Shown here: positions 1 through 58,146 of the stretch, in pieces
How positions within the stretch are numbered: position 1 is the first letter of the stretch
Layout of the letters: the number at the start of each line of letters is the position of its first letter
DNA from: an uncultured Acidobacteriota bacterium
GTDB lineage: Bacteria; Acidobacteriota; Vicinamibacteria; Fen-336; JAGNNV01
Reading direction: 5' to 3'
NCBI GenBank assembly: GCA_964646485.1
Contig: CAZYEA010000002.1
Span: 1 to 58,146 of the forward strand
DNA: 58,146 bases
The notes under the pieces: generated by a model
Database searches by the model: none
Told to the model about the DNA's origin: nothing
What the model saw: the letters and a program-made list of their open reading frames with translations, nothing else
Made by a program: the position numbers and the translations under genes

Positions 1-566
1 CGCGGCGACAGCCGCTGAACGGAGCGGGCCAGGAGCTCCTTGCCGGTGCCGCTCTCGCCGAGGATCAACACGGTGGTGTCGGAGGGAGCCACGCGCTGGA
101 CCTGCAGCAGGGCTTCCTTGAGGCCCTCGCTGGCGCCGACGAGGCGCGGCAGGGACATCCGTTCCTGCAGCTCCTCCTCCAACAGGACGGCGCGGCGCTT
201 GAGACGCCGCCGATCGAGAGCGCGATCGACGAGGAGGAGAAGATGGTCGGGGTCGACGGGCTTGGTCAGGAAATCGGAAGCCCCTTCACGGATGGCGCGC
301 ACCGCATCTTCGATCGAACCGAACGCGGTCATCACGATGACGTCGGTCTCAGGCCCGGCCTTGAGGGCGGCCGAGAGAACGTCGAACCCGCTGCCCGCGG
401 GAAGCTTGAGGTCGGTGAGGACCACCCCGAAGGTGGTGCGGCCGAGCGCCCGCTTGGCCTCGTAGGTGTCGGCGCAGGCTTCGACCTGGAGTCCGTGGGC
501 GCGCAGCGCCTCGGTCAGGGCCTGGCGAAGGGACTCTTTGTCTTCGACGAGGAGCACGTCGATCAT
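1..566 (-). CDS. sigma54-dependent (NtrC/PilR-family) response regulator, N-terminal part; the gene runs off the window start
   Basis: Absent from the ORF track because it is truncated by the window. My reverse-complement translation from ATG 566..564 reads MIDVLLVEDKESLRQALTEAL..GVVLTDLKLPAGSGFDVL..VIVMTAFGSIEDAVRAIREGASDFLTKP (receiver domain), then ..VLILGESGTGKELLAR (Walker A of the sigma54 AAA+ module). It parallels the PilR-like ORF at 20408..21781. GAGG lies 5 nt upstream of the ATG. Confidence 0.85.
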   Translation of the reverse strand, partial: MIDVLLVEDKESLRQALTEALRAHGLQVEACADTYEAKRALGRTTFGVVLTDLKLPAGSGFDVLSAALKAGPETDVIVMTAFGSIEDAVRAIREGASDFLTKPVDPDHLLLLVDRALDRRRLKRRAVLLEEELQERMSLPRLVGASEGLKEALLQVQRVAPSDTTVLILGESGTGKELLARSVQRLSP

Positions 567-597
567 GACGGCCTCGCGGGCGAAAGGACGAGGGGAC

Positions 598-1164
598 CTA
601 TCGAAGCCAGCCCGCGGGCACGCCGGCCCGGCGGGCCTCGTCTTCGAAAGCGGCGAGCGCCTTCTTCGCGTCGGCAATCGCCCCCTTCTGGGCCGCGATC
701 TGCTTGTTCATCTCGACGATGCGCGCCTCCCGTTTTTGCAGCCGCATGGGGTCCTGGGCGTCGGCGGCCGAAACCACGGTCATGTCGGAGCGGTAGGTCG
801 CGAGATCCTTTTCCATCTGCGCGAGGGCCTGCTCGGCGCTGGTGACCGAGGCACGAGCCGTGGCCGCCCTCGCCTGCCAAGCCGCCTTCTGGGCTTCGAG
901 TTCGGCGGCCGCGTGGCCCGCAGAGGAAGGCGCGGGCGATGCCGAGGCAGCGGGCGGCGCCTCGCCGCCGAGCGGCGTCACCGATCCAGCGCCCTTCGCC
1001 GCCGCTTCCTTGCCGTCATCCTCAGTCAGGACTTTGACCGGCTTCGCGACCTTGGCTCTGCGTTCCTTCTCCTTCTTCGCCAGCGTCGCGAGATCCTGAG
1101 CGAGAAGGGCGGAGGGAAGAAAGACCACCAGAAGCGCGAGACTCCGGCGGCGGAGACGAGTCAC
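598..1164 (-). CDS. secreted coiled-coil protein of unknown function
   Basis: C-terminal part of track ORF 598..1713. The GTG at 1164..1162 overlaps the TGA of the upstream gene (GTGA). Signal-like N-terminus VTRLRRRSLALLVVFLPSALLAQD, then an Ala/Lys/Glu/Gln-rich helical sequence (AELEAQKAAWQARAATARASV..MEKDLATYRS..). The 5' extension of the track ORF overlaps the TPR gene and is Arg/Pro-rich shadow. Confidence 0.6.
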   Translation of the reverse strand: MTRLRRRSLALLVVFLPSALLAQDLATLAKKEKERRAKVAKPVKVLTEDDGKEAAAKGAGSVTPLGGEAPPAASASPAPSSAGHAAAELEAQKAAWQARAATARASVTSAEQALAQMEKDLATYRSDMTVVSAADAQDPMRLQKREARIVEMNKQIAAQKGAIADAKKALAAFEDEARRAGVPAGWLR

Positions 1165-2267
1165 TGAGCTTCCACCGATGAGAGCTGTTCGATCCGGGCG
1201 GTGAAGGCCCGGATGTCGTTGGCGCCCGGGGACAGACGGACATACTCCTGGTACGCCCGGATGGCTTCGGCGTTCTGGCCCTGACGATCCAGGATGCGCC
1301 CCTTCTCCCGGTACATGATGGCCGCGTTGGGATCGAGCTTCAGTCCCTCTTCGAGCAGTTGAAGGGCTTCGGCGGGCCGGCTCTGCTTCATGAGGACGTC
1401 CGAGAGCAAGGCGCGGGTGAGGTCGGCGGTGGGCATGGCCGTCAGGATTTCCCGATACTGGCGGGCGGCGCCATCGAGGTCGCGCGCGGCTTCGAGGGCG
1501 CGGGCCAGATTCTGCTTGGGGGCGAGGTCGTCGGGCTGAAGTTGGACCACGGTTTCGAGATACGGACGCGCCTTCGCGAAATCGTTGGATCGCAGGTGGA
1601 TGTTCGCGAGCTCGCGCAGGTTGGCGAGGTTCTCGGGCTCGATCTGAACGGCCGCCTCGTAAGCGCGCGCCGCTTCGGTGTACCGACCCGCGCGGTTCAA
1701 GGCCTTGGCCCACTCGGCGGTGTAACGAACGTTGGTGGTGTCGAGGCCAGCCGCCCCTTCATACTCCACGAGCGCTTCGGTGGTGGCGCCCGACTTTTCG
1801 AGGGCCTCGGCGAGGCCCAGGCGATAGTCGGCTCGATTCGCGGCGGCCACCGCTTCTCTGAGGAGAGTCACCGCGGCCTGGAAGTTGCCTCCACGCATCG
1901 CGGCCATGCCGTCCGCGTAGGCCTTGGATCCGGGCGCCCCCTGGGTCGGAACCGCGGCGGGGACCGAGGGCTGCACCACCGGCGGCGCCGCCGCGAGCGG
2001 GGGCGCCGTCGCCGCGTCCGCGCTCTGGATCGTCCGCCAGGCCGCGAACGCGACGCCCAGTGTAAGCACTACGAAGATCAGGGGAACCAGAGGACTCTGA
2101 GCTTGTTCTCCCTCGTCGCTGACCTGGAACCCGGGCTTACCCTTCTTGGCCGCGGCCTGGTCTCCGGCCTTGACGCCTTCGAGCGACTCGCCGCACTTGA
2201 CGCAGAATTCCTTGTCAAGCCGGTTCCGGGTCGAGCACTGCGGGCACGTGCGGAAATTGGAGGCCAT
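1161..2267 (-). CDS. zinc-ribbon / single-TM / periplasmic TPR-repeat protein
   Basis: N-terminal CPQC..x..CVKC zinc-ribbon (MASNFRTCPQCSTRNRLDKEFCVKCGESL), hydrophobic helix LVPLIFVVLTLGVAFAAW, then repeated TPR-like units (YRLGLAEALEKSG.., YTAEWAKALNRAGRYTEAARAYEAAVQIEPEN, ..AKARPYLETVVQLQPDD.., ..AEAIRAYQEYVRLSP). Confidence 0.8.
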   Translation of the reverse strand: MASNFRTCPQCSTRNRLDKEFCVKCGESLEGVKAGDQAAAKKGKPGFQVSDEGEQAQSPLVPLIFVVLTLGVAFAAWRTIQSADAATAPPLAAAPPVVQPSVPAAVPTQGAPGSKAYADGMAAMRGGNFQAAVTLLREAVAAANRADYRLGLAEALEKSGATTEALVEYEGAAGLDTTNVRYTAEWAKALNRAGRYTEAARAYEAAVQIEPENLANLRELANIHLRSNDFAKARPYLETVVQLQPDDLAPKQNLARALEAARDLDGAARQYREILTAMPTADLTRALLSDVLMKQSRPAEALQLLEEGLKLDPNAAIMYREKGRILDRQGQNAEAIRAYQEYVRLSPGANDIRAFTARIEQLSSVEAQ

Positions 2268-2312
2268 TTGAAGCTAGAGCGTAATCCCGAACGCACCCTT
2301 TTGGAAAGTGGC

Positions 2313-2357
2313 GTAAGAAAACGGGTCTTGGGCCGGCCCGGGCACCCGGACCGGCCC
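2313..2357 (-). terminator. candidate stem-loop with weak T-tract just downstream of pilY1
   Basis: On the minus strand: GGGCCGGTCCGGG-TG-CCCGGGCCGGCCC. This is a 13-bp stem with one G-U position, followed after 8 nt by TTTTCTT. The T-run is not adjacent to the stem, so this is not a canonical terminator. Confidence 0.3.
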
Positions 2358-2380
2358 CGATACGGCTGAGCGGCCTCGCG

Positions 2381-5300
2381 CTAGTACGCCACCCGGCACA
2401 CCGATGACCCGATGCGGTAGGGCACGGTGGTGGCAGAGAGGATCTTGGCTTCGGTCGAGTTAGGGGTCAGTCCGACGCTGACGAGACTGCTCGAGGAGGA
2501 GATCGTCTCGGACTGAACCGGCACGCCGGGCGGTGGAGGCGGGTTTTCGGCGTTCAGACCTTGGTCGACCACGAGGCTGCCCTCGCCGGAAACACGGACG
2601 GCGTTGATCTTCTTGCCCGTGAACTCGATGAAGGCGTCGTCCCCGGTGGCCTTCAAGTCGAAGGCCGGCAGGGGCGCGGCGCCCGGGGTGGCCACCACTC
2701 CCTGGAGTGCGATCAGAATGCTGTCGAAGGTTCCGACGCACTGCATGGAGGTGAACTTGGTTCCTGCGTAGAAGACCACCGGAGCAGGCGGAACGACCGG
2801 CGGACCGGCCGCACCTCCGGCGAATGCAGCCGCCGGCTGGACTGTGCCACGGTAGTTCGTCTCGAAATTCCGCGTGAACTGGAGAATGCCTGAGTTGGCG
2901 GCCCCGGTCATCGGGTCCTTGATCGCGTAGGACTTGAACGGAGGCGCTCCCGGGGCGGGCGGGCGATTCCCTTCAGCCGGCACGGGCACGCGGCGGTCGT
3001 GGCCGCTCTCCGCATAGATCAAAACATCTCCGGGAAGAGCGCCATCAGGCCGATTCTGGAGCACGCTCACCGCGGTGGCGAACGGCTGGTTCCCGTCAGT
3101 GGCAGGGACGGCGCTAAAGAGGACTACGGGCGGATTCGCTGGCGTCGCCACGTCGTAGCGCCAGATCCGGCTGTGGAGATCGCCGAAGTAGACGGACTTC
3201 GCCTTCGCCGCGATCGGGTTGCCGATGAACCGGTAACCAGAGGGGCTGTTCCCGTCTCCATCTTCGGCGTAGACCACGGGGGGCGCCACCAGGAAGTTCG
3301 TGAGCACGGTGTTCGGAGGAGGCAGGGGAGCGGGCGACCCGTTTGGAATATCGAAGTTCCGGATCACATCTCCCGTGAGGGCATCCAGGACATAGAAAGT
3401 CTTGCCTTCGCCAAGGGGATGGCTGCCGGCGGCGGTGTTGACGTCCGAATATCCGGAGCCGACGAACAGGGCGAAGTTCGTGCCGTTCGCACCCGTCCGG
3501 GGGGTGGTGTAATTCGAGGCGGTCACGAAGCCCACGGAGGGTAGAGACCAGGTTTCCCCCATCCCCAGGTAGGCGTTGTAGTCGCCCGCGGAGTTGTTGT
3601 ACAGGCCGCCCGCGGCGAAGGTGATCCCTTGCGTCGTGTCGGGGTTGCCACGGCTCCACACGACAAAGGGCAATTGAGTCGATATCGAGTGTTCGGTAAA
3701 TGGTCCAGGGGCAGTGATGTCAAGTGCGGTGTAGTACTTCCCTCCCTGGCCGCGGCCGAAGTACAGGATCGTGCGCCACACCCCCGCGAACGACTTCCCA
3801 CCAAAGGAACCGCCGCCGGGCAGGAAGATGTCGGCGAAGCGGACCGGTGATGCCAGGAGGTACTGTTTGTCTCCACGACCCTGAATCTTTGTCAGCGCGG
3901 GAAGCTTGGAGAGAACGTCGAAGGGCACGAACGCCCACATCTCCTCGCCTCCGGTCTCGGGCAGGCCGGTCTCGAGACTCTGGCCACAATTCACGGCCCC
4001 TACGCCGAGGCCGGAGCTGGGAGGCGGAGGCGGGCACGGGCCGGCGCGGAAGGCATGCAGGGCCTGGTTGGTGGCGTGATAGACCACGCTCATCGCGGGC
4101 TTGAGAGAAAGATCCGCAGCGGCAGCATCTCGGACGGTCTGAGGGATGCCGGGGTTCGCGGGATCGAGCCGATCCGGATTTCGAAGACCGAGGCCATTGA
4201 GGACGCCGTTCACCGCGGCCCCTGAGCTGGTTCTCAAACCGTCGCGATAGTCCCTGTATTCGTCGACGCCGACCGCCCCAGGGGCGGCCTTCGGGCCAGC
4301 CAGCAGCGGAGGCGTGACCACCCCTGGCGCGGCCAGAGTCGACTCGGCCAGGACCCAGGGCCGAACCACGAATTGGAGTTGCGATCGGTTGGCGGCCGGG
4401 CCGCCGCTGCTTGAGGTCCTCACTGGGAGCCCGTTCTGGGCATCCACCTGCGCTCCGGCAAGGTAGGCGAGGACGATTTCGCGGGCTTCGCGCTTGGCGC
4501 GAGCGAGGGGAACCCCGGCGGTGGTCGAGGTGCACTCCGGGTGGATGTCCGCGGTCACCGTCCCCTGGCACGCGCCGGGAACGGCGGCTTGAACCTGAGT
4601 CACGGTGGTGAGGGCATCGAAGCCCATCGCGGTGTCGAGGATACCGCGGACGGGAGCGGCACCCGTTCCCGTGGCGCTTGGGGCCACCGAGGCGAGGTCG
4701 CTCGCACTCACTGTGGGCGGCCACAGCGGAACGCGATTCCAAGCCAGAGCGGTCGCATTCGTCGCGGGATTGAGCAAGTTGTTGACGTTGTAGTTTGGAT
4801 TGACGCCATTCCCGGAGGTCGTGAAGATGCGACGCTTGATCTTCGCGCTGGACGTCTTGATGTTGCTCAGCGTAGCCGGGGTCGAGCCGCCATAAAGATC
4901 AGAGAAGAAATACAACGTGCTCGTCCCCATTCCGTTGGTCGCATTCGTCACTCGATCCTTCAGCAACTGACCCGCATCCCATGCCTGAACGGAGAGATCG
5001 TCGGCGAGATTAGCCGGGGTTCCGTTGTCGCTCCGGCGGAAGGCATTCAGATGGCCGAGCCAGCCCGGCAGTTCAAAGGTCGACTGCAGGAGAACGGGCA
5101 CGGACACCGCGTACCGATCCTCCGGATCGAGGGGGTCCTTCGGCGGATTTCCCAGGCTCGCGAACTCGAAGACGGTCTCCGTAACCGACTGCTGGTCGGA
5201 GAATTCGCCTGTGGCCGTGCTTGTGTTGATTGCCGCATTGAGGGCGTTCACGAGGTCGGTGAGGTTGTTCGCGATGAAGGAGTTGCGGCACGCCCCGCCG

Positions 5301-6841
5301 GGCTGGCATACGCCGTTCGCCGGGTTCTTTCCGGTACCGGCCTGCGAGATGGCGTTTACGGTCGCTTGGGTGCCGCCCGCGAAGGTGATCATGAGGAGTT
5401 CGATGCGGTTCGCGGCGGCCCATTGGGCGGCGGTAAGACCCTTGCTGGTGAGGCACGCGCCCGTGCAGGCGGGCAGAGCAGGCAGGGTGTTGCTCCACAG
5501 GTTGTAGGCGGCCTGAACCGGATCGCCACCGCAGGTCTCGTCACCGTCCGTCAGCAGGATGATGAACTGCTTCTGCTTGCCTATCGCCGCGAGGGGACGC
5601 TGCGGGGTTCCACCCACGGGCAGGACCACGGTTCGGAAGTAGTTGAGGGAGAACGCCATGGCCGCGGCGAGAGGCGTGAAGAAGGCTTGGCGGATGCCGA
5701 CGTTCCGGAAGGGCGGCACATCGGTGATCCCGGGCTTGGTGTTCGAGAGGCTGGTGACCGGGGGCAGGAACTGGGCGTTCCCTGCAGCGTCGTACTGCAG
5801 TTCCATTCTCATGTTCGCGCGGATGGCCGCCGAGTTGTCCGAATCACAGGCCGCGACATCGATCACCGTGCCGTTCGAGCTGCAACTCGGCCCGCCGTTC
5901 GAAGGATCCACATGCTGGAAATGACCGGACGTCGCCCAATAAGTTGTGATGGCGTTGGTGCTCGCATTCTGGATCTGGAAGCAGGCGCGGGACGTCGATC
6001 CATCGGCGAAGGAGAGAACGTCATCGCCCAGCAGGCCCGGGGGGGGAGGAGGGCAGGTGATGTTCGTCGAGGACACCAGGGCGCCGTTGGTGCGGGTGCT
6101 GCCCGAGGAAAGGCCCGGGGTGACCGTATATCGCTTGCCGTTCCTCATGAGAAGGGAGTTGATGTAATAGCGGCAGTGCGTTCCGTAGGTGTGGGTTATG
6201 GGAGCGAGAGTGGTTCCCGCGGTGTTCACCTGGTTCCCAGCCGGCTGGTTGGTGCAGCCGGACGGATAGGCGGCGGTGAGACCGCCCGAGTCGAGACCTC
6301 TGAAGATCTTCGTCTTTTCGGTGGCTGAGCAGGCGCCGCCGCCGCCCGTGCACGTGTCGACGTCGATATTGGTCAACGTCGTGCTGGGCGAGTTGAAATA
6401 CTTGAGCCACCCGTTTCCGGTCGGGTCCTGGGTCGCGTAGATCAGTCCGTCGGCCGGAAGCAATTGGGCATCGGCGGGGTTCGGGTCGAAGGTAGCTAGA
6501 CCGAAGTTGGCCTTGCCCGCGTTGGCGGCGAGGACTTCGCGGACCGCCCGCTTCATCTGGTAGAAGCGCGAGGCCGGATCGTCTCCGCCCACGATGAAGT
6601 TCTGATTCTCGGGGGTGCCTGCCATGGAACCCGAGGTATCCACGAAGAACAGGACGTTGTTCTTGATGGCGGTATCGAGGATCTGCAGCGGATCGATGCC
6701 GCTGTTGGCGGCTGAGGCAGAAAAAGCTCGGTCGCCGAGGTTGGCGAGTAGAGCGGCTCCCACGAAGAGGCCGAGGCCCAGGGTGCGCCAAAGGCCGCGG
6801 GCGCGGACAGGACTGTCGTTGCTGATCATGATGTTTTCCAT
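2381..6841 (-). CDS. pilY1: PilY1-like type IV pilus tip protein with N-terminal vWA domain (1486 aa)
   Basis: Signal peptide; vWA MIDAS elements FFVDTSGSMAG .. GLATF .. FIILLTDGDETCGG; C-terminal region with a PilY1-type signature (SVYFGDLHSRIWRYDV) and an Asp/Gly loop YAEDGDGNSPSGY. It sits immediately after the pilX/W/V/fimU-like genes, the classical operon position. Confidence 0.85.
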   Translation of the reverse strand: MENIMISNDSPVRARGLWRTLGLGLFVGAALLANLGDRAFSASAANSGIDPLQILDTAIKNNVLFFVDTSGSMAGTPENQNFIVGGDDPASRFYQMKRAVREVLAANAGKANFGLATFDPNPADAQLLPADGLIYATQDPTGNGWLKYFNSPSTTLTNIDVDTCTGGGGACSATEKTKIFRGLDSGGLTAAYPSGCTNQPAGNQVNTAGTTLAPITHTYGTHCRYYINSLLMRNGKRYTVTPGLSSGSTRTNGALVSSTNITCPPPPPGLLGDDVLSFADGSTSRACFQIQNASTNAITTYWATSGHFQHVDPSNGGPSCSSNGTVIDVAACDSDNSAAIRANMRMELQYDAAGNAQFLPPVTSLSNTKPGITDVPPFRNVGIRQAFFTPLAAAMAFSLNYFRTVVLPVGGTPQRPLAAIGKQKQFIILLTDGDETCGGDPVQAAYNLWSNTLPALPACTGACLTSKGLTAAQWAAANRIELLMITFAGGTQATVNAISQAGTGKNPANGVCQPGGACRNSFIANNLTDLVNALNAAINTSTATGEFSDQQSVTETVFEFASLGNPPKDPLDPEDRYAVSVPVLLQSTFELPGWLGHLNAFRRSDNGTPANLADDLSVQAWDAGQLLKDRVTNATNGMGTSTLYFFSDLYGGSTPATLSNIKTSSAKIKRRIFTTSGNGVNPNYNVNNLLNPATNATALAWNRVPLWPPTVSASDLASVAPSATGTGAAPVRGILDTAMGFDALTTVTQVQAAVPGACQGTVTADIHPECTSTTAGVPLARAKREAREIVLAYLAGAQVDAQNGLPVRTSSSGGPAANRSQLQFVVRPWVLAESTLAAPGVVTPPLLAGPKAAPGAVGVDEYRDYRDGLRTSSGAAVNGVLNGLGLRNPDRLDPANPGIPQTVRDAAAADLSLKPAMSVVYHATNQALHAFRAGPCPPPPPSSGLGVGAVNCGQSLETGLPETGGEEMWAFVPFDVLSKLPALTKIQGRGDKQYLLASPVRFADIFLPGGGSFGGKSFAGVWRTILYFGRGQGGKYYTALDITAPGPFTEHSISTQLPFVVWSRGNPDTTQGITFAAGGLYNNSAGDYNAYLGMGETWSLPSVGFVTASNYTTPRTGANGTNFALFVGSGYSDVNTAAGSHPLGEGKTFYVLDALTGDVIRNFDIPNGSPAPLPPPNTVLTNFLVAPPVVYAEDGDGNSPSGYRFIGNPIAAKAKSVYFGDLHSRIWRYDVATPANPPVVLFSAVPATDGNQPFATAVSVLQNRPDGALPGDVLIYAESGHDRRVPVPAEGNRPPAPGAPPFKSYAIKDPMTGAANSGILQFTRNFETNYRGTVQPAAAFAGGAAGPPVVPPAPVVFYAGTKFTSMQCVGTFDSILIALQGVVATPGAAPLPAFDLKATGDDAFIEFTGKKINAVRVSGEGSLVVDQGLNAENPPPPPGVPVQSETISSSSSLVSVGLTPNSTEAKILSATTVPYRIGSSVCRVAY

Positions 6842-6859
6842 TGTCGTTTCCCTGAGCCT

Positions 6860-7708
6860 TTACTTGAGGTCGCCGGTGCCGACGCCAGGAGTGCCGGCGA
6901 GTGCTTCCGTAACCTGCCGCCCCGCGGTGAGGGCCACGCAACCGGACGTATTGCCGCCCGACGACGAGCCGCCGGCCTGCCCCTGACGGGAGGAGCAGGC
7001 GGACTGATCGAGGATGGTGGTGCCGGTCCGGACCAGAAGGGTCTCGATGGTATAGACCGCACGGTTGCTGGCCGCGAAGGCGTTCGCGTTGGCGCCTCCG
7101 GTGAAGGGAGCCACACCTTCGGACACCAGGACCACGACGTTGTTGTCGGCGTAGTCCTCGAGCTGCGTCCCCGTGGCGAAGCCCTGGGCGTCAACCTGGT
7201 TCCAACGGACCGGCCGCCGCACCCAGAGCGTGAACGCGCCATTGAGGGTCGCCCCGCCGATCTGCGAGCGGTACTCCTCGGGTCCGTTGGCGCCGCCGTC
7301 GTCGTAGACCACGCCGTAGCCCATGCCGTATCCCCGCTGGTCGCACTTCCAGGATTCCCAGTTCCTGGTGGCGCGGTTGAGGACCGGCGCGCCGCCCGCG
7401 TAGGTCGCGGGCGCGGTGGGGGAAGTGGCGCTGCCGTTCCAGGCGGTGGCGGACCAATCGGCGACCGTCCGCGCGGCGGGGAGAATCGCGTCCCAGTTCG
7501 GCGCGGCCATCAGGATGCTCTTCCCGTATTCGATCCCCGCCTCCGCGTTGTAGCGGGCCGCCTCGCTCCATCGCTGGTTCGAAGAGATCTGCAGCTCGAC
7601 GCTCGTGCTGTTGGAGAGAGCAAGACCCATGGTGGTGAGGAGGACCAGGGCCAGCAGGGCCAGGATCAGGGCGAAGCCCGATTCGCGTGAGGTGTTTCGT
7701 GGTGACAT
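6860..7708 (-). CDS. pilX: PilX-like minor pilin
   Basis: N-terminus MSPRNTSRESGFALILALLALVLLTTMGLALSNSTSVELQISSNQRWSEAARYNAEAGIEYG matches the PilX N-terminal pattern. Located between the pilW-like and pilY1-like genes. Confidence 0.75.
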   Translation of the reverse strand: MSPRNTSRESGFALILALLALVLLTTMGLALSNSTSVELQISSNQRWSEAARYNAEAGIEYGKSILMAAPNWDAILPAARTVADWSATAWNGSATSPTAPATYAGGAPVLNRATRNWESWKCDQRGYGMGYGVVYDDGGANGPEEYRSQIGGATLNGAFTLWVRRPVRWNQVDAQGFATGTQLEDYADNNVVVLVSEGVAPFTGGANANAFAASNRAVYTIETLLVRTGTTILDQSACSSRQGQAGGSSSGGNTSGCVALTAGRQVTEALAGTPGVGTGDLK

Positions 7709-7755
7709 GTCGTCGTTCCTAATCAGAAAGAGAATCGAAGGAGAAGGGGTCTTCG

Positions 7756-8922
7756 CTATTGCCAGCGCTTGGCCGGATCGGGTTCCTGCATCAAGGAAAC
7801 CTGGGCGCCGCGCGGAGCGACGGTGGTGGTGAGACTTCCCCGCACCGCGGTGATGCCGTTGCCCGCGGCCACGGACTGCCCCTGAAGCCGGTTTTCACCC
7901 ACCGTGCGTGCCCACATGGTCACCTCGACTTCGCGGACCACATTGTCGAAGGACGGTGGGGCGATGGCGGGCGCCGCATCTTGCCAGCCCGCGAACGTGC
8001 GGTAGCGCACCTGAAAGTCTTCGATGCCACGGGCGACCACTTGCCAGGCGTTGCCCGGAGGGAGGGTGTTGTAAGTGCCGGTGGCGCGGTCGAAACCACC
8101 AGTGGCCGACCGGAAAAGGGAAGGAACGCCGTCGGTATCGAGCGCCAGCCGGTAGATGATCCGGTCCATCTTCACGAACCGGTTTGGCGAAGCGCCCTGG
8201 GTCGCCCACGCGGGACAGGGGTCGGCGGGTGCGGCAAGATAGGTGTCGCAGGAGAAGTTGTTGGGGCCGGTGAATTGTGATCCGTTGGCGACGGTATTGA
8301 CGTTGCTCGCGAAGTTGAACTTGTCGCCTGCCGGGTCATGAGCCACGAAGGCCCATTTCGAAGCCCCGCTTGGGTAGATGCCAAGAACGTAGGCGGGGGT
8401 CTCGTAACACGGGGGGTACGTCATCCCTGCCGGAAGATTGAAAACGTTCCCGTTGAGGCCTCCGTTCTGAACCGCGACGACCTGAGGACAGTCCTGGTTC
8501 ATGGCCCGGATCTCCAGGACATCCGGCAAGCCTCCGCCGAGAAGGGCGTCACCGGCCGGGCGCACACCCGTGACCGCGGCCCCGGCCGCGCCCGTCACTC
8601 CGATGGCGTTCAGGTTCCCGGCGAAGGCCTGGATGTAGTTGCCGAGACCCAGGCCTGCTATCTCGAGATCCTCCCGGACCCTTGTCATGGCGATGCGGAT
8701 CTGCTGCTGGCGGTCGCTCAGTGCAGGCTCGCGACGGAAGGCGCCCTGGCTCGAGGCGATGAGGCCGTACATCGACCCGGTGATGACCAGGGTCACGCCC
8801 AGGGCGACCATGAGTTCGAGCAGGGAAAAGCCATCCTCGCGCGGGCGTGCGCTCGGTGAGGGAAGAGTCGGCGGGAGCTTGGGCATGGCGTGGTCCTGGG
8901 GGAGCGAGGCGACGGTTCTCAT
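7756..8922 (-). CDS. pilW: PilW-like minor pilin (prepilin-type N-terminal cleavage/methylation domain)
   Basis: ..REDG/FSLLELMVALGVTLVITGSMYGLIASSQGAFRREPALSDRQQQIRIAMTRVREDLEIAG. The ATG at 8922 overlaps the stop of pilV (ATGA). The ATG at 8886 (MPKLPP..) is an alternative start. Confidence 0.75.
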   Translation of the reverse strand: MRTVASLPQDHAMPKLPPTLPSPSARPREDGFSLLELMVALGVTLVITGSMYGLIASSQGAFRREPALSDRQQQIRIAMTRVREDLEIAGLGLGNYIQAFAGNLNAIGVTGAAGAAVTGVRPAGDALLGGGLPDVLEIRAMNQDCPQVVAVQNGGLNGNVFNLPAGMTYPPCYETPAYVLGIYPSGASKWAFVAHDPAGDKFNFASNVNTVANGSQFTGPNNFSCDTYLAAPADPCPAWATQGASPNRFVKMDRIIYRLALDTDGVPSLFRSATGGFDRATGTYNTLPPGNAWQVVARGIEDFQVRYRTFAGWQDAAPAIAPPSFDNVVREVEVTMWARTVGENRLQGQSVAAGNGITAVRGSLTTTVAPRGAQVSLMQEPDPAKRWQ

Positions 8923-9392
8923 AGCGGGCAGCCGGCCGCGGCGCCGAGGGTGCACGAACGGATGGTGGTGAGTTCAGCCCGGGCCTGCCGCCCGCGGAAG
9001 CCCTGGGGGTCGGTGCGCACCTGAACGAACTTGAGGTTGGCGTTGGTCAGATCCTGGATCAGCCATCGGGTCTCGAACTGGCCGACTCCCTCGACTTCGG
9101 TGATCACAAAGAAGCCGGGTGTTTGAGTCGCGAGGGTATCGACGGCGCTGTTGACGAGCTGGTTGTAAGGAGTGGAGCGAAGCGTCTCGAGCTGTTCCGC
9201 CGCAATGAGGGTTGCGGCGGAGGCCCGGTTGGCGACGTTGTTCGAAGTGGTGGCCACGATCATGAGGTTGAAGATCGAGGCCAGGCCGAACATCAGGATG
9301 AGGGTGGCGATGAGGGCCTCGGCGAGGGTAAAGCCCGCTTCGGGGTTGCGCGCCGCGGTGGCAGTCTTTGAAGTCATCGGTTTTGTCTTCAT
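8919..9392 (-). CDS. pilV: PilV-like minor pilin
   Basis: MKTKPMTSKTATAARNPEAG/FTLAEALIATLILMFGLASIFNLMIVATTSNNVANRASAATLIAAEQLETLRS: class III signal followed by a PilV-like helix. The upstream part of track ORF 8919..9512 was rejected. Confidence 0.75.
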   Translation of the reverse strand: MKTKPMTSKTATAARNPEAGFTLAEALIATLILMFGLASIFNLMIVATTSNNVANRASAATLIAAEQLETLRSTPYNQLVNSAVDTLATQTPGFFVITEVEGVGQFETRWLIQDLTNANLKFVQVRTDPQGFRGRQARAELTTIRSCTLGAAAGCPL

Positions 9393-9423
9393 TTTGAATT
9401 TCGTGTTTCTGGAGGCTTGCCTC

Positions 9424-10098
9424 TTAGGTCCCGCGGGTGACGCGGCCACCCTGGGAGACTCTGACCCAGCGCCTGAGGTTGGTTCGCCGATCAATGAGGC
9501 AGACCGCGGCATCGCCGGCCGCGGGAAGGTAGATGCGGTTGGTGGTGACGCTGCCCCCGGCGAGATTCACGGCCGGCGCGGGGGCCACTCCGGGTATCGT
9601 GGCGACGCCGTACCGATCGAAACGAATCGAGGCGCGACCGGGGGTGAATCCCGCGATGGGCGGACAATCAGCGGCATTGGCCGCGAACTCCACATCCTGC
9701 GGCAACTGATAGCGGGTGCTGATGAGGGCGTTCGGCGCCGCGAAGTCGACGGGCTGTCGAGTGAAGCCGACGTTGCCGGCGCTCACGCCCGCGACGGTGT
9801 CCTCGATATGAACCCAGTAGGTGGTGTTGTCCTGCGTGATGAAGTCGATCCCCATCTGGGTGTTCTTCATGATGGCGACGTTGCGCGCGCGCTGAATGGC
9901 GTTCGCGACGCCGTCCTGGCCGGATCGAATCCGGCTAGCCCGCATGTACCCGATCAGGTTCGGCAAACCCACCGAAGCGGTAAGGGCGATGATGCCGATC
10001 ACGACCATGAGTTCGATGAGCGTGAAGCCACGCGTTTTCTGGTCGAACCGCCGGTTGGCTTTCGTCATGCCGCTCTGTCTGTGCAAACTGTGTTCCAT
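9424..10098 (-). CDS. fimU: GspH/FimT/FimU-family minor pilin
   Basis: ..DQKTRG/FTLIELMVVIGIIALTASVGLPNLIGYMRASRIRSGQDGVANAIQRARNVAIMKN (GspH-type). The ATG at 10098 is preceded by GAGGGAG with 7-nt spacing. The alternative ATG at 10068 is also possible. First gene of the minor-pilin operon. Confidence 0.75.
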   Translation of the reverse strand: MEHSLHRQSGMTKANRRFDQKTRGFTLIELMVVIGIIALTASVGLPNLIGYMRASRIRSGQDGVANAIQRARNVAIMKNTQMGIDFITQDNTTYWVHIEDTVAGVSAGNVGFTRQPVDFAAPNALISTRYQLPQDVEFAANAADCPPIAGFTPGRASIRFDRYGVATIPGVAPAPAVNLAGGSVTTNRIYLPAAGDAAVCLIDRRTNLRRWVRVSQGGRVTRGT

Positions 10099-10147
10099 GG
10101 AGCATCTCCCTCTCGTAAGTTGAATACTAACAGCACGATGTTCCGGT

Positions 10148-11482
10148 CTATGGACCTGGAATGGAGGCCGCGCCGGAGCCGACTTCGTTACCGGAGGTAG
10201 CGCCCGTAGCACCTTTCGGCCATCGACAGACCGCGAGCGTTCCCCGTCCTTTGGGTCCGGGCGCCAGATCGAGGGTCCCGTGATGGAGCGCCAGGATCTT
10301 CAGGACGAGGGGCAGCCCGAGGCCGAGCCCTCCCGCCCGGGCCGACTCGAACGGCCGCAGCGCCTTCGATACATCGGGGATTCCCGGGCCTGCGTCCTCG
10401 ATGATGACGAAAGCATGGGTGGCATCCGCGCCAAAGCGAATGACCACGGGCTCGCCGGGCGGGGAGGCTTGACCCGCGTTGCGAACCACGTTTTCCACCG
10501 CTCGCTCGAGAAGGTCCTCATCGCCCCGCACCGGGGTGGCGACGCCCACGGTTTCGATCACGATCTGTTGATGCGCGCGTTCCCGCGAGGCCACCCGGTC
10601 CACGAGGCGGGAGAGATCGAAGGCTTCGTCCTGGACCTTCTCGGTGCGGATGAAGTCGAGGAAGCGGTTCATCACCTGCTGAAGGTTCCGGACTTCCTCG
10701 CCGATCGCGGACGCGGCCAGCCGGACTCTCTCCTCGCCGGATTTCTCCGCGAGCTTTGCCTGGGTCGCGATCGCGCCCATCGAGTTCCTCACTTCGTGGA
10801 CGATGCCCGCGGTCAGTTCGCCCGCGCGCGCCATGGTCTCGCGATCGCGCAGAACCGCGGTCAATTGGAGCTTCTCGCGATCGAAGGCGGCGAGGCGCTC
10901 ATCGTCGCGCAGGCGCAGGCGGACCATCGCCTCCTCGTAGGCGCGCAGGGCGGGCGAGGACGCCGCCTCGCTCGGATTCTCACGGCCAAGCGCCGCGAGA
11001 ATGAGGCCGGCGAGCGCGGCTAGGAGAATCAGGGTGTGCTGCCCGATCAGGATCTGATCGGTGGCCAGGCGGGACGCGTCGTTCGACGTCTCGGCAAGCC
11101 GTATGACGATCGGGCCACGGTCGGAACGCACGAGACCGAACACGCTCACCACGCGGTCGGCGAGCCGTGAGGAAACCACCAGGTCCCCCGCCTCCAGTCG
11201 GGTCATGGTTTCGCCGTCGAGCTCGGGCGCGTGCGGGTCCTCGATGCTGAGGCGATCGAAGGGCTCGATCCAGGGTGCGATCAGGACCTCGCCCGGGATT
11301 CCCCCACGAACCCTCGCCCAGTCGGCGACGCGGGGCATGAGGAGGGTGGCCCGATCGAAGGCGGCAGCGGCGCGCTGCGCCTGGTGTTCCCCGATGCCGC
11401 GAATCAGGAGCCCAAGCGACACCAGCTCGGCCGCCACCAGGAGGGCGGCGGCGAGGAGGAGGGTCAGCCGGGGTGTGCGCAC
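10148..11482 (-). CDS. sensor histidine kinase (two TM helices, periplasmic loop, HisKA + HATPase)
   Basis: TM1 LTLLLAAALLVAAELVSLGLLI and TM2 ILLAALAGLILAAL; H-box AGIVHEVRNSMGAIATQ; N-box VENVVRNAGQA; G-boxes IIEDAGPGI and GGLGLGLPLVLKILALHHG. Confidence 0.85.
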   Translation of the reverse strand: MRTPRLTLLLAAALLVAAELVSLGLLIRGIGEHQAQRAAAAFDRATLLMPRVADWARVRGGIPGEVLIAPWIEPFDRLSIEDPHAPELDGETMTRLEAGDLVVSSRLADRVVSVFGLVRSDRGPIVIRLAETSNDASRLATDQILIGQHTLILLAALAGLILAALGRENPSEAASSPALRAYEEAMVRLRLRDDERLAAFDREKLQLTAVLRDRETMARAGELTAGIVHEVRNSMGAIATQAKLAEKSGEERVRLAASAIGEEVRNLQQVMNRFLDFIRTEKVQDEAFDLSRLVDRVASRERAHQQIVIETVGVATPVRGDEDLLERAVENVVRNAGQASPPGEPVVIRFGADATHAFVIIEDAGPGIPDVSKALRPFESARAGGLGLGLPLVLKILALHHGTLDLAPGPKGRGTLAVCRWPKGATGATSGNEVGSGAASIPGP

Positions 11483-11488
11483 GATCGA

Positions 11489-12496
11489 TCAGAATCTGAA
11501 GAGGGACGCGTACCACTCGAGCACGGGATCGCCATAGAAAAGGACGAAGATGGCGGAGGCAGCGAGAAAGGTCCCGAAGGGAAGCTTGTACTTGCCGATG
11601 GAGACGGGATGGTCCTCCTCGTTCGCAGAGTGCGCCGTGGGGGCGTCCGGGTTCGGCGCCGACTCCGCGGGCGAACCAGCCTGTGGGTTTGAACCGGCGC
11701 CGGGTTCGGTCCCGGCCGATGGCCCGGGCGGAGGCGGGGAAACGGGGTCGGCGGGCGTGGGAGCCTCGGCATCCTCTGTGGGCGCCGCCACCGGAAGGGT
11801 CGCGGACTCGCGACGAAGCCGCACGGCCTGCACCAGACCGTAGGTCAGGCCGGAGAGGCTCGCGATGAAAACGGTCAGCATCAATCGCTGTGCCCCGAGA
11901 AAAGCGCCCATCATCGCGGCGAGCTTCCAGTCCCCCTGGCCAAGCCCCTCGATGCCCCGAAGGCGCGCGTAGCCCTCGGCGACCAGGAAGAAGGCTACAT
12001 ACCCGAAGGCGGCGGAGAGGCCCGCCTCCCTCCAATCGATGAGCGCGCCGGGCACGAGGCTTCCCGCAATCCCCACGAGGATGCCCGGAAGGGTGATCTC
12101 GTTCGGGAGAATCTGATGATCCCAGTCGATGAAGGCGAGAACCACGAGCGCGAAGAAGAAGAGCAGCAGCAAAAGCGTGAAGGGCAACGGGCCGAAGGTC
12201 CAGACGATGAGACCGAAGCCCAGGCCATGGAGAAGCTCCACCGCGGGGTAGCGAGGCGAGATCGGTTCACGGCACGAAGCGCAGCGGCCGCCGAGCCATA
12301 GCCAGGAGGCAACCGGGATGTTCTGCCAGGGCCGGATTGCGGCCCCGCATCGCGGACATCGTGAAGAGGGGAACACGATGGACTGATCGAGAGGCAAGCG
12401 ATGGATGACGACGTTGGCGAAGCTCCCGACGAGCAGACCGAACAGGGAGGCGACGAGGGTCGCGGCTACCGCCACGGGAATCAGGGAATCGGCCAT
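11489..12496 (-). CDS. pilD: prepilin peptidase / N-methyltransferase (A24 family)
   Basis: SFANVVIHRLP..SSRCPRCGAAIRPWQNIPVASWLWLGGRCASCREPISPRYPAVELL (Cys-rich methyltransferase region). Catalytic Asp motifs FIDWDHQILP and GQGDWKLAAMMG. Contains an unusual Pro/Ala-rich insert before the last TM helix. Confidence 0.9.
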   Translation of the reverse strand: MADSLIPVAVAATLVASLFGLLVGSFANVVIHRLPLDQSIVFPSSRCPRCGAAIRPWQNIPVASWLWLGGRCASCREPISPRYPAVELLHGLGFGLIVWTFGPLPFTLLLLLFFFALVVLAFIDWDHQILPNEITLPGILVGIAGSLVPGALIDWREAGLSAAFGYVAFFLVAEGYARLRGIEGLGQGDWKLAAMMGAFLGAQRLMLTVFIASLSGLTYGLVQAVRLRRESATLPVAAPTEDAEAPTPADPVSPPPPGPSAGTEPGAGSNPQAGSPAESAPNPDAPTAHSANEEDHPVSIGKYKLPFGTFLAASAIFVLFYGDPVLEWYASLFRF

Positions 12497-12560
12497 CGGT
12501 AGCCGAAGAGCTTAGCTTCAGGTTGACCTTCCCTCCCGGATACTCGAAGCTCGGCCTCCC

Positions 12561-13424
12561 ATGTTGAGCACTGCTAACAAGGTCCTGATCGCCAGGATGT
12601 TGTACCGGGCCGTTCACCTCCTGCGGCGTCCCTTCGGGGGCAAGGATCAGGTGACGCTCCGCCGGGCAGGCCTGATGTGGAACCTGGACCTGCGCGAGGG
12701 AATCGACCTCACCATTTATCTCACCGGAGCGTTCGAGCGGGACACCCTGCGGGCGCTCGAAGCCCGGGTGGTTGAAGGAGCCGTCGTCCTCGATGTGGGA
12801 GCGAATGTCGGAGCCCACACCCTCCACCTCGCGCGGCTGGTCGGCGACAAGGGCCGGGTCATCGCCTTCGAGCCCACGGACTATGCGGTGGCTAAGCTCC
12901 GCGCGAACCTGAGGGCGAATCCGACGCTCGAATCGCGGGTCGAGGTTCACCAGGTCTTCCTGGTTGCCACCGAGGACACGGCCATGGTTTCCGCGCTCGC
13001 CTCGAGCTGGCCTGTGGACGGAACCCCGCCCGATGACGCGCAGATGTGCAGCCGGTCGATGAGTGTCACAGGCGCCGCCGCACGGACTCTGGATTCGATG
13101 ATGGCCGCCGCTGGAGATCCGGAAGTCACGCTGATCAAGATGGATGTCGATGGTCATGAACTCGAGGTTCTCGAGGGGGCGCAATCATTGCTCGCGAGGC
13201 GCCGGCCTATCATCGTCATGGAACTGGCCCCGTATGTGTTTCATCCTCCCGAGAAGTTCGATCTGATGGTGAACTTTCTCGTCCGCGCGGACTACTCGTT
13301 CCGGCAGTTGGGATCGAGGGCTCTCCTGCCGAGCGATCCCCTCTCGCTAAGGAGGCTCATTCCCGCCGAGGGTTCGGTGAATGTGGTGGCCTTTCCGCTG
13401 GGCCGGGATCAGGGCGCGGTCTAG
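12561..13424 (+). CDS. FkbM-family SAM-dependent methyltransferase
   Basis: VVLDVGANVGAHTLHLARLVG..VIAFEPTDYAVAKLRANL..TLIKMDVDGHELEVLEGAQSLL, the typical FkbM pattern. Confidence 0.8.
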   Translation: MLSTANKVLIARMLYRAVHLLRRPFGGKDQVTLRRAGLMWNLDLREGIDLTIYLTGAFERDTLRALEARVVEGAVVLDVGANVGAHTLHLARLVGDKGRVIAFEPTDYAVAKLRANLRANPTLESRVEVHQVFLVATEDTAMVSALASSWPVDGTPPDDAQMCSRSMSVTGAAARTLDSMMAAAGDPEVTLIKMDVDGHELEVLEGAQSLLARRRPIIVMELAPYVFHPPEKFDLMVNFLVRADYSFRQLGSRALLPSDPLSLRRLIPAEGSVNVVAFPLGRDQGAV

Positions 13425-13433
13425 GCTGCTTCC

Positions 13434-15587
13434 ATGACTCCGCCCGTGCGCACCGACGAGCGAACCCCTCTCTTTCCCATCGCGCTGCTGTGCCTCGCCG
13501 TTTCCGCGCTGTATGTGCTGTCCATGCTTTCCGTCACGGACAGCCATTTCGTGCCTCAGGTGTCCGATCTGTATCTCATCGCTCAGTATGCGAAGGGGTT
13601 CGCGGAGGGGTATCCATTCCAATACAACCCGGGCGACGCCCCAACCAGCGGCGCCACCAGCCTTCTCCACACCCTCTTCCTGGCCGCCGCCCACTTCGTC
13701 GGGTTCCGGGGGGAGGGCCTCATCGCCTTCGCCATTCTTTCCGGGGCCGGTTTCGGTTTCCTGACCGCGGTGGAGGCCTATCGGGCGGGCCGGATCCTCT
13801 CGGACTCTTCCCGCGTGGCCTTGCTTGGAACCGCGCTGGTGGTCCTGAACGGACCCCTGGCCTGGTCGTTTCACTATGGAGCGGACATAGCCCTCGTCCT
13901 TTTCCTCTCGGCGTGGCTGTTTCGAGCATGGCTTCAAGACGCCCGGACCGAGGGACGTCCCGAGACGAGCTTCGTCCTTCCCGCGTGTCTGCTCGCCCTG
14001 ACCCGACCCGAGGCCCTCGGCCTGGTTTCGATACTCGCGGCGTGGAGCCTGTGGGACGAGCGGGGGCGGAGAGGGCGGTGGGGAGCGCGGGCCCTCTGGT
14101 TTGCGCCACCCTTGACCGGGGTCATCCTGTCCCTGTGTCTTCGAGAGTTCACCGGCTCGGCTGCGAACACGTCCTTTTCCCGGAAGCTCCTTTCTGAAAA
14201 CTGGGGCCTCTTCGGAGCGGCGGTGTTCTCGCTCGAATATTGGACCGATATTCTCCGCGGTGTTCTTCTGGGCTTCTACCCAGCCTCGCAGCGCCTGGGC
14301 TTCGGCAGCGGCAACGCGCCTTATTTCGCTGCTCCCTTTCTGCTCGTCTTCGTGTTTCTTGCCCTCCTTCGGCCGTCCATGGAAATGCGACGGGCCGGGG
14401 CGTTCCTGTTCGCCGGTTTGTGCACCGCGGTCCTGGTGACTCCCACGGTCCATCTGGGGGTGCACTCCAACCGCTACCTGCTGTTCGCCCTTCCCCCGCT
14501 TCTGGTGCTCTCGGCTCTCGGCCTCGAGCAGGTCGCAGGTTGGATGGAATCCGCCTTCGGGCTGTCCCGGGGGGTGGCGTGGCGGCGTCTGAGTGTGCTG
14601 GCCCTGGTCTTCGCCGGCCTCAGCGTGCTTCGCTTCGCTTTGGTGTATGCGGACGCGGCCTCTTCGATCTATCGACGGGACGAGGCGCTGTTCACCTTCA
14701 TCAGAACGCGGCTGCCCGAGACGGCCACCTTCCTGAGCAACGGAACCGCGATCGAATATCGCACGGAACGACGCGCCGTCAACGTCAGCGGCGTGATCAC
14801 CCCCGACTTCGCCGAGATCCTTCCCGCCGAAACCGAGCCCGCGGCGTTTGAGCTGCTCAGTCGTCCCACCTTCGGACCCTTGCCCCCATACCTCATCGCC
14901 CTCGATTCCTACGTGGCCGGGTCGCCTGGCTGGAACGCAATCATCGGAGGCCCACCGGTGTTCGTGACCTCAAGTCTTGAGGACTCCGAATTCGCGGTCT
15001 ACCCGACCCGGAGCGATCTGATCGGGAGGCAGCGGGCCCCTCTGCGAATCGAGTTGCCACCAGGGCTCGATATGGTCGATTCGATCAACGTCGCCGATCC
15101 CCTCGATGAGAAGGGTCATGGCTACCGGTGGAATTCCACGGTGGGCACCCGCAGCCTGTTCGCGACGCTCAAGGTGGACCGATACCTCGGTTCCGCCCGG
15201 GGCGCCGGAACGGAAGTTGCGGATGGAGGGCGGCTCGTGATGGGGTCCGAGGAGATGAGCGTAAGGAGCCCACGAAGCGACGTCGATCTCTGGCTGGTGG
15301 TCCGCACCCACGGAGAGCCTTCCGCTCGAGTTCGCCATCCGGACGGGGATCGCCGCCTCGACGTCGCTCTGCCCGAGAGCGTGATGCGCTTCTCCACTCC
15401 CCGGGGCAAGACAGATTGGATTCGCACACGCCTCGAGCCCGGCTGGAACGAAATCGCGTACCGGCTTCCCGCACCGCTGCTCGATGGGACGGCCACCCGA
15501 GTGCGGATAGAAGGGCGATACGCCGCCTATTCCTATTTCGTCTACCAGGCGAAGGAAGCCGCTACAGGAGCCCCATCGCCCAGGTGA
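13434..15587 (+). CDS. polytopic membrane protein (about 12 TM helices) with a roughly 300-aa C-terminal soluble domain; GT-C-like architecture
   Basis: Continuous hydrophobic helices over roughly the first 400 aa. The first extracytoplasmic loop is acidic and aromatic (SVTDSHFVPQVSDLYLIAQYAKGFAEGYPFQYNPGD), as in GT-C enzymes. The C-terminal non-membrane domain ends RVRIEGRYAAYSYFVYQ. The function is inferred from architecture only. Confidence 0.55.
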   Translation: MTPPVRTDERTPLFPIALLCLAVSALYVLSMLSVTDSHFVPQVSDLYLIAQYAKGFAEGYPFQYNPGDAPTSGATSLLHTLFLAAAHFVGFRGEGLIAFAILSGAGFGFLTAVEAYRAGRILSDSSRVALLGTALVVLNGPLAWSFHYGADIALVLFLSAWLFRAWLQDARTEGRPETSFVLPACLLALTRPEALGLVSILAAWSLWDERGRRGRWGARALWFAPPLTGVILSLCLREFTGSAANTSFSRKLLSENWGLFGAAVFSLEYWTDILRGVLLGFYPASQRLGFGSGNAPYFAAPFLLVFVFLALLRPSMEMRRAGAFLFAGLCTAVLVTPTVHLGVHSNRYLLFALPPLLVLSALGLEQVAGWMESAFGLSRGVAWRRLSVLALVFAGLSVLRFALVYADAASSIYRRDEALFTFIRTRLPETATFLSNGTAIEYRTERRAVNVSGVITPDFAEILPAETEPAAFELLSRPTFGPLPPYLIALDSYVAGSPGWNAIIGGPPVFVTSSLEDSEFAVYPTRSDLIGRQRAPLRIELPPGLDMVDSINVADPLDEKGHGYRWNSTVGTRSLFATLKVDRYLGSARGAGTEVADGGRLVMGSEEMSVRSPRSDVDLWLVVRTHGEPSARVRHPDGDRRLDVALPESVMRFSTPRGKTDWIRTRLEPGWNEIAYRLPAPLLDGTATRVRIEGRYAAYSYFVYQAKEAATGAPSPR

Positions 15588-17010
15588 GGCCGAGGCTGTA
15601 GGCCAGAACCGAGGCGGCGAGAGCGAATCGAACGGGCTTCGGAAGCAGATCGAGTCCGTAGAAGCCGAACGCCACCAGAAAAGGGATCTTCACCGCGTAG
15701 TAGTAGAAGTCCAGGTAAGAGAGCGCGTGTGCCAGGACGATGGCTCCGAACAGGGTCAGGGGTGCGGCGAGAAAGGGATCCTTGCGGCGGACACCGAGGA
15801 CAAGTCCGACCAGGCCAACGATCAGGAGCGCGTCGTGCAGTGCCTGAAAAGCGTGGGCTTCCGGGCCACGGACCAGATTGATCCCGCTCCCCCCCGCGAT
15901 CCAGCGAGGGTCGAAGGGCGCGCGGGTCTGGACCTTCACGAAGGCGGTGAGGATCACGGCATTGATCCGAGTGACGAGACTCGTGGCGGCGGTGAAGAGG
16001 TTCAGGGCGTAGATATGGGGCCGAGCGATCACGTTTTCGAGGGACGCGGCCCGGGCGGCGTCCTCGAGCTTCAGCACGTTTCGGGCGTACGTCTCCGTGG
16101 TGATTACGGACTCTCCGGTGACCCGGCGATACAGCGGCAGATAGTGGTGCCGGGCCACGACGTTCCACTCGTAGACATCGGGATTCCTCACCATCACCGC
16201 GCTGGTGCTGGCGAAGGCGGCGGACCAGCCCTGGGCATGCACGGGAATGAGCCGCCCCGTCACCGCGAAATTGCGCGCCGTCCAGGGCGCAAGCAGCAAA
16301 GCGAAGCCGAGAACAAGGGCCAGGTAGCCGGCCCGGGCCTCGCCACCCTTGAGGCGGAGCAGGAAGACGGCGACCAGCAGGGCCGGGGCGATGAGGGTGA
16401 CCGGACGCACGAGGACGCCCGCCGCGAGCAGCAGGCCGGCCAGGAAGAAGATGGGCCGCGCCCCCGCAACGGGCCGCTCGAAGGCCACCTCCATGATGAG
16501 CAGGAAGGCGAGGAGAAAGACCCAGAACAGGATGTCGTAGTGGACGAGGGTCGCGACGTAGAGAGAGTACGGTGTCTCGGCGAGGACGATCTCACCCGCG
16601 AAGGCCATCGAATGGCCGAGCCTCAGGGACAACCAGAGAAAGAACAGGAAGGCGCTCAGGCCCAGGAGGAACGACTGGGTGAGGAGGACGGCTTCCGAAC
16701 CGCGGGCGTTGACCACCGCCTCAGGTGCGGTCGCTGGATCGGCGGCGAGTTTGAGGATGACCGCCACGAGAGCGGGAAAACCGGGCGCCCGGTAGACGAG
16801 AGGTTCCTCCCCGAACCCGAGCACGCCGTGCGAGGCAAGGTTCGCTCCCAGAGTGAACCAGTCGCCGTCAACACTTCCTCCCGCGAACCTCAGCGGAATC
16901 GCCCGGCCGGAGAGCGAAACCGCCAGCACCGCGCCGAACACAAGAAGGCCCAGCCAAATGCCGACCGATCCGAGTCCCCCCCGGGCTCCGCCGGGCTTGG
17001 AGCCTGGCAC
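15562..17010 (-). CDS. GT39/ArnT/PMT-like (GT-C) membrane glycosyltransferase-like protein
   Basis: N-terminal TM helix then loop GGSVDGDWFTLGANLASHGVLGFGEEPLVYRAPGFPALVAVILKL, resembling the ArnT/PMT_2 first-loop motif. About 11 more TM helices follow. GTG start at 17010 overlaps the upstream TAG by 1 nt. Confidence 0.6.
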   Translation of the reverse strand: MPGSKPGGARGGLGSVGIWLGLLVFGAVLAVSLSGRAIPLRFAGGSVDGDWFTLGANLASHGVLGFGEEPLVYRAPGFPALVAVILKLAADPATAPEAVVNARGSEAVLLTQSFLLGLSAFLFFLWLSLRLGHSMAFAGEIVLAETPYSLYVATLVHYDILFWVFLLAFLLIMEVAFERPVAGARPIFFLAGLLLAAGVLVRPVTLIAPALLVAVFLLRLKGGEARAGYLALVLGFALLLAPWTARNFAVTGRLIPVHAQGWSAAFASTSAVMVRNPDVYEWNVVARHHYLPLYRRVTGESVITTETYARNVLKLEDAARAASLENVIARPHIYALNLFTAATSLVTRINAVILTAFVKVQTRAPFDPRWIAGGSGINLVRGPEAHAFQALHDALLIVGLVGLVLGVRRKDPFLAAPLTLFGAIVLAHALSYLDFYYYAVKIPFLVAFGFYGLDLLPKPVRFALAASVLAYSLGLTWAMGLL

Positions 17011-17861
17011 TAACGTCGCCAGTAGGGCGAGTGCCGAGCCAGCCTCACCAATCCAAGATTGGGTTCGAACTCGAAGGGGATCCCGGCCTGGTCCACGGAG
17101 GCTTCCACAACTCCCGCCGCTCTCAGCTGCTGGAGAGATGAACCGTGGTCTCCGGTGCGGGCCTGGTAGGCCTGAACCTGCTCCTGCACCCGCTTCGCAA
17201 CCATGCGGTTCTTGACCACGGCAATCATGGTCGCGGCGTTGTCCTTGATGAGCCCTGGTTCCGACTGCTCAAAAATGACCGTCCACATGCTCAAGGAGGC
17301 CTCCAGCTCCCCGCCATTGACGAGGATCTGGGCGGCCAGCGCCCGCATCCAGAAGGGCGCTCCGGGAATGGAAGCTGCGGTCGACAAGATCTCCGCGCCG
17401 CCTCTGGGATCGTTGCGGTAGAAGAAGGTGAACAGGCCCTGTTCTTCACGCAAGCGCCAGTTCGCCGGGTTGCGATCGGCGCCCAGCTTCAGGAGTGCCA
17501 CTCCTTTGGCCGGAGCGCCGGCGCCTATCGGATTGGGTTCGGACAGGAAGACCGCGCCGTATCGATAGACCATCTCGAATCGAGGATCGAGCACGGCCGC
17601 AGTCTCGAGAAGGGGAAGCAGATCCGCGTACGAGTCGGGGGCTCCGGCCAGCCGCTGACGCCCGTAGTACTGCACGGCCCGGAGCCAGTAGATGTCGGCC
17701 AATACGTCGGAGAAACCGAGGCTAAAGGCCCGAACCACCGGGCCGGTCCACACGCTGGACACATCCGGCTCAGGCCCCATGGCCGTCCTGGTTCGGTCCA
17801 CGCGATTCTGAAGGGAGGGAACCAGGAGGGCGGCGACCAGGAAGGCAGCGAGGGACTTCAC
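17010..17861 (-). CDS. exported helical-repeat protein of unknown function, coupled to the ABC-2 permease
   Basis: The GTG at 17861 overlaps the permease TGA (GTGA). Signal-like VKSLAAFLVAALLVPSLQN; helical repeat-like body (FSDVLADIYWLRAVQYYG.., AAVLDPRFEMVYRYGAVFL.., ALLKLGADRNPANWRL..). The 5' part of track ORF 17010..18254 overlaps the permease and was rejected. Confidence 0.6.
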   Translation of the reverse strand: MKSLAAFLVAALLVPSLQNRVDRTRTAMGPEPDVSSVWTGPVVRAFSLGFSDVLADIYWLRAVQYYGRQRLAGAPDSYADLLPLLETAAVLDPRFEMVYRYGAVFLSEPNPIGAGAPAKGVALLKLGADRNPANWRLREEQGLFTFFYRNDPRGGAEILSTAASIPGAPFWMRALAAQILVNGGELEASLSMWTVIFEQSEPGLIKDNAATMIAVVKNRMVAKRVQEQVQAYQARTGDHGSSLQQLRAAGVVEASVDQAGIPFEFEPNLGLVRLARHSPYWRR

Positions 17862-18634
17862 TTCAGATCGCGCCTCTTGAAGGCGAGGGTGGCGAGGGCC
17901 AGGAGCGCCCCCGTATAGGCGGCTGCGTACAGGGAGATTTCGAAAAGCAAGGTCGCGGGGATGGTATCGGCGTAAACGGCGCGCGTCTTCAGATCGAAAT
18001 CCTGCAGATTGGGCACCACGTAATAGACCGCCGTGCCCAGCCACTCCGGGAAGTCCTTGAGGATCACCGATGCGTTCTTGAGCACATCGGACATGCGGCC
18101 CAACACGCAGAGCACGGTTGAACCCATGAGGGCAAGCGCGCGCGATGAGGTGGTGGAGAGAAACGCGGCGATTGCGCCAGTAAGAGCTAGCTGAAGAAGG
18201 ATCGCGTAAACCGCCTTCGCCAGGGCGAGGGTGAAGGACCCATTCGCCACCCACAGGGCCACGGCCAGGCCGAGGGTCATGAGCGCGACGCTGGTCGTGA
18301 TGGTGGAGCAGAGCCCCAGGTACCGCCCCACGATGAACTCACTGCGGGTCAGGGGCTTCACCAGCAGGAGATGAAGCGTGCGCTTCTCCACGTCGCGGCT
18401 GATGAGGTCGGAGCCCAGGAAGAGAGCAATGAGGGTGCCGAAGAACTCGGTCGCGGCGAGACCGATGTCCATGAGAATCTTCAAGTCCTGATGAACTGAA
18501 ATGTCCTTCAGGATCAGGGCGGAAGCCATCAGCACGAAGGCGAAGAACAGCAGACCCAGGAACAGGCGCTGCCTTACCGATTCGAGGTGGGTGTTGTAGG
18601 CCACCGCCCACAGTCGGCGCCCGACCGGTGGCAT
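17858..18634 (-). CDS. ABC-2 type transporter permease
   Basis: MPPVGRRLWAVAYNTHLESVRQRLFLGLLFFAFVLMASAL..GSDLISRDVEKRTLHLLLVKPLTRSEFIVGRYLG (characteristic ABC-2 motif), six hydrophobic helices. The ATG at 18634 overlaps the ATPase TGA by 1 nt. Confidence 0.8.
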   Translation of the reverse strand: MPPVGRRLWAVAYNTHLESVRQRLFLGLLFFAFVLMASALILKDISVHQDLKILMDIGLAATEFFGTLIALFLGSDLISRDVEKRTLHLLLVKPLTRSEFIVGRYLGLCSTITTSVALMTLGLAVALWVANGSFTLALAKAVYAILLQLALTGAIAAFLSTTSSRALALMGSTVLCVLGRMSDVLKNASVILKDFPEWLGTAVYYVVPNLQDFDLKTRAVYADTIPATLLFEISLYAAAYTGALLALATLAFKRRDLK

Positions 18635-19542
18635 CACCGCCTGGCCTCGGGCCCGGGGCCGAGGAGATCCTCGATCGAGGCGCGGACGGGCGAGACGCTG
18701 ACGATATGCGCCCCGCGGCGGACAAGGCCGTCGAGAGCCGAGGCAAGCTCGGCCTTGCCGACTCGAAGGGTGGACCGATCTCCCCGGCCTGCCTCGCCCG
18801 GTTGTGCCGTCCCGCGCGGGAGAGTACTCGCGACTTCGAACTCCGAGGGCAGGCCCAGAAGCTCGTCGAGGGTTCCCACCGCGGTCAGGAGGCCGTTCCT
18901 CATGAGCGCCACCCGATCGCAAATGAACTCGGCGTCGGGAACGATGTGGGTTGAAAACAGGATCGAACATCCCTGCGCCTTGAGCTCGAGGAGCAGGTCA
19001 CGGACAAAGCGGCGGCCCAGCGGGTCGAGGCCGGACATCGGTTCGTCCAGCACGAGCAGCTTGGGCTCATTGAGGAGTGCCTGGCCGAGGCCGAGCCGTT
19101 GCATCATGCCTTTGGAGTAGGTGCGGATAGGTCGATCCGCGCTCGCGGTGAGGCCGACGCGCTCAAGCAGCTCGGCAATCCGGACTTTCGAGGAGGCTCG
19201 CTTCTGGTCGAAGAGTTCCGCGCAAAAGGCAAGGAACTCGCGACCCGAAAGATATTCGTAGAAGGAGGGCTGTTCCGGGAGGTATCCGACCTGTGAGCGC
19301 CAGGCGCCGCTGCGCAAAGGAGCGCCCATCAACTCGATATAGCCGGAATCAGGAACGAGCAGTCCAAGCAGGAGCTTGAGGGTGGTGGTCTTTCCGGCTC
19401 CGTTGGCGCCGAGCAGGCCCACAATCTCGCCCTCGGAAACTTTGAGGTCGAGTGGGCCGACGCGAAAACCCGGACCGCGGCGGAAGGGTGTTCGCTGGAC
19501 CTTGACGAGACCCGACAGGGACAGAAACTCTTGGCTTTTCAC
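18634..19542 (-). CDS. ABC transporter ATP-binding protein
   Basis: Walker A GLLGANGAGKTTTLKLL, signature YSKGMMQRLGLGQAL, Walker B LLVLDEPMSGLD, H-loop STHIV. GTG start. Confidence 0.9.
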   Translation of the reverse strand: MKSQEFLSLSGLVKVQRTPFRRGPGFRVGPLDLKVSEGEIVGLLGANGAGKTTTLKLLLGLLVPDSGYIELMGAPLRSGAWRSQVGYLPEQPSFYEYLSGREFLAFCAELFDQKRASSKVRIAELLERVGLTASADRPIRTYSKGMMQRLGLGQALLNEPKLLVLDEPMSGLDPLGRRFVRDLLLELKAQGCSILFSTHIVPDAEFICDRVALMRNGLLTAVGTLDELLGLPSEFEVASTLPRGTAQPGEAGRGDRSTLRVGKAELASALDGLVRRGAHIVSVSPVRASIEDLLGPGPEARR

Positions 19543-19610
19543 GCTTCGCTGGCCTCAAGTCTATTCGGGAACGGGCCACGGCGGCCCGTGCTTCCGAACC
19601 GCCGGTCCGC

Positions 19611-19640
19611 AAAAAAAACCCCGGGCGGTTAAGCCCGGGG
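19611..19640 (-). terminator. rho-independent terminator downstream of pilA
   Basis: Minus strand reads CCCCGGGC-TTAACC-GCCCGGGG followed directly by TTTTTTTT: a perfect 8-bp GC stem, 6-nt loop and T8. A second 6-bp hairpin (GGGCGG-GTTT-CCGCCC) sits at 19650..19665. Confidence 0.8.
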
Positions 19641-19679
19641 TTGCCGAAGGGGCGGAAACCCGCCCATTCAACTATGTCG

Positions 19680-20222
19680 TTACTGGATGACCGTGCAGGT
19701 CGGGCCGAGCTGCCACGCGTTCGCCGCGCCATTCTGGCCGCATTCGAAGGCGCCCGTGATGTTCTGGCAGACGCGACCGGAGGCATCGCCGCCGAAGCCG
19801 CGAACGCCGGTCTGGTTCTGAGTGGTGGGCGTAGCGTCGTAGCAGAAGCCGTCAACAACACCCAAGAGCGTGGTGGGGAGGGGCGCCGCGATATTGCCGG
19901 GAGTGAACGAGCGGTTGTAGCCGCTCTTCGGGGTCAGACCAGTGATGGTCGGGTCCGCGAAAGTCGGCGCGTTGGCGGGATAGTTGACGATGCAGGTGGC
20001 CGGAGTGTTGAGGCAGGCGATGGGCGCGTACCAGCCGTTTGCGGCGGACTGGAAGGCGGCCTGGGCCGAGATGACGGAGCGGATGTCGCCGATCGTGCCG
20101 GCCTCGTTCGCGGAGACGCGAGCGCGGAGGAGAGAGGGAATCGCGATAGCGGCGATGATGCCGATGATCGCAACGACGATCAGGAGCTCGATGAGCGTGA
20201 AGCCTTTTTGATTCTTTTTCAT
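19680..20222 (-). CDS. pilA: major type IVa pilin
   Basis: MKKNQKG/FTLIELLIVVAIIGIIAAIAIPSLLRARVSANEAGTIGDIRSVISAQAAF: short basic leader, Gly-Phe cleavage site, Glu5. C-terminal globular part has 6 Cys. The upstream in-frame ATG at 20264 was rejected because it would give an atypically long leader. Confidence 0.9.
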   Translation of the reverse strand: MKKNQKGFTLIELLIVVAIIGIIAAIAIPSLLRARVSANEAGTIGDIRSVISAQAAFQSAANGWYAPIACLNTPATCIVNYPANAPTFADPTITGLTPKSGYNRSFTPGNIAAPLPTTLLGVVDGFCYDATPTTQNQTGVRGFGGDASGRVCQNITGAFECGQNGAANAWQLGPTCTVIQ

Positions 20223-20288
20223 TTGGGAGTCTTTCGAAGGGTTGAAGGTTGACGAGCCAGTCATCTAGCTCGCACTGCGCTCCGAACC

Positions 20289-20304
20289 TGCATGGAGTGT
20301 GCCA
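20289..20304 (-). promoter_or_regulatory. sigma54 (-24/-12) promoter of pilA
   Basis: Minus strand TGGCAC-ACTCC-ATGCA. The GG and GC dinucleotides have the canonical spacing of TGGCAC-N5-TTGCA. It lies about 65 nt upstream of the pilA ATG, with a sigma54 activator gene (pilR) immediately upstream. Confidence 0.65.
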
Positions 20305-20378
20305 ATGTCATCGGGACGTAACCTACTGAAAAGATAGAGAATGTATGGACGAGACAAGGACAAGCTTTGTTTCCCCCC

Positions 20379-20393
20379 GGACAAAATTTGTCC
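20379..20393. promoter_or_regulatory. palindrome GGACAA-AAT-TTGTCC, candidate enhancer (PilR) binding site
   Basis: Perfect 6+6 inverted repeat about 75-90 nt upstream of the -24 element. Additional GACAAG/GACAAG direct repeats and ACAAGCTTTGT lie at 20353..20371, in the least GC-rich stretch of the window. Confidence 0.4.
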
Positions 20394-20407
20394 CGGAACC
20401 GGGTAAT

Positions 20408-21781
20408 TCAATCCCCTGACTTCTTCGAAAGCAGATATTTGAGGGCACGCTCCGAGATCCCCAGCAACTCGGCGGCCTCCGCCCGACGGTCGTCGGCGAG
20501 TTCCATAGCGCGCTTCACCAGTTGAGACTCGGTGCGCTTGAGGTACTCGTTGAGGGAGAAGCCTGGATAGGGCTCCGGTACCGCCTGTTCCCGGCCCGGG
20601 CTCGCGAGAGACAGGTCTCGCGGCCCCACGACCTCTCCCGAGGCCAGAGTGAGGGCACGCTCCACCACATTTTCGAGCTCGCGGACATTCCCCGCCCAGG
20701 AGTGTCGCATGAGCGCGGACATAGCCGCTGGGGAGAAAGGACGTTTGGGGAGGCCCGACTGGAAGAGGCGGCTCGAAAACTCCGCAACCAGAAGGGGGAT
20801 GTCGTCGGGGCGCTCGCGCAGCGGGGGCAGAGAAACCTGGATCACGTCGATGCGGTAGTACAAGTCCTCGCGGAAGGCGCCTTCGCGAACCATCTGCATG
20901 AGGTCGCGGTGGGTGGCCGCAATCACGCGGACATCGACCGGCGTTTCTTCGGCGCCGCCCACCCGGCGCACCCGGCGCTCCTGAATCACTCGCAGGAGCT
21001 TGACTTGCATGCCCAGGGACATCTCGGCGATTTCGTCGAGAAAGAGCGTTCCCTGGTGCGCCTGTTCGAAGACACCCTCGCGCGACTGGCGCGCGTCGGT
21101 GAAGGCGCCTTTCACGTGGCCGAACAATTCGCTTTCGAGCAGGGACTCGGCGATGGCCCCGCAGTTGACGGCCACAAACGGGCGGTGCTTCCGGGGCGAG
21201 AGATCGTGAATCGCGCGGGCCGCGAGCTCCTTGCCGGTCCCGCTCTCCCCCACGATCAGCACCGTGGATGAGGAGCCGGCCACGGCACGGATGCGCTCAA
21301 TCACCGAACGCATGGCCGCGGATTTGCCGATCAGGCCCTGGATTCCCGCGCGCGCCCCCACCTGGGCGCGCAGTTCGCGGTTCTCGCGCCGCAGATGGGC
21401 GCCTTCGATCGCCTGGCGCGCGCGAATGCGGAGCTCGTCGAGGTCGAAGGGCTTGGTCAGGTAGTCGTGGGCCCCGAGCTTCATCGCCGCGACCGCGGTA
21501 TCCGCGGAGCCGTGGGCGGTCAACACGATCACCGCGGTTTCCGGGGAATCCTCGCGCACGCGGCGAAGAACGGACAGCCCGTCGCCGTCGGGAAGCTGGA
21601 GATCCGTCACCACCAGGTCCCAGTGTTCCGAAAGCTGGGACATGGCCTCGACCTGCCCGGCCGCCACCCCGACCTCGAAGCCCGCGCGGGTCAGGCCGAG
21701 CTTCAGGACATCGCGAAGGGAGGGCTCGTCGTCGACGACGAGGATCCGGCCGTCCGGCTCACGCGAAGCGGCCTCGCTCAC
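20408..21781 (-). CDS. pilR: sigma54-dependent response regulator PilR
   Basis: Receiver (RILVVDDEPSLRDVL..LVVTDLQLPDGDG), AAA+ (VGESGTGKELAARAIH, GAFTDA, ESELFGH), C-terminal HTH (AAELLGISERALKYLL). The GTG start overlaps the pilS stop (GTGA). Confidence 0.9.
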   Translation of the reverse strand: MSEAASREPDGRILVVDDEPSLRDVLKLGLTRAGFEVGVAAGQVEAMSQLSEHWDLVVTDLQLPDGDGLSVLRRVREDSPETAVIVLTAHGSADTAVAAMKLGAHDYLTKPFDLDELRIRARQAIEGAHLRRENRELRAQVGARAGIQGLIGKSAAMRSVIERIRAVAGSSSTVLIVGESGTGKELAARAIHDLSPRKHRPFVAVNCGAIAESLLESELFGHVKGAFTDARQSREGVFEQAHQGTLFLDEIAEMSLGMQVKLLRVIQERRVRRVGGAEETPVDVRVIAATHRDLMQMVREGAFREDLYYRIDVIQVSLPPLRERPDDIPLLVAEFSSRLFQSGLPKRPFSPAAMSALMRHSWAGNVRELENVVERALTLASGEVVGPRDLSLASPGREQAVPEPYPGFSLNEYLKRTESQLVKRAMELADDRRAEAAELLGISERALKYLLSKKSGD

Positions 21782-23433
21782 GCCACCGCTCCCGAAGCGC
21801 CCGCGCGCGCGGCCTGGGGATGGACCTCGGCGAGCAGGCGAATGCGGACCCTGGTGCCTCTCGCGGGCTCGGACGATATGAGCAGGTCGCCGCCCCGCGC
21901 CCGTACCAGGCGATGCGCAATGGCCAGACCGAGGCCGGTGCCCATGGCCTTGCTCGTGCGCAGGGGCTCGAAGAGCTGGGCGAGGCGACGGCGCTCCATG
22001 CCCTGACCCTCGTCGGCAACCTCCACTTCCAGATACTCATCGAGGTCGCGGATGGTGAAGGCCAGAGTCCCGCCCTGGGGCATGGCCTCGAGACCGTTGC
22101 GAGCGAGGTTCCAGACCACCTGCATCAACTCTTCCTCGGCGATCGAAACCCGCACCGGGCGCGGGTGGGGAGTGAAGCTGATGATGTGCTCCGGACGTCT
22201 CTCCGGGCTGATCTCGATAAGCCTCACCGCGTCCCTCAGCACACCGTTGAGGTCGCAGTAGACGGCCGGGTCGTGGGTCTTCACTTCGCGGAGATAGGAG
22301 GTGACGGTGGAGGCCAGGCGTTCGGCCTCTTTGGAAATGATGCGAAGCAGATCCTTCTGGTCCTCGGCGATGGGCGAGGCCTCGGAGAGGAGCTTGGTGG
22401 CCGCGCTGATGGCGCCCAGGGGGTTGCGGATCTCGTGGGCGAGCTGGGCCGCGGCGCTGCCCGCGACCGCGAGCTTCTCGTTCAGCAGGGCCTGCGCCTC
22501 GAGCCGACGCACTTCGGTGAGGTCGCGAATGACCAGGAGGCGCCCGCCCGGCGCCGCGTCGGAAAGCTCCGAGATCCACAGGCCCAGGGTCCGCAGATCT
22601 CCGTCGCCGCGCACGTGTTCGAGTTCGAGCGTGGTTTCAGACCCCGGCTGCGCGCGCGCGCGAAGCTCCGGCGAATTGAAGAGCTCGTCGACCGAGCGGC
22701 TCTGGAGATTCTCGCGGGTGATGCCCAGCATCTCCGCGACACTCGCGTTTGCGAACGACACCCGGTCGGAATTGTCGGTCACGAGAAGGCCCGAATGGAT
22801 GTTCTCGACCACCAGCCGGTTGAAGTCCTGCAGGGTGGCCACCTCGCCCGCCGCCGCATCGAGGCTCTCTCCCGCGCGCTTGAGGGCGCGGGTGAGAAAC
22901 TGACCGAGAGCCGCCACCGGGAACGAGGAAAGGGCCATCCCGATGAGCGCGCCAAAGAGCGGGCGCAGTTCGCCCCGGGCGATCTGTCCCACGTTCTCCT
23001 CGGGAATGACGTCGGCGCGCACGAGCAGGAGCACGGCGGCAAAGAGAATGTTCGCCACCGTCGCAAAGAAGAAGCCGCGACCGAGGAGCACGCTGCCGCA
23101 CAGGACGCTGATCGGATAGAGGATGGCAAATCCGGTCCGGTCCACGCCGGTCAGGTAGACAAACCCGGTCACCACCAGAAGGTCCCCGAGGATCTGCACC
23201 GTGGCCTGCACCCGATAGGGAGCGGCCGCCATCAGGATGGCGTAGACGAGGTTCAGGGCGAAGGTCGCCGATATGAGGCGGAAGATCGGCGGGCTCAGCG
23301 TCCCCTCTTGAACCGCCTCCAGGTATCCGGCCACGAACAAGAGGACGGTGACGATCACCAGACGGAACCCGATCAGGGCTCCGAGCGAAAACGGAGCGTC
23401 GGGCGATGGTGAGTGATCCGGAAAACGGCGCAT
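21778..23433 (-). CDS. pilS: sensor histidine kinase PilS (multi-TM N-terminus, PAS, HisKA, HATPase)
   Basis: About six N-terminal TM helices, a PAS-like segment (LVVENIHSGLLVTDNSDRVSFANASVAEMLG), H-box AAQLAHEIRNPLGAI, N-box VVWNLARNGLEAM, G-boxes VADEGQGM and TGLGLAIAHRLV. Confidence 0.85.
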   Translation of the reverse strand: MRRFPDHSPSPDAPFSLGALIGFRLVIVTVLLFVAGYLEAVQEGTLSPPIFRLISATFALNLVYAILMAAAPYRVQATVQILGDLLVVTGFVYLTGVDRTGFAILYPISVLCGSVLLGRGFFFATVANILFAAVLLLVRADVIPEENVGQIARGELRPLFGALIGMALSSFPVAALGQFLTRALKRAGESLDAAAGEVATLQDFNRLVVENIHSGLLVTDNSDRVSFANASVAEMLGITRENLQSRSVDELFNSPELRARAQPGSETTLELEHVRGDGDLRTLGLWISELSDAAPGGRLLVIRDLTEVRRLEAQALLNEKLAVAGSAAAQLAHEIRNPLGAISAATKLLSEASPIAEDQKDLLRIISKEAERLASTVTSYLREVKTHDPAVYCDLNGVLRDAVRLIEISPERRPEHIISFTPHPRPVRVSIAEEELMQVVWNLARNGLEAMPQGGTLAFTIRDLDEYLEVEVADEGQGMERRRLAQLFEPLRTSKAMGTGLGLAIAHRLVRARGGDLLISSEPARGTRVRIRLLAEVHPQAARAGASGAVA

Positions 23434-23484
23434 CGATGCGGTCCTCCGGCGACGACGGGGCCGGGGTCAGTCCCGCCCGCGTCT

Positions 23485-24684
23485 CTAGCTCAGTTGCGAG
23501 ATCAGCGAGAAGAGCGGCAGGTACATGGCGATGACGATGCCGCCGACGGTGGTCCCGAGGAACAGGATCATGACCGGCTCCATCAGGGTCAGCATGTTGG
23601 CCACCGCCTGGTCGACCTCGTCCTCGTAGAAGTCGGCGACCTTGGAAAGCATGGCGTCGAGGGCGCCCGTCTGCTCACCGACGCTGATCATCTGGACCAC
23701 CATGCCCGGGAAGATCTTCGTCTCCTTGAGCGGCTGGGCGATCGTGAGGCCGCCTTCGACCGATTTCCGGACCGCCATCAGAGCATCCTCGACGATCGCG
23801 TTGCCCGCGGTCTTGGCCGTGATCTCGATGCCGTCGAGGATGGGCACGCCCGAGGCGATCAAGGTGGACAGGGTGCGGCAGAACTTCGAGACCGCGATCT
23901 TGCGGAACAGGTCGCCGAAGATGGGCATCTTCAGGAGCAGGCCGTCGACCACTCGACGGCCCGAGTAGGTGGCGTAGTACTGGCGGAAGGAGTACTGGAG
24001 CAGGAAACCACCGATGATCAGGAAGGGCATCAGCCGGACGAGGAGGTTCGAGGCGGTGATGACCATCTTCGTGGGCAGTGGCAGCTCGGCCCCGAGACCC
24101 GCGAACATGGCCGCAAAGGTGGGGATGACCTTCCACAAGATGACGCCGATGACGAGGGCCGCGATGCTGATGACGGCCACCGGGTACATCATGGCGCCCT
24201 TGATCTGCGCCTGCAGTTTCACCGACTTCTCGATGTAGGTGGCGAGACGCTTCAGGATGGTATCCAGGATACCGCCCGCCTCACCGGCCGCGATCATGTT
24301 GCAGAAAAGGTCGTCGAAGACCTGCGGATGCTTGCGCATCGAGTCGGCGAGGTTCAAGCCGCTCTCGACATCCTGGCGGGTCGCGATGATGACCTTGGCA
24401 AAATGGGGGTTCTCCTGCTGCGAGCCCAGGATTTCCAGGCACTGCACGAGGGGCAGGCCGGCGTCGATCATGACCGAGAACTGACGGACGAAGATGGAGA
24501 GGAGCTTCGCCGGCACGGACTTGCCGGTGGCCTTGGGGCCGCCCTTCTTTTTCTCCGCGATGGAGGCGATGGTGACGCCTTCCTTGCGCAGCCCAGCAGT
24601 CACCTCGTCGGGGTTGGCGCCCACCCGCTCGCCGGAATAGGGCTTGCCGTCCCGGAATTTGCCTTTGACTATGTAGGTCGGCAT
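23485..24684 (-). CDS. pilC: type IV pilus platform protein PilC (GspF family)
   Basis: MPTYIVKGKFRDGKPYSGERVGANPDEVTAGLRKEGVTIASI.. then two GspF-type repeats (FVRQFSVMIDAGLPLVQCLEIL; FCRTLSTLIASGVPILDGIEI) and three TM helices. Confidence 0.9.
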   Translation of the reverse strand: MPTYIVKGKFRDGKPYSGERVGANPDEVTAGLRKEGVTIASIAEKKKGGPKATGKSVPAKLLSIFVRQFSVMIDAGLPLVQCLEILGSQQENPHFAKVIIATRQDVESGLNLADSMRKHPQVFDDLFCNMIAAGEAGGILDTILKRLATYIEKSVKLQAQIKGAMMYPVAVISIAALVIGVILWKVIPTFAAMFAGLGAELPLPTKMVITASNLLVRLMPFLIIGGFLLQYSFRQYYATYSGRRVVDGLLLKMPIFGDLFRKIAVSKFCRTLSTLIASGVPILDGIEITAKTAGNAIVEDALMAVRKSVEGGLTIAQPLKETKIFPGMVVQMISVGEQTGALDAMLSKVADFYEDEVDQAVANMLTLMEPVMILFLGTTVGGIVIAMYLPLFSLISQLS

Positions 24685-24716
24685 CGGGTCTCTCCTTTAG
24701 TCCTTGGTCTTCAAGA

Positions 24717-25865
24717 TCAACGCGCGGGGGGCCGAGGAGGGGCGCCCGGGCGCCCTGCGGCCCCGGTCGGAGCGTTCGACCCGACGCCGCGGTTGATCAT
24801 GTCCTGAAGCTCATCGGGCAGCGAACTGCGCTGAAGCGCGGTCTGCAGATTGATCTGCTTCGTCTGATAGAGCTGGGCCAGACTCTGATTGAACGTCTGC
24901 ATCCCGAACTTGTCCTGGCCCGTCTGCATGGTGGAGTAGATCTGGTGGATCTTGTCTTCGCGGATCAGGTTGCGGATCGCGGGGTTCGGCACCAGGATTT
25001 CCATGGCCATGGCCCGGCCCTTGCCGGATAGCTTGGGCAGGAGCGCCTGGCAGAGGATTCCTTCGATCGTGAGTGCCAGCTGCGCTCGGACCTGTCCCTG
25101 CTGGTGAGCGGGGAACACGTCGATGACGCGGTTGATGGTCTGGGCCGCGGAGTTCGTGTGCAAGGTCCCGAAGGTCAAGTGGCCGGTTTCCGCGATGCGC
25201 AGCGCCGATTCGATCGTCTCGAGGTCGCGCATCTCACCGACGAGCACGACATCAGGGTCTTCGCGAAGGGCGGCGCGCAGGGCGTTGCTGAAAGAGGCGG
25301 TGTCCTGATGCACCTCGCGCTGATTGACCAGGCAGTTCTTGTGCTGATGCACGAACTCGATCGGGTCCTCGATGGTGAGGATGTGGTCGTGGCGATCCAT
25401 GTTGATCTTGTCGATCATGGCTGCGAGTGTCGTGGACTTGCCCGAGCCGGTGGGACCGGTGACGAGCACGAGGCCGCGGGGCTTCTCCGCGATCTGGGCC
25501 ACCACCGCGGGCAGGGCCAGCTGGTTGAAGGACTTGATCTCCACGGGAATGGTCCGGTAAACGGCGCCCACCGCGCCCCGCTGGAAGAAGTTGTTCGCAC
25601 GAAACCGCGCGAGGCCCTTGATGCCGAAGCTGAAGTCGAGTTCGAGGTTTTCCTCGAAGCGATGCTTTTGTGCGTCGGTCAGCACGCTGTACGCGAGCGT
25701 CTTGGTATCCGACTGCGACATGGGCGAAAACCCCTCGAGCGGATGGAGGTGTCCGTCCACGCGGATCTGCGGGGCCGAGTTCGTGGTGATGTGGAGGTCG
25801 GAACCTCCGCGCTCGACCATCGTCTTGAGCAAGTGGTGCAGTGAAAGTGGTGGGGCGTCGGCCAC
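24717..25865 (-). CDS. pilT: twitching-motility retraction ATPase PilT
   Basis: ..GGSDLHITTNSAPQIRVDG.., Walker A GPTGSGKSTTLAAMI, Asp/His boxes, VGEMRDLETI. The GTG at 25865 is preceded by AAGGAGG (25871..25877, minus) with 5-nt spacing. The track ATG at 25907 would overlap the upstream gene. Confidence 0.9.
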   Translation of the reverse strand: MADAPPLSLHHLLKTMVERGGSDLHITTNSAPQIRVDGHLHPLEGFSPMSQSDTKTLAYSVLTDAQKHRFEENLELDFSFGIKGLARFRANNFFQRGAVGAVYRTIPVEIKSFNQLALPAVVAQIAEKPRGLVLVTGPTGSGKSTTLAAMIDKINMDRHDHILTIEDPIEFVHQHKNCLVNQREVHQDTASFSNALRAALREDPDVVLVGEMRDLETIESALRIAETGHLTFGTLHTNSAAQTINRVIDVFPAHQQGQVRAQLALTIEGILCQALLPKLSGKGRAMAMEILVPNPAIRNLIREDKIHQIYSTMQTGQDKFGMQTFNQSLAQLYQTKQINLQTALQRSSLPDELQDMINRGVGSNAPTGAAGRPGAPPRPPAR

Positions 25866-25890
25866 GACTACCTCCTTATGGGCGCAAAGA

Positions 25891-28281
25891 TTATGCCGTG
25901 TCTCCAAGCATACCTTCAGGTGTCCCGTTCGGGGTTGCCGGTCGGAGGAGGGTGAAGGCGAGAAGGAGGGCGGTGATGGCGCTCACCAGGACGCCGGCCA
26001 CCGCAGTCGTCGGCAGGTATCGAAAATCGACCCGGTGGGCGCCCGCGGGAACCTCCACTCCAATGAATGCGGCATTGGCGCGTTCCACCCGCGTCGACAC
26101 GCCGTCCACCCACGCCCTCCACCCTGGGAGCCTGCCCTCGAGGGCAACGAGGAAGGAGGGCTGGTCCGCTTTGACCTCGACCGCGAACCGATCGGCACGC
26201 CTCTGCAGCAGCACAGCCGTCCCCGCGAAATTCGGCGCGGCGTCCCGGAACGGCCCGGAATCGACGAGGACAGTCGTCTGCGGATCGAATCCCGGGTCGA
26301 TCAGATCCGAAAGGTCGCGACCTGTGCCCTGCCGCCGCCCGGAGGTGAGAAAGACCCTCGGACGCGCGCCTGGCACGGCGAAGACCCGCAGTTCCTGGGC
26401 CTGGAAGACGTTGTGGCGGGATAGAAGGCCCAGATCCTCCATGCCCTGTTCATGACGGGCCGCCACCTTCTGAACCCCGGAGATCTGCAGGAGCTTCAGA
26501 AAACCCGGCGTCCCCTCGACGCGTCGCAGGCCTCCGGTCAGAGCGGCCAGGCGGCGATCGAACAGCAGCCTGAGGTCGGCATCCCACGCATAGTCCAAAT
26601 TCCAGAGGGCTCCGGTCAGGGGTAAAAGTGAAGCGCGGGTCGCCACGAGAGCCGCGGCGTCCGGCGAGAGGCCATCGAGGCCTGTCGGCTCCCAGGCCGA
26701 GCCCGAGGTCAGATACTTCTGCGCCCGGCCCTCGAACAGGAAGTAATCGTAGACGTAGATCCGACCTCCCGCCGAAGGGCGCAGCAGATCCAGGTGTGGT
26801 GGCTTGTACCCGAGAAGACGGCTCGGGAGAGTGGGGTTGAGTCCCGAGTGAATATGGATGCTCTGGCTCAGGTGGCCGAAGGCGAGTACGCAAGCGATGA
26901 GAGGGCCGAATCGGCCCAGGCGGCCCCAGGTGGACAATGCGAGTCCGACAAGAACGCTCGCGGATACGAGTAGATCCGGAGGCAGATTGCTCCGAACATC
27001 GCTCATGGCCGAGGTCATCCCAGGATCCAGGAAGGCGCCCACGAAGGCCTCCCACAACGGCCCTCGAAGCACCAGCCCCACGGCCGCCAGCAGAGTTGCC
27101 GTCACCACTGCGACGCGGCGGGCTCTTTGGGACCGGCCGAGGGACGATGCGCCCAGGCCGGCGAGAACGCAAAGGAGGATGGCGGCCGGAATGACCGCCT
27201 TGCTTGGAAAACGCAGAATCTTCAGGGGCGGGATGAGGGCGACCGCAATCGGGTAGGCCGCGGCGTTCTTGCCGAGGGAGACGAGAAGGGCGCCGATCGC
27301 TCCGAGAGCGCAGGCGAGCCGCCGCAGGCGAGGTATCCGGGAATCGGCGAGCGCGGCCAGGGCGAGAGGCAGAATCAGGGAGCCGAGGAAGACGGAGCCG
27401 AGGAATGGCTCGCGGCCTTCAAAAAGGGCCTGCCTCCATTCCGTCCGCAAGGGGAACGCGGCGAGCGGCACCGGGAGGAAGAGCTCCAGCAGGGACACGG
27501 GGTGGAGAGACCACGAGGTGCGGGTGGTTTCGGACAAGGCCGCGCGAGCGGAGGCCGAGAGAATCTCCATCGCGGGCAACCAGACGCCGGCGCTCAAGGC
27601 CAGAGCGGTAGCGAGGCTCAAGAGCAACCCTCGGGCCGCGCGGAAGTACGCAGGAGGCGGGATGAAGAGAACGGAGAGCAGAACCGTCATCGCGCACATG
27701 TCGGCGGACCCGGCGAGGATCTGCAGACCAAAGGCGGCGCCGAGCCCGCCGATCGCACGTGGCTCCTTTTCCTGCACCCGCACGACGCCCAGCAGGACCC
27801 AGGGAATCCACGCCGCTCCGGACATGTGGTGCCAGAGAGTGGCCAGGGATTGGAGCGGGCCGCAGAGGAGCCACGCGGCGCCGCCGACCGCCGCAGAGAG
27901 CCAGGAGCCTTGGGAGATCCGCTGCGCCAACATCGCCACGCCGAGCGCGCCGAAAACCGAATGAAGGGAGACAAACCAGGCATAGGCGAGGTGGGGCGGA
28001 AAGAGAAGGTGGAGAAGCACCGGCGGGTACAGGATCTGGCAACTCGGGTCGGCCAGCAGCGGCTGACCGAAGGCCGAGGTCGGATCGCGCAGCGGCAGGG
28101 CACCCTCGCTGAGTCCACGCAGAGCCGACTGCACGAGCGGAAAGTAAAGGAGGAAGAGGTCGCGCTGATACAGGGCCACGGTTCCCATGAGCACGGGAAG
28201 ACGGAGGAGGAACTCGATCCCGAAAAAGAGCAGAAGCAGTATCCCGGTCGCTCGGCGGGCAGACACCTCGACTGGCTTCAC
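25891..28281 (-). CDS. YfhO-like (GT-C fold) polytopic membrane protein, 796 aa
   Basis: N-terminal YfhO-type pattern LYQRDLFLLYFPLVQSALRGLSEGALPLRDPTSAFGQPLLADPSCQILYPP. Many TM helices. C-terminal pattern ..LPGWRAWVDGVSTRVERANAAFIGVEVPAGAHRVDFRYLP followed by a final TM helix. Paralog of 33932..36199. Confidence 0.7.
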   Translation of the reverse strand: MKPVEVSARRATGILLLLFFGIEFLLRLPVLMGTVALYQRDLFLLYFPLVQSALRGLSEGALPLRDPTSAFGQPLLADPSCQILYPPVLLHLLFPPHLAYAWFVSLHSVFGALGVAMLAQRISQGSWLSAAVGGAAWLLCGPLQSLATLWHHMSGAAWIPWVLLGVVRVQEKEPRAIGGLGAAFGLQILAGSADMCAMTVLLSVLFIPPPAYFRAARGLLLSLATALALSAGVWLPAMEILSASARAALSETTRTSWSLHPVSLLELFLPVPLAAFPLRTEWRQALFEGREPFLGSVFLGSLILPLALAALADSRIPRLRRLACALGAIGALLVSLGKNAAAYPIAVALIPPLKILRFPSKAVIPAAILLCVLAGLGASSLGRSQRARRVAVVTATLLAAVGLVLRGPLWEAFVGAFLDPGMTSAMSDVRSNLPPDLLVSASVLVGLALSTWGRLGRFGPLIACVLAFGHLSQSIHIHSGLNPTLPSRLLGYKPPHLDLLRPSAGGRIYVYDYFLFEGRAQKYLTSGSAWEPTGLDGLSPDAAALVATRASLLPLTGALWNLDYAWDADLRLLFDRRLAALTGGLRRVEGTPGFLKLLQISGVQKVAARHEQGMEDLGLLSRHNVFQAQELRVFAVPGARPRVFLTSGRRQGTGRDLSDLIDPGFDPQTTVLVDSGPFRDAAPNFAGTAVLLQRRADRFAVEVKADQPSFLVALEGRLPGWRAWVDGVSTRVERANAAFIGVEVPAGAHRVDFRYLPTTAVAGVLVSAITALLLAFTLLRPATPNGTPEGMLGDTA

Positions 28282-28467
28282 CGGAGTGTCGACGGGCCGG
28301 GGCTCGCATCCCGGGCGAGCCGACCGGGCGGAAAACCGAAGACGACGGCTGGATGCAAAGCCTCCGCGGGCAGACGGTCTGCGAAAGGGCCGGCCGTTTT
28401 GGTTGTTCCCATGGGTTCAGGAACGGAGCACGCGGGGTCGGGCAGCTTGACCTCGCACCGGGAGGGT

Positions 28468-30324
28468 CTAGAGCACCGTCTCGCGCAGGACCTCTTCGAT
28501 CGTGGTGATCCCCTGCTTGATCTTCTCGAGGCCGCTCATGCGCAGGGTCAGCATGCCTTCCTCGACCGCCTTCTTGCGCAGCTCGACGGAATTGGCGCCC
28601 ATCATGATGAGCTCACGAACCGGATCGTTGATCTCGAGCACTTCGTACAAGCCCACGCGGCCCTTGTAACCGGTGCCGTTGCAGGTCTGGCAGCCGCGTC
28701 CCTTGAACATGGGGAAGGAGCCCACCGCCTCGGCGGGGAAGCCGACGTCGAGCAGGACCTTGGCCGGAACGTCGCGCACCTCTTCCTTGCACTGGGCGCA
28801 GATGCGGCGGATGAGCCGCTGCGCCTGGATGAGGTTCACCGCGGTGCCCACGATGAAGGGCTCGATGCCCATGTTGACCATGCGGGACACGGTCGAGGGC
28901 GCGTCGTTGGTGTGGAGGGTCGAGAGCACGAGATGGCCGGTGAGCGCCGCTTTGGTGGAGATTTCCGCGGTCTCATAGTCGCGGATCTCGCCCACCAGGA
29001 TGATGTTCGGATCCTGGCGCAGGAAGGAGCGCAGGGCGGCCGCGAAGTTGAGGCCGATGGCGTCGCGGATCTGGACCTGGTTGATCCCCATCAGGTTGAA
29101 CTCGACCGGGTCCTCGGCGGTCATGATGTTGATGTCCGGCTTGTTGAGCGAAGCGAGCGCCGAATACAGGGTGTTCGTCTTCCCCGAACCGGTGGGACCG
29201 GTGACGAGGACGATGCCGTAGGGCTTGTCGATGTTGCGTTTGAACTTCTCGAGGGACGACGGCTCGAAACCGAGCTTGGTCATGTCGAGCATCAGCTTGC
29301 TCTTGTCGAGAAGACGCATGACGATCTTCTCGCCCCACAGGGTGGGCAGGCAGGAGACCCGGAAGTCCATCTCGCGGCTGCGGTCTTCGATCTTCAGGCG
29401 GATCTTGATGCGGCCGTCCTGGGGCAGACGCTTTTCCGAGATGTCGAGCTTCGACATGATCTTGATGCGCGAGGTGAGCGGATCCTTGAGCTTCATGGGC
29501 AGAGCCATGATGTTGTAGAGGATGCCGTCGATGCGGAACCGAACCCGGAACTCTTTTTCGTACGGTTCGATGTGGATGTCGGAGGCGCCGCGTTTCAAGG
29601 AGTCGATGAGAAGGACGTTGGCGAGCTTGACCACGGGCGCCGCTTCGGAAGAGCGCGACAGCGCGCCCAGATCGATTTCGTCCTCTTCGGTCTTGAGGGT
29701 TTCGACTTCGCCCTCTTCTTCCCCGATCGAGTCGATGTCGACTTCGGACAAGCCGACCGAGGCCATGTCGTCGAAGGTCAGGCCCGGTCCTTCCATCACT
29801 TCCTTGAGGGAGGGAGCCTTCCCGACGCCGCCTCCGGCTCCCGGCCGCTGCGACGCGGAGGTGGGAGGGCCGCCTTCCTGGCGAAGGGTCAGGGACCGGG
29901 CGCTGCCGTAGAACCGGTTGATCGCTTCTTCGATGGCGATTTCGGAAGCCACCACCGGGTCCACGTTGTACCCGGTCATGAACTTGATGTCGTCCATGGC
30001 GAAGACGTTGGTGGGGTCGCTCATGGCCAGGGAGAGCACGGCGCCCGCGCGCGAGATGGGAATCACCTGGTACTTGCGGCAGGTCTCTCCAGGCAGGACC
30101 TTCAAGACGGTGGGGTCGATGTCGAAGGTGGCGAGGTTGATCGAGGGCACGCCGTACTGGCGCGACAGCAGCCCTGTGATCTCGTCGTCTTTGACGAAGC
30201 CGAGGCTGACGAGAGCCCGACCGAGCTTGACCCCATTCTGCTTCTGATAGGCGAGCGCCTCTTGGAGCTGCTGAGGGGTGATGAGACCCTCTTTCGAGAG
30301 CATCTCTCCGATCTTTACGGGCAT
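28468..30324 (-). CDS. pilB: type IV pilus extension ATPase PilB (GspE family)
   Basis: N-terminal T2SSE_N-like domain (LITPQQLQEALAYQKQNGVKLGRALVSLGFV), Walker A TGPTGSGKTNTLYS, VGEIRDYETAEI, tetracysteine motif CAQC..CQTCNGTGYKGR. Confidence 0.9.
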   Translation of the reverse strand: MPVKIGEMLSKEGLITPQQLQEALAYQKQNGVKLGRALVSLGFVKDDEITGLLSRQYGVPSINLATFDIDPTVLKVLPGETCRKYQVIPISRAGAVLSLAMSDPTNVFAMDDIKFMTGYNVDPVVASEIAIEEAINRFYGSARSLTLRQEGGPPTSASQRPGAGGGVGKAPSLKEVMEGPGLTFDDMASVGLSEVDIDSIGEEEGEVETLKTEEDEIDLGALSRSSEAAPVVKLANVLLIDSLKRGASDIHIEPYEKEFRVRFRIDGILYNIMALPMKLKDPLTSRIKIMSKLDISEKRLPQDGRIKIRLKIEDRSREMDFRVSCLPTLWGEKIVMRLLDKSKLMLDMTKLGFEPSSLEKFKRNIDKPYGIVLVTGPTGSGKTNTLYSALASLNKPDINIMTAEDPVEFNLMGINQVQIRDAIGLNFAAALRSFLRQDPNIILVGEIRDYETAEISTKAALTGHLVLSTLHTNDAPSTVSRMVNMGIEPFIVGTAVNLIQAQRLIRRICAQCKEEVRDVPAKVLLDVGFPAEAVGSFPMFKGRGCQTCNGTGYKGRVGLYEVLEINDPVRELIMMGANSVELRKKAVEEGMLTLRMSGLEKIKQGITTIEEVLRETVL

Positions 30325-30475
30325 GGAACCATATTAGCCCAAGCTCCGCCCCGGCTCGGCGAGGCCGCGGACGCGACCCGAGCGTGAAGACTCGGCCATC
30401 ATCGGACGCGCGCGCGGGGAGCCGGCGAGCTTCGCGGCAGCGAGCCCTCCGGGGCTTCGTCCGATCACGTGAGGC

Positions 30476-32431
30476 TCACGGCCGGTCGTAGCTCAGCAGA
30501 GTCGTACCCCCGAACACCGCGCGAGGGACCAGTCGCGGCGAGTGGAATCGAAGGGGTCGGGCGCTCTCCTCCCAGACCCACGAAGCCCCCAGCCGCAACA
30601 GGATGCTCTCCCCCTCCGCAGCATCCGCGGTTTCGTAGAGGCGGCGCACCGCCGCCTGTCGTTCAGCAGCCAGAGGCGCGCTGACCGAGAAAGGGACAGC
30701 TTGCGCCACCAGGCGGCGGGAGGACAGCAAGCCGACGTACCCCGGCTTCAGTCCACCTCGATTCTCCGGATCGCCCTCGAGCGGGAGGACCAGTCGGGCG
30801 GTCTCCAGCGAGTGCGCGCGGAGCCAGGCGCATGCTTCTGTCGTCGATCGCGACAGCTGGAAGCGCCGCCGATCGAGTGCCTCCTCCGAAGTGAAAAGCT
30901 CCGGGGCGCCCTTCGAGGCGAGATACCTTATCGGGGTCAACACCGACAGGGTCACGATCAGGGCGGCCACGAACCGGTTGAGGCCGGGGCGCTCCAACCT
31001 CACCGACAGGGTGGGTGCGGCGAACACCCACAGCAAGGAGAGAGGGAGAAGCATGAACTGGACGCCGTCCAGGCGGGTTGGATTCCCGACAAAGGTGAGC
31101 GCCATAGTCACCGAAAGCAGCGCGGCGAGGGCGCAAATCCGCGCTCCTTCGGAACCGCGACGCGCCGCGTTCAGGAGCGGTGGAATTCCCAGAAGGCGGA
31201 AACCGAAGCCTCCCAGAAGAACGACGAGACCGGCGAGAGGAACTCCCACCGAGCCGGCGAGGGTCGCGAGCGAGGGATTGCTCGAAAGCGCCTCCTGGAT
31301 GAAGGCCAGGGGATCGACGAGAAGCGGGGCGCCATCGCGAGCGGCTCCGCTCCCGGCCACCAGGGCCATTCCGGGCGCGGCCAGGACGAGGGCGAGAGCG
31401 GCCACCAGAAGAAGGCGTCGGTCGCCGAAGGCGCCGCGCACCGCCACCGCGAGCCAGAGGGGAATGAAGGCGAACACTTTGGTCTGGAAGAGTGCAGCCA
31501 GGAGGACCGCGGCAGGAAGGAGCAAGGAGCGGCCGGGCGCGCGGGTCAGGAGGACGAGACAAAGCAGGGCCGTCAGCATGACCGGAAGTCCCAGCATCCA
31601 GGGGTTGTAGAAGAGGGGTTCGCTGCTGAAGGAGTAGAAGACGAAGAAGTGTCGCGTGCGCTCCAGCCAGCTGCCATTGACGCGGGGCACGAGGAAGGAC
31701 AGGTCGCCGCCGAAGGCGAGAAGGACCATGGTCAGGGCGCGGGAGAGCAGGCTCGATGCGCCCAGAGCCTCGACCAGAGCGGCCGCGGCTATTGCGGTGA
31801 AGACTAGGCCAATCACCGGAAGGCAGGTCCCGAATGCGGCCAGGGCGTCCGCCAAGGCGTAGCGATGAAGCAGAACTCCGGCAAGCGAAGGCAGGTAGGA
31901 ATACTGGAGCGGCAAGGGGGCGAAGCCGGGGTTCTCTATCGCCCAGATCGGGGCCCGCTCGAGCTCCTGCGAGACCCTTCCATAGAAGGCGCGGTCCGAA
32001 ACATCGAAGCCAACCCTCACCGAGAGTCCATCGGGGTTCAGAACGACGTCCGAGGCGTTGACCAGCAGAGCGATGGCGCCGAGCACAATCGCGCTCGCAA
32101 GCTCGGGGGCGATCGCCCGAGCCGAAGACGCCAGGGGGCGACCGGGCCGAAGCCACAGGAGCGATCCTGTGGCGAAGGGAAGGATCAGGCCCCGAAGCCC
32201 AAAGCCCAGTTCAAGGACCAGGACGGAGAGCGTGACGACGGTCCCGACCCCGATCGCCAGGGCCAGGCGGGCGAGCGGCGGCGCCTCCACGCGGAGGAGG
32301 CGCAACGCGACAAAACCTGGCGGAGCGGTGAGAGTGAAGAAGATCGCGGATGCTGCCAAAGTCTCGAACGCGATGGCCCACACTTTTGTCCACATTACGA
32401 GTTGTGCTTTGGCGCTGTCAATCCTCGCCAA
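30476..32431 (-). CDS. polytopic membrane protein (651 aa) with a C-terminal soluble domain; function unknown, possibly GT-C-like
   Basis: About 13 hydrophobic helices, then a roughly 170-aa non-membrane tail. Real coding is supported by clean hydrophobic periodicity versus Arg/Pro-rich shadow frames. Start uncertain (ATG 32431 or 32395). Confidence 0.5.
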   Translation of the reverse strand: MARIDSAKAQLVMWTKVWAIAFETLAASAIFFTLTAPPGFVALRLLRVEAPPLARLALAIGVGTVVTLSVLVLELGFGLRGLILPFATGSLLWLRPGRPLASSARAIAPELASAIVLGAIALLVNASDVVLNPDGLSVRVGFDVSDRAFYGRVSQELERAPIWAIENPGFAPLPLQYSYLPSLAGVLLHRYALADALAAFGTCLPVIGLVFTAIAAAALVEALGASSLLSRALTMVLLAFGGDLSFLVPRVNGSWLERTRHFFVFYSFSSEPLFYNPWMLGLPVMLTALLCLVLLTRAPGRSLLLPAAVLLAALFQTKVFAFIPLWLAVAVRGAFGDRRLLLVAALALVLAAPGMALVAGSGAARDGAPLLVDPLAFIQEALSSNPSLATLAGSVGVPLAGLVVLLGGFGFRLLGIPPLLNAARRGSEGARICALAALLSVTMALTFVGNPTRLDGVQFMLLPLSLLWVFAAPTLSVRLERPGLNRFVAALIVTLSVLTPIRYLASKGAPELFTSEEALDRRRFQLSRSTTEACAWLRAHSLETARLVLPLEGDPENRGGLKPGYVGLLSSRRLVAQAVPFSVSAPLAAERQAAVRRLYETADAAEGESILLRLGASWVWEESARPLRFHSPRLVPRAVFGGTTLLSYDRP

Positions 32432-32657
32432 CCCCTAAAAAGGCGCAAAGCATGACGCCTCGCCGCCGCCAAGCGGGGTCCGAATCGGCCCTCGGTCCGA
32501 CGCTTTCTTCCCCGGAGCAGGCTCCGGATGGGGTGCTAGGATCCCGTGCTCCCTTGAGAGCGCCCGTATGGAGACCTCGCGCCCCTTTTCGAAGCGGTGG
32601 ATCGACCTGGAACCCGTGATCCATGGAGCGAAGCTCCGCCCTTCCCGCGGGTAGCCG

Positions 32658-33380
32658 ATGGGAGGCCCGAAGCTCAGCGTAGTGTTGGCCTGCTACAACG
32701 AAGAGGAAACCCTCGAGGCAAGCTTCCTCGAACTGAGGAGCACTCTTGTGCGACTCGATCGCTCGTTCGAGATCGTGATCGTCGATGACCTCAGCCGGGA
32801 TCGAACCCGGGTGCTCATCGACCAGATCGTCGCCGCCCATCGAGACCTGGATGTGCGCGTCCTCCTCCACGACAAAAATCAGGGGCGAGGGGCCACCGTG
32901 ACCGACGGATTCCGCGCCGCGCGCGGGGAGATCGCGGGATATCTCGACATCGATCTGGAGGTTCACTGCCGGTATATCCCCTCCCTCCTGCAGGCGATCG
33001 AGGCGGGCGCCGATGTGGCCACGGTCCGGAGGATCTACGCGCTTCAAATCCGTTACCTCGACCGGTACTTCATGAGCCGGGGTTACTCCTTCCTGGTGAG
33101 ACGGCTCCTGGGCACCCGGCTTTACGACACCGAGACCGGCTTCAAGTTCTTCCGGCGCGAACGGCTCATGGAGGTGATTGACGCGATAGAAGACCCGCGC
33201 TGGTTCTGGGACACGGAATTCATGATCCGGGCCGAGCGCTCCGGCCGACGTATCGCGGAGATCCCGGGCGCCTACGTCCGGCGCGAGGATAAGACATCGA
33301 CGGTGAGCGGCCTGCGCGACTCCGTCGCGTACTTCGGCCGTCTTCTCCGCTTCCGCGCCGCCCTGGGGCGGGCCCGATGA
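32658..33380 (+). CDS. family-2 glycosyltransferase, polyprenyl-phosphate sugar synthase-like (Dpm1/GtrB/ArnC type)
   Basis: LSVVLACYNEEETLEASFLEL..FEIVIVDDLSRDRT..NQGRGATVTDGFRAARGEIAGYLDIDLE (DXD) ..TETGFKFFRRE. Confidence 0.85.
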   Translation: MGGPKLSVVLACYNEEETLEASFLELRSTLVRLDRSFEIVIVDDLSRDRTRVLIDQIVAAHRDLDVRVLLHDKNQGRGATVTDGFRAARGEIAGYLDIDLEVHCRYIPSLLQAIEAGADVATVRRIYALQIRYLDRYFMSRGYSFLVRRLLGTRLYDTETGFKFFRRERLMEVIDAIEDPRWFWDTEFMIRAERSGRRIAEIPGAYVRREDKTSTVSGLRDSVAYFGRLLRFRAALGRAR

Positions 33381-33916
33381 AAGCCGCCTCCGAGATTGGC
33401 TGGGTCCGCATGTGGCGGTTCGGACTCATGACCCTGGCCATGATCCCTTACCACATGGCCCTCTTCCCGCCGGTTCGATCCCTGCTGCTGCGCCTTTACG
33501 GCGCGCAAATCGGCCGCCGGGTGGTGCTCCACAACGCGCGTTTCTTCAATCTGTACCGGCGTGGGCTTTCCGGCCTTCGTCTGGGGGACGAAGTGTTCAT
33601 CGGCGACGAGTGTCTGCTCGATCTCGCGGACAGCATCCAGATCGGTGACCAGGTGACCCTGGCCGAGCGCGTGCTCATCCTCACTCACACGAATGTCGGC
33701 TACCACGACCACCCTCTCCAGAAGCACTTCCCGGCCACCACCACCCCGGTCATCCTGGATCGCGGCTGCTTCGTGGGCGCCCAGGCGGTGATTCTCCCCG
33801 GGGTAAGGATCGGAGAGCGCTCGGTCGTGGCCGCGGGCGCTGTGGTCACCGAGGACGTTGCGCCGGACTCGGTGGTTGCCGGTGTTCCTGCTCGCTTCAT
33901 CCGCTCTCTCGCGTAA
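33377..33916 (+). CDS. left-handed beta-helix (hexapeptide) acyl/acetyltransferase
   Basis: Hexapeptide repeats: LRLGDEVFIGDECLLDLADSIQIGDQVTLAERVLI..ILDRGCFVGAQAVILPGVRIGERSVVAAGAVV. The ATG overlaps the GT2 stop (ATGA). Confidence 0.8.
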   Translation: MKAASEIGWVRMWRFGLMTLAMIPYHMALFPPVRSLLLRLYGAQIGRRVVLHNARFFNLYRRGLSGLRLGDEVFIGDECLLDLADSIQIGDQVTLAERVLILTHTNVGYHDHPLQKHFPATTTPVILDRGCFVGAQAVILPGVRIGERSVVAAGAVVTEDVAPDSVVAGVPARFIRSLA

Positions 33917-33931
33917 AGCGGCCCTGGGATC

Positions 33932-42858: not shown

Positions 42859-45415
42859 GTCGGTCTATAGGTCCTCGAAGGGCGGCGGGATTTGGCGAAG
42901 CATCGCGCGCCAGATTGTGCTCATCTCCGCCCTGTCCGCGGCCATGTTAACGAGCGCCTCCGCTCAGACCGCAATCGACCCGGCGCTTACCGAGGCTCTC
43001 CGCGGCTTCGAGACCGCTTTGCGACAGAAGGACATGGCCCGGGCCCTCGAGGCCTGGGAGTTCGCCACCCCCGCGGACCGGGCGGCCCAGGAGACCGAAT
43101 TCCGTGGGGTCTTCTCCGCGCGCGACGTGAGCCTCTCCTCCGAGCCACCCGCGGTGAGCGCCGACGGCCAGACTGCGGCCACGCTTGGAACCTTGGCCCA
43201 GATCTCCGAACCTCGGGGCGCCGTCGAACAGTGGAGCCTCACCTGGGCCCGAACGCCCGCGGGCTGGCGGATCACGAAGAAGGAGTCCTTCGGCGGCATC
43301 GACGGTCTCGTTCATCTCGTCCTGAATACCGCGGGTTTCGTGGCCACGGGACAAACCATCGAGCTCGAGGACTTCACCCTCAAGATGAACGAGGGCACGT
43401 TCTTCCTGAACACTCAGGAAGCCGGACCCACCGCCCTCGTCTTCGTGGGGAAAGGCCGCGTCACCTTCACTCCGCGGCCCGTCACCGAACGCGGTCAGAT
43501 GAAGATCTTCGCCCGGTCCGAGATCCTGGAGGACGACGTGTCGCGGGCCTTCCTGCGCCTGCACCCGGCCGACCTCTACCGAACCCTCAAGCCGGGGAGG
43601 TTCGCGGACGACCCGCAAAGCGCCAGGAGCCTTGCCAAAGCTGCCGAGTTCTTCGAACAACACAAGACCGACTCCTTCGTCCTTGACTCACCGGTGGCGG
43701 GAGCGCCGTGGTGGCTGCTGCCCGGCCTGGGCGATGCGGCCATCGCCTTCGAGAGCCGCCGCTTCGGCACCCTGACCCTGACCCTGAGTTCGTTCGACAA
43801 CGAAGGGGTGAGTCTGTTCAACCGCTCGACCCAGCGGCAGATCTCCGTTTATCCAAGGGCCGCCGCCCTGGGTCAGCCCCCAAACGACGAGTCCGCCTTC
43901 GACGTGGTCCATCACGACCTCGCGATCTCGCTCAACCCCGAGACCTTTGACCTGACCGGGCGCGACACCGTGGAGATCGAGGTCAAAGCACCGGTGAGTT
44001 CTTTCCGGTTCCATCTCGACGATGCCTTGCAGGTCCGCTCGGTCCGATCGAGGGAAGGCGGACGACATCTCTTCTTCCGGGTCCGGGGCCAGGACACGGT
44101 ACTCGTATCCATGGGCCAGCTCTCCGAGAGCGTGGGGCGCCTCCATCTCTCCGTGGACTACATCGGCCGACTCCCCGCGGGTACCGTGGAAAGCGAGATC
44201 CTTCAGGTCAACCAGGATGTTGCCGCGGACGAAGGGCCCGCCTTCTTCATCGACCCGGCGCTCATCTACTCGCGGCGACGATCGTTCTACCCTCAGGTCG
44301 GCGAGGAGGACTACGCAACGTCCACTCTGAGGGTCACGGTACCGGCGGACTGGTCGGTGGTGTCGGGAGGGACAAGGACCGAGGCGGTGGAGAAGACCAC
44401 GAGAACGGTCACCCACGAACAGAAGCTCAGCGGCAAGTACATCGCGTTTCTGGTGGCCAGGCTGGTTGCGGTGGCGAGCGAGCGGTCGGAGTCGATCGCC
44501 TTCGACGCCTACAGCCAGACCAGGGCGCGAAGGGAGGCGGCCCGCTCCGTGACCATGCTCAAAGCGGCCGCTCAGTATTACGGCCGCCTCTTCGGGCCCC
44601 TTCCCTACACGCCCCTGAACATGGCCCTCGTCGAGGCCCCGGTGCCCGGCGGCCACTCCCCTCCCGGCCTCATCATCGTGCAGCAGCGGCCGCCCCTCAT
44701 GGGCGGCGGGCTCAAGGATGATCCCGCCACTTTCTACGACATTCCCGGTTTCTTCCTGGCCCATGAACTGGCGCACCAGTGGTGGGGGCAGGGCGTCACC
44801 CCGCGCTCCTACCGTGACCGCTGGATTTCGGAGGGATTCGCCCAGTACGCCGCCGCCTTGTGGACGCGCGAATCCCTGGGTGAGGACTCGTTCAATCGGG
44901 TGCTCCGAAAGCTCGTGACCTGGTCCCGGCGGATGACCGCGGCCGGGCCGGTCGATCTCGGAAACCGCGTCGGCCACATCCAGAACAATGCCCAGGCGCA
45001 TCGCGCCGTGGTCTACGACAAGGGCGCGCTCGTCCTGGACATGGTGCGACGCCTGGTCGGGGACACTGCCTTCCAGAAGAGCCTGACCAGGCTCCAGGCC
45101 GACCGCCGTTTCTTGAAGGTGGATTCGGAGATGGTACGCAAGGCTTTCGAGGCGGAGGCCGGCCTGGATCTCGATGCCTTGTGGGAAACGTTCGTGCGCA
45201 ACACCGAGATTCCCTCCATGCGGGTGGAAGCAACCTCCAGCGGGCCGGCCATCGTGGTGAGCGGGTATGAGGGCCCGCTTCCGGTCTCGGTGAACGTGGA
45301 TGGGAGGCGCCTGGAACTCGTGGTCAGGGGCCGGCTTCAGATTCCCGGCGCCGCGTCCACGGCGAGGGTCGAACTCGACCCCGACAACATCGGCCTGGTC
45401 ACGGTCTCCCGTTAG
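42857..45415 (+). CDS. secreted M1-family zinc metallopeptidase (aminopeptidase N-like)
   Basis: Gluzincin motif FFLAHELAHQWWG plus WISEGFAQYAA. Signal-like N-terminus ..IARQIVLISALSAAMLTSASAQ. The start at 42857 is uncertain; it overlaps the divergent ccdA start in the sequence CATG. Confidence 0.8.
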   Translation: MSVYRSSKGGGIWRSIARQIVLISALSAAMLTSASAQTAIDPALTEALRGFETALRQKDMARALEAWEFATPADRAAQETEFRGVFSARDVSLSSEPPAVSADGQTAATLGTLAQISEPRGAVEQWSLTWARTPAGWRITKKESFGGIDGLVHLVLNTAGFVATGQTIELEDFTLKMNEGTFFLNTQEAGPTALVFVGKGRVTFTPRPVTERGQMKIFARSEILEDDVSRAFLRLHPADLYRTLKPGRFADDPQSARSLAKAAEFFEQHKTDSFVLDSPVAGAPWWLLPGLGDAAIAFESRRFGTLTLTLSSFDNEGVSLFNRSTQRQISVYPRAAALGQPPNDESAFDVVHHDLAISLNPETFDLTGRDTVEIEVKAPVSSFRFHLDDALQVRSVRSREGGRHLFFRVRGQDTVLVSMGQLSESVGRLHLSVDYIGRLPAGTVESEILQVNQDVAADEGPAFFIDPALIYSRRRSFYPQVGEEDYATSTLRVTVPADWSVVSGGTRTEAVEKTTRTVTHEQKLSGKYIAFLVARLVAVASERSESIAFDAYSQTRARREAARSVTMLKAAAQYYGRLFGPLPYTPLNMALVEAPVPGGHSPPGLIIVQQRPPLMGGGLKDDPATFYDIPGFFLAHELAHQWWGQGVTPRSYRDRWISEGFAQYAAALWTRESLGEDSFNRVLRKLVTWSRRMTAAGPVDLGNRVGHIQNNAQAHRAVVYDKGALVLDMVRRLVGDTAFQKSLTRLQADRRFLKVDSEMVRKAFEAEAGLDLDALWETFVRNTEIPSMRVEATSSGPAIVVSGYEGPLPVSVNVDGRRLELVVRGRLQIPGAASTARVELDPDNIGLVTVSR

Positions 45416-48400
45416 CGAGTCTCGCGATGCCGCGGTCCGCGAAAAGGACCAGGCCCTGGTCCTTTAGCAGAAGGGCGGCCTCACGAAGGCCGCGATAACT
45501 CTCGAGGCTCGCGGGGTCGAGATCGGCGGCATCCTTGAAGAGGCGGGCGGCCGCGGTCGCGTTCCCCTGCTGAAGCTCGAACACTCCGAAGTTGTTCCGC
45601 GAGGCCGGCGCCTCGGGCGCGACCTCCAACAGGCGACGGAAAGCGACGCGCGCCTCGCCCGTTCTCCCGAGCTGGGCCAGAGCCAGCGCCCGGACTTCGA
45701 GGGCCCTCGACTCGAGCGGGTCGAAGCTGAGGGCGCCTTCAGCCAGCCGCCTTGAAGGTTCGAGCCGGCCATCCCGCAGTTCGGCTTCGGCGGCGAGGCC
45801 AAGCGCTTCCGCATCCTTGGCGTTCAGCGCGAGCGCGCGCCCGATCAGCTTGCGCATGGACTGAAGATCGCCCGCGGCCGACTGAATCTCGGCGGCGAGC
45901 AGGTAGGCGCGCGGCTCTTTCGGATCCAGGCGGGCGGCCGCTTCGAGGGAGCGAAGTGCTACCTCGGGGCGGTCGGTATTCCATTCGAGGAGGCCGCGAG
46001 CCACCAGAAGGGCGGCGCTCGGCGCGCGTTCGAGGGCGTCATTGAGCGTGGTCTCAGCCGCCTCCGTGCGGTGCAAGGCGACGGCACTCCTCACAAACTC
46101 TTCCGCGATGGCCCGATCCGAGAGACCCCGGGCGAGGGCGCGTTCCCCCAGGTCGTAGATCCACTCCGGGCTCTCCGAGGACTTGAGCAGAGTGAGACGC
46201 GCGCGAATCAACGCGGGATCCTCGGGCGCGTCCCCGGGCAGGAGCTTACGGCGATTCGGGGTCGAGGTCTGGGCGTGAATCGAGAGCGGCGCGCTGAAGT
46301 CGAGGACCGGCGCGTCGTCTGTATGCCGCCGGGCATCTTGAAGCCAGGGCAGGTCGGAGAGGAGAACGCTCGGAATCGCCTCGAGAAGCGCGGGGCTGAG
46401 CTTCGACTGTGCGAGATCCGCGCGCGCCGCCTCGGCAAGTCCGGCGAGCCTCGTCTTGAGCAGCGTGGTTCCGCTCTCGCTTCCAATGATCAGGATGTCG
46501 GCCTCGCTGATCACGTAGACGCGCGCGAAGGGGAACACATCGCGGAAGGTAGCGAGCAGGGTGGCGAGGTCCGCCTCGCCCATGTTGTAGAGATGGCCCC
46601 ACTGGCAGAAGACGCCGCCTCGAGTGAGCCGCGATTTCACCGAAGCGAAGAACTCGCGGGTGAACAGGGCCGACACCCCGGCCATCCACGGGTTGGAGGG
46701 CTCGGAGATGATGACGTCGAAGCGGTCGGGGGTCGAAAGCACCAGCGGTCGGGCATCGCCCACCACGAGCTTCAGCCTGGGGTCGTCGAGAACCCGGTGG
46801 TTGGCCTCCGCGAAGAATCGCCGCGCCGCCTCGACCACATCCTTCGAGATCTCCACCGCGGTCACGGACTTAGGGTCGTGAGCGAGAGCAGCGCTCGCGG
46901 TGACGCCGCTGCCGAGGCCGATGACGAGGGCTCGCTCCGGCTTCGCGCTGATGAGGAACGGCACGTGCGCGAGCAGGCGCTGGGTCAACATGTCGCCGCC
47001 CGAGGTCGCGTCGACCTTGCCGTCGACGGCGAGGGAGAACGATGAACCCACGCGCTTCACCGAGACGTTGGCCACGCGGCCCTCCGCATAGGAGACGAGC
47101 TCGCCGCGGCGCAGCACGTCCTCGACGGTGAGACCCGGATCGTAAGCGGAGTACTTGTAGGCGCCGCCCGCGAAGAGTTCCCGGTCGAAGGCGGGCGCAG
47201 TCATGAGCGCGCCCATGGCGAGAATGGCGGCGAGCCCGCCCGCGAGCCGGGTCACCCAAAGCCCCTGGATCGCCACCAGAAGGGCGGACAGGGCGGAGAC
47301 AAGTGCCGCGAGGCGCAGAGTGCGATCGAGGCCGATTCCGGGAAGCAGGTAGAAGCCGGCGAGCGAGGCGCCCAGGATCGCGCCCAGGGTGTTGAAGGCG
47401 CTCGCGAAGCCCATCGCCTCCGCCGCGGTGTGCCTCGATCGCAGGAGGCGCAGGCCCAGGGGAAAGAGCGCGCCGGAGAGCGCCGCGGCGGGAAAGAGGA
47501 GAACGAGCGAGCGTTCCGCCTGGAGCCCGATCAGCGCGTCGGGCTGGTCGACGAGACGCCGCACTTCGGCGCCGTAGACGAGGGGCATGGCGGCGAGAGA
47601 CCGGATCACCCAGGCACTCGCGCCCGCAACGCCGGCCTGGGCCAGGGCGAAGGCGAGTCGGGGGTCGGGCAGGAGTGTCAGAACCGCGCTCGACAGCAGG
47701 GCACCGGCGGCGAGCCCGAGGACGATCGCGCCCAGAACGAAGGCGAAGGCGTGCACGGTAGGGCCCGCGATCAGGATGAAGGCGCGCGTCCAGGCCACCT
47801 CGTTCGCGAGCCCCGCAAAGCCCGCGGCGAAGAGAGCGAGCAGTATGAACAGCCCCGGCCAGCGGGAGAGGGGGACGGGGTCCGGCGACGCGGCGCCTTC
47901 GGCGGGCTCCGCCGCGGCTTTGAGTTTCTTTCCCTTCCGCGCACCGTCGTCGACCTCCACGCTCGTGTCGGGGCCCGCGACCGTGGCGCTCACGACCTCC
48001 GAAGGCGTGCGCCACCACGCAACCAGCGCGGCCGTGAAGTTGAGCGCGGTCGCGAAGAGAATCGTCCCGCGAACACCCAGTCCCGGCACCAGATACAGGA
48101 CGCTTCCGTAGGCTCCCAAGACCGCGCCGAACGTGTTCGCGGCAAAGAGAAGGCCGCTGGTGCGGGCACTCGCCGCAGGATCCTGCGCGGTCGACAGCAC
48201 GTGGGTCTGGACCACGAGGGTCGTTCCCATGAGACCCGCGGGAACGAGAAGGAGGGCGATCGCGACGAGCCAGGCCGGCAGGGCCCCGCTTCCCCCGCGG
48301 AGCCACTCCAGCGCAGGCAGGATGAAGGCAAGGACGAGGGCCGAAGCACCGATGGCGAGCTCAATCCGCGCGTACAAGGCCGCCGCCGCGGCGGCCCGCC

Positions 48401-48611
48401 TGCCGGCCACCAGACGGGGCCCAAGAGCGCTCCCAAGGGCGAGGCCGGCCATGAAGACTGCGGTCACCGCGGAAACCGCCTCGATAGTGGAGCCGAAGAC
48501 CAGGGAGAGGATGCGGGTCCACATCACCTGGTTGAGCAGAGCGGCGCCTCCGGAGCAGAGGCTCGCGAAGAGGAAAGCCGGGAGCAGTGAGCGATGGGAG
48601 GAACGGGGCAT
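45399..48611 (-). CDS. fused polytopic membrane domain / spermidine-synthase-like methyltransferase fold / TPR repeats (1070 aa)
   Basis: About 14 TM helices (roughly aa 1-480), then ALVIGLGSGVTASAALAH..VTAVEISKDVVEAARRFF..DVIISEPSNPWMAGVSALFTREFF (spermidine synthase-like), then C-terminal TPR units (..EVALRSLEAAARLDPKEPRAY.., ..LGRTGEARVAFRRLLEVAPE..). Confidence 0.8.
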   Translation of the reverse strand: MPRSSHRSLLPAFLFASLCSGGAALLNQVMWTRILSLVFGSTIEAVSAVTAVFMAGLALGSALGPRLVAGRRAAAAAALYARIELAIGASALVLAFILPALEWLRGGSGALPAWLVAIALLLVPAGLMGTTLVVQTHVLSTAQDPAASARTSGLLFAANTFGAVLGAYGSVLYLVPGLGVRGTILFATALNFTAALVAWWRTPSEVVSATVAGPDTSVEVDDGARKGKKLKAAAEPAEGAASPDPVPLSRWPGLFILLALFAAGFAGLANEVAWTRAFILIAGPTVHAFAFVLGAIVLGLAAGALLSSAVLTLLPDPRLAFALAQAGVAGASAWVIRSLAAMPLVYGAEVRRLVDQPDALIGLQAERSLVLLFPAAALSGALFPLGLRLLRSRHTAAEAMGFASAFNTLGAILGASLAGFYLLPGIGLDRTLRLAALVSALSALLVAIQGLWVTRLAGGLAAILAMGALMTAPAFDRELFAGGAYKYSAYDPGLTVEDVLRRGELVSYAEGRVANVSVKRVGSSFSLAVDGKVDATSGGDMLTQRLLAHVPFLISAKPERALVIGLGSGVTASAALAHDPKSVTAVEISKDVVEAARRFFAEANHRVLDDPRLKLVVGDARPLVLSTPDRFDVIISEPSNPWMAGVSALFTREFFASVKSRLTRGGVFCQWGHLYNMGEADLATLLATFRDVFPFARVYVISEADILIIGSESGTTLLKTRLAGLAEAARADLAQSKLSPALLEAIPSVLLSDLPWLQDARRHTDDAPVLDFSAPLSIHAQTSTPNRRKLLPGDAPEDPALIRARLTLLKSSESPEWIYDLGERALARGLSDRAIAEEFVRSAVALHRTEAAETTLNDALERAPSAALLVARGLLEWNTDRPEVALRSLEAAARLDPKEPRAYLLAAEIQSAAGDLQSMRKLIGRALALNAKDAEALGLAAEAELRDGRLEPSRRLAEGALSFDPLESRALEVRALALAQLGRTGEARVAFRRLLEVAPEAPASRNNFGVFELQQGNATAAARLFKDAADLDPASLESYRGLREAALLLKDQGLVLFADRGIARLANGRP

Positions 48612-48706
48612 CGGGAAGTCTTTTGAAAACGAGGCCCGGCGATCCTACAGGCGGTTCTCCTCGCGACGAGGAGAGGGCGTATCTTTGCGGCTTCAGGAGA
48701 GAACTG

Positions 48707-49219
48707 ATGTCGCGGATGCTTCGCCTCGCCCTCATCCCCGTGCTGGCCGCGGTCGCGTTCACGAACGCGGATGAGGACGGCTGGGAAAGAATGGACCGGC
48801 CGGCCGTGAAGTTCTCGATCGACGAGATCGCCTCGGGCAAGCTCACCGAAAAAGCATTCTCAGGAAAGGTCGTGGTGGTGGATTTCTGGGCCACCTGGTG
48901 CGGGCCCTGCGTCCAGGAGCTGCCGGAGCTCGCCCGTTTCGCCGCGAACATCAAGGACCGCAAGGATGTGGCCTTCCTGAGTTTCAGCGTGGATGACGAC
49001 AAGGCGGACGTGGAGAAGTTCTTCGCCACGCGCAAAGAGAAATTCCCCGTCTACATGGCCTCCACCCTCTCCGATCGCATGGACGTGCTGATCTTCCCCA
49101 CCAAGCTCATCATCGACGGGCGCAAGGGCGCCCCCGGGCGGATCCGAATGAAGAAGGAAGGCGTGATCGAGACCGCAGAGCTCGAGGCCAAAGTGGCGGA
49201 GATCCTGAAGAAGCCGTGA
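48707..49219 (+). CDS. TlpA/ResA-like periplasmic thioredoxin (thiol:disulfide oxidoreductase)
   Basis: Signal peptide MSRMLRLALIPVLAAVAF, active site VVVVDFWATWCGPCVQELPEL. GGAGAG RBS upstream of the ATG at 48707. Confidence 0.85.
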   Translation: MSRMLRLALIPVLAAVAFTNADEDGWERMDRPAVKFSIDEIASGKLTEKAFSGKVVVVDFWATWCGPCVQELPELARFAANIKDRKDVAFLSFSVDDDKADVEKFFATRKEKFPVYMASTLSDRMDVLIFPTKLIIDGRKGAPGRIRMKKEGVIETAELEAKVAEILKKP

Positions 49220-51219
49220 TCCGCGGCACCCTCCTCGCGGGGGCCTTCGCAGCCTGGGCGGGCGCCGCCTCGCTTTCGCCCGCGGTCGGCGCGGGCCGGA
49301 CCGATCCCGACCCGGAGTCGGCCTTCGTCGGATCGCAAACCTGTCGCGGGTGCCACGCCGCGACGCATTCGAGCTGGACCAACGGCCGCCACTCGCGCAT
49401 GCTCCAGGAGGCGGGCCCGAAGAGCGTGATCCCCCGTTTCGAAGGCACGCAGACCCTGCGGGGCAAGGAATATCGGCTGGAGCGCGATGGGGACTCCTAT
49501 TTCATGGTCGAGCGCTACCTCCAGGACGCTCCCACCAGGCGTCGCGTCGATTACACCCTGGGCTCGCGCCGCGTCCAGCACTATCTCTCGAAGCTCGATG
49601 ACGGTCGGATCGTGGTGCTGCCGCCTTCGTACGACGTCGAGAAGAAGGAGTGGTTCCACAATCTCGACATCGTCGATCTCGAGGAGACGGGAGAGGTAAA
49701 GGTCCAGGTCTGGAACACGAACTGCTTCGGCTGCCATGTGAGCGGCGAACAGAAGGGCTTCGACCCAAAAACGAAGACATTCGAGACCACCTGGACCGAT
49801 TTCGGGACGACCTGCGAGCGCTGTCACGGCCCCGGACGAGCGCACGCGACGAAGTACGCGGCCCGAAAGAAGGGCGAGGCGGAGGTCGGCACGGTGGAAA
49901 CGCGGTCCATCCTCTCCCCCGCCTCGACCGACGATCGGGACACCGCGATCGTCCACCCGCGACGGCTCGATGCGGAGGCGAGCACCACGCTGTGCGCCCA
50001 GTGCCACACCCTCCGCGACATCACCCAACCAGGATTCGCAGGCGGTTCGAACTACTACGACTACTTCACCCCTCTCCTCGAGTACGCCCAGAAGCGCAAT
50101 CACGACCCCGCTTATTGGCCGAACGGCCGCCCGCGGCGTTTCTCCAACGAAGCGGTCGCCTTCTGGCAGAGCCAGTGCTACTTCAAGGGCGGCGCCACGT
50201 GCCTGTCCTGTCATACCGACGTCCACGAGCCCGATATCGACAAGAACTCCACCCTGGTCGCGAAACAAGACGCCCTTTGCGCGGGGTGTCATGCGCAGAT
50301 CGCGAAAGAGGCCTCGGCGCACTCGCGCCACACGAGCACCACCTGCGTGTCGTGCCACATGCCACGCACCTCGATCTCTCTCCGTCACCGTATGCCCGAT
50401 CACACGATCTCGGTCCCCGCACCTTCGAACACGACGCGCTTCGGAATTCCGAACGCATGCAACGAGTGCCACAAGGACAGGAACCCGGCGTGGGCGGAGG
50501 CCCAGCTGGTGCGCTGGTTTCCGAAGGGCCGGCGTGACCTTTCGGTGGACGATGCCGTGGCCTTCTCCCTCGGAGTCAAAGGGGATCCCGCGGGCCTCGC
50601 TCCTCTGGTGAAGATCGCTTCGGACGCGACGCGGCCACCCCTCGTCCGCGCCAACGCGCTCGGTCATCTGCGCGCCTACAAGGACGAGGCGGCAACCGCC
50701 GCCCTGCTTGCGGGCGCCAGGGAATCCCATCCCATGATTCGGGCGGTCGCGCTTCTGTCGTTGACGGACGAGGGGCGGACTCCTTCGGTCCGCGCGGCCA
50801 TGGAGCGGGCCATAGGAGATGACCGGCGCACCGTGCGCATGGCTTCCGCCCTCGGACTCCTGAACGCAGGTGTTCGGCCGGAGGGATCGGACCCGCTCTC
50901 CTCGGCCCTGCGGTCCGCCATGGGCGAGCACGCCGCTCGTGCCGCCTTTCTGCGCGACGATGCTCTGAGTCAGCTCGACCTCGGGAAGATGTTCTTTCTC
51001 GCCGGAGATTGGAAGGGCGCCGAGGTCTCGGTGCGCGATGCGCTCGCCCTCAATCCGAAGATCGCCGGCGGTCGATACTTCCTCGGTCTTGCCACCCTGG
51101 GCCAGGGACGCCTGGAGGAAGGCAAGGCTTTGCTCCGCGGCGTGGACCGGAAGGACCCCCATCGCAAGGACGCCGAAGCGATCCTCGCGAGGCTTCAGAC
51201 CACCGGACCGAAGAACTAG
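49216..51219 (+). CDS. octaheme c-type cytochrome fused to C-terminal HEAT-like and TPR-like repeats
   Basis: Eight CXXCH motifs: CRGCH, CFGCH, CERCH, CAQCH, CLSCH, CAGCH, CVSCH, CNECH. Signal peptide. The C-terminal roughly 230 aa are helical repeats (..PLVRANALGHLRAY..HPMIRAVALLSL..RTVRMASALGLL.. then ..GDWKGAEVSVRDALALNPK..). The GTG overlaps the tlpA-like stop (GTGA). Confidence 0.85.
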   Translation: MIRGTLLAGAFAAWAGAASLSPAVGAGRTDPDPESAFVGSQTCRGCHAATHSSWTNGRHSRMLQEAGPKSVIPRFEGTQTLRGKEYRLERDGDSYFMVERYLQDAPTRRRVDYTLGSRRVQHYLSKLDDGRIVVLPPSYDVEKKEWFHNLDIVDLEETGEVKVQVWNTNCFGCHVSGEQKGFDPKTKTFETTWTDFGTTCERCHGPGRAHATKYAARKKGEAEVGTVETRSILSPASTDDRDTAIVHPRRLDAEASTTLCAQCHTLRDITQPGFAGGSNYYDYFTPLLEYAQKRNHDPAYWPNGRPRRFSNEAVAFWQSQCYFKGGATCLSCHTDVHEPDIDKNSTLVAKQDALCAGCHAQIAKEASAHSRHTSTTCVSCHMPRTSISLRHRMPDHTISVPAPSNTTRFGIPNACNECHKDRNPAWAEAQLVRWFPKGRRDLSVDDAVAFSLGVKGDPAGLAPLVKIASDATRPPLVRANALGHLRAYKDEAATAALLAGARESHPMIRAVALLSLTDEGRTPSVRAAMERAIGDDRRTVRMASALGLLNAGVRPEGSDPLSSALRSAMGEHAARAAFLRDDALSQLDLGKMFFLAGDWKGAEVSVRDALALNPKIAGGRYFLGLATLGQGRLEEGKALLRGVDRKDPHRKDAEAILARLQTTGPKN

Positions 51220-51746
51220 ACGCCCAGTGTCTTGCGGATGCGCCCGATCTGGCCCACGTGATTCTCGAGGTGTGCGTTCAGGAAGATCATGACCTGGACG
51301 GGTCCGAGAAGTCCGACGAAGGGATGCCGAAAGATGACCCGATCGCCGAGGGAAGCGGGAAAGCCGTCGATGAATTTCCGCCAATCGTCGCGGACCTGAG
51401 CCCAGGCCGCACTCGAGCCCTCGAAGTCCCCGGTCTCCGGCACGTCCCCCATACCCTTCGGCGCTTTGAACTTGAAGGGTAGATGAAAGCCCATGAGCAG
51501 AGCGCCCACTCGAAGCCAGGGCAGGACTCCCGATTTCGGCAAGGCCAGGGGGTCCTGGGTCTTCTTCTTAATGTACTGAAGGGTGCCCGTCTCCGACCTG
51601 GTGACGTGAGCTATCACCTGCAGGATCGACCAGGCGGCCGGGTCGGGCTTGCGGTTCAGCGTCTCACGGTCGAGCGAGGCAAGGCTTCGAAGCAGGGAAG
51701 CCTTGGTGGCCTCCAGTCTCTCGAAGCCCGCCTTCAGGTCTTCCAT
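51216..51746 (-). CDS. DinB-superfamily protein
   Basis: ..PDPAAWSILQVIAHV..FLNAHLENHVGQIGRI: the four-helix-bundle His pattern of DinB_2-type proteins. Confidence 0.7.
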   Translation of the reverse strand: MEDLKAGFERLEATKASLLRSLASLDRETLNRKPDPAAWSILQVIAHVTRSETGTLQYIKKKTQDPLALPKSGVLPWLRVGALLMGFHLPFKFKAPKGMGDVPETGDFEGSSAAWAQVRDDWRKFIDGFPASLGDRVIFRHPFVGLLGPVQVMIFLNAHLENHVGQIGRIRKTLGV

Positions 51747-51775
51747 CGCGCCGCCCCGGGCTCTTTTACTCCCGC

Positions 51776-58146: not shown

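What the first reader, a model, noticed from the sequence alone, without database searches (positions are those of the whole stretch)
15562..19542. pilA-proximal ABC-2 exporter chained by overlapping codons to an exported helical protein and a GT39-like enzyme
Four genes lie immediately downstream of pilA and are linked by stop/start overlaps. ATPase to permease share 1 nt (TGATG), permease to exported protein overlap as GTGA, and exported protein to GT39-like share 1 nt. This implies a stoichiometric complex. ABC-2 (Wzm/Wzt-type) exporters move polyprenyl-linked glycans, and ArnT/PMT-type GT-C enzymes transfer from polyprenyl carriers in the periplasm. In P. aeruginosa the pilin glycosyltransferases (tfpO; the GT-C tfpW) are also encoded directly downstream of pilA. 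The module may therefore be more than the enigmatic M. xanthus PilGHI-type transporter. It could be an export-plus-transfer device acting on pilin or the pilus machinery.
Basis: partly seen in the sequence, partly recalled or inferred. Interest (0 to 1): 0.65.

Follow-up and report, generated by a model that had tools for sequence, protein, structure and literature searches.

The report
Pilus ABC module plus optional sugar-transferase
The first three genes after the pilin gene are this soil acidobacterium's version of the known but unexplained PilH/PilI/PilG pilus-assembly ABC system, and the fourth is a real membrane sugar-transferase that only a few close relatives carry, so the four are not one fixed machine.

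Summary
Observation confirmed. Four minus-strand genes follow pilA and are joined by the stated overlaps (TGATG, GTGA, TAGTG).

They are not one unit. The ATPase, ABC-2 permease and exported TPR-like protein form a conserved triad. In 80 species loci, almost all Acidobacteriota, the permease directly precedes the TPR gene in 72 of 73 assessable loci. A prepilin gene lies upstream in 48 of 59. The permease-to-TPR 4-nt overlap recurs in 50-58 of 80. This matches the composition and position of Myxococcus PilH/PilI/PilG, between pilA and pilD.

The ABC part is NosF/NosY-like. It is not Wzm/Wzt-like.

The 482-aa fourth protein has a GT-C glycosyltransferase fold (pTM 0.90). Its best structural matches are AglB, ArnT, STT3 and Pmt4. 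It has an invariant Asp48, Asp/Glu50 and Trp51 in the first external loop. It has no Pfam PMT hit of its own.

This fourth gene follows the triad in only 2 of 68 species loci. Close relatives with and without it are interspersed on the tree. Family members also occur elsewhere, including outside pil loci. Pilins of carriers and non-carriers do not differ in any informative way.

The slot after the triad is variable and often holds other GT-C-type genes. Pilus-linked glycosylation is plausible but unproven. An integrated "export plus transfer" device is unlikely.

The parts
19680..20222 (-). pilA, the major type IV pilin. The likely start is the ATG at 20222 (MKKNQKGFTLIELL). The longest ORF reaches 20264.
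   Evidence: Pfam N_methyl 2.3e-11. Relatives' pilins all start MKKNQKGFTLIE.
19609..19642 (-). Intrinsic-terminator-like hairpin plus T8 run between pilA and the ABC ATPase gene.
   Evidence: 10-bp stem with 8 GC pairs and a T8 tail. A hairpin, with a T-rich tail in most, is present at the same place in 8 of 8 relatives, with different sequences.
18634..19542 (-). ABC ATPase (302 aa), PilH-like and NosF-like.
   Evidence: PF00005 3.3e-31. The best free-standing bacterial match among solved structures is NosF, 2e-53. NCBIfam top hits are DrrA and GldA; no Wzt, TagH or KpsT in the top 25.
17858..18634 (-). ABC-2 permease (258 aa), PilI-like and NosY-like.
   Evidence: PF12679 1.6e-11, found in 18 of 18 orthologues. 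The family profile matches only NosY among solved structures, 1.8e-4.
17010..17861 (-). Exported or membrane-anchored TPR-like protein (283 aa), the PilG-position accessory of the ABC module.
   Evidence: AF2 pLDDT 88.8; helix 2-27, then a helical-repeat array 40-236 and a small C-terminal beta element. Foldseek top hits are TPR arrays. 4084 family representatives at E<=1e-3. A permease lies directly upstream in 72 of 73 loci.
15562..17010 (-). GT-C-fold membrane glycosyltransferase (482 aa). It belongs to an unnamed small acidobacterial family, called 'GT482' in this report.
   Evidence: AF2 pLDDT 88.1, pTM 0.90. Foldseek hits are AglB 1.8e-4, ArnT 2.7e-4, STT3, Pmt4, PglB and PimE. D48, W51, R74, P76, G77 and P79 are invariant and position 50 is D or E. 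No Pfam hit of its own. 25 homologues found.
13434..15587 (+). Convergent 717-aa polytopic membrane protein. Its 3' end overlaps the GT482 3' end by 26 nt.
   Evidence: ORF. No Pfam hit; a weak hit to the LA_3751/3752 putative glycosyltransferase family, 0.0079. It follows the triad or GT482 in most Vicinamibacteria loci.
12561..13424 (+). FkbM-family methyltransferase, co-directional with the 717-aa gene.
   Evidence: PF05050 8.4e-20; TIGR01444 2.4e-28.
11489..12496 (-). Prepilin peptidase PilD, which closes the pilA...pilD segment.
   Evidence: PF06750 2.4e-34 and PF01478 1.3e-22.

Best explanation
The segment is a composite of two things.

(1) Genes 1-3 are the acidobacterial form of the PilH/PilI/PilG pilus-accessory ABC system, which lies between pilA and pilD. 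They encode an ATPase, an ABC-2 permease and a membrane-anchored periplasmic TPR protein. The engine is NosF/NosY-like. I infer that it does not pump a glycan. Instead, ATP-driven movements of the permease are passed to the tightly co-translated TPR partner, which handles pilin or another pilus-assembly component on the periplasmic face.

(2) Gene 4 is a GT-C-fold glycosyltransferase. I infer that it takes a sugar from a polyprenyl-phosphate carrier and adds it to a periplasmic acceptor, using the Asp48-x-Asp/Glu50 loop. It is a lineage-restricted, dispensable accessory. It sits in the variable slot between the triad and pilD, where other genomes carry YfhO-like, PMT-like or other glycosylation genes. 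Its acceptor is possibly pilin (about 35-40%), but this is not shown.

Shown: gene structure, folds, conserved motifs and distribution. Inferred: mechanotransduction, donor and acceptor.
For: - Junctions and ORFs.
- Triad conservation: permease upstream of the TPR gene in 72 of 73 loci; prepilin gene within 5.5 kb upstream in 48 of 59; pilD directly after the triad in 7 loci.
- Conserved 4-nt permease/TPR overlap.
- M. xanthus pilA-pilG-pilH-pilI is one operon (MXAN_5783-5780). It is needed for pilus assembly and pilin export, and PilG is annotated as an 'ABC transporter accessory factor' (PMC3546991, PMC3724824, PMC3924187).
- NosY is the only solved-structure match of the permease profile, and NosF is the best free-standing bacterial ATPase match.
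- GT-C fold and acidic loop of GT482.
- GT482 is next to the triad in only 2 of 68 species loci.
- Loci with and without GT482 are interspersed on a triad tree.
- GT482 relatives occur elsewhere.
- The slot after the triad holds a YfhO-like gene in 20 of 68 loci. PMT/PMT_2 and GT2-methyltransferase genes also occur there.
Against: - Homology of the TPR protein to M. xanthus PilG itself could not be tested, because no Myxococcus sequence was reachable. The assignment rests on position, composition and unchecked earlier notes from this scan.
- Eleven of 59 loci with enough upstream sequence have the triad without a nearby pilin gene. The four of them whose neighbours were scanned carry PAS-GAF-GGDEF, amidohydrolase, asparaginase, hydantoinase or thioredoxin-TPR genes instead. 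The triad may therefore have a wider role.
- No biochemical data exist for any member.
- In the window and in L091, GT482 is translationally coupled to the TPR gene. This could still reflect a physical partnership in this lineage.
- The NosY match is modest (E 1.8e-4) and covers only the first 160 residues.
Confidence: 0.7

Rival explanations
1. All four proteins form one export-plus-transfer machine. The ABC-2 pump flips or presents a polyprenyl-linked glycan, the helical protein bridges, and the GT-C enzyme transfers the glycan to pilin.
For: - Stop/start overlaps link all four genes in the window. A 4-nt overlap links Exp and GT in L091.
- The GT-C fold and acidic loop are real.
- Glycosylation genes repeatedly occupy the neighbouring slot.
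- TfpW, a GT-C enzyme with its own TPR domain, glycosylates pilin and is encoded next to pilA (10.1101/2020.04.19.049825).
Against: - The triad occurs without GT482 in 66 of 68 species loci, and directly before pilD in 7.
- The nearest relatives L014, L008, L011, L012, L017 and L050 lack GT482.
- GT482 works in other contexts without the ABC module.
- The permease and ATPase resemble NosY and NosF, not Wzm/Wzt.
- No pilin residue co-varies informatively with GT482 presence.
Confidence: 0.08
2. GT482 is a glycosyltransferase for a non-pilus envelope target (LPS, an exopolysaccharide or another periplasmic protein). It merely resides in a recombination-prone accessory island of the pil locus.
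For: - Half of the examined family contexts are not next to the triad. Examples are aldo-keto reductase/MacB, OmpA/VWA, and an operon with an IspD-like nucleotidyltransferase and BipA.
- Three tandem copies occur in L094.
- No pilin signature correlates with its presence.
Against: - Members at 49% identity or more lie inside pil clusters in 7 distinct contexts and outside them in 2: window, L003/L004, L007, L009/L091, L092, L094 (probably, by the 717-aa/FkbM pair alone) and L095, against L001/L002 and L093.
- It is co-oriented with, and coupled to, the pilus ABC operon.
Confidence: 0.3
3. The ABC triad is a polysaccharide exporter, as proposed for Geobacter xapD (GSU1501), and its effects on pili are indirect.
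For: xapD was reported necessary for about 50% of exopolysaccharide in G. sulfurreducens and is annotated as a sugar ABC transporter (PMC5585712, 10.1101/114900).
Against: - The xapD mutant lacks detectable PilA (10.1101/114900).
- In M. xanthus, exopolysaccharide depends on pili, so exopolysaccharide loss can be secondary (PMC3724824).
- The fold class is NosFY-like.
- Homology between xapD and the window ATPase was not tested here.
Confidence: 0.1

Closest known systems
Myxococcus xanthus PilG-PilH-PilI (MXAN_5782-5780; TCDB 3.A.1.144.5)
   Same: It comprises an ABC ATPase, a polytopic permease and an extracytoplasmic accessory protein. It is encoded after pilA, before pilD and downstream of pilS-pilR. 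It is required for pilus assembly. The window has the same three components in the same segment.
   Different: The gene order here is H-I-G rather than G-H-I. A terminator-like hairpin separates the module from pilA. Sequence homology of the accessory protein to PilG was not tested. In this lineage a GT-C gene is appended.
NosD-NosF-NosY (nitrous oxide reductase maturation ABC complex; PDB 7o0y and related entries)
   Same: The permease profile matches only NosY among solved structures, and the ATPase matches NosF at 2e-53. Both systems pair an ABC-2 engine with a periplasmic partner protein.
   Different: The partner here is a TPR-like helical protein with an N-terminal anchor, not a beta-helix NosD. 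The context is pilus genes, not nos genes. That the Nos ABC module acts on its periplasmic partner rather than pumping a substrate is my own knowledge, not a tool result.
Pseudomonas aeruginosa TfpW (group IV pilin D-arabinofuranosyltransferase)
   Same: It is a GT-C-superfamily membrane enzyme with an acidic motif (DDX) in the first periplasmic loop. It is encoded in the pilin accessory slot, and a TPR module is involved.
   Different: TfpW is 646 aa with its own C-terminal TPR domain and lies immediately after pilA. GT482 is 482 aa with no TPR domain and lies three genes and a terminator away. The adjacent TPR protein belongs to the ABC module. No sequence comparison with TfpW was possible.
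ArnT, AglB, STT3 and PMT (GT-C_A glycosyltransferases)
   Same: These are the best structural matches. An Asp lies just after TM1 in the first external loop.
   Different: TM-scores are only 0.4-0.5 and sequence identity is 11-14%. There is no large soluble periplasmic domain and no Pfam PMT/PMT_2 hit for the window protein.
Geobacter sulfurreducens xap genes (xapD = GSU1501) after pilA
   Same: An ABC transporter gene lies directly downstream of the pilin gene. Its loss removes detectable PilA.
   Different: It is interpreted in the literature as an exopolysaccharide exporter. Homology to the window genes comes only from unchecked earlier notes of this scan.

Membership tests
PilG/PilH/PilI pilus-accessory ABC system | Encoded in the pil cluster between pilA and pilD, co-oriented with pilA | tested here: met
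   The window order is pilS-pilR-pilA-ATPase-permease-TPR-...-pilD. The same order occurs in most of the 80 loci, and pilD directly follows the triad in 7.
PilG/PilH/PilI pilus-accessory ABC system | Three components: ABC ATPase, polytopic ABC-2 permease, extracytoplasmic accessory protein | tested here: met
   PF00005 and PF12679. The third protein has an anchor helix plus a TPR-like array.
PilG/PilH/PilI pilus-accessory ABC system | Sequence homology of the accessory protein to M. xanthus PilG | not testable with these tools
   The genome search was shut. The genome-contig scan returned almost only Acidobacteriota. Names in cluster look-ups were uninformative. Earlier notes of this scan assert the homology, but I did not verify it.
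PilG/PilH/PilI pilus-accessory ABC system | Required for pilus assembly or pilin export | not testable with these tools
   This needs genetics in a cultured strain.
GT-C glycosyltransferase superfamily | Polytopic GT-C membrane fold | tested here: met
   AF2 pTM 0.90. The top 29 Foldseek PDB hits are all GT-C-fold membrane proteins, nearly all GT-C glycosyltransferases, and almost all have probability 1.0.
GT-C glycosyltransferase superfamily | Conserved acidic residue(s) in the first extracytoplasmic loop | tested here: met
   D48 is invariant, position 50 is D or E, and W51 is invariant across 22 sequences at 34-75% identity. The motif comes directly after TM1.
GT-C glycosyltransferase superfamily | Uses a polyprenyl-phosphate-linked sugar donor | not testable with these tools
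   Inference from the fold. A Dpm1/GtrB-like GT2 gene lies at 32658-33380 in the window.
   No hit at E<=0.01 for the window protein. Only 3 of 25 homologues carry a precomputed PF13231 hit, flagged weak where seen in locus context. A profile search of PDB sequences found nothing.
Wzm/Wzt-type ABC-2 glycan exporters | Permease of the PF01061 type, with Wzt-type ATPase features | tested here: not met
   The window permease hits PF12679, not PF01061. PF01061 appears in 4 of 18 orthologues against PF12679 in 18 of 18. There is no Wzt_C domain. The only solved permease match is NosY; the best free-standing bacterial ATPase match is NosF, behind eukaryotic ABCA transporters.
TfpW-type pilin glycosyltransferase | GT-C membrane domain fused to a C-terminal periplasmic TPR domain, encoded immediately after pilA | tested here: not met
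   GT482 is 482 aa with no TPR domain. Three genes and a terminator separate it from pilA.
NosDFY-type ABC complex | NosY-like permease and NosF-like ATPase with a periplasmic NosD beta-helix partner | tested here: inconclusive
   The permease and ATPase similarity is met. The partner is TPR-like, not NosD-like.

The most novel reading that the evidence does not exclude
In this Vicinamibacteria lineage, the PilG-like TPR protein would serve two roles. It would be the moving arm of the NosFY-like PilHI engine, and it would also present the acceptor to the co-translated minimal GT-C enzyme. Together they would form a 'split TfpW', in which ATP-driven pilin handling and pilin glycosylation are physically coupled at the inner membrane.
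Probability: 0.1. Interest if true: 0.75.

Novelty: new member of a known kind. Interest (0 to 1): 0.36.

Why it matters
PilGHI has been required-but-unexplained in Myxococcus pilus assembly since 1998.

Three findings give a concrete, testable mechanism (mechanotransduction rather than export):
- The triad is near-universal in acidobacterial pil loci.
- Its engine is NosFY-like.
- Its permease and TPR genes are almost always translationally coupled.

The variable slot behind the triad holds GT482, YfhO-like, PMT-like and GT2-methyltransferase genes. It resembles the pilin-accessory slot of Pseudomonas. This suggests widespread, diversifying pilus-linked glycosylation in a major soil phylum.

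GT482 itself is an unannotated, compact GT-C family with clear candidate catalytic residues.

Tried and rejected
- Pfam and NCBIfam scans of GT482 gave no family.
- A sequence-profile search of PDB with the GT482 alignment gave nothing. Only the fold search resolved it.
- I tried to place the TPR protein with M. xanthus PilG:
  - The genome tools were shut.
  - The genome contigs patterns retrieved almost only Acidobacteriota.
  - The representative search returns no names.
  - A cluster look-up gave only 'TPR repeat protein', 'hypothetical protein' and one Vicinamibacteraceae name.
- I tested the idea, from earlier notes and from a remembered GspG-like motif, that the C-terminal 85 residues are pseudopilin-like:
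  - No T2SSG Pfam hit.
  - No significant PDB sequence hit; the best relevant hit is the GspL periplasmic domain at E 0.58.
  - I leave this as inconclusive.
- hhalign of GT482 against the 717-aa protein and the two YfhO-like paralogues gave only weak, co-linear, non-significant matches (P 5e-4 to 0.04).
- I looked for fusions of the TPR protein with a permease or a GT-C enzyme among 150 representatives. No clear case was found.
- I looked for a pilin residue that tracks GT482 presence. Only one uninformative column emerged.
- I had assumed that P0012 lies next to the TPR gene because both are on the same contig. That was wrong: it lies between pilT and a YfhO gene, on the other strand.
Full report
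**1. The observation**

On the minus strand the order is:
- pilS (21778-23433)
- pilR (20408-21781)
- pilA (19680-20222, or 20264 for the longest ORF)
- an ABC ATPase (18634-19542)
- an ABC-2 permease (17858-18634)
- a 283-aa exported protein (17010-17861)
- a 482-aa polytopic protein (15562-17010)

Downstream lie a convergent 717-aa membrane protein, whose 3' end overlaps by 26 nt, and an FkbM methyltransferase. Prepilin peptidase PilD follows.

Between pilA and the ATPase gene is a 137-nt spacer. It holds a 10-bp GC-rich hairpin followed by T8. A comparable hairpin, of different sequence and in most cases followed by a T-rich tail, sits at the same place in all eight relatives examined. The ABC operon is therefore downstream of a terminator or attenuator, not fused to pilA.

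**2. What the four proteins are**

*ATPase.* It is a standard ABC ATPase (PF00005, 3.3e-31). NCBIfam places it nearest DrrA and GldA. It has no Wzt-type C-terminal domain.

*Permease.* It is PF12679 (ABC2_membrane_2) in the window and in all 18 orthologues scanned. The Wzm-type PF01061 appears in only 4 of 18. A profile of the permease family matches one solved structure only, NosY (7o0y_D, E 1.8e-4). After eukaryotic ABCA proteins, the ATPase's best match is NosF (2e-53).

*Third protein.* It has no Pfam family. AlphaFold2 with a 21-sequence alignment gives pLDDT 88.8. The model has an N-terminal hydrophobic helix (2-27), a helical-repeat array (40-236) and a small C-terminal beta element. 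Foldseek returns TPR arrays such as OGT and TFIIIC. Nine of 21 members give weak TPR_14 hits.

*Fourth protein, here 'GT482'.* It has no Pfam or NCBIfam hit and no sequence-level PDB match. It folds confidently (pLDDT 88.1, pTM 0.90). The top 29 structural matches are all GT-C-fold membrane proteins: AglB, ArnT, STT3, Pmt4, PglB, ALG3, PimE, AftB, DPY19 and the GPI-transamidase subunit PIGU. Across 22 homologues at 34-75% identity:
- Asp48 and Trp51 are invariant.
- Position 50 is Asp or Glu.
- An R74-x-P-G-x-P79 motif follows.

The acidic motif lies immediately after TM1 on the side opposite the basic N-terminus. That is where GT-C enzymes carry their catalytic Asp (established knowledge). 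'GT-C' is therefore supported. 'GT39-like' is not specifically supported.

**3. Distribution: a triad plus an optional fourth gene**

A genome-contig scan with the TPR-protein profile returned 80 species-level loci. Almost all are Acidobacteriota (Vicinamibacteria, Marinacidobacterales, Terriglobia). I ran tblastn with the window's proteins against these loci.

| Measure | Result |
|---|---|
| Permease directly upstream of the TPR gene | 72 of 73 loci with room |
| Prepilin gene within 5.5 kb upstream, same strand | 48 of 59 |
| Typical order | pilB-pilT-pilC-pilS-pilR-pilA(1-3 copies)-ATPase-permease-TPR |
| pilD directly after the triad | 7 loci |
| Permease/TPR 4-nt overlap | 50-58 of 80 |

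The triad matches the composition and position of M. xanthus pilA-pilG-pilH-pilI-pilD. In M. xanthus:
- pilAGHI is one operon, and PilG is annotated as an ABC accessory factor (PMC3546991).
- The three proteins are needed for pilus assembly and pilin export (PMC3724824; PMC3924187, TCDB 3.A.1.144.5).

GT482 behaves differently. An HMM of the family finds it next to the TPR gene in only 2 of 68 species loci with enough downstream sequence, L007 and L009. Metagenome contigs add L003/L004, L091 and L095 with the window's full synteny.

Very close relatives lack it cleanly, with the TPR gene abutting the 717-aa gene: L008, L011, L012, L013, L014, L017 and L050. On a concatenated ATPase-permease-TPR tree, carriers and non-carriers are interspersed. 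For example, L007 (with GT482) is sister to L014 (without).

The family itself is small, with 25 hits, and it is mobile:
- L092: between pilT and a YfhO-like gene, on the opposite strand.
- L094: three tandem copies before the 717-aa/FkbM pair.
- L001/L002: beside aldo-keto reductase and MacB genes.
- L093: beside OmpA and VWA genes.
- A 34-41%-identity subfamily in a housekeeping neighbourhood with an IspD-like nucleotidyltransferase and BipA.

Pilins of carriers and non-carriers are almost identical, and no informative column separates them.

**4. The slot behind the triad**

In the 68 assessable loci, the next recognisable gene is distributed as follows:

| Next gene | Loci |
|---|---|
| YfhO-like | 20 (18 convergent, 2 co-directional) |
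| pilD | 7 |
| 717-aa family | 5 |
| GT482 | 2 |
| Something else | 34 |

Sampling the last group gave more YfhO-like proteins, a PMT/PMT_2 protein, two GT2-methyltransferase fusions, a methyltransferase and four unknown large proteins.

The window also carries two YfhO-like paralogues and a Dpm1/GtrB-like GT2 elsewhere in the pil region. Earlier notes of this scan report the same.

The region between the triad and pilD therefore behaves as a variable island enriched in lipid-carrier-dependent glycosylation genes. It is reminiscent of the Pseudomonas pilin accessory slot, where tfpW lies after pilA. This supports the general idea of pilus-linked glycosylation, but through interchangeable accessories rather than a fixed four-part device.

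**5. Counter-observations**

Eleven loci, mostly distant Terriglobia-like ones, have the triad with no pilin gene within reach. Neighbours were scanned in four of them: three have PAS-GAF-GGDEF proteins, alongside hydantoinase and thioredoxin-TPR genes, and the fourth has amidohydrolase and asparaginase genes. The triad may have uses beyond pili, or pil genes may be dispersed in those genomes.

I could not test homology of the TPR protein with M. xanthus PilG directly. Several earlier notes of this scan assert it. They also assert a pilin-like C-terminal head. My tests of that head were negative or inconclusive.

Geobacter xapD is an ABC gene right after pilA. It is described as an exopolysaccharide exporter, yet its mutant lacks PilA. 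That is a live rival for the triad's role, but it is also compatible with a primary pilus function.

**6. Mechanism and verdict**

Most likely (about 0.7 overall), the locus is a PilH/PilI/PilG-type, NosFY-like ABC engine acting through its TPR partner on pilus assembly, plus a lineage-specific GT-C glycosyltransferase. That enzyme probably modifies a periplasmic acceptor from a polyprenyl-phosphate sugar.

Pilin is the most attractive acceptor (about 35-40%) but has no specific support. The integrated export-plus-transfer model gets about 8%.

The finding is real, and the GT-C call is correct. The module is essentially the known PilGHI system with an optional, newly recognised GT-C family member attached.

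Noticed in passing
window 19609-19642 (minus strand); L003 7304-7442, L007 7831-7990, L091 2387-2503 and others: A strong GC hairpin directly after pilA, followed by a T run in most cases, is conserved in position but not in sequence in all 8 relatives checked. It is often preceded by a second hairpin. It looks like a conserved attenuator that sets the pilin-to-ABC expression ratio.
   Followed up: partly
L058 10980-15868, L074 11179-13482, L066 14159-16339: In three of the four pilin-less triad loci whose neighbours were scanned, the next genes are convergent PAS-GAF-GGDEF diguanylate cyclases. This suggests a link between the triad and c-di-GMP signalling in those lineages.
   Followed up: partly
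L094 2-3335: Three tandem GT482-family paralogues (one cut by the contig end, then 480 aa and 491 aa) precede the convergent 701-aa/FkbM pair. The family is locally amplified.
   Followed up: partly
L092 6001-7383: A GT482 homologue (51% identity) lies between pilT and a YfhO-like gene, next to pilB, on the opposite strand. It is in the same pil cluster but a different slot from the window.
   Followed up: no
L087 10001-12078; L005 7563-11449: The distant GT482 subfamily (34-41% identity) overlaps by 4 nt with an IspD/MobA-like nucleotidyltransferase gene or with BipA. It lies a few kb from a sigma54 regulator and a PilY1-like/minor-pilin operon.
   Followed up: no
window 15562-15587: GT482 and the convergent 717-aa gene overlap at their 3' ends by 26 nt, with no terminator between them. 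Similar overlaps of 20-48 nt occur in L003, L094 and L095. There is none in L091.
   Followed up: partly
L083 10902-12602; L038 3437-5155; L073 12093-13862: Other loci carry a PMT/PMT_2 protein or a methyltransferase-GT2 fusion right after the triad. Different glycosylation genes occupy the same slot.
   Followed up: partly
window 20222-20264: The longest pilA ORF starts at 20264. All relatives' pilins begin MKKNQKGFTLIE, so the real start is probably the ATG at 20222.
   Followed up: partly
L012 386-1781, L017 4336-5669, L016/L039/L043/L044 and others: Many related loci carry two or three tandem, near-identical pilA copies upstream of the triad. The window has one.
   Followed up: no
window 25891-28281 and 33932-36199: The two YfhO-like membrane proteins of the window are clear paralogues of each other (hhalign E 2e-157). 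Neither is detectably related to GT482 or to the 717-aa protein at the sequence-profile level.
   Followed up: partly

What the first reader, a model, noticed from the sequence alone, without database searches (positions are those of the whole stretch)
25866..28281. YfhO-like GT-C membrane protein embedded between pilB and pilT
The two motor ATPase genes pilB and pilT are normally adjacent. Here a 796-aa YfhO-type polytopic protein sits between them on the same strand. Its stop (25891) is only 25 nt from the pilT GTG, whose AAGGAGG Shine-Dalgarno lies in that gap, so co-transcription with pilT-pilC is likely. In Firmicutes, YfhO proteins transfer sugars from undecaprenyl-phosphate carriers onto teichoic acids on the outer face of the membrane. 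A role inside a pilus motor operon has, to my knowledge, not been described.
Basis: partly seen in the sequence, partly recalled or inferred. Interest (0 to 1): 0.7.

Follow-up and report, generated by a model that had tools for sequence, protein, structure and literature searches.

The report
Sugar-transferase gene inside pilus motor operon
A membrane sugar-transferase gene of the YfhO/GT-C type really does sit between the two motor genes of a type IV pilus operon in this soil acidobacterium. Related bacteria repeatedly place such genes inside or beside their pilus genes, so pilus-linked glycosylation is likely but has not been shown.

Summary
On the minus strand, pilB (28468..30324), a 796-aa ORF (25891..28281) and pilT (GTG 25865) follow each other. 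Only 25 nt, containing AAGGAGG, separate the ORF stop from pilT, and there is no terminator-like site in either gap.

The ORF passes the Pfam YfhO threshold, but only over its last 49 residues. Its AlphaFold2 model (pLDDT 91.5) matches only GT-C glycosyltransferases in the PDB (AftD, ArnT, AglB, STT3, PglB). R40-D41 in the first periplasmic loop, R246, R357 and K361 are conserved in 98-100% of 113 relatives.

The organism is a Vicinamibacteria (Acidobacteriota) bacterium. All 11 distinct close relatives carry 1-3 YfhO genes between pilB and pilT. More distant relatives keep pilB-pilT adjacent but place a different YfhO clade between pilS and pilR, or flank the pil cluster with GT-C genes.

The window's pilus locus also holds a polyprenyl-phosphate-sugar-synthase-like GT2, an acetyltransferase, a second YfhO, an FkbM methyltransferase and a Pfam-less GT-C.

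Best reading: a periplasm-facing glycosyltransferase co-expressed with the pilus, most likely modifying pilins. The acceptor is inferred, not shown. I rate it a new variant of known kinds (TfpW; streptococcal PgtC2/PgfM1).

The parts
25891..28281 (-). YfhO-family GT-C glycosyltransferase gene (796 aa): about 13 TM helices, a periplasmic domain at residues 480-757, and a last TM helix at 758-779
   Evidence: Pfam YfhO 37 bits against a gathering score of 28.5. AF2 pLDDT 91.5, pTM 0.91. The 17 Foldseek PDB hits with E<=6.1e-3 are all GT-C enzymes. R40, D41, R246, R357 and K361 are conserved in 98-100% of 113 relatives.
25866..25890 (-). 25-nt spacer carrying the pilT Shine-Dalgarno AAGGAGG
   Evidence: Read directly from the sequence. 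No terminator-like site.
24717..25865 (-). pilT (retraction ATPase), GTG start
   Evidence: Pfam T2SSE 164 bits. 96-99% identical to PilT of the close relatives.
28282..28467 (-). 186-nt spacer between pilB and the YfhO gene
   Evidence: No promoter-like or terminator-like consensus site. No remnant of the ~830-aa gene that occupies this position in relatives.
28468..30324 (-). pilB (extension ATPase)
   Evidence: Pfam T2SSE 455 bits plus MshEN.
23485..24684 (-). pilC (platform protein)
   Evidence: 94-98% identical to the genes called T2SSF in L001 and L004.
20408..23433 (-). pilS (21778..23433) and pilR (20408..21781), a two-component regulator pair
   Evidence: Orthologs in L001 and L004 carry 6TM_PilS/HisKA/HATPase_c and Response_reg/Sigma54_activat domains.
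19680..20264 (-). pilA major pilin. The likely start is M15 at 20222. The mature protein is 173 aa with 6 Cys and 15% Ser+Thr, and is the candidate acceptor.
   Evidence: G|FTLIELL prepilin motif and composition. A sigma-54-like site lies at 20289-20304.
32658..33380 (+). GT2 glycosyltransferase (240 aa), the candidate polyprenyl-phosphate-sugar synthase (donor supply)
   Evidence: Pfam Glycos_transf_2 95 bits. The best NCBIfam hits are PgfS, ArnC and dolichyl-P hexose transferase, all far below their curated cut-offs.
33377..33916 (+). Hexapeptide-repeat (WcaF-like) acetyltransferase
33932..36199 (+). Second YfhO-family GT-C (755 aa), part of a conserved GT2-acetyltransferase-YfhO triad
   Evidence: Pfam YfhO 44 bits. 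The triad recurs in L021, L026, L030, L036, L058, L060 and L065.
13434..15587 (+). Pfam-less GT-C-fold membrane protein ('mem717')
   Evidence: AF2 pLDDT 86.9. The 37 Foldseek hits with E<=0.001 are all GT-C enzymes (STT3, AglB, PglB, ALG12, ArnT, Emb, Aft).
12561..13424 (+). FkbM-family methyltransferase lying between pilD and mem717
   Evidence: Pfam Methyltransf_21 72 bits.

Best explanation
The ORF encodes an intact, probably active GT-C glycosyltransferase of the YfhO family. It is transcribed together with the type IVa pilus genes (at least pilT-pilC).

Inferred mechanism, step by step:
- A cytoplasmic GT2, candidate 32658..33380, loads a sugar onto a polyprenyl phosphate.
- The lipid-linked sugar is flipped to the periplasmic face by a flippase that is not in the window.
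- The YfhO enzyme transfers the sugar to a periplasm-exposed acceptor belonging to the pilus, most likely Ser/Thr residues of PilA or the minor pilins before assembly. Asp41 in its first periplasmic loop would act in catalysis, and Arg246, Arg357 and Lys361 would hold the lipid phosphate.

Between pilB and pilT this lineage carries a variable cassette of one to three YfhO paralogs, sometimes with an ~830-aa membrane protein. Different relatives would therefore make different glycoforms.

Shown here: gene, fold, conserved residues, operon-like layout, conserved and recurrent linkage to pil genes. Inferred: activity, donor, acceptor.
For: Identity:
- Pfam YfhO hit above threshold, and 41 of 41 homologs hit YfhO.
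- The family profile aligns over columns 33-769 with an annotated YfhO family protein at 99.9% probability.
- The AF2 model has pLDDT 91.5. The Foldseek hits with E<=6.1e-3 are exclusively GT-C enzymes: AftD 3.6e-9, ArnT 6e-7 with TM 0.55 on the target, then AglB, STT3 and PglB.

Active-site-like conservation:
- R40 and D41 lie right after TM1 and are present in 111 and 112 of 113 sequences. R246 and R357 are in 113 of 113, and K361 in 112 of 113.

Operon layout:
- Same strand, 25-nt gap containing the pilT Shine-Dalgarno, no terminator.
- In L001 the order is pilB, a 6-nt gap, an 831-aa gene, a 4-nt overlap, YfhO, a 58-nt gap, pilT.

Linkage to pil genes:
- All 11 distinct close-clade loci have 1-3 YfhO genes between pilB and pilT.
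- Two unrelated YfhO clades, one forward and one on the reverse strand, occupy that site.
- A third clade lies between pilS and pilR on the same strand; in L080 its stop is 2 nt from the pilR match. A fourth lies just upstream of pilB.
- 22 of 40 survey loci of at least 15 kb carry specific pil genes within 10 kb of a YfhO gene. I estimate about 1% for a random gene.

Glycosylation toolkit in the same locus:
- GT2 with best hits PgfS/ArnC, an acetyltransferase, a second YfhO, an FkbM methyltransferase and a further GT-C.

Precedents:
- YfhO-family PgtC2 and PgfM1 O-glycosylate Ser/Thr of extracytoplasmic proteins using GtrB/PgfS-made lipid-linked sugars (PMC12041528).
- The GT-C enzyme TfpW glycosylates pilins in P. 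aeruginosa (bioRxiv 10.1101/2020.04.19.049825).
Against: - No transcript, mass-spectrometry or mutant data exist, and all relatives found are uncultured MAGs.
- Sequence similarity to characterised Firmicutes YfhO/PgfM is confined to the last ~50 residues.
- PilA has no Ser/Thr-rich disordered tract of the kind PgtC2/PgfM1 target (15% Ser+Thr, at most 7 in any 25 residues).
- The gene is 5.6 kb from pilA, whereas known pilin glycosyltransferases sit next to pilA.
- No GtrA-type flippase is in the window.
- The family is heavily expanded in this class. L006 has five paralogs in 22 kb without pil genes, and 18 of 40 large loci have no pil gene. The pil cluster also lies in a YfhO-rich neighbourhood, so local duplication could explain part of the linkage.
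- The survey loci were found with patterns from this very protein, which biases them towards pil-linked paralogs.
Confidence: 0.5

Rival explanations
1. The enzyme is an active GT-C that decorates a non-pilin envelope glycan or other surface glycoproteins, for example exopolysaccharide or LPS. It is kept next to and co-expressed with the pilus because pilus function and surface glycans are coordinated, as T4P and EPS are in Myxococcus.
For: Characterised YfhO enzymes mostly modify glycopolymers such as LTA and WTA (PMC5836110, PMC8035078). The best structural match is AftD, a polysaccharide arabinosyltransferase. The neighbouring GT-C mem717 has a C-terminal beta-sandwich that resembles carbohydrate-binding modules. 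Many paralogs lie away from pil genes. The pil locus carries a PilGHI-like ABC transporter, a GT2, an acetyltransferase and a methyltransferase, which would also fit polysaccharide work.
Against: It does not explain why four separate YfhO clades are wedged between core pil genes on the coding strand rather than merely nearby. The window holds no Wzx/Wzy, no polysaccharide export genes and no initiating phosphoglycosyltransferase.
Confidence: 0.3
2. The gene is a passenger. YfhO genes multiply by local duplication in a YfhO-rich region beside the pil cluster, and one copy landed between pilB and pilT and has been inherited since. It has no functional tie to the pilus.
For: The sister clade of the pilB|pilT YfhOs is a tandem array in L006, in a region syntenic with the window's right flank (M28 peptidase, pirin, DUF179, CoA-transferase, DsbD, M1 peptidase). 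In a distant genome the pil cluster is simply flanked by GT-C modules (L018 plus L028). The forward pilB|pilT clade is monophyletic, so it represents a single insertion.
Against: The site is occupied in all 11 close-clade loci despite 37-48% protein divergence of the YfhO, with repeated gain and loss of copies. Independent clades occupy pilB|pilT (reverse strand), pilS|pilR and the position upstream of pilB. Junctions are operon-tight. The catalytic-type residues are intact.
Confidence: 0.13
3. The protein has lost or never had transferase activity. It serves instead as an inner-membrane accessory or scaffold of the pilus machine.
For: Its position between the two motor ATPase genes. No donor-pathway gene lies in the same transcription unit.
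Against: The Asp, Arg and Lys residues typical of GT-C active sites are near-invariant. The full GT-C fold and a large periplasmic domain are retained. The cassette varies in copy number, which is unlike a structural machine part.
Confidence: 0.05

Closest known systems
Streptococcal YfhO-family protein O-glycosyltransferases PgtC2 (with GtrB) and PgfM1/PgfM2 (with PgfS)
   Same: Same Pfam family (YfhO). The weak NCBIfam best hits of the ORF are PgfM2 and PgfM1, and the best hit of the neighbouring GT2 is PgfS. In both cases a GT-C acts outside the cytoplasm with a GT-A that makes a lipid-linked sugar. The acceptors are proteins (PMC12041528).
   Different: Those enzymes are from Gram-positive hosts. 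Their acceptors are Ser/Thr-rich disordered tails of membrane proteins and adhesins, not pilins. Sequence similarity here covers only the C-terminal ~55 residues, and the scores (24 and 19.5 bits) are far below the curated cut-offs of 1500 and 1400. There is no link to pilus genes.
TfpW of Pseudomonas aeruginosa group IV strains (GT-C pilin arabinosyltransferase)
   Same: A polytopic GT-C enzyme encoded inside a type IV pilus gene cluster. It has a periplasmic loop 1 and a large periplasmic C-terminal domain, and it uses a polyprenyl-phosphate sugar to modify pilin Ser/Thr (bioRxiv 10.1101/2020.04.19.049825; Kus et al. 2008 as cited in PMC5836110).
   Different: [quoted passage not shown] It has not been placed in the YfhO family. 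Homology to the ORF was not tested. The gene here sits between pilB and pilT, 5.6 kb from pilA.
CsbB/GtcA/YfhO teichoic-acid glycosylation systems of Bacillus, Staphylococcus and Listeria
   Same: The family name and the architecture match: about 13 TM helices with a large extracytoplasmic domain between the last two (PMC5836110, compared). The enzyme is paired with a GT2 lipid-sugar synthase.
   Different: The acceptor, teichoic acid, is from my own knowledge not expected in a diderm acidobacterium. No GtrA/GtcA flippase is nearby. The GT2 here is 240 aa; I did not check it for C-terminal membrane helices.
PglL/TfpO (PilO) O-oligosaccharyltransferases that glycosylate pilins in Neisseria, Pseudomonas and Acinetobacter
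   Same: The proposed outcome is the same: periplasmic O-glycosylation of pilins by an enzyme often encoded in pil loci.
   Different: From my own knowledge those are Wzy_C-domain enzymes that transfer preassembled undecaprenyl-pyrophosphate glycans. No Wzy_C domain was found in the ORF or any gene of the window.

Membership tests
YfhO family (Pfam PF09586) | Score at or above the Pfam gathering threshold | tested here: met
   37.0 bits against 28.5, but only residues 719-767 match profile positions 787-835. All 41 aligned homologs match, best E 6.4e-14.
YfhO family (Pfam PF09586) | Full-length homology to a protein annotated as YfhO family | tested here: met
   hhalign of profile A1 against Microvirga WP_246777255.1 gave 99.9% probability, E 2.4e-32, columns 33-769. 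That protein too matches Pfam only at its C-terminus.
YfhO family (Pfam PF09586) | About 13 TM helices with a large extracytoplasmic domain between the last two (B. subtilis YfhO topology, PMC5836110) | tested here: met
   In the AF2 model the TM helices run from 8-31 to 456-478, followed by a soluble domain at 480-757 and a last helix at 758-779.
YfhO family (Pfam PF09586) | Sequence similarity of the N-terminal catalytic membrane module to characterised Firmicutes YfhO/PgfM enzymes | tested here: inconclusive
   The Pfam and NCBIfam matches (PgfM2 24 bits, PgfM1 19.5 bits) cover only the C-terminal ~55 residues.
GT-C glycosyltransferase superfamily | GT-C fold | tested here: met
   pLDDT 91.5. 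The 17 Foldseek hits with E<=6.1e-3 are all GT-C enzymes: AftD, ArnT, AglB, STT3, PglB. A sequence profile against PDB sequences found nothing.
GT-C glycosyltransferase superfamily | Conserved acidic residue in the first extracytoplasmic loop | tested here: met
   D41 lies 10 residues after TM1 and is present in 112 of 113 relatives, preceded by R40. Residue-level superposition on a solved active site was not possible.
GT-C glycosyltransferase superfamily | Uses a polyprenyl-phosphate-linked sugar donor | not testable with these tools
   Only indirect support: invariant R246, R357 and K361, and a nearby GT2 whose best hits are lipid-phosphate sugar synthases.
Multi-component transmembrane glycosylation system (GtrA/GtrB/GT-C type) | A GT-A enzyme that makes the polyprenyl-phosphate sugar | tested here: inconclusive
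   The GT2 at 32658..33380 has best NCBIfam hits PgfS (68.7 bits), ArnC (64.3) and dolichyl-P hexose transferase (51), all far below their curated cut-offs. It lies in the divergent operon with the second YfhO, not with this gene.
Multi-component transmembrane glycosylation system (GtrA/GtrB/GT-C type) | A GtrA-type or Wzx-type flippase encoded nearby | tested here: not met
   No such Pfam domain was found among the called genes of the window that were scanned. In Bacillus the flippase gene GtcA is listed apart from csbB-yfhO (PMC8035078).
TfpW-type pilin glycosylation | GT-C gene inside the type IV pilus gene cluster | tested here: met
TfpW-type pilin glycosylation | Gene directly adjacent to the major pilin gene | tested here: not met
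   It lies between pilB and pilT. pilA is 5.6 kb downstream, beyond pilT, pilC, pilS and pilR.
TfpW-type pilin glycosylation | Sequence homology to TfpW | not tested
TfpW-type pilin glycosylation | Pilin carries the glycan | not testable with these tools
   Needs mass spectrometry of pili.
PglL/TfpO O-oligosaccharyltransferases | Wzy_C (O-antigen ligase) domain | tested here: not met
   No Wzy_C hit in the ORF or its neighbours.

The most novel reading that the evidence does not exclude
The stretch between pilB and pilT in this Vicinamibacteria lineage is a variable glycosylation cassette: up to three YfhO paralogs from at least two clades, plus an ~830-aa spermidine-synthase-like membrane protein. 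Being co-transcribed with the pilus motor, it would let pilins be glycosylated as they are made. Gain and loss of paralogs would diversify the pilus glycoform, for instance against pilus-specific phages or predators. This would be the first YfhO-type pilin glycosylation system and the first described pilin modification system in Acidobacteriota.
Probability: 0.3. Interest if true: 0.7.

Novelty: new variant of a known kind. Interest (0 to 1): 0.55.

Why it matters
Pilin glycosylation changes pilus surface chemistry and adhesion. In Pseudomonas it also protects against pilus-specific phages (bioRxiv 10.1101/150227). The known pilin glycosylation enzymes are PglL/TfpO-type ligases and the single GT-C enzyme TfpW.

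A YfhO-type system wired into the pilus motor operon would add a third enzymatic route. It would extend YfhO-family protein glycosylation from Gram-positive cocci to diderm soil bacteria. It would also give a first functional handle on the large and so far uncharacterised expansion of YfhO and other GT-C genes in Vicinamibacteria, an abundant but little-studied soil class.

The recurrent insertion of different paralogs at different points of the pil operon is unusually strong genomic-context evidence for a family whose acceptors are hard to predict.

Tried and rejected
- A sequence profile of the family against PDB sequences gave no hit at E<=1. The fold had to be shown by structure prediction.
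- hhalign of the neighbouring membrane proteins (651, 717 and 482 aa) against the YfhO profile showed no relationship, so they are not YfhO paralogs. The 717-aa protein was shown to be GT-C by fold instead.
- I looked for a remnant of the ~830-aa gene in the 186-nt pilB-YfhO spacer and found none.
- I looked for Ser/Thr-rich disordered tracts in all window proteins as streptococcal-type acceptors. None was convincing; the best is the C-terminal tail of the 1486-aa PilY1-like protein.
- I compared pilin similarity with YfhO similarity across relatives. There is no correlation: L015 has the most similar pilin (89%) and one of the least similar YfhOs (53%). The tree explains this by paralog sub-clades and differential loss.
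- Rfam and tRNA scans of the window found nothing.
- tblastn against plasmids gave one proteobacterial YfhO, used only as a family reference.
- A wholly antisense or spurious ORF is rejected. The long plus-strand ORF 27127..30387 fails the GC3/GC2 test, while the minus-strand ORF passes.
Full report
**Observation**

On the minus strand the window carries a Myxococcus/Geobacter-style type IVa pilus cluster. In order:
- pilB, 28468..30324
- a 796-aa ORF, 25891..28281
- pilT, GTG at 25865, ending at 24717
- pilC, 23485..24684
- pilS, 21778..23433
- pilR, 20408..21781
- pilA, 19680..20264
- an ABC ATPase and permease

The ORF stops with TAA at 25893..25891. Twenty-five bases later pilT starts, with AAGGAGG ending five bases before its GTG. 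The spacer from pilB to the ORF is 186 nt. A consensus scan finds no terminator-like or sigma-70-like site in either spacer. The ORF has normal codon-position GC for this genome (GC3 0.78) and 374 homologs at E<=1e-5. The only corrections are a one-base shift of the pilT start and the fact that pilB-pilT adjacency is typical of this kind of pil cluster rather than universal.

**What the protein is**

Pfam places it in YfhO (37.0 bits, gathering score 28.5), but the match covers only residues 719-767. NCBIfam gives weak C-terminal hits to the streptococcal protein-glycosylation enzymes PgfM2 and PgfM1. All 41 aligned homologs hit Pfam YfhO. The family profile aligns over nearly the full length (columns 33-769, 99.9% probability) with a protein annotated as YfhO family in a Microvirga plasmid.

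An AlphaFold2 model built on that alignment is confident (pLDDT 91.5, pTM 0.91). It shows a first TM helix at 8-31, about a dozen further membrane helices up to residue 478, a soluble domain at 480-757 and a last TM helix at 758-779. This is the topology described for B. subtilis YfhO (PMC5836110).

In a Foldseek search of the PDB, the 17 hits with E<=6.1e-3 are all GT-C glycosyltransferases: AftD (3.6e-9), ArnT (6e-7, TM-score 0.55 on the target), AglB, STT3 and PglB.

Across 113 YfhO-family ORFs recovered from related loci, conservation is as follows:

| Residue | Present in |
|---|---|
| R40 | 111 of 113 |
| D41 | 112 of 113 |
| R246 | 113 of 113 |
| R357 | 113 of 113 |
| K361 | 112 of 113 |

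R40 and D41 lie directly after TM1, in the loop that faces the periplasm if the Arg-rich N-terminus is cytoplasmic. An acidic residue in the first external loop, plus basic residues able to hold a lipid phosphate, is what GT-C enzymes look like. The window's copy has all of them. The public gene call (765 aa, starting at M32) would remove TM1, so the GTG at 28281 is the better start.

**Organism and conservation of the arrangement**

Named homologs are from Vicinamibacteria, Acidobacteriota. I fetched contigs that encode homologs and 75 loci from one-genome-per-species assemblies. I then mapped the window's proteins onto them and called all YfhO-family ORFs.

The close clade has PilB 93-96% and PilT 96-99% identical to the window. 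Every one of its 11 distinct loci has one to three YfhO genes between pilB and pilT:

| Loci | Content between pilB and pilT |
|---|---|
| window, L013, L015 | YfhO alone |
| L001, L007, L010 | ~830-aa spermidine-synthase-like membrane protein, then YfhO |
| L004 | the same, plus a reverse-strand YfhO |
| L011, L012 | two tandem forward copies |
| L066 | a reverse-strand YfhO only |

L009 and L014 are cut before pilB; the part of each that survives carries YfhO gene(s) directly upstream of pilT.

Junctions are operon-like. In L001, pilB is followed after 6 nt by the 831-aa gene, which overlaps YfhO by 4 nt, with pilT 58 nt further on.

A neighbour-joining tree gives these groupings:
- The forward pilB|pilT genes form one clade with three sub-lineages. 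The tandem copies of L011 and L012 fall in different sub-lineages, which indicates an old in-site duplication followed by differential loss.
- The reverse-strand genes at the same site form a separate, distant clade.

In more distant Vicinamibacteria (PilB 67-80%) pilB and pilT are adjacent. There:
- A third YfhO clade sits between pilS and pilR on the coding strand (L057, L080, L050; in L080 its stop is 2 nt from the pilR match).
- A fourth sits immediately upstream of pilB (L021, L036, L058, L074).
- Others lie beside the ABC-pilA genes.
- On one 3.4-Mb contig (L018 plus L028) the whole pil cluster is flanked on both sides by GT-C modules.

Of the 40 survey loci of at least 15 kb, 22 have specific pil genes within 10 kb of the YfhO gene. 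I would expect roughly 1% for a random gene, although the survey is biased because its search patterns came from this protein.

**The rest of the locus**

The window contains a complete pilus locus: a PilY1-like protein, PilX, three minor pilins, PilD and PilGHI-like ABC genes. Interleaved with it are sugar-handling genes:
- an FkbM methyltransferase, 12561..13424
- a 717-aa membrane protein, 13434..15587. It has no Pfam family and only 136 homologs in the protein database, those with a source name being from Vicinamibacteria. Its model (pLDDT 86.9) matches only GT-C enzymes among its 37 hits with E<=0.001.
- two further unassigned polytopic proteins, 15562..17010 and 30476..32431
- a divergent triad of GT2, hexapeptide acetyltransferase and a second YfhO, 32658..36199. 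The GT2's best NCBIfam hits are the lipid-phosphate sugar synthases PgfS, ArnC and dolichyl-phosphate hexose transferase, all below their curated cut-offs. The triad is conserved next to pilB in distant relatives.

No GtrA-type flippase and no Wzy_C/PglL-type ligase were found.

**Interpretation**

The best-supported reading is an active, periplasm-facing GT-C enzyme that is co-expressed with the pilus and draws on a polyprenyl-phosphate sugar. Its acceptor is tied to the pilus and is most likely the pilins. Two published precedents make this plausible:
- YfhO-family PgtC2 and PgfM1 O-glycosylate extracytoplasmic proteins in streptococci, together with GtrB or PgfS (PMC12041528).
- The unrelated-by-name GT-C enzyme TfpW glycosylates pilins in P. 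aeruginosa (bioRxiv 10.1101/2020.04.19.049825).

What is shown is the gene, the fold, the conserved residues, the operon-like layout and the recurrent linkage. Activity, donor and acceptor are inferred.

Several points weigh against the pilin acceptor:
- PilA has no Ser/Thr-rich disordered tract.
- The gene is not next to pilA.
- The family is greatly expanded. L006 has five paralogs in 22 kb without pil genes, in a region syntenic with the window's right flank.
- Most characterised YfhO enzymes act on glycopolymers.

I therefore keep two serious rivals: a non-pilin envelope glycan as acceptor (0.30), and a passenger gene created by local duplication (0.13).

**Novelty**

Four full-text searches found no paper describing a YfhO-family gene in a type IV pilus operon or in Acidobacteriota pili. 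A fifth, on TfpW and GT-C pilin glycosylation, turned up no YfhO enzyme in that role. The components are known kinds: GT-C enzymes, YfhO protein glycosylation, and GT-C pilin glycosylation by TfpW. I therefore rate this a new variant of a known kind. It is of moderate interest, raised by the unusually consistent genomic-context signal and lowered by the absence of any functional data and by the uncultured hosts.

Noticed in passing
window 13434..15587 (+): A 717-aa polytopic protein with no Pfam family and only 136 homologs in 5.8 billion proteins; those with a source name are from Vicinamibacteria. Its AF2 model (pLDDT 86.9) matches only GT-C glycosyltransferases (STT3, AglB, PglB, ALG12, ArnT, Emb, Aft). 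Its C-terminal beta-sandwich resembles carbohydrate-binding modules. It appears to be an unnamed GT-C family, and it often lies directly upstream of a YfhO gene (L025, L029, L032, L040).
   Followed up: yes
window 32658..36199 (+): A GT2, a hexapeptide acetyltransferase and a second YfhO form a triad divergent from the pilB side. The same triad is conserved next to pilB in distant Vicinamibacteria (L021, L028, L036, L058, L060, L065).
   Followed up: partly
L001 7509..10004; L004 7518..10004; also L007 and L010: In most close relatives an ~830-aa polytopic protein with a central spermidine-synthase/methyltransferase-like domain lies between pilB and the YfhO gene, overlapping it by 4 nt. It is absent from the window, with no remnant in the 186-nt spacer. 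Only a distant 1070-aa Spermine_synth-TPR protein exists, at 45399..48611.
   Followed up: partly
window 30476..32431 (-): A 651-aa polytopic membrane protein lies immediately upstream of pilB on the same strand. It has no Pfam or NCBIfam hit and no homolog in any of the 81 related loci.
   Followed up: partly
window 15562..17010 (-): A 482-aa polytopic membrane protein lies between the 717-aa GT-C and the ABC genes. It has no significant family hit, and homologs were seen only in L013 and L019. It could be another GT-C-like enzyme, but this was not tested.
   Followed up: no
L057 ~2346..4610; L080 5888..8065; L050 19089..21503: In distant Vicinamibacteria a separate YfhO clade (32-34% identical to the window's) is inserted between pilS and pilR on the coding strand, while pilB and pilT stay adjacent in L080. 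This is an independent embedding of the family in the pil operon.
   Followed up: yes
L006 7057..22349: Five YfhO paralogs lie within 22 kb with no pil genes in view, in a region syntenic with the window's right flank (M28 peptidase, pirin, DUF179, CoA-transferase, DsbD, M1 peptidase, Spermine_synth-TPR). Three of them are the sister group of the pilB|pilT clade.
   Followed up: partly
window 28188..28281 (-): The public gene call for this protein (765 aa) starts at Met32 and omits the first transmembrane helix. The GTG at 28281 restores a conserved, confidently modelled TM1. No clear Shine-Dalgarno precedes it.
   Followed up: yes
window 20289..20304 (-) and 10082..10097 (-): Sigma-54-type promoter-like sites (TGGCAC-N5-TTGC, one mismatch each) lie just upstream of pilA and of the minor-pilin genes, consistent with PilR control. 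Three sites were found in the window against 0.73 expected by chance.
   Followed up: no
window 12561..13424 (+): An FkbM-family methyltransferase gene is wedged between pilD and the 717-aa GT-C. It could methylate a sugar of the same pathway.
   Followed up: no
window 2381..6841 (-): A 1486-aa protein downstream of PilX and the minor pilins on the coding strand, probably a PilY1-like tip protein, with only a weak VWA hit. Its C-terminal tail holds the window's densest Ser/Thr tract (12 of 25 residues at 1448-1472).
   Followed up: no
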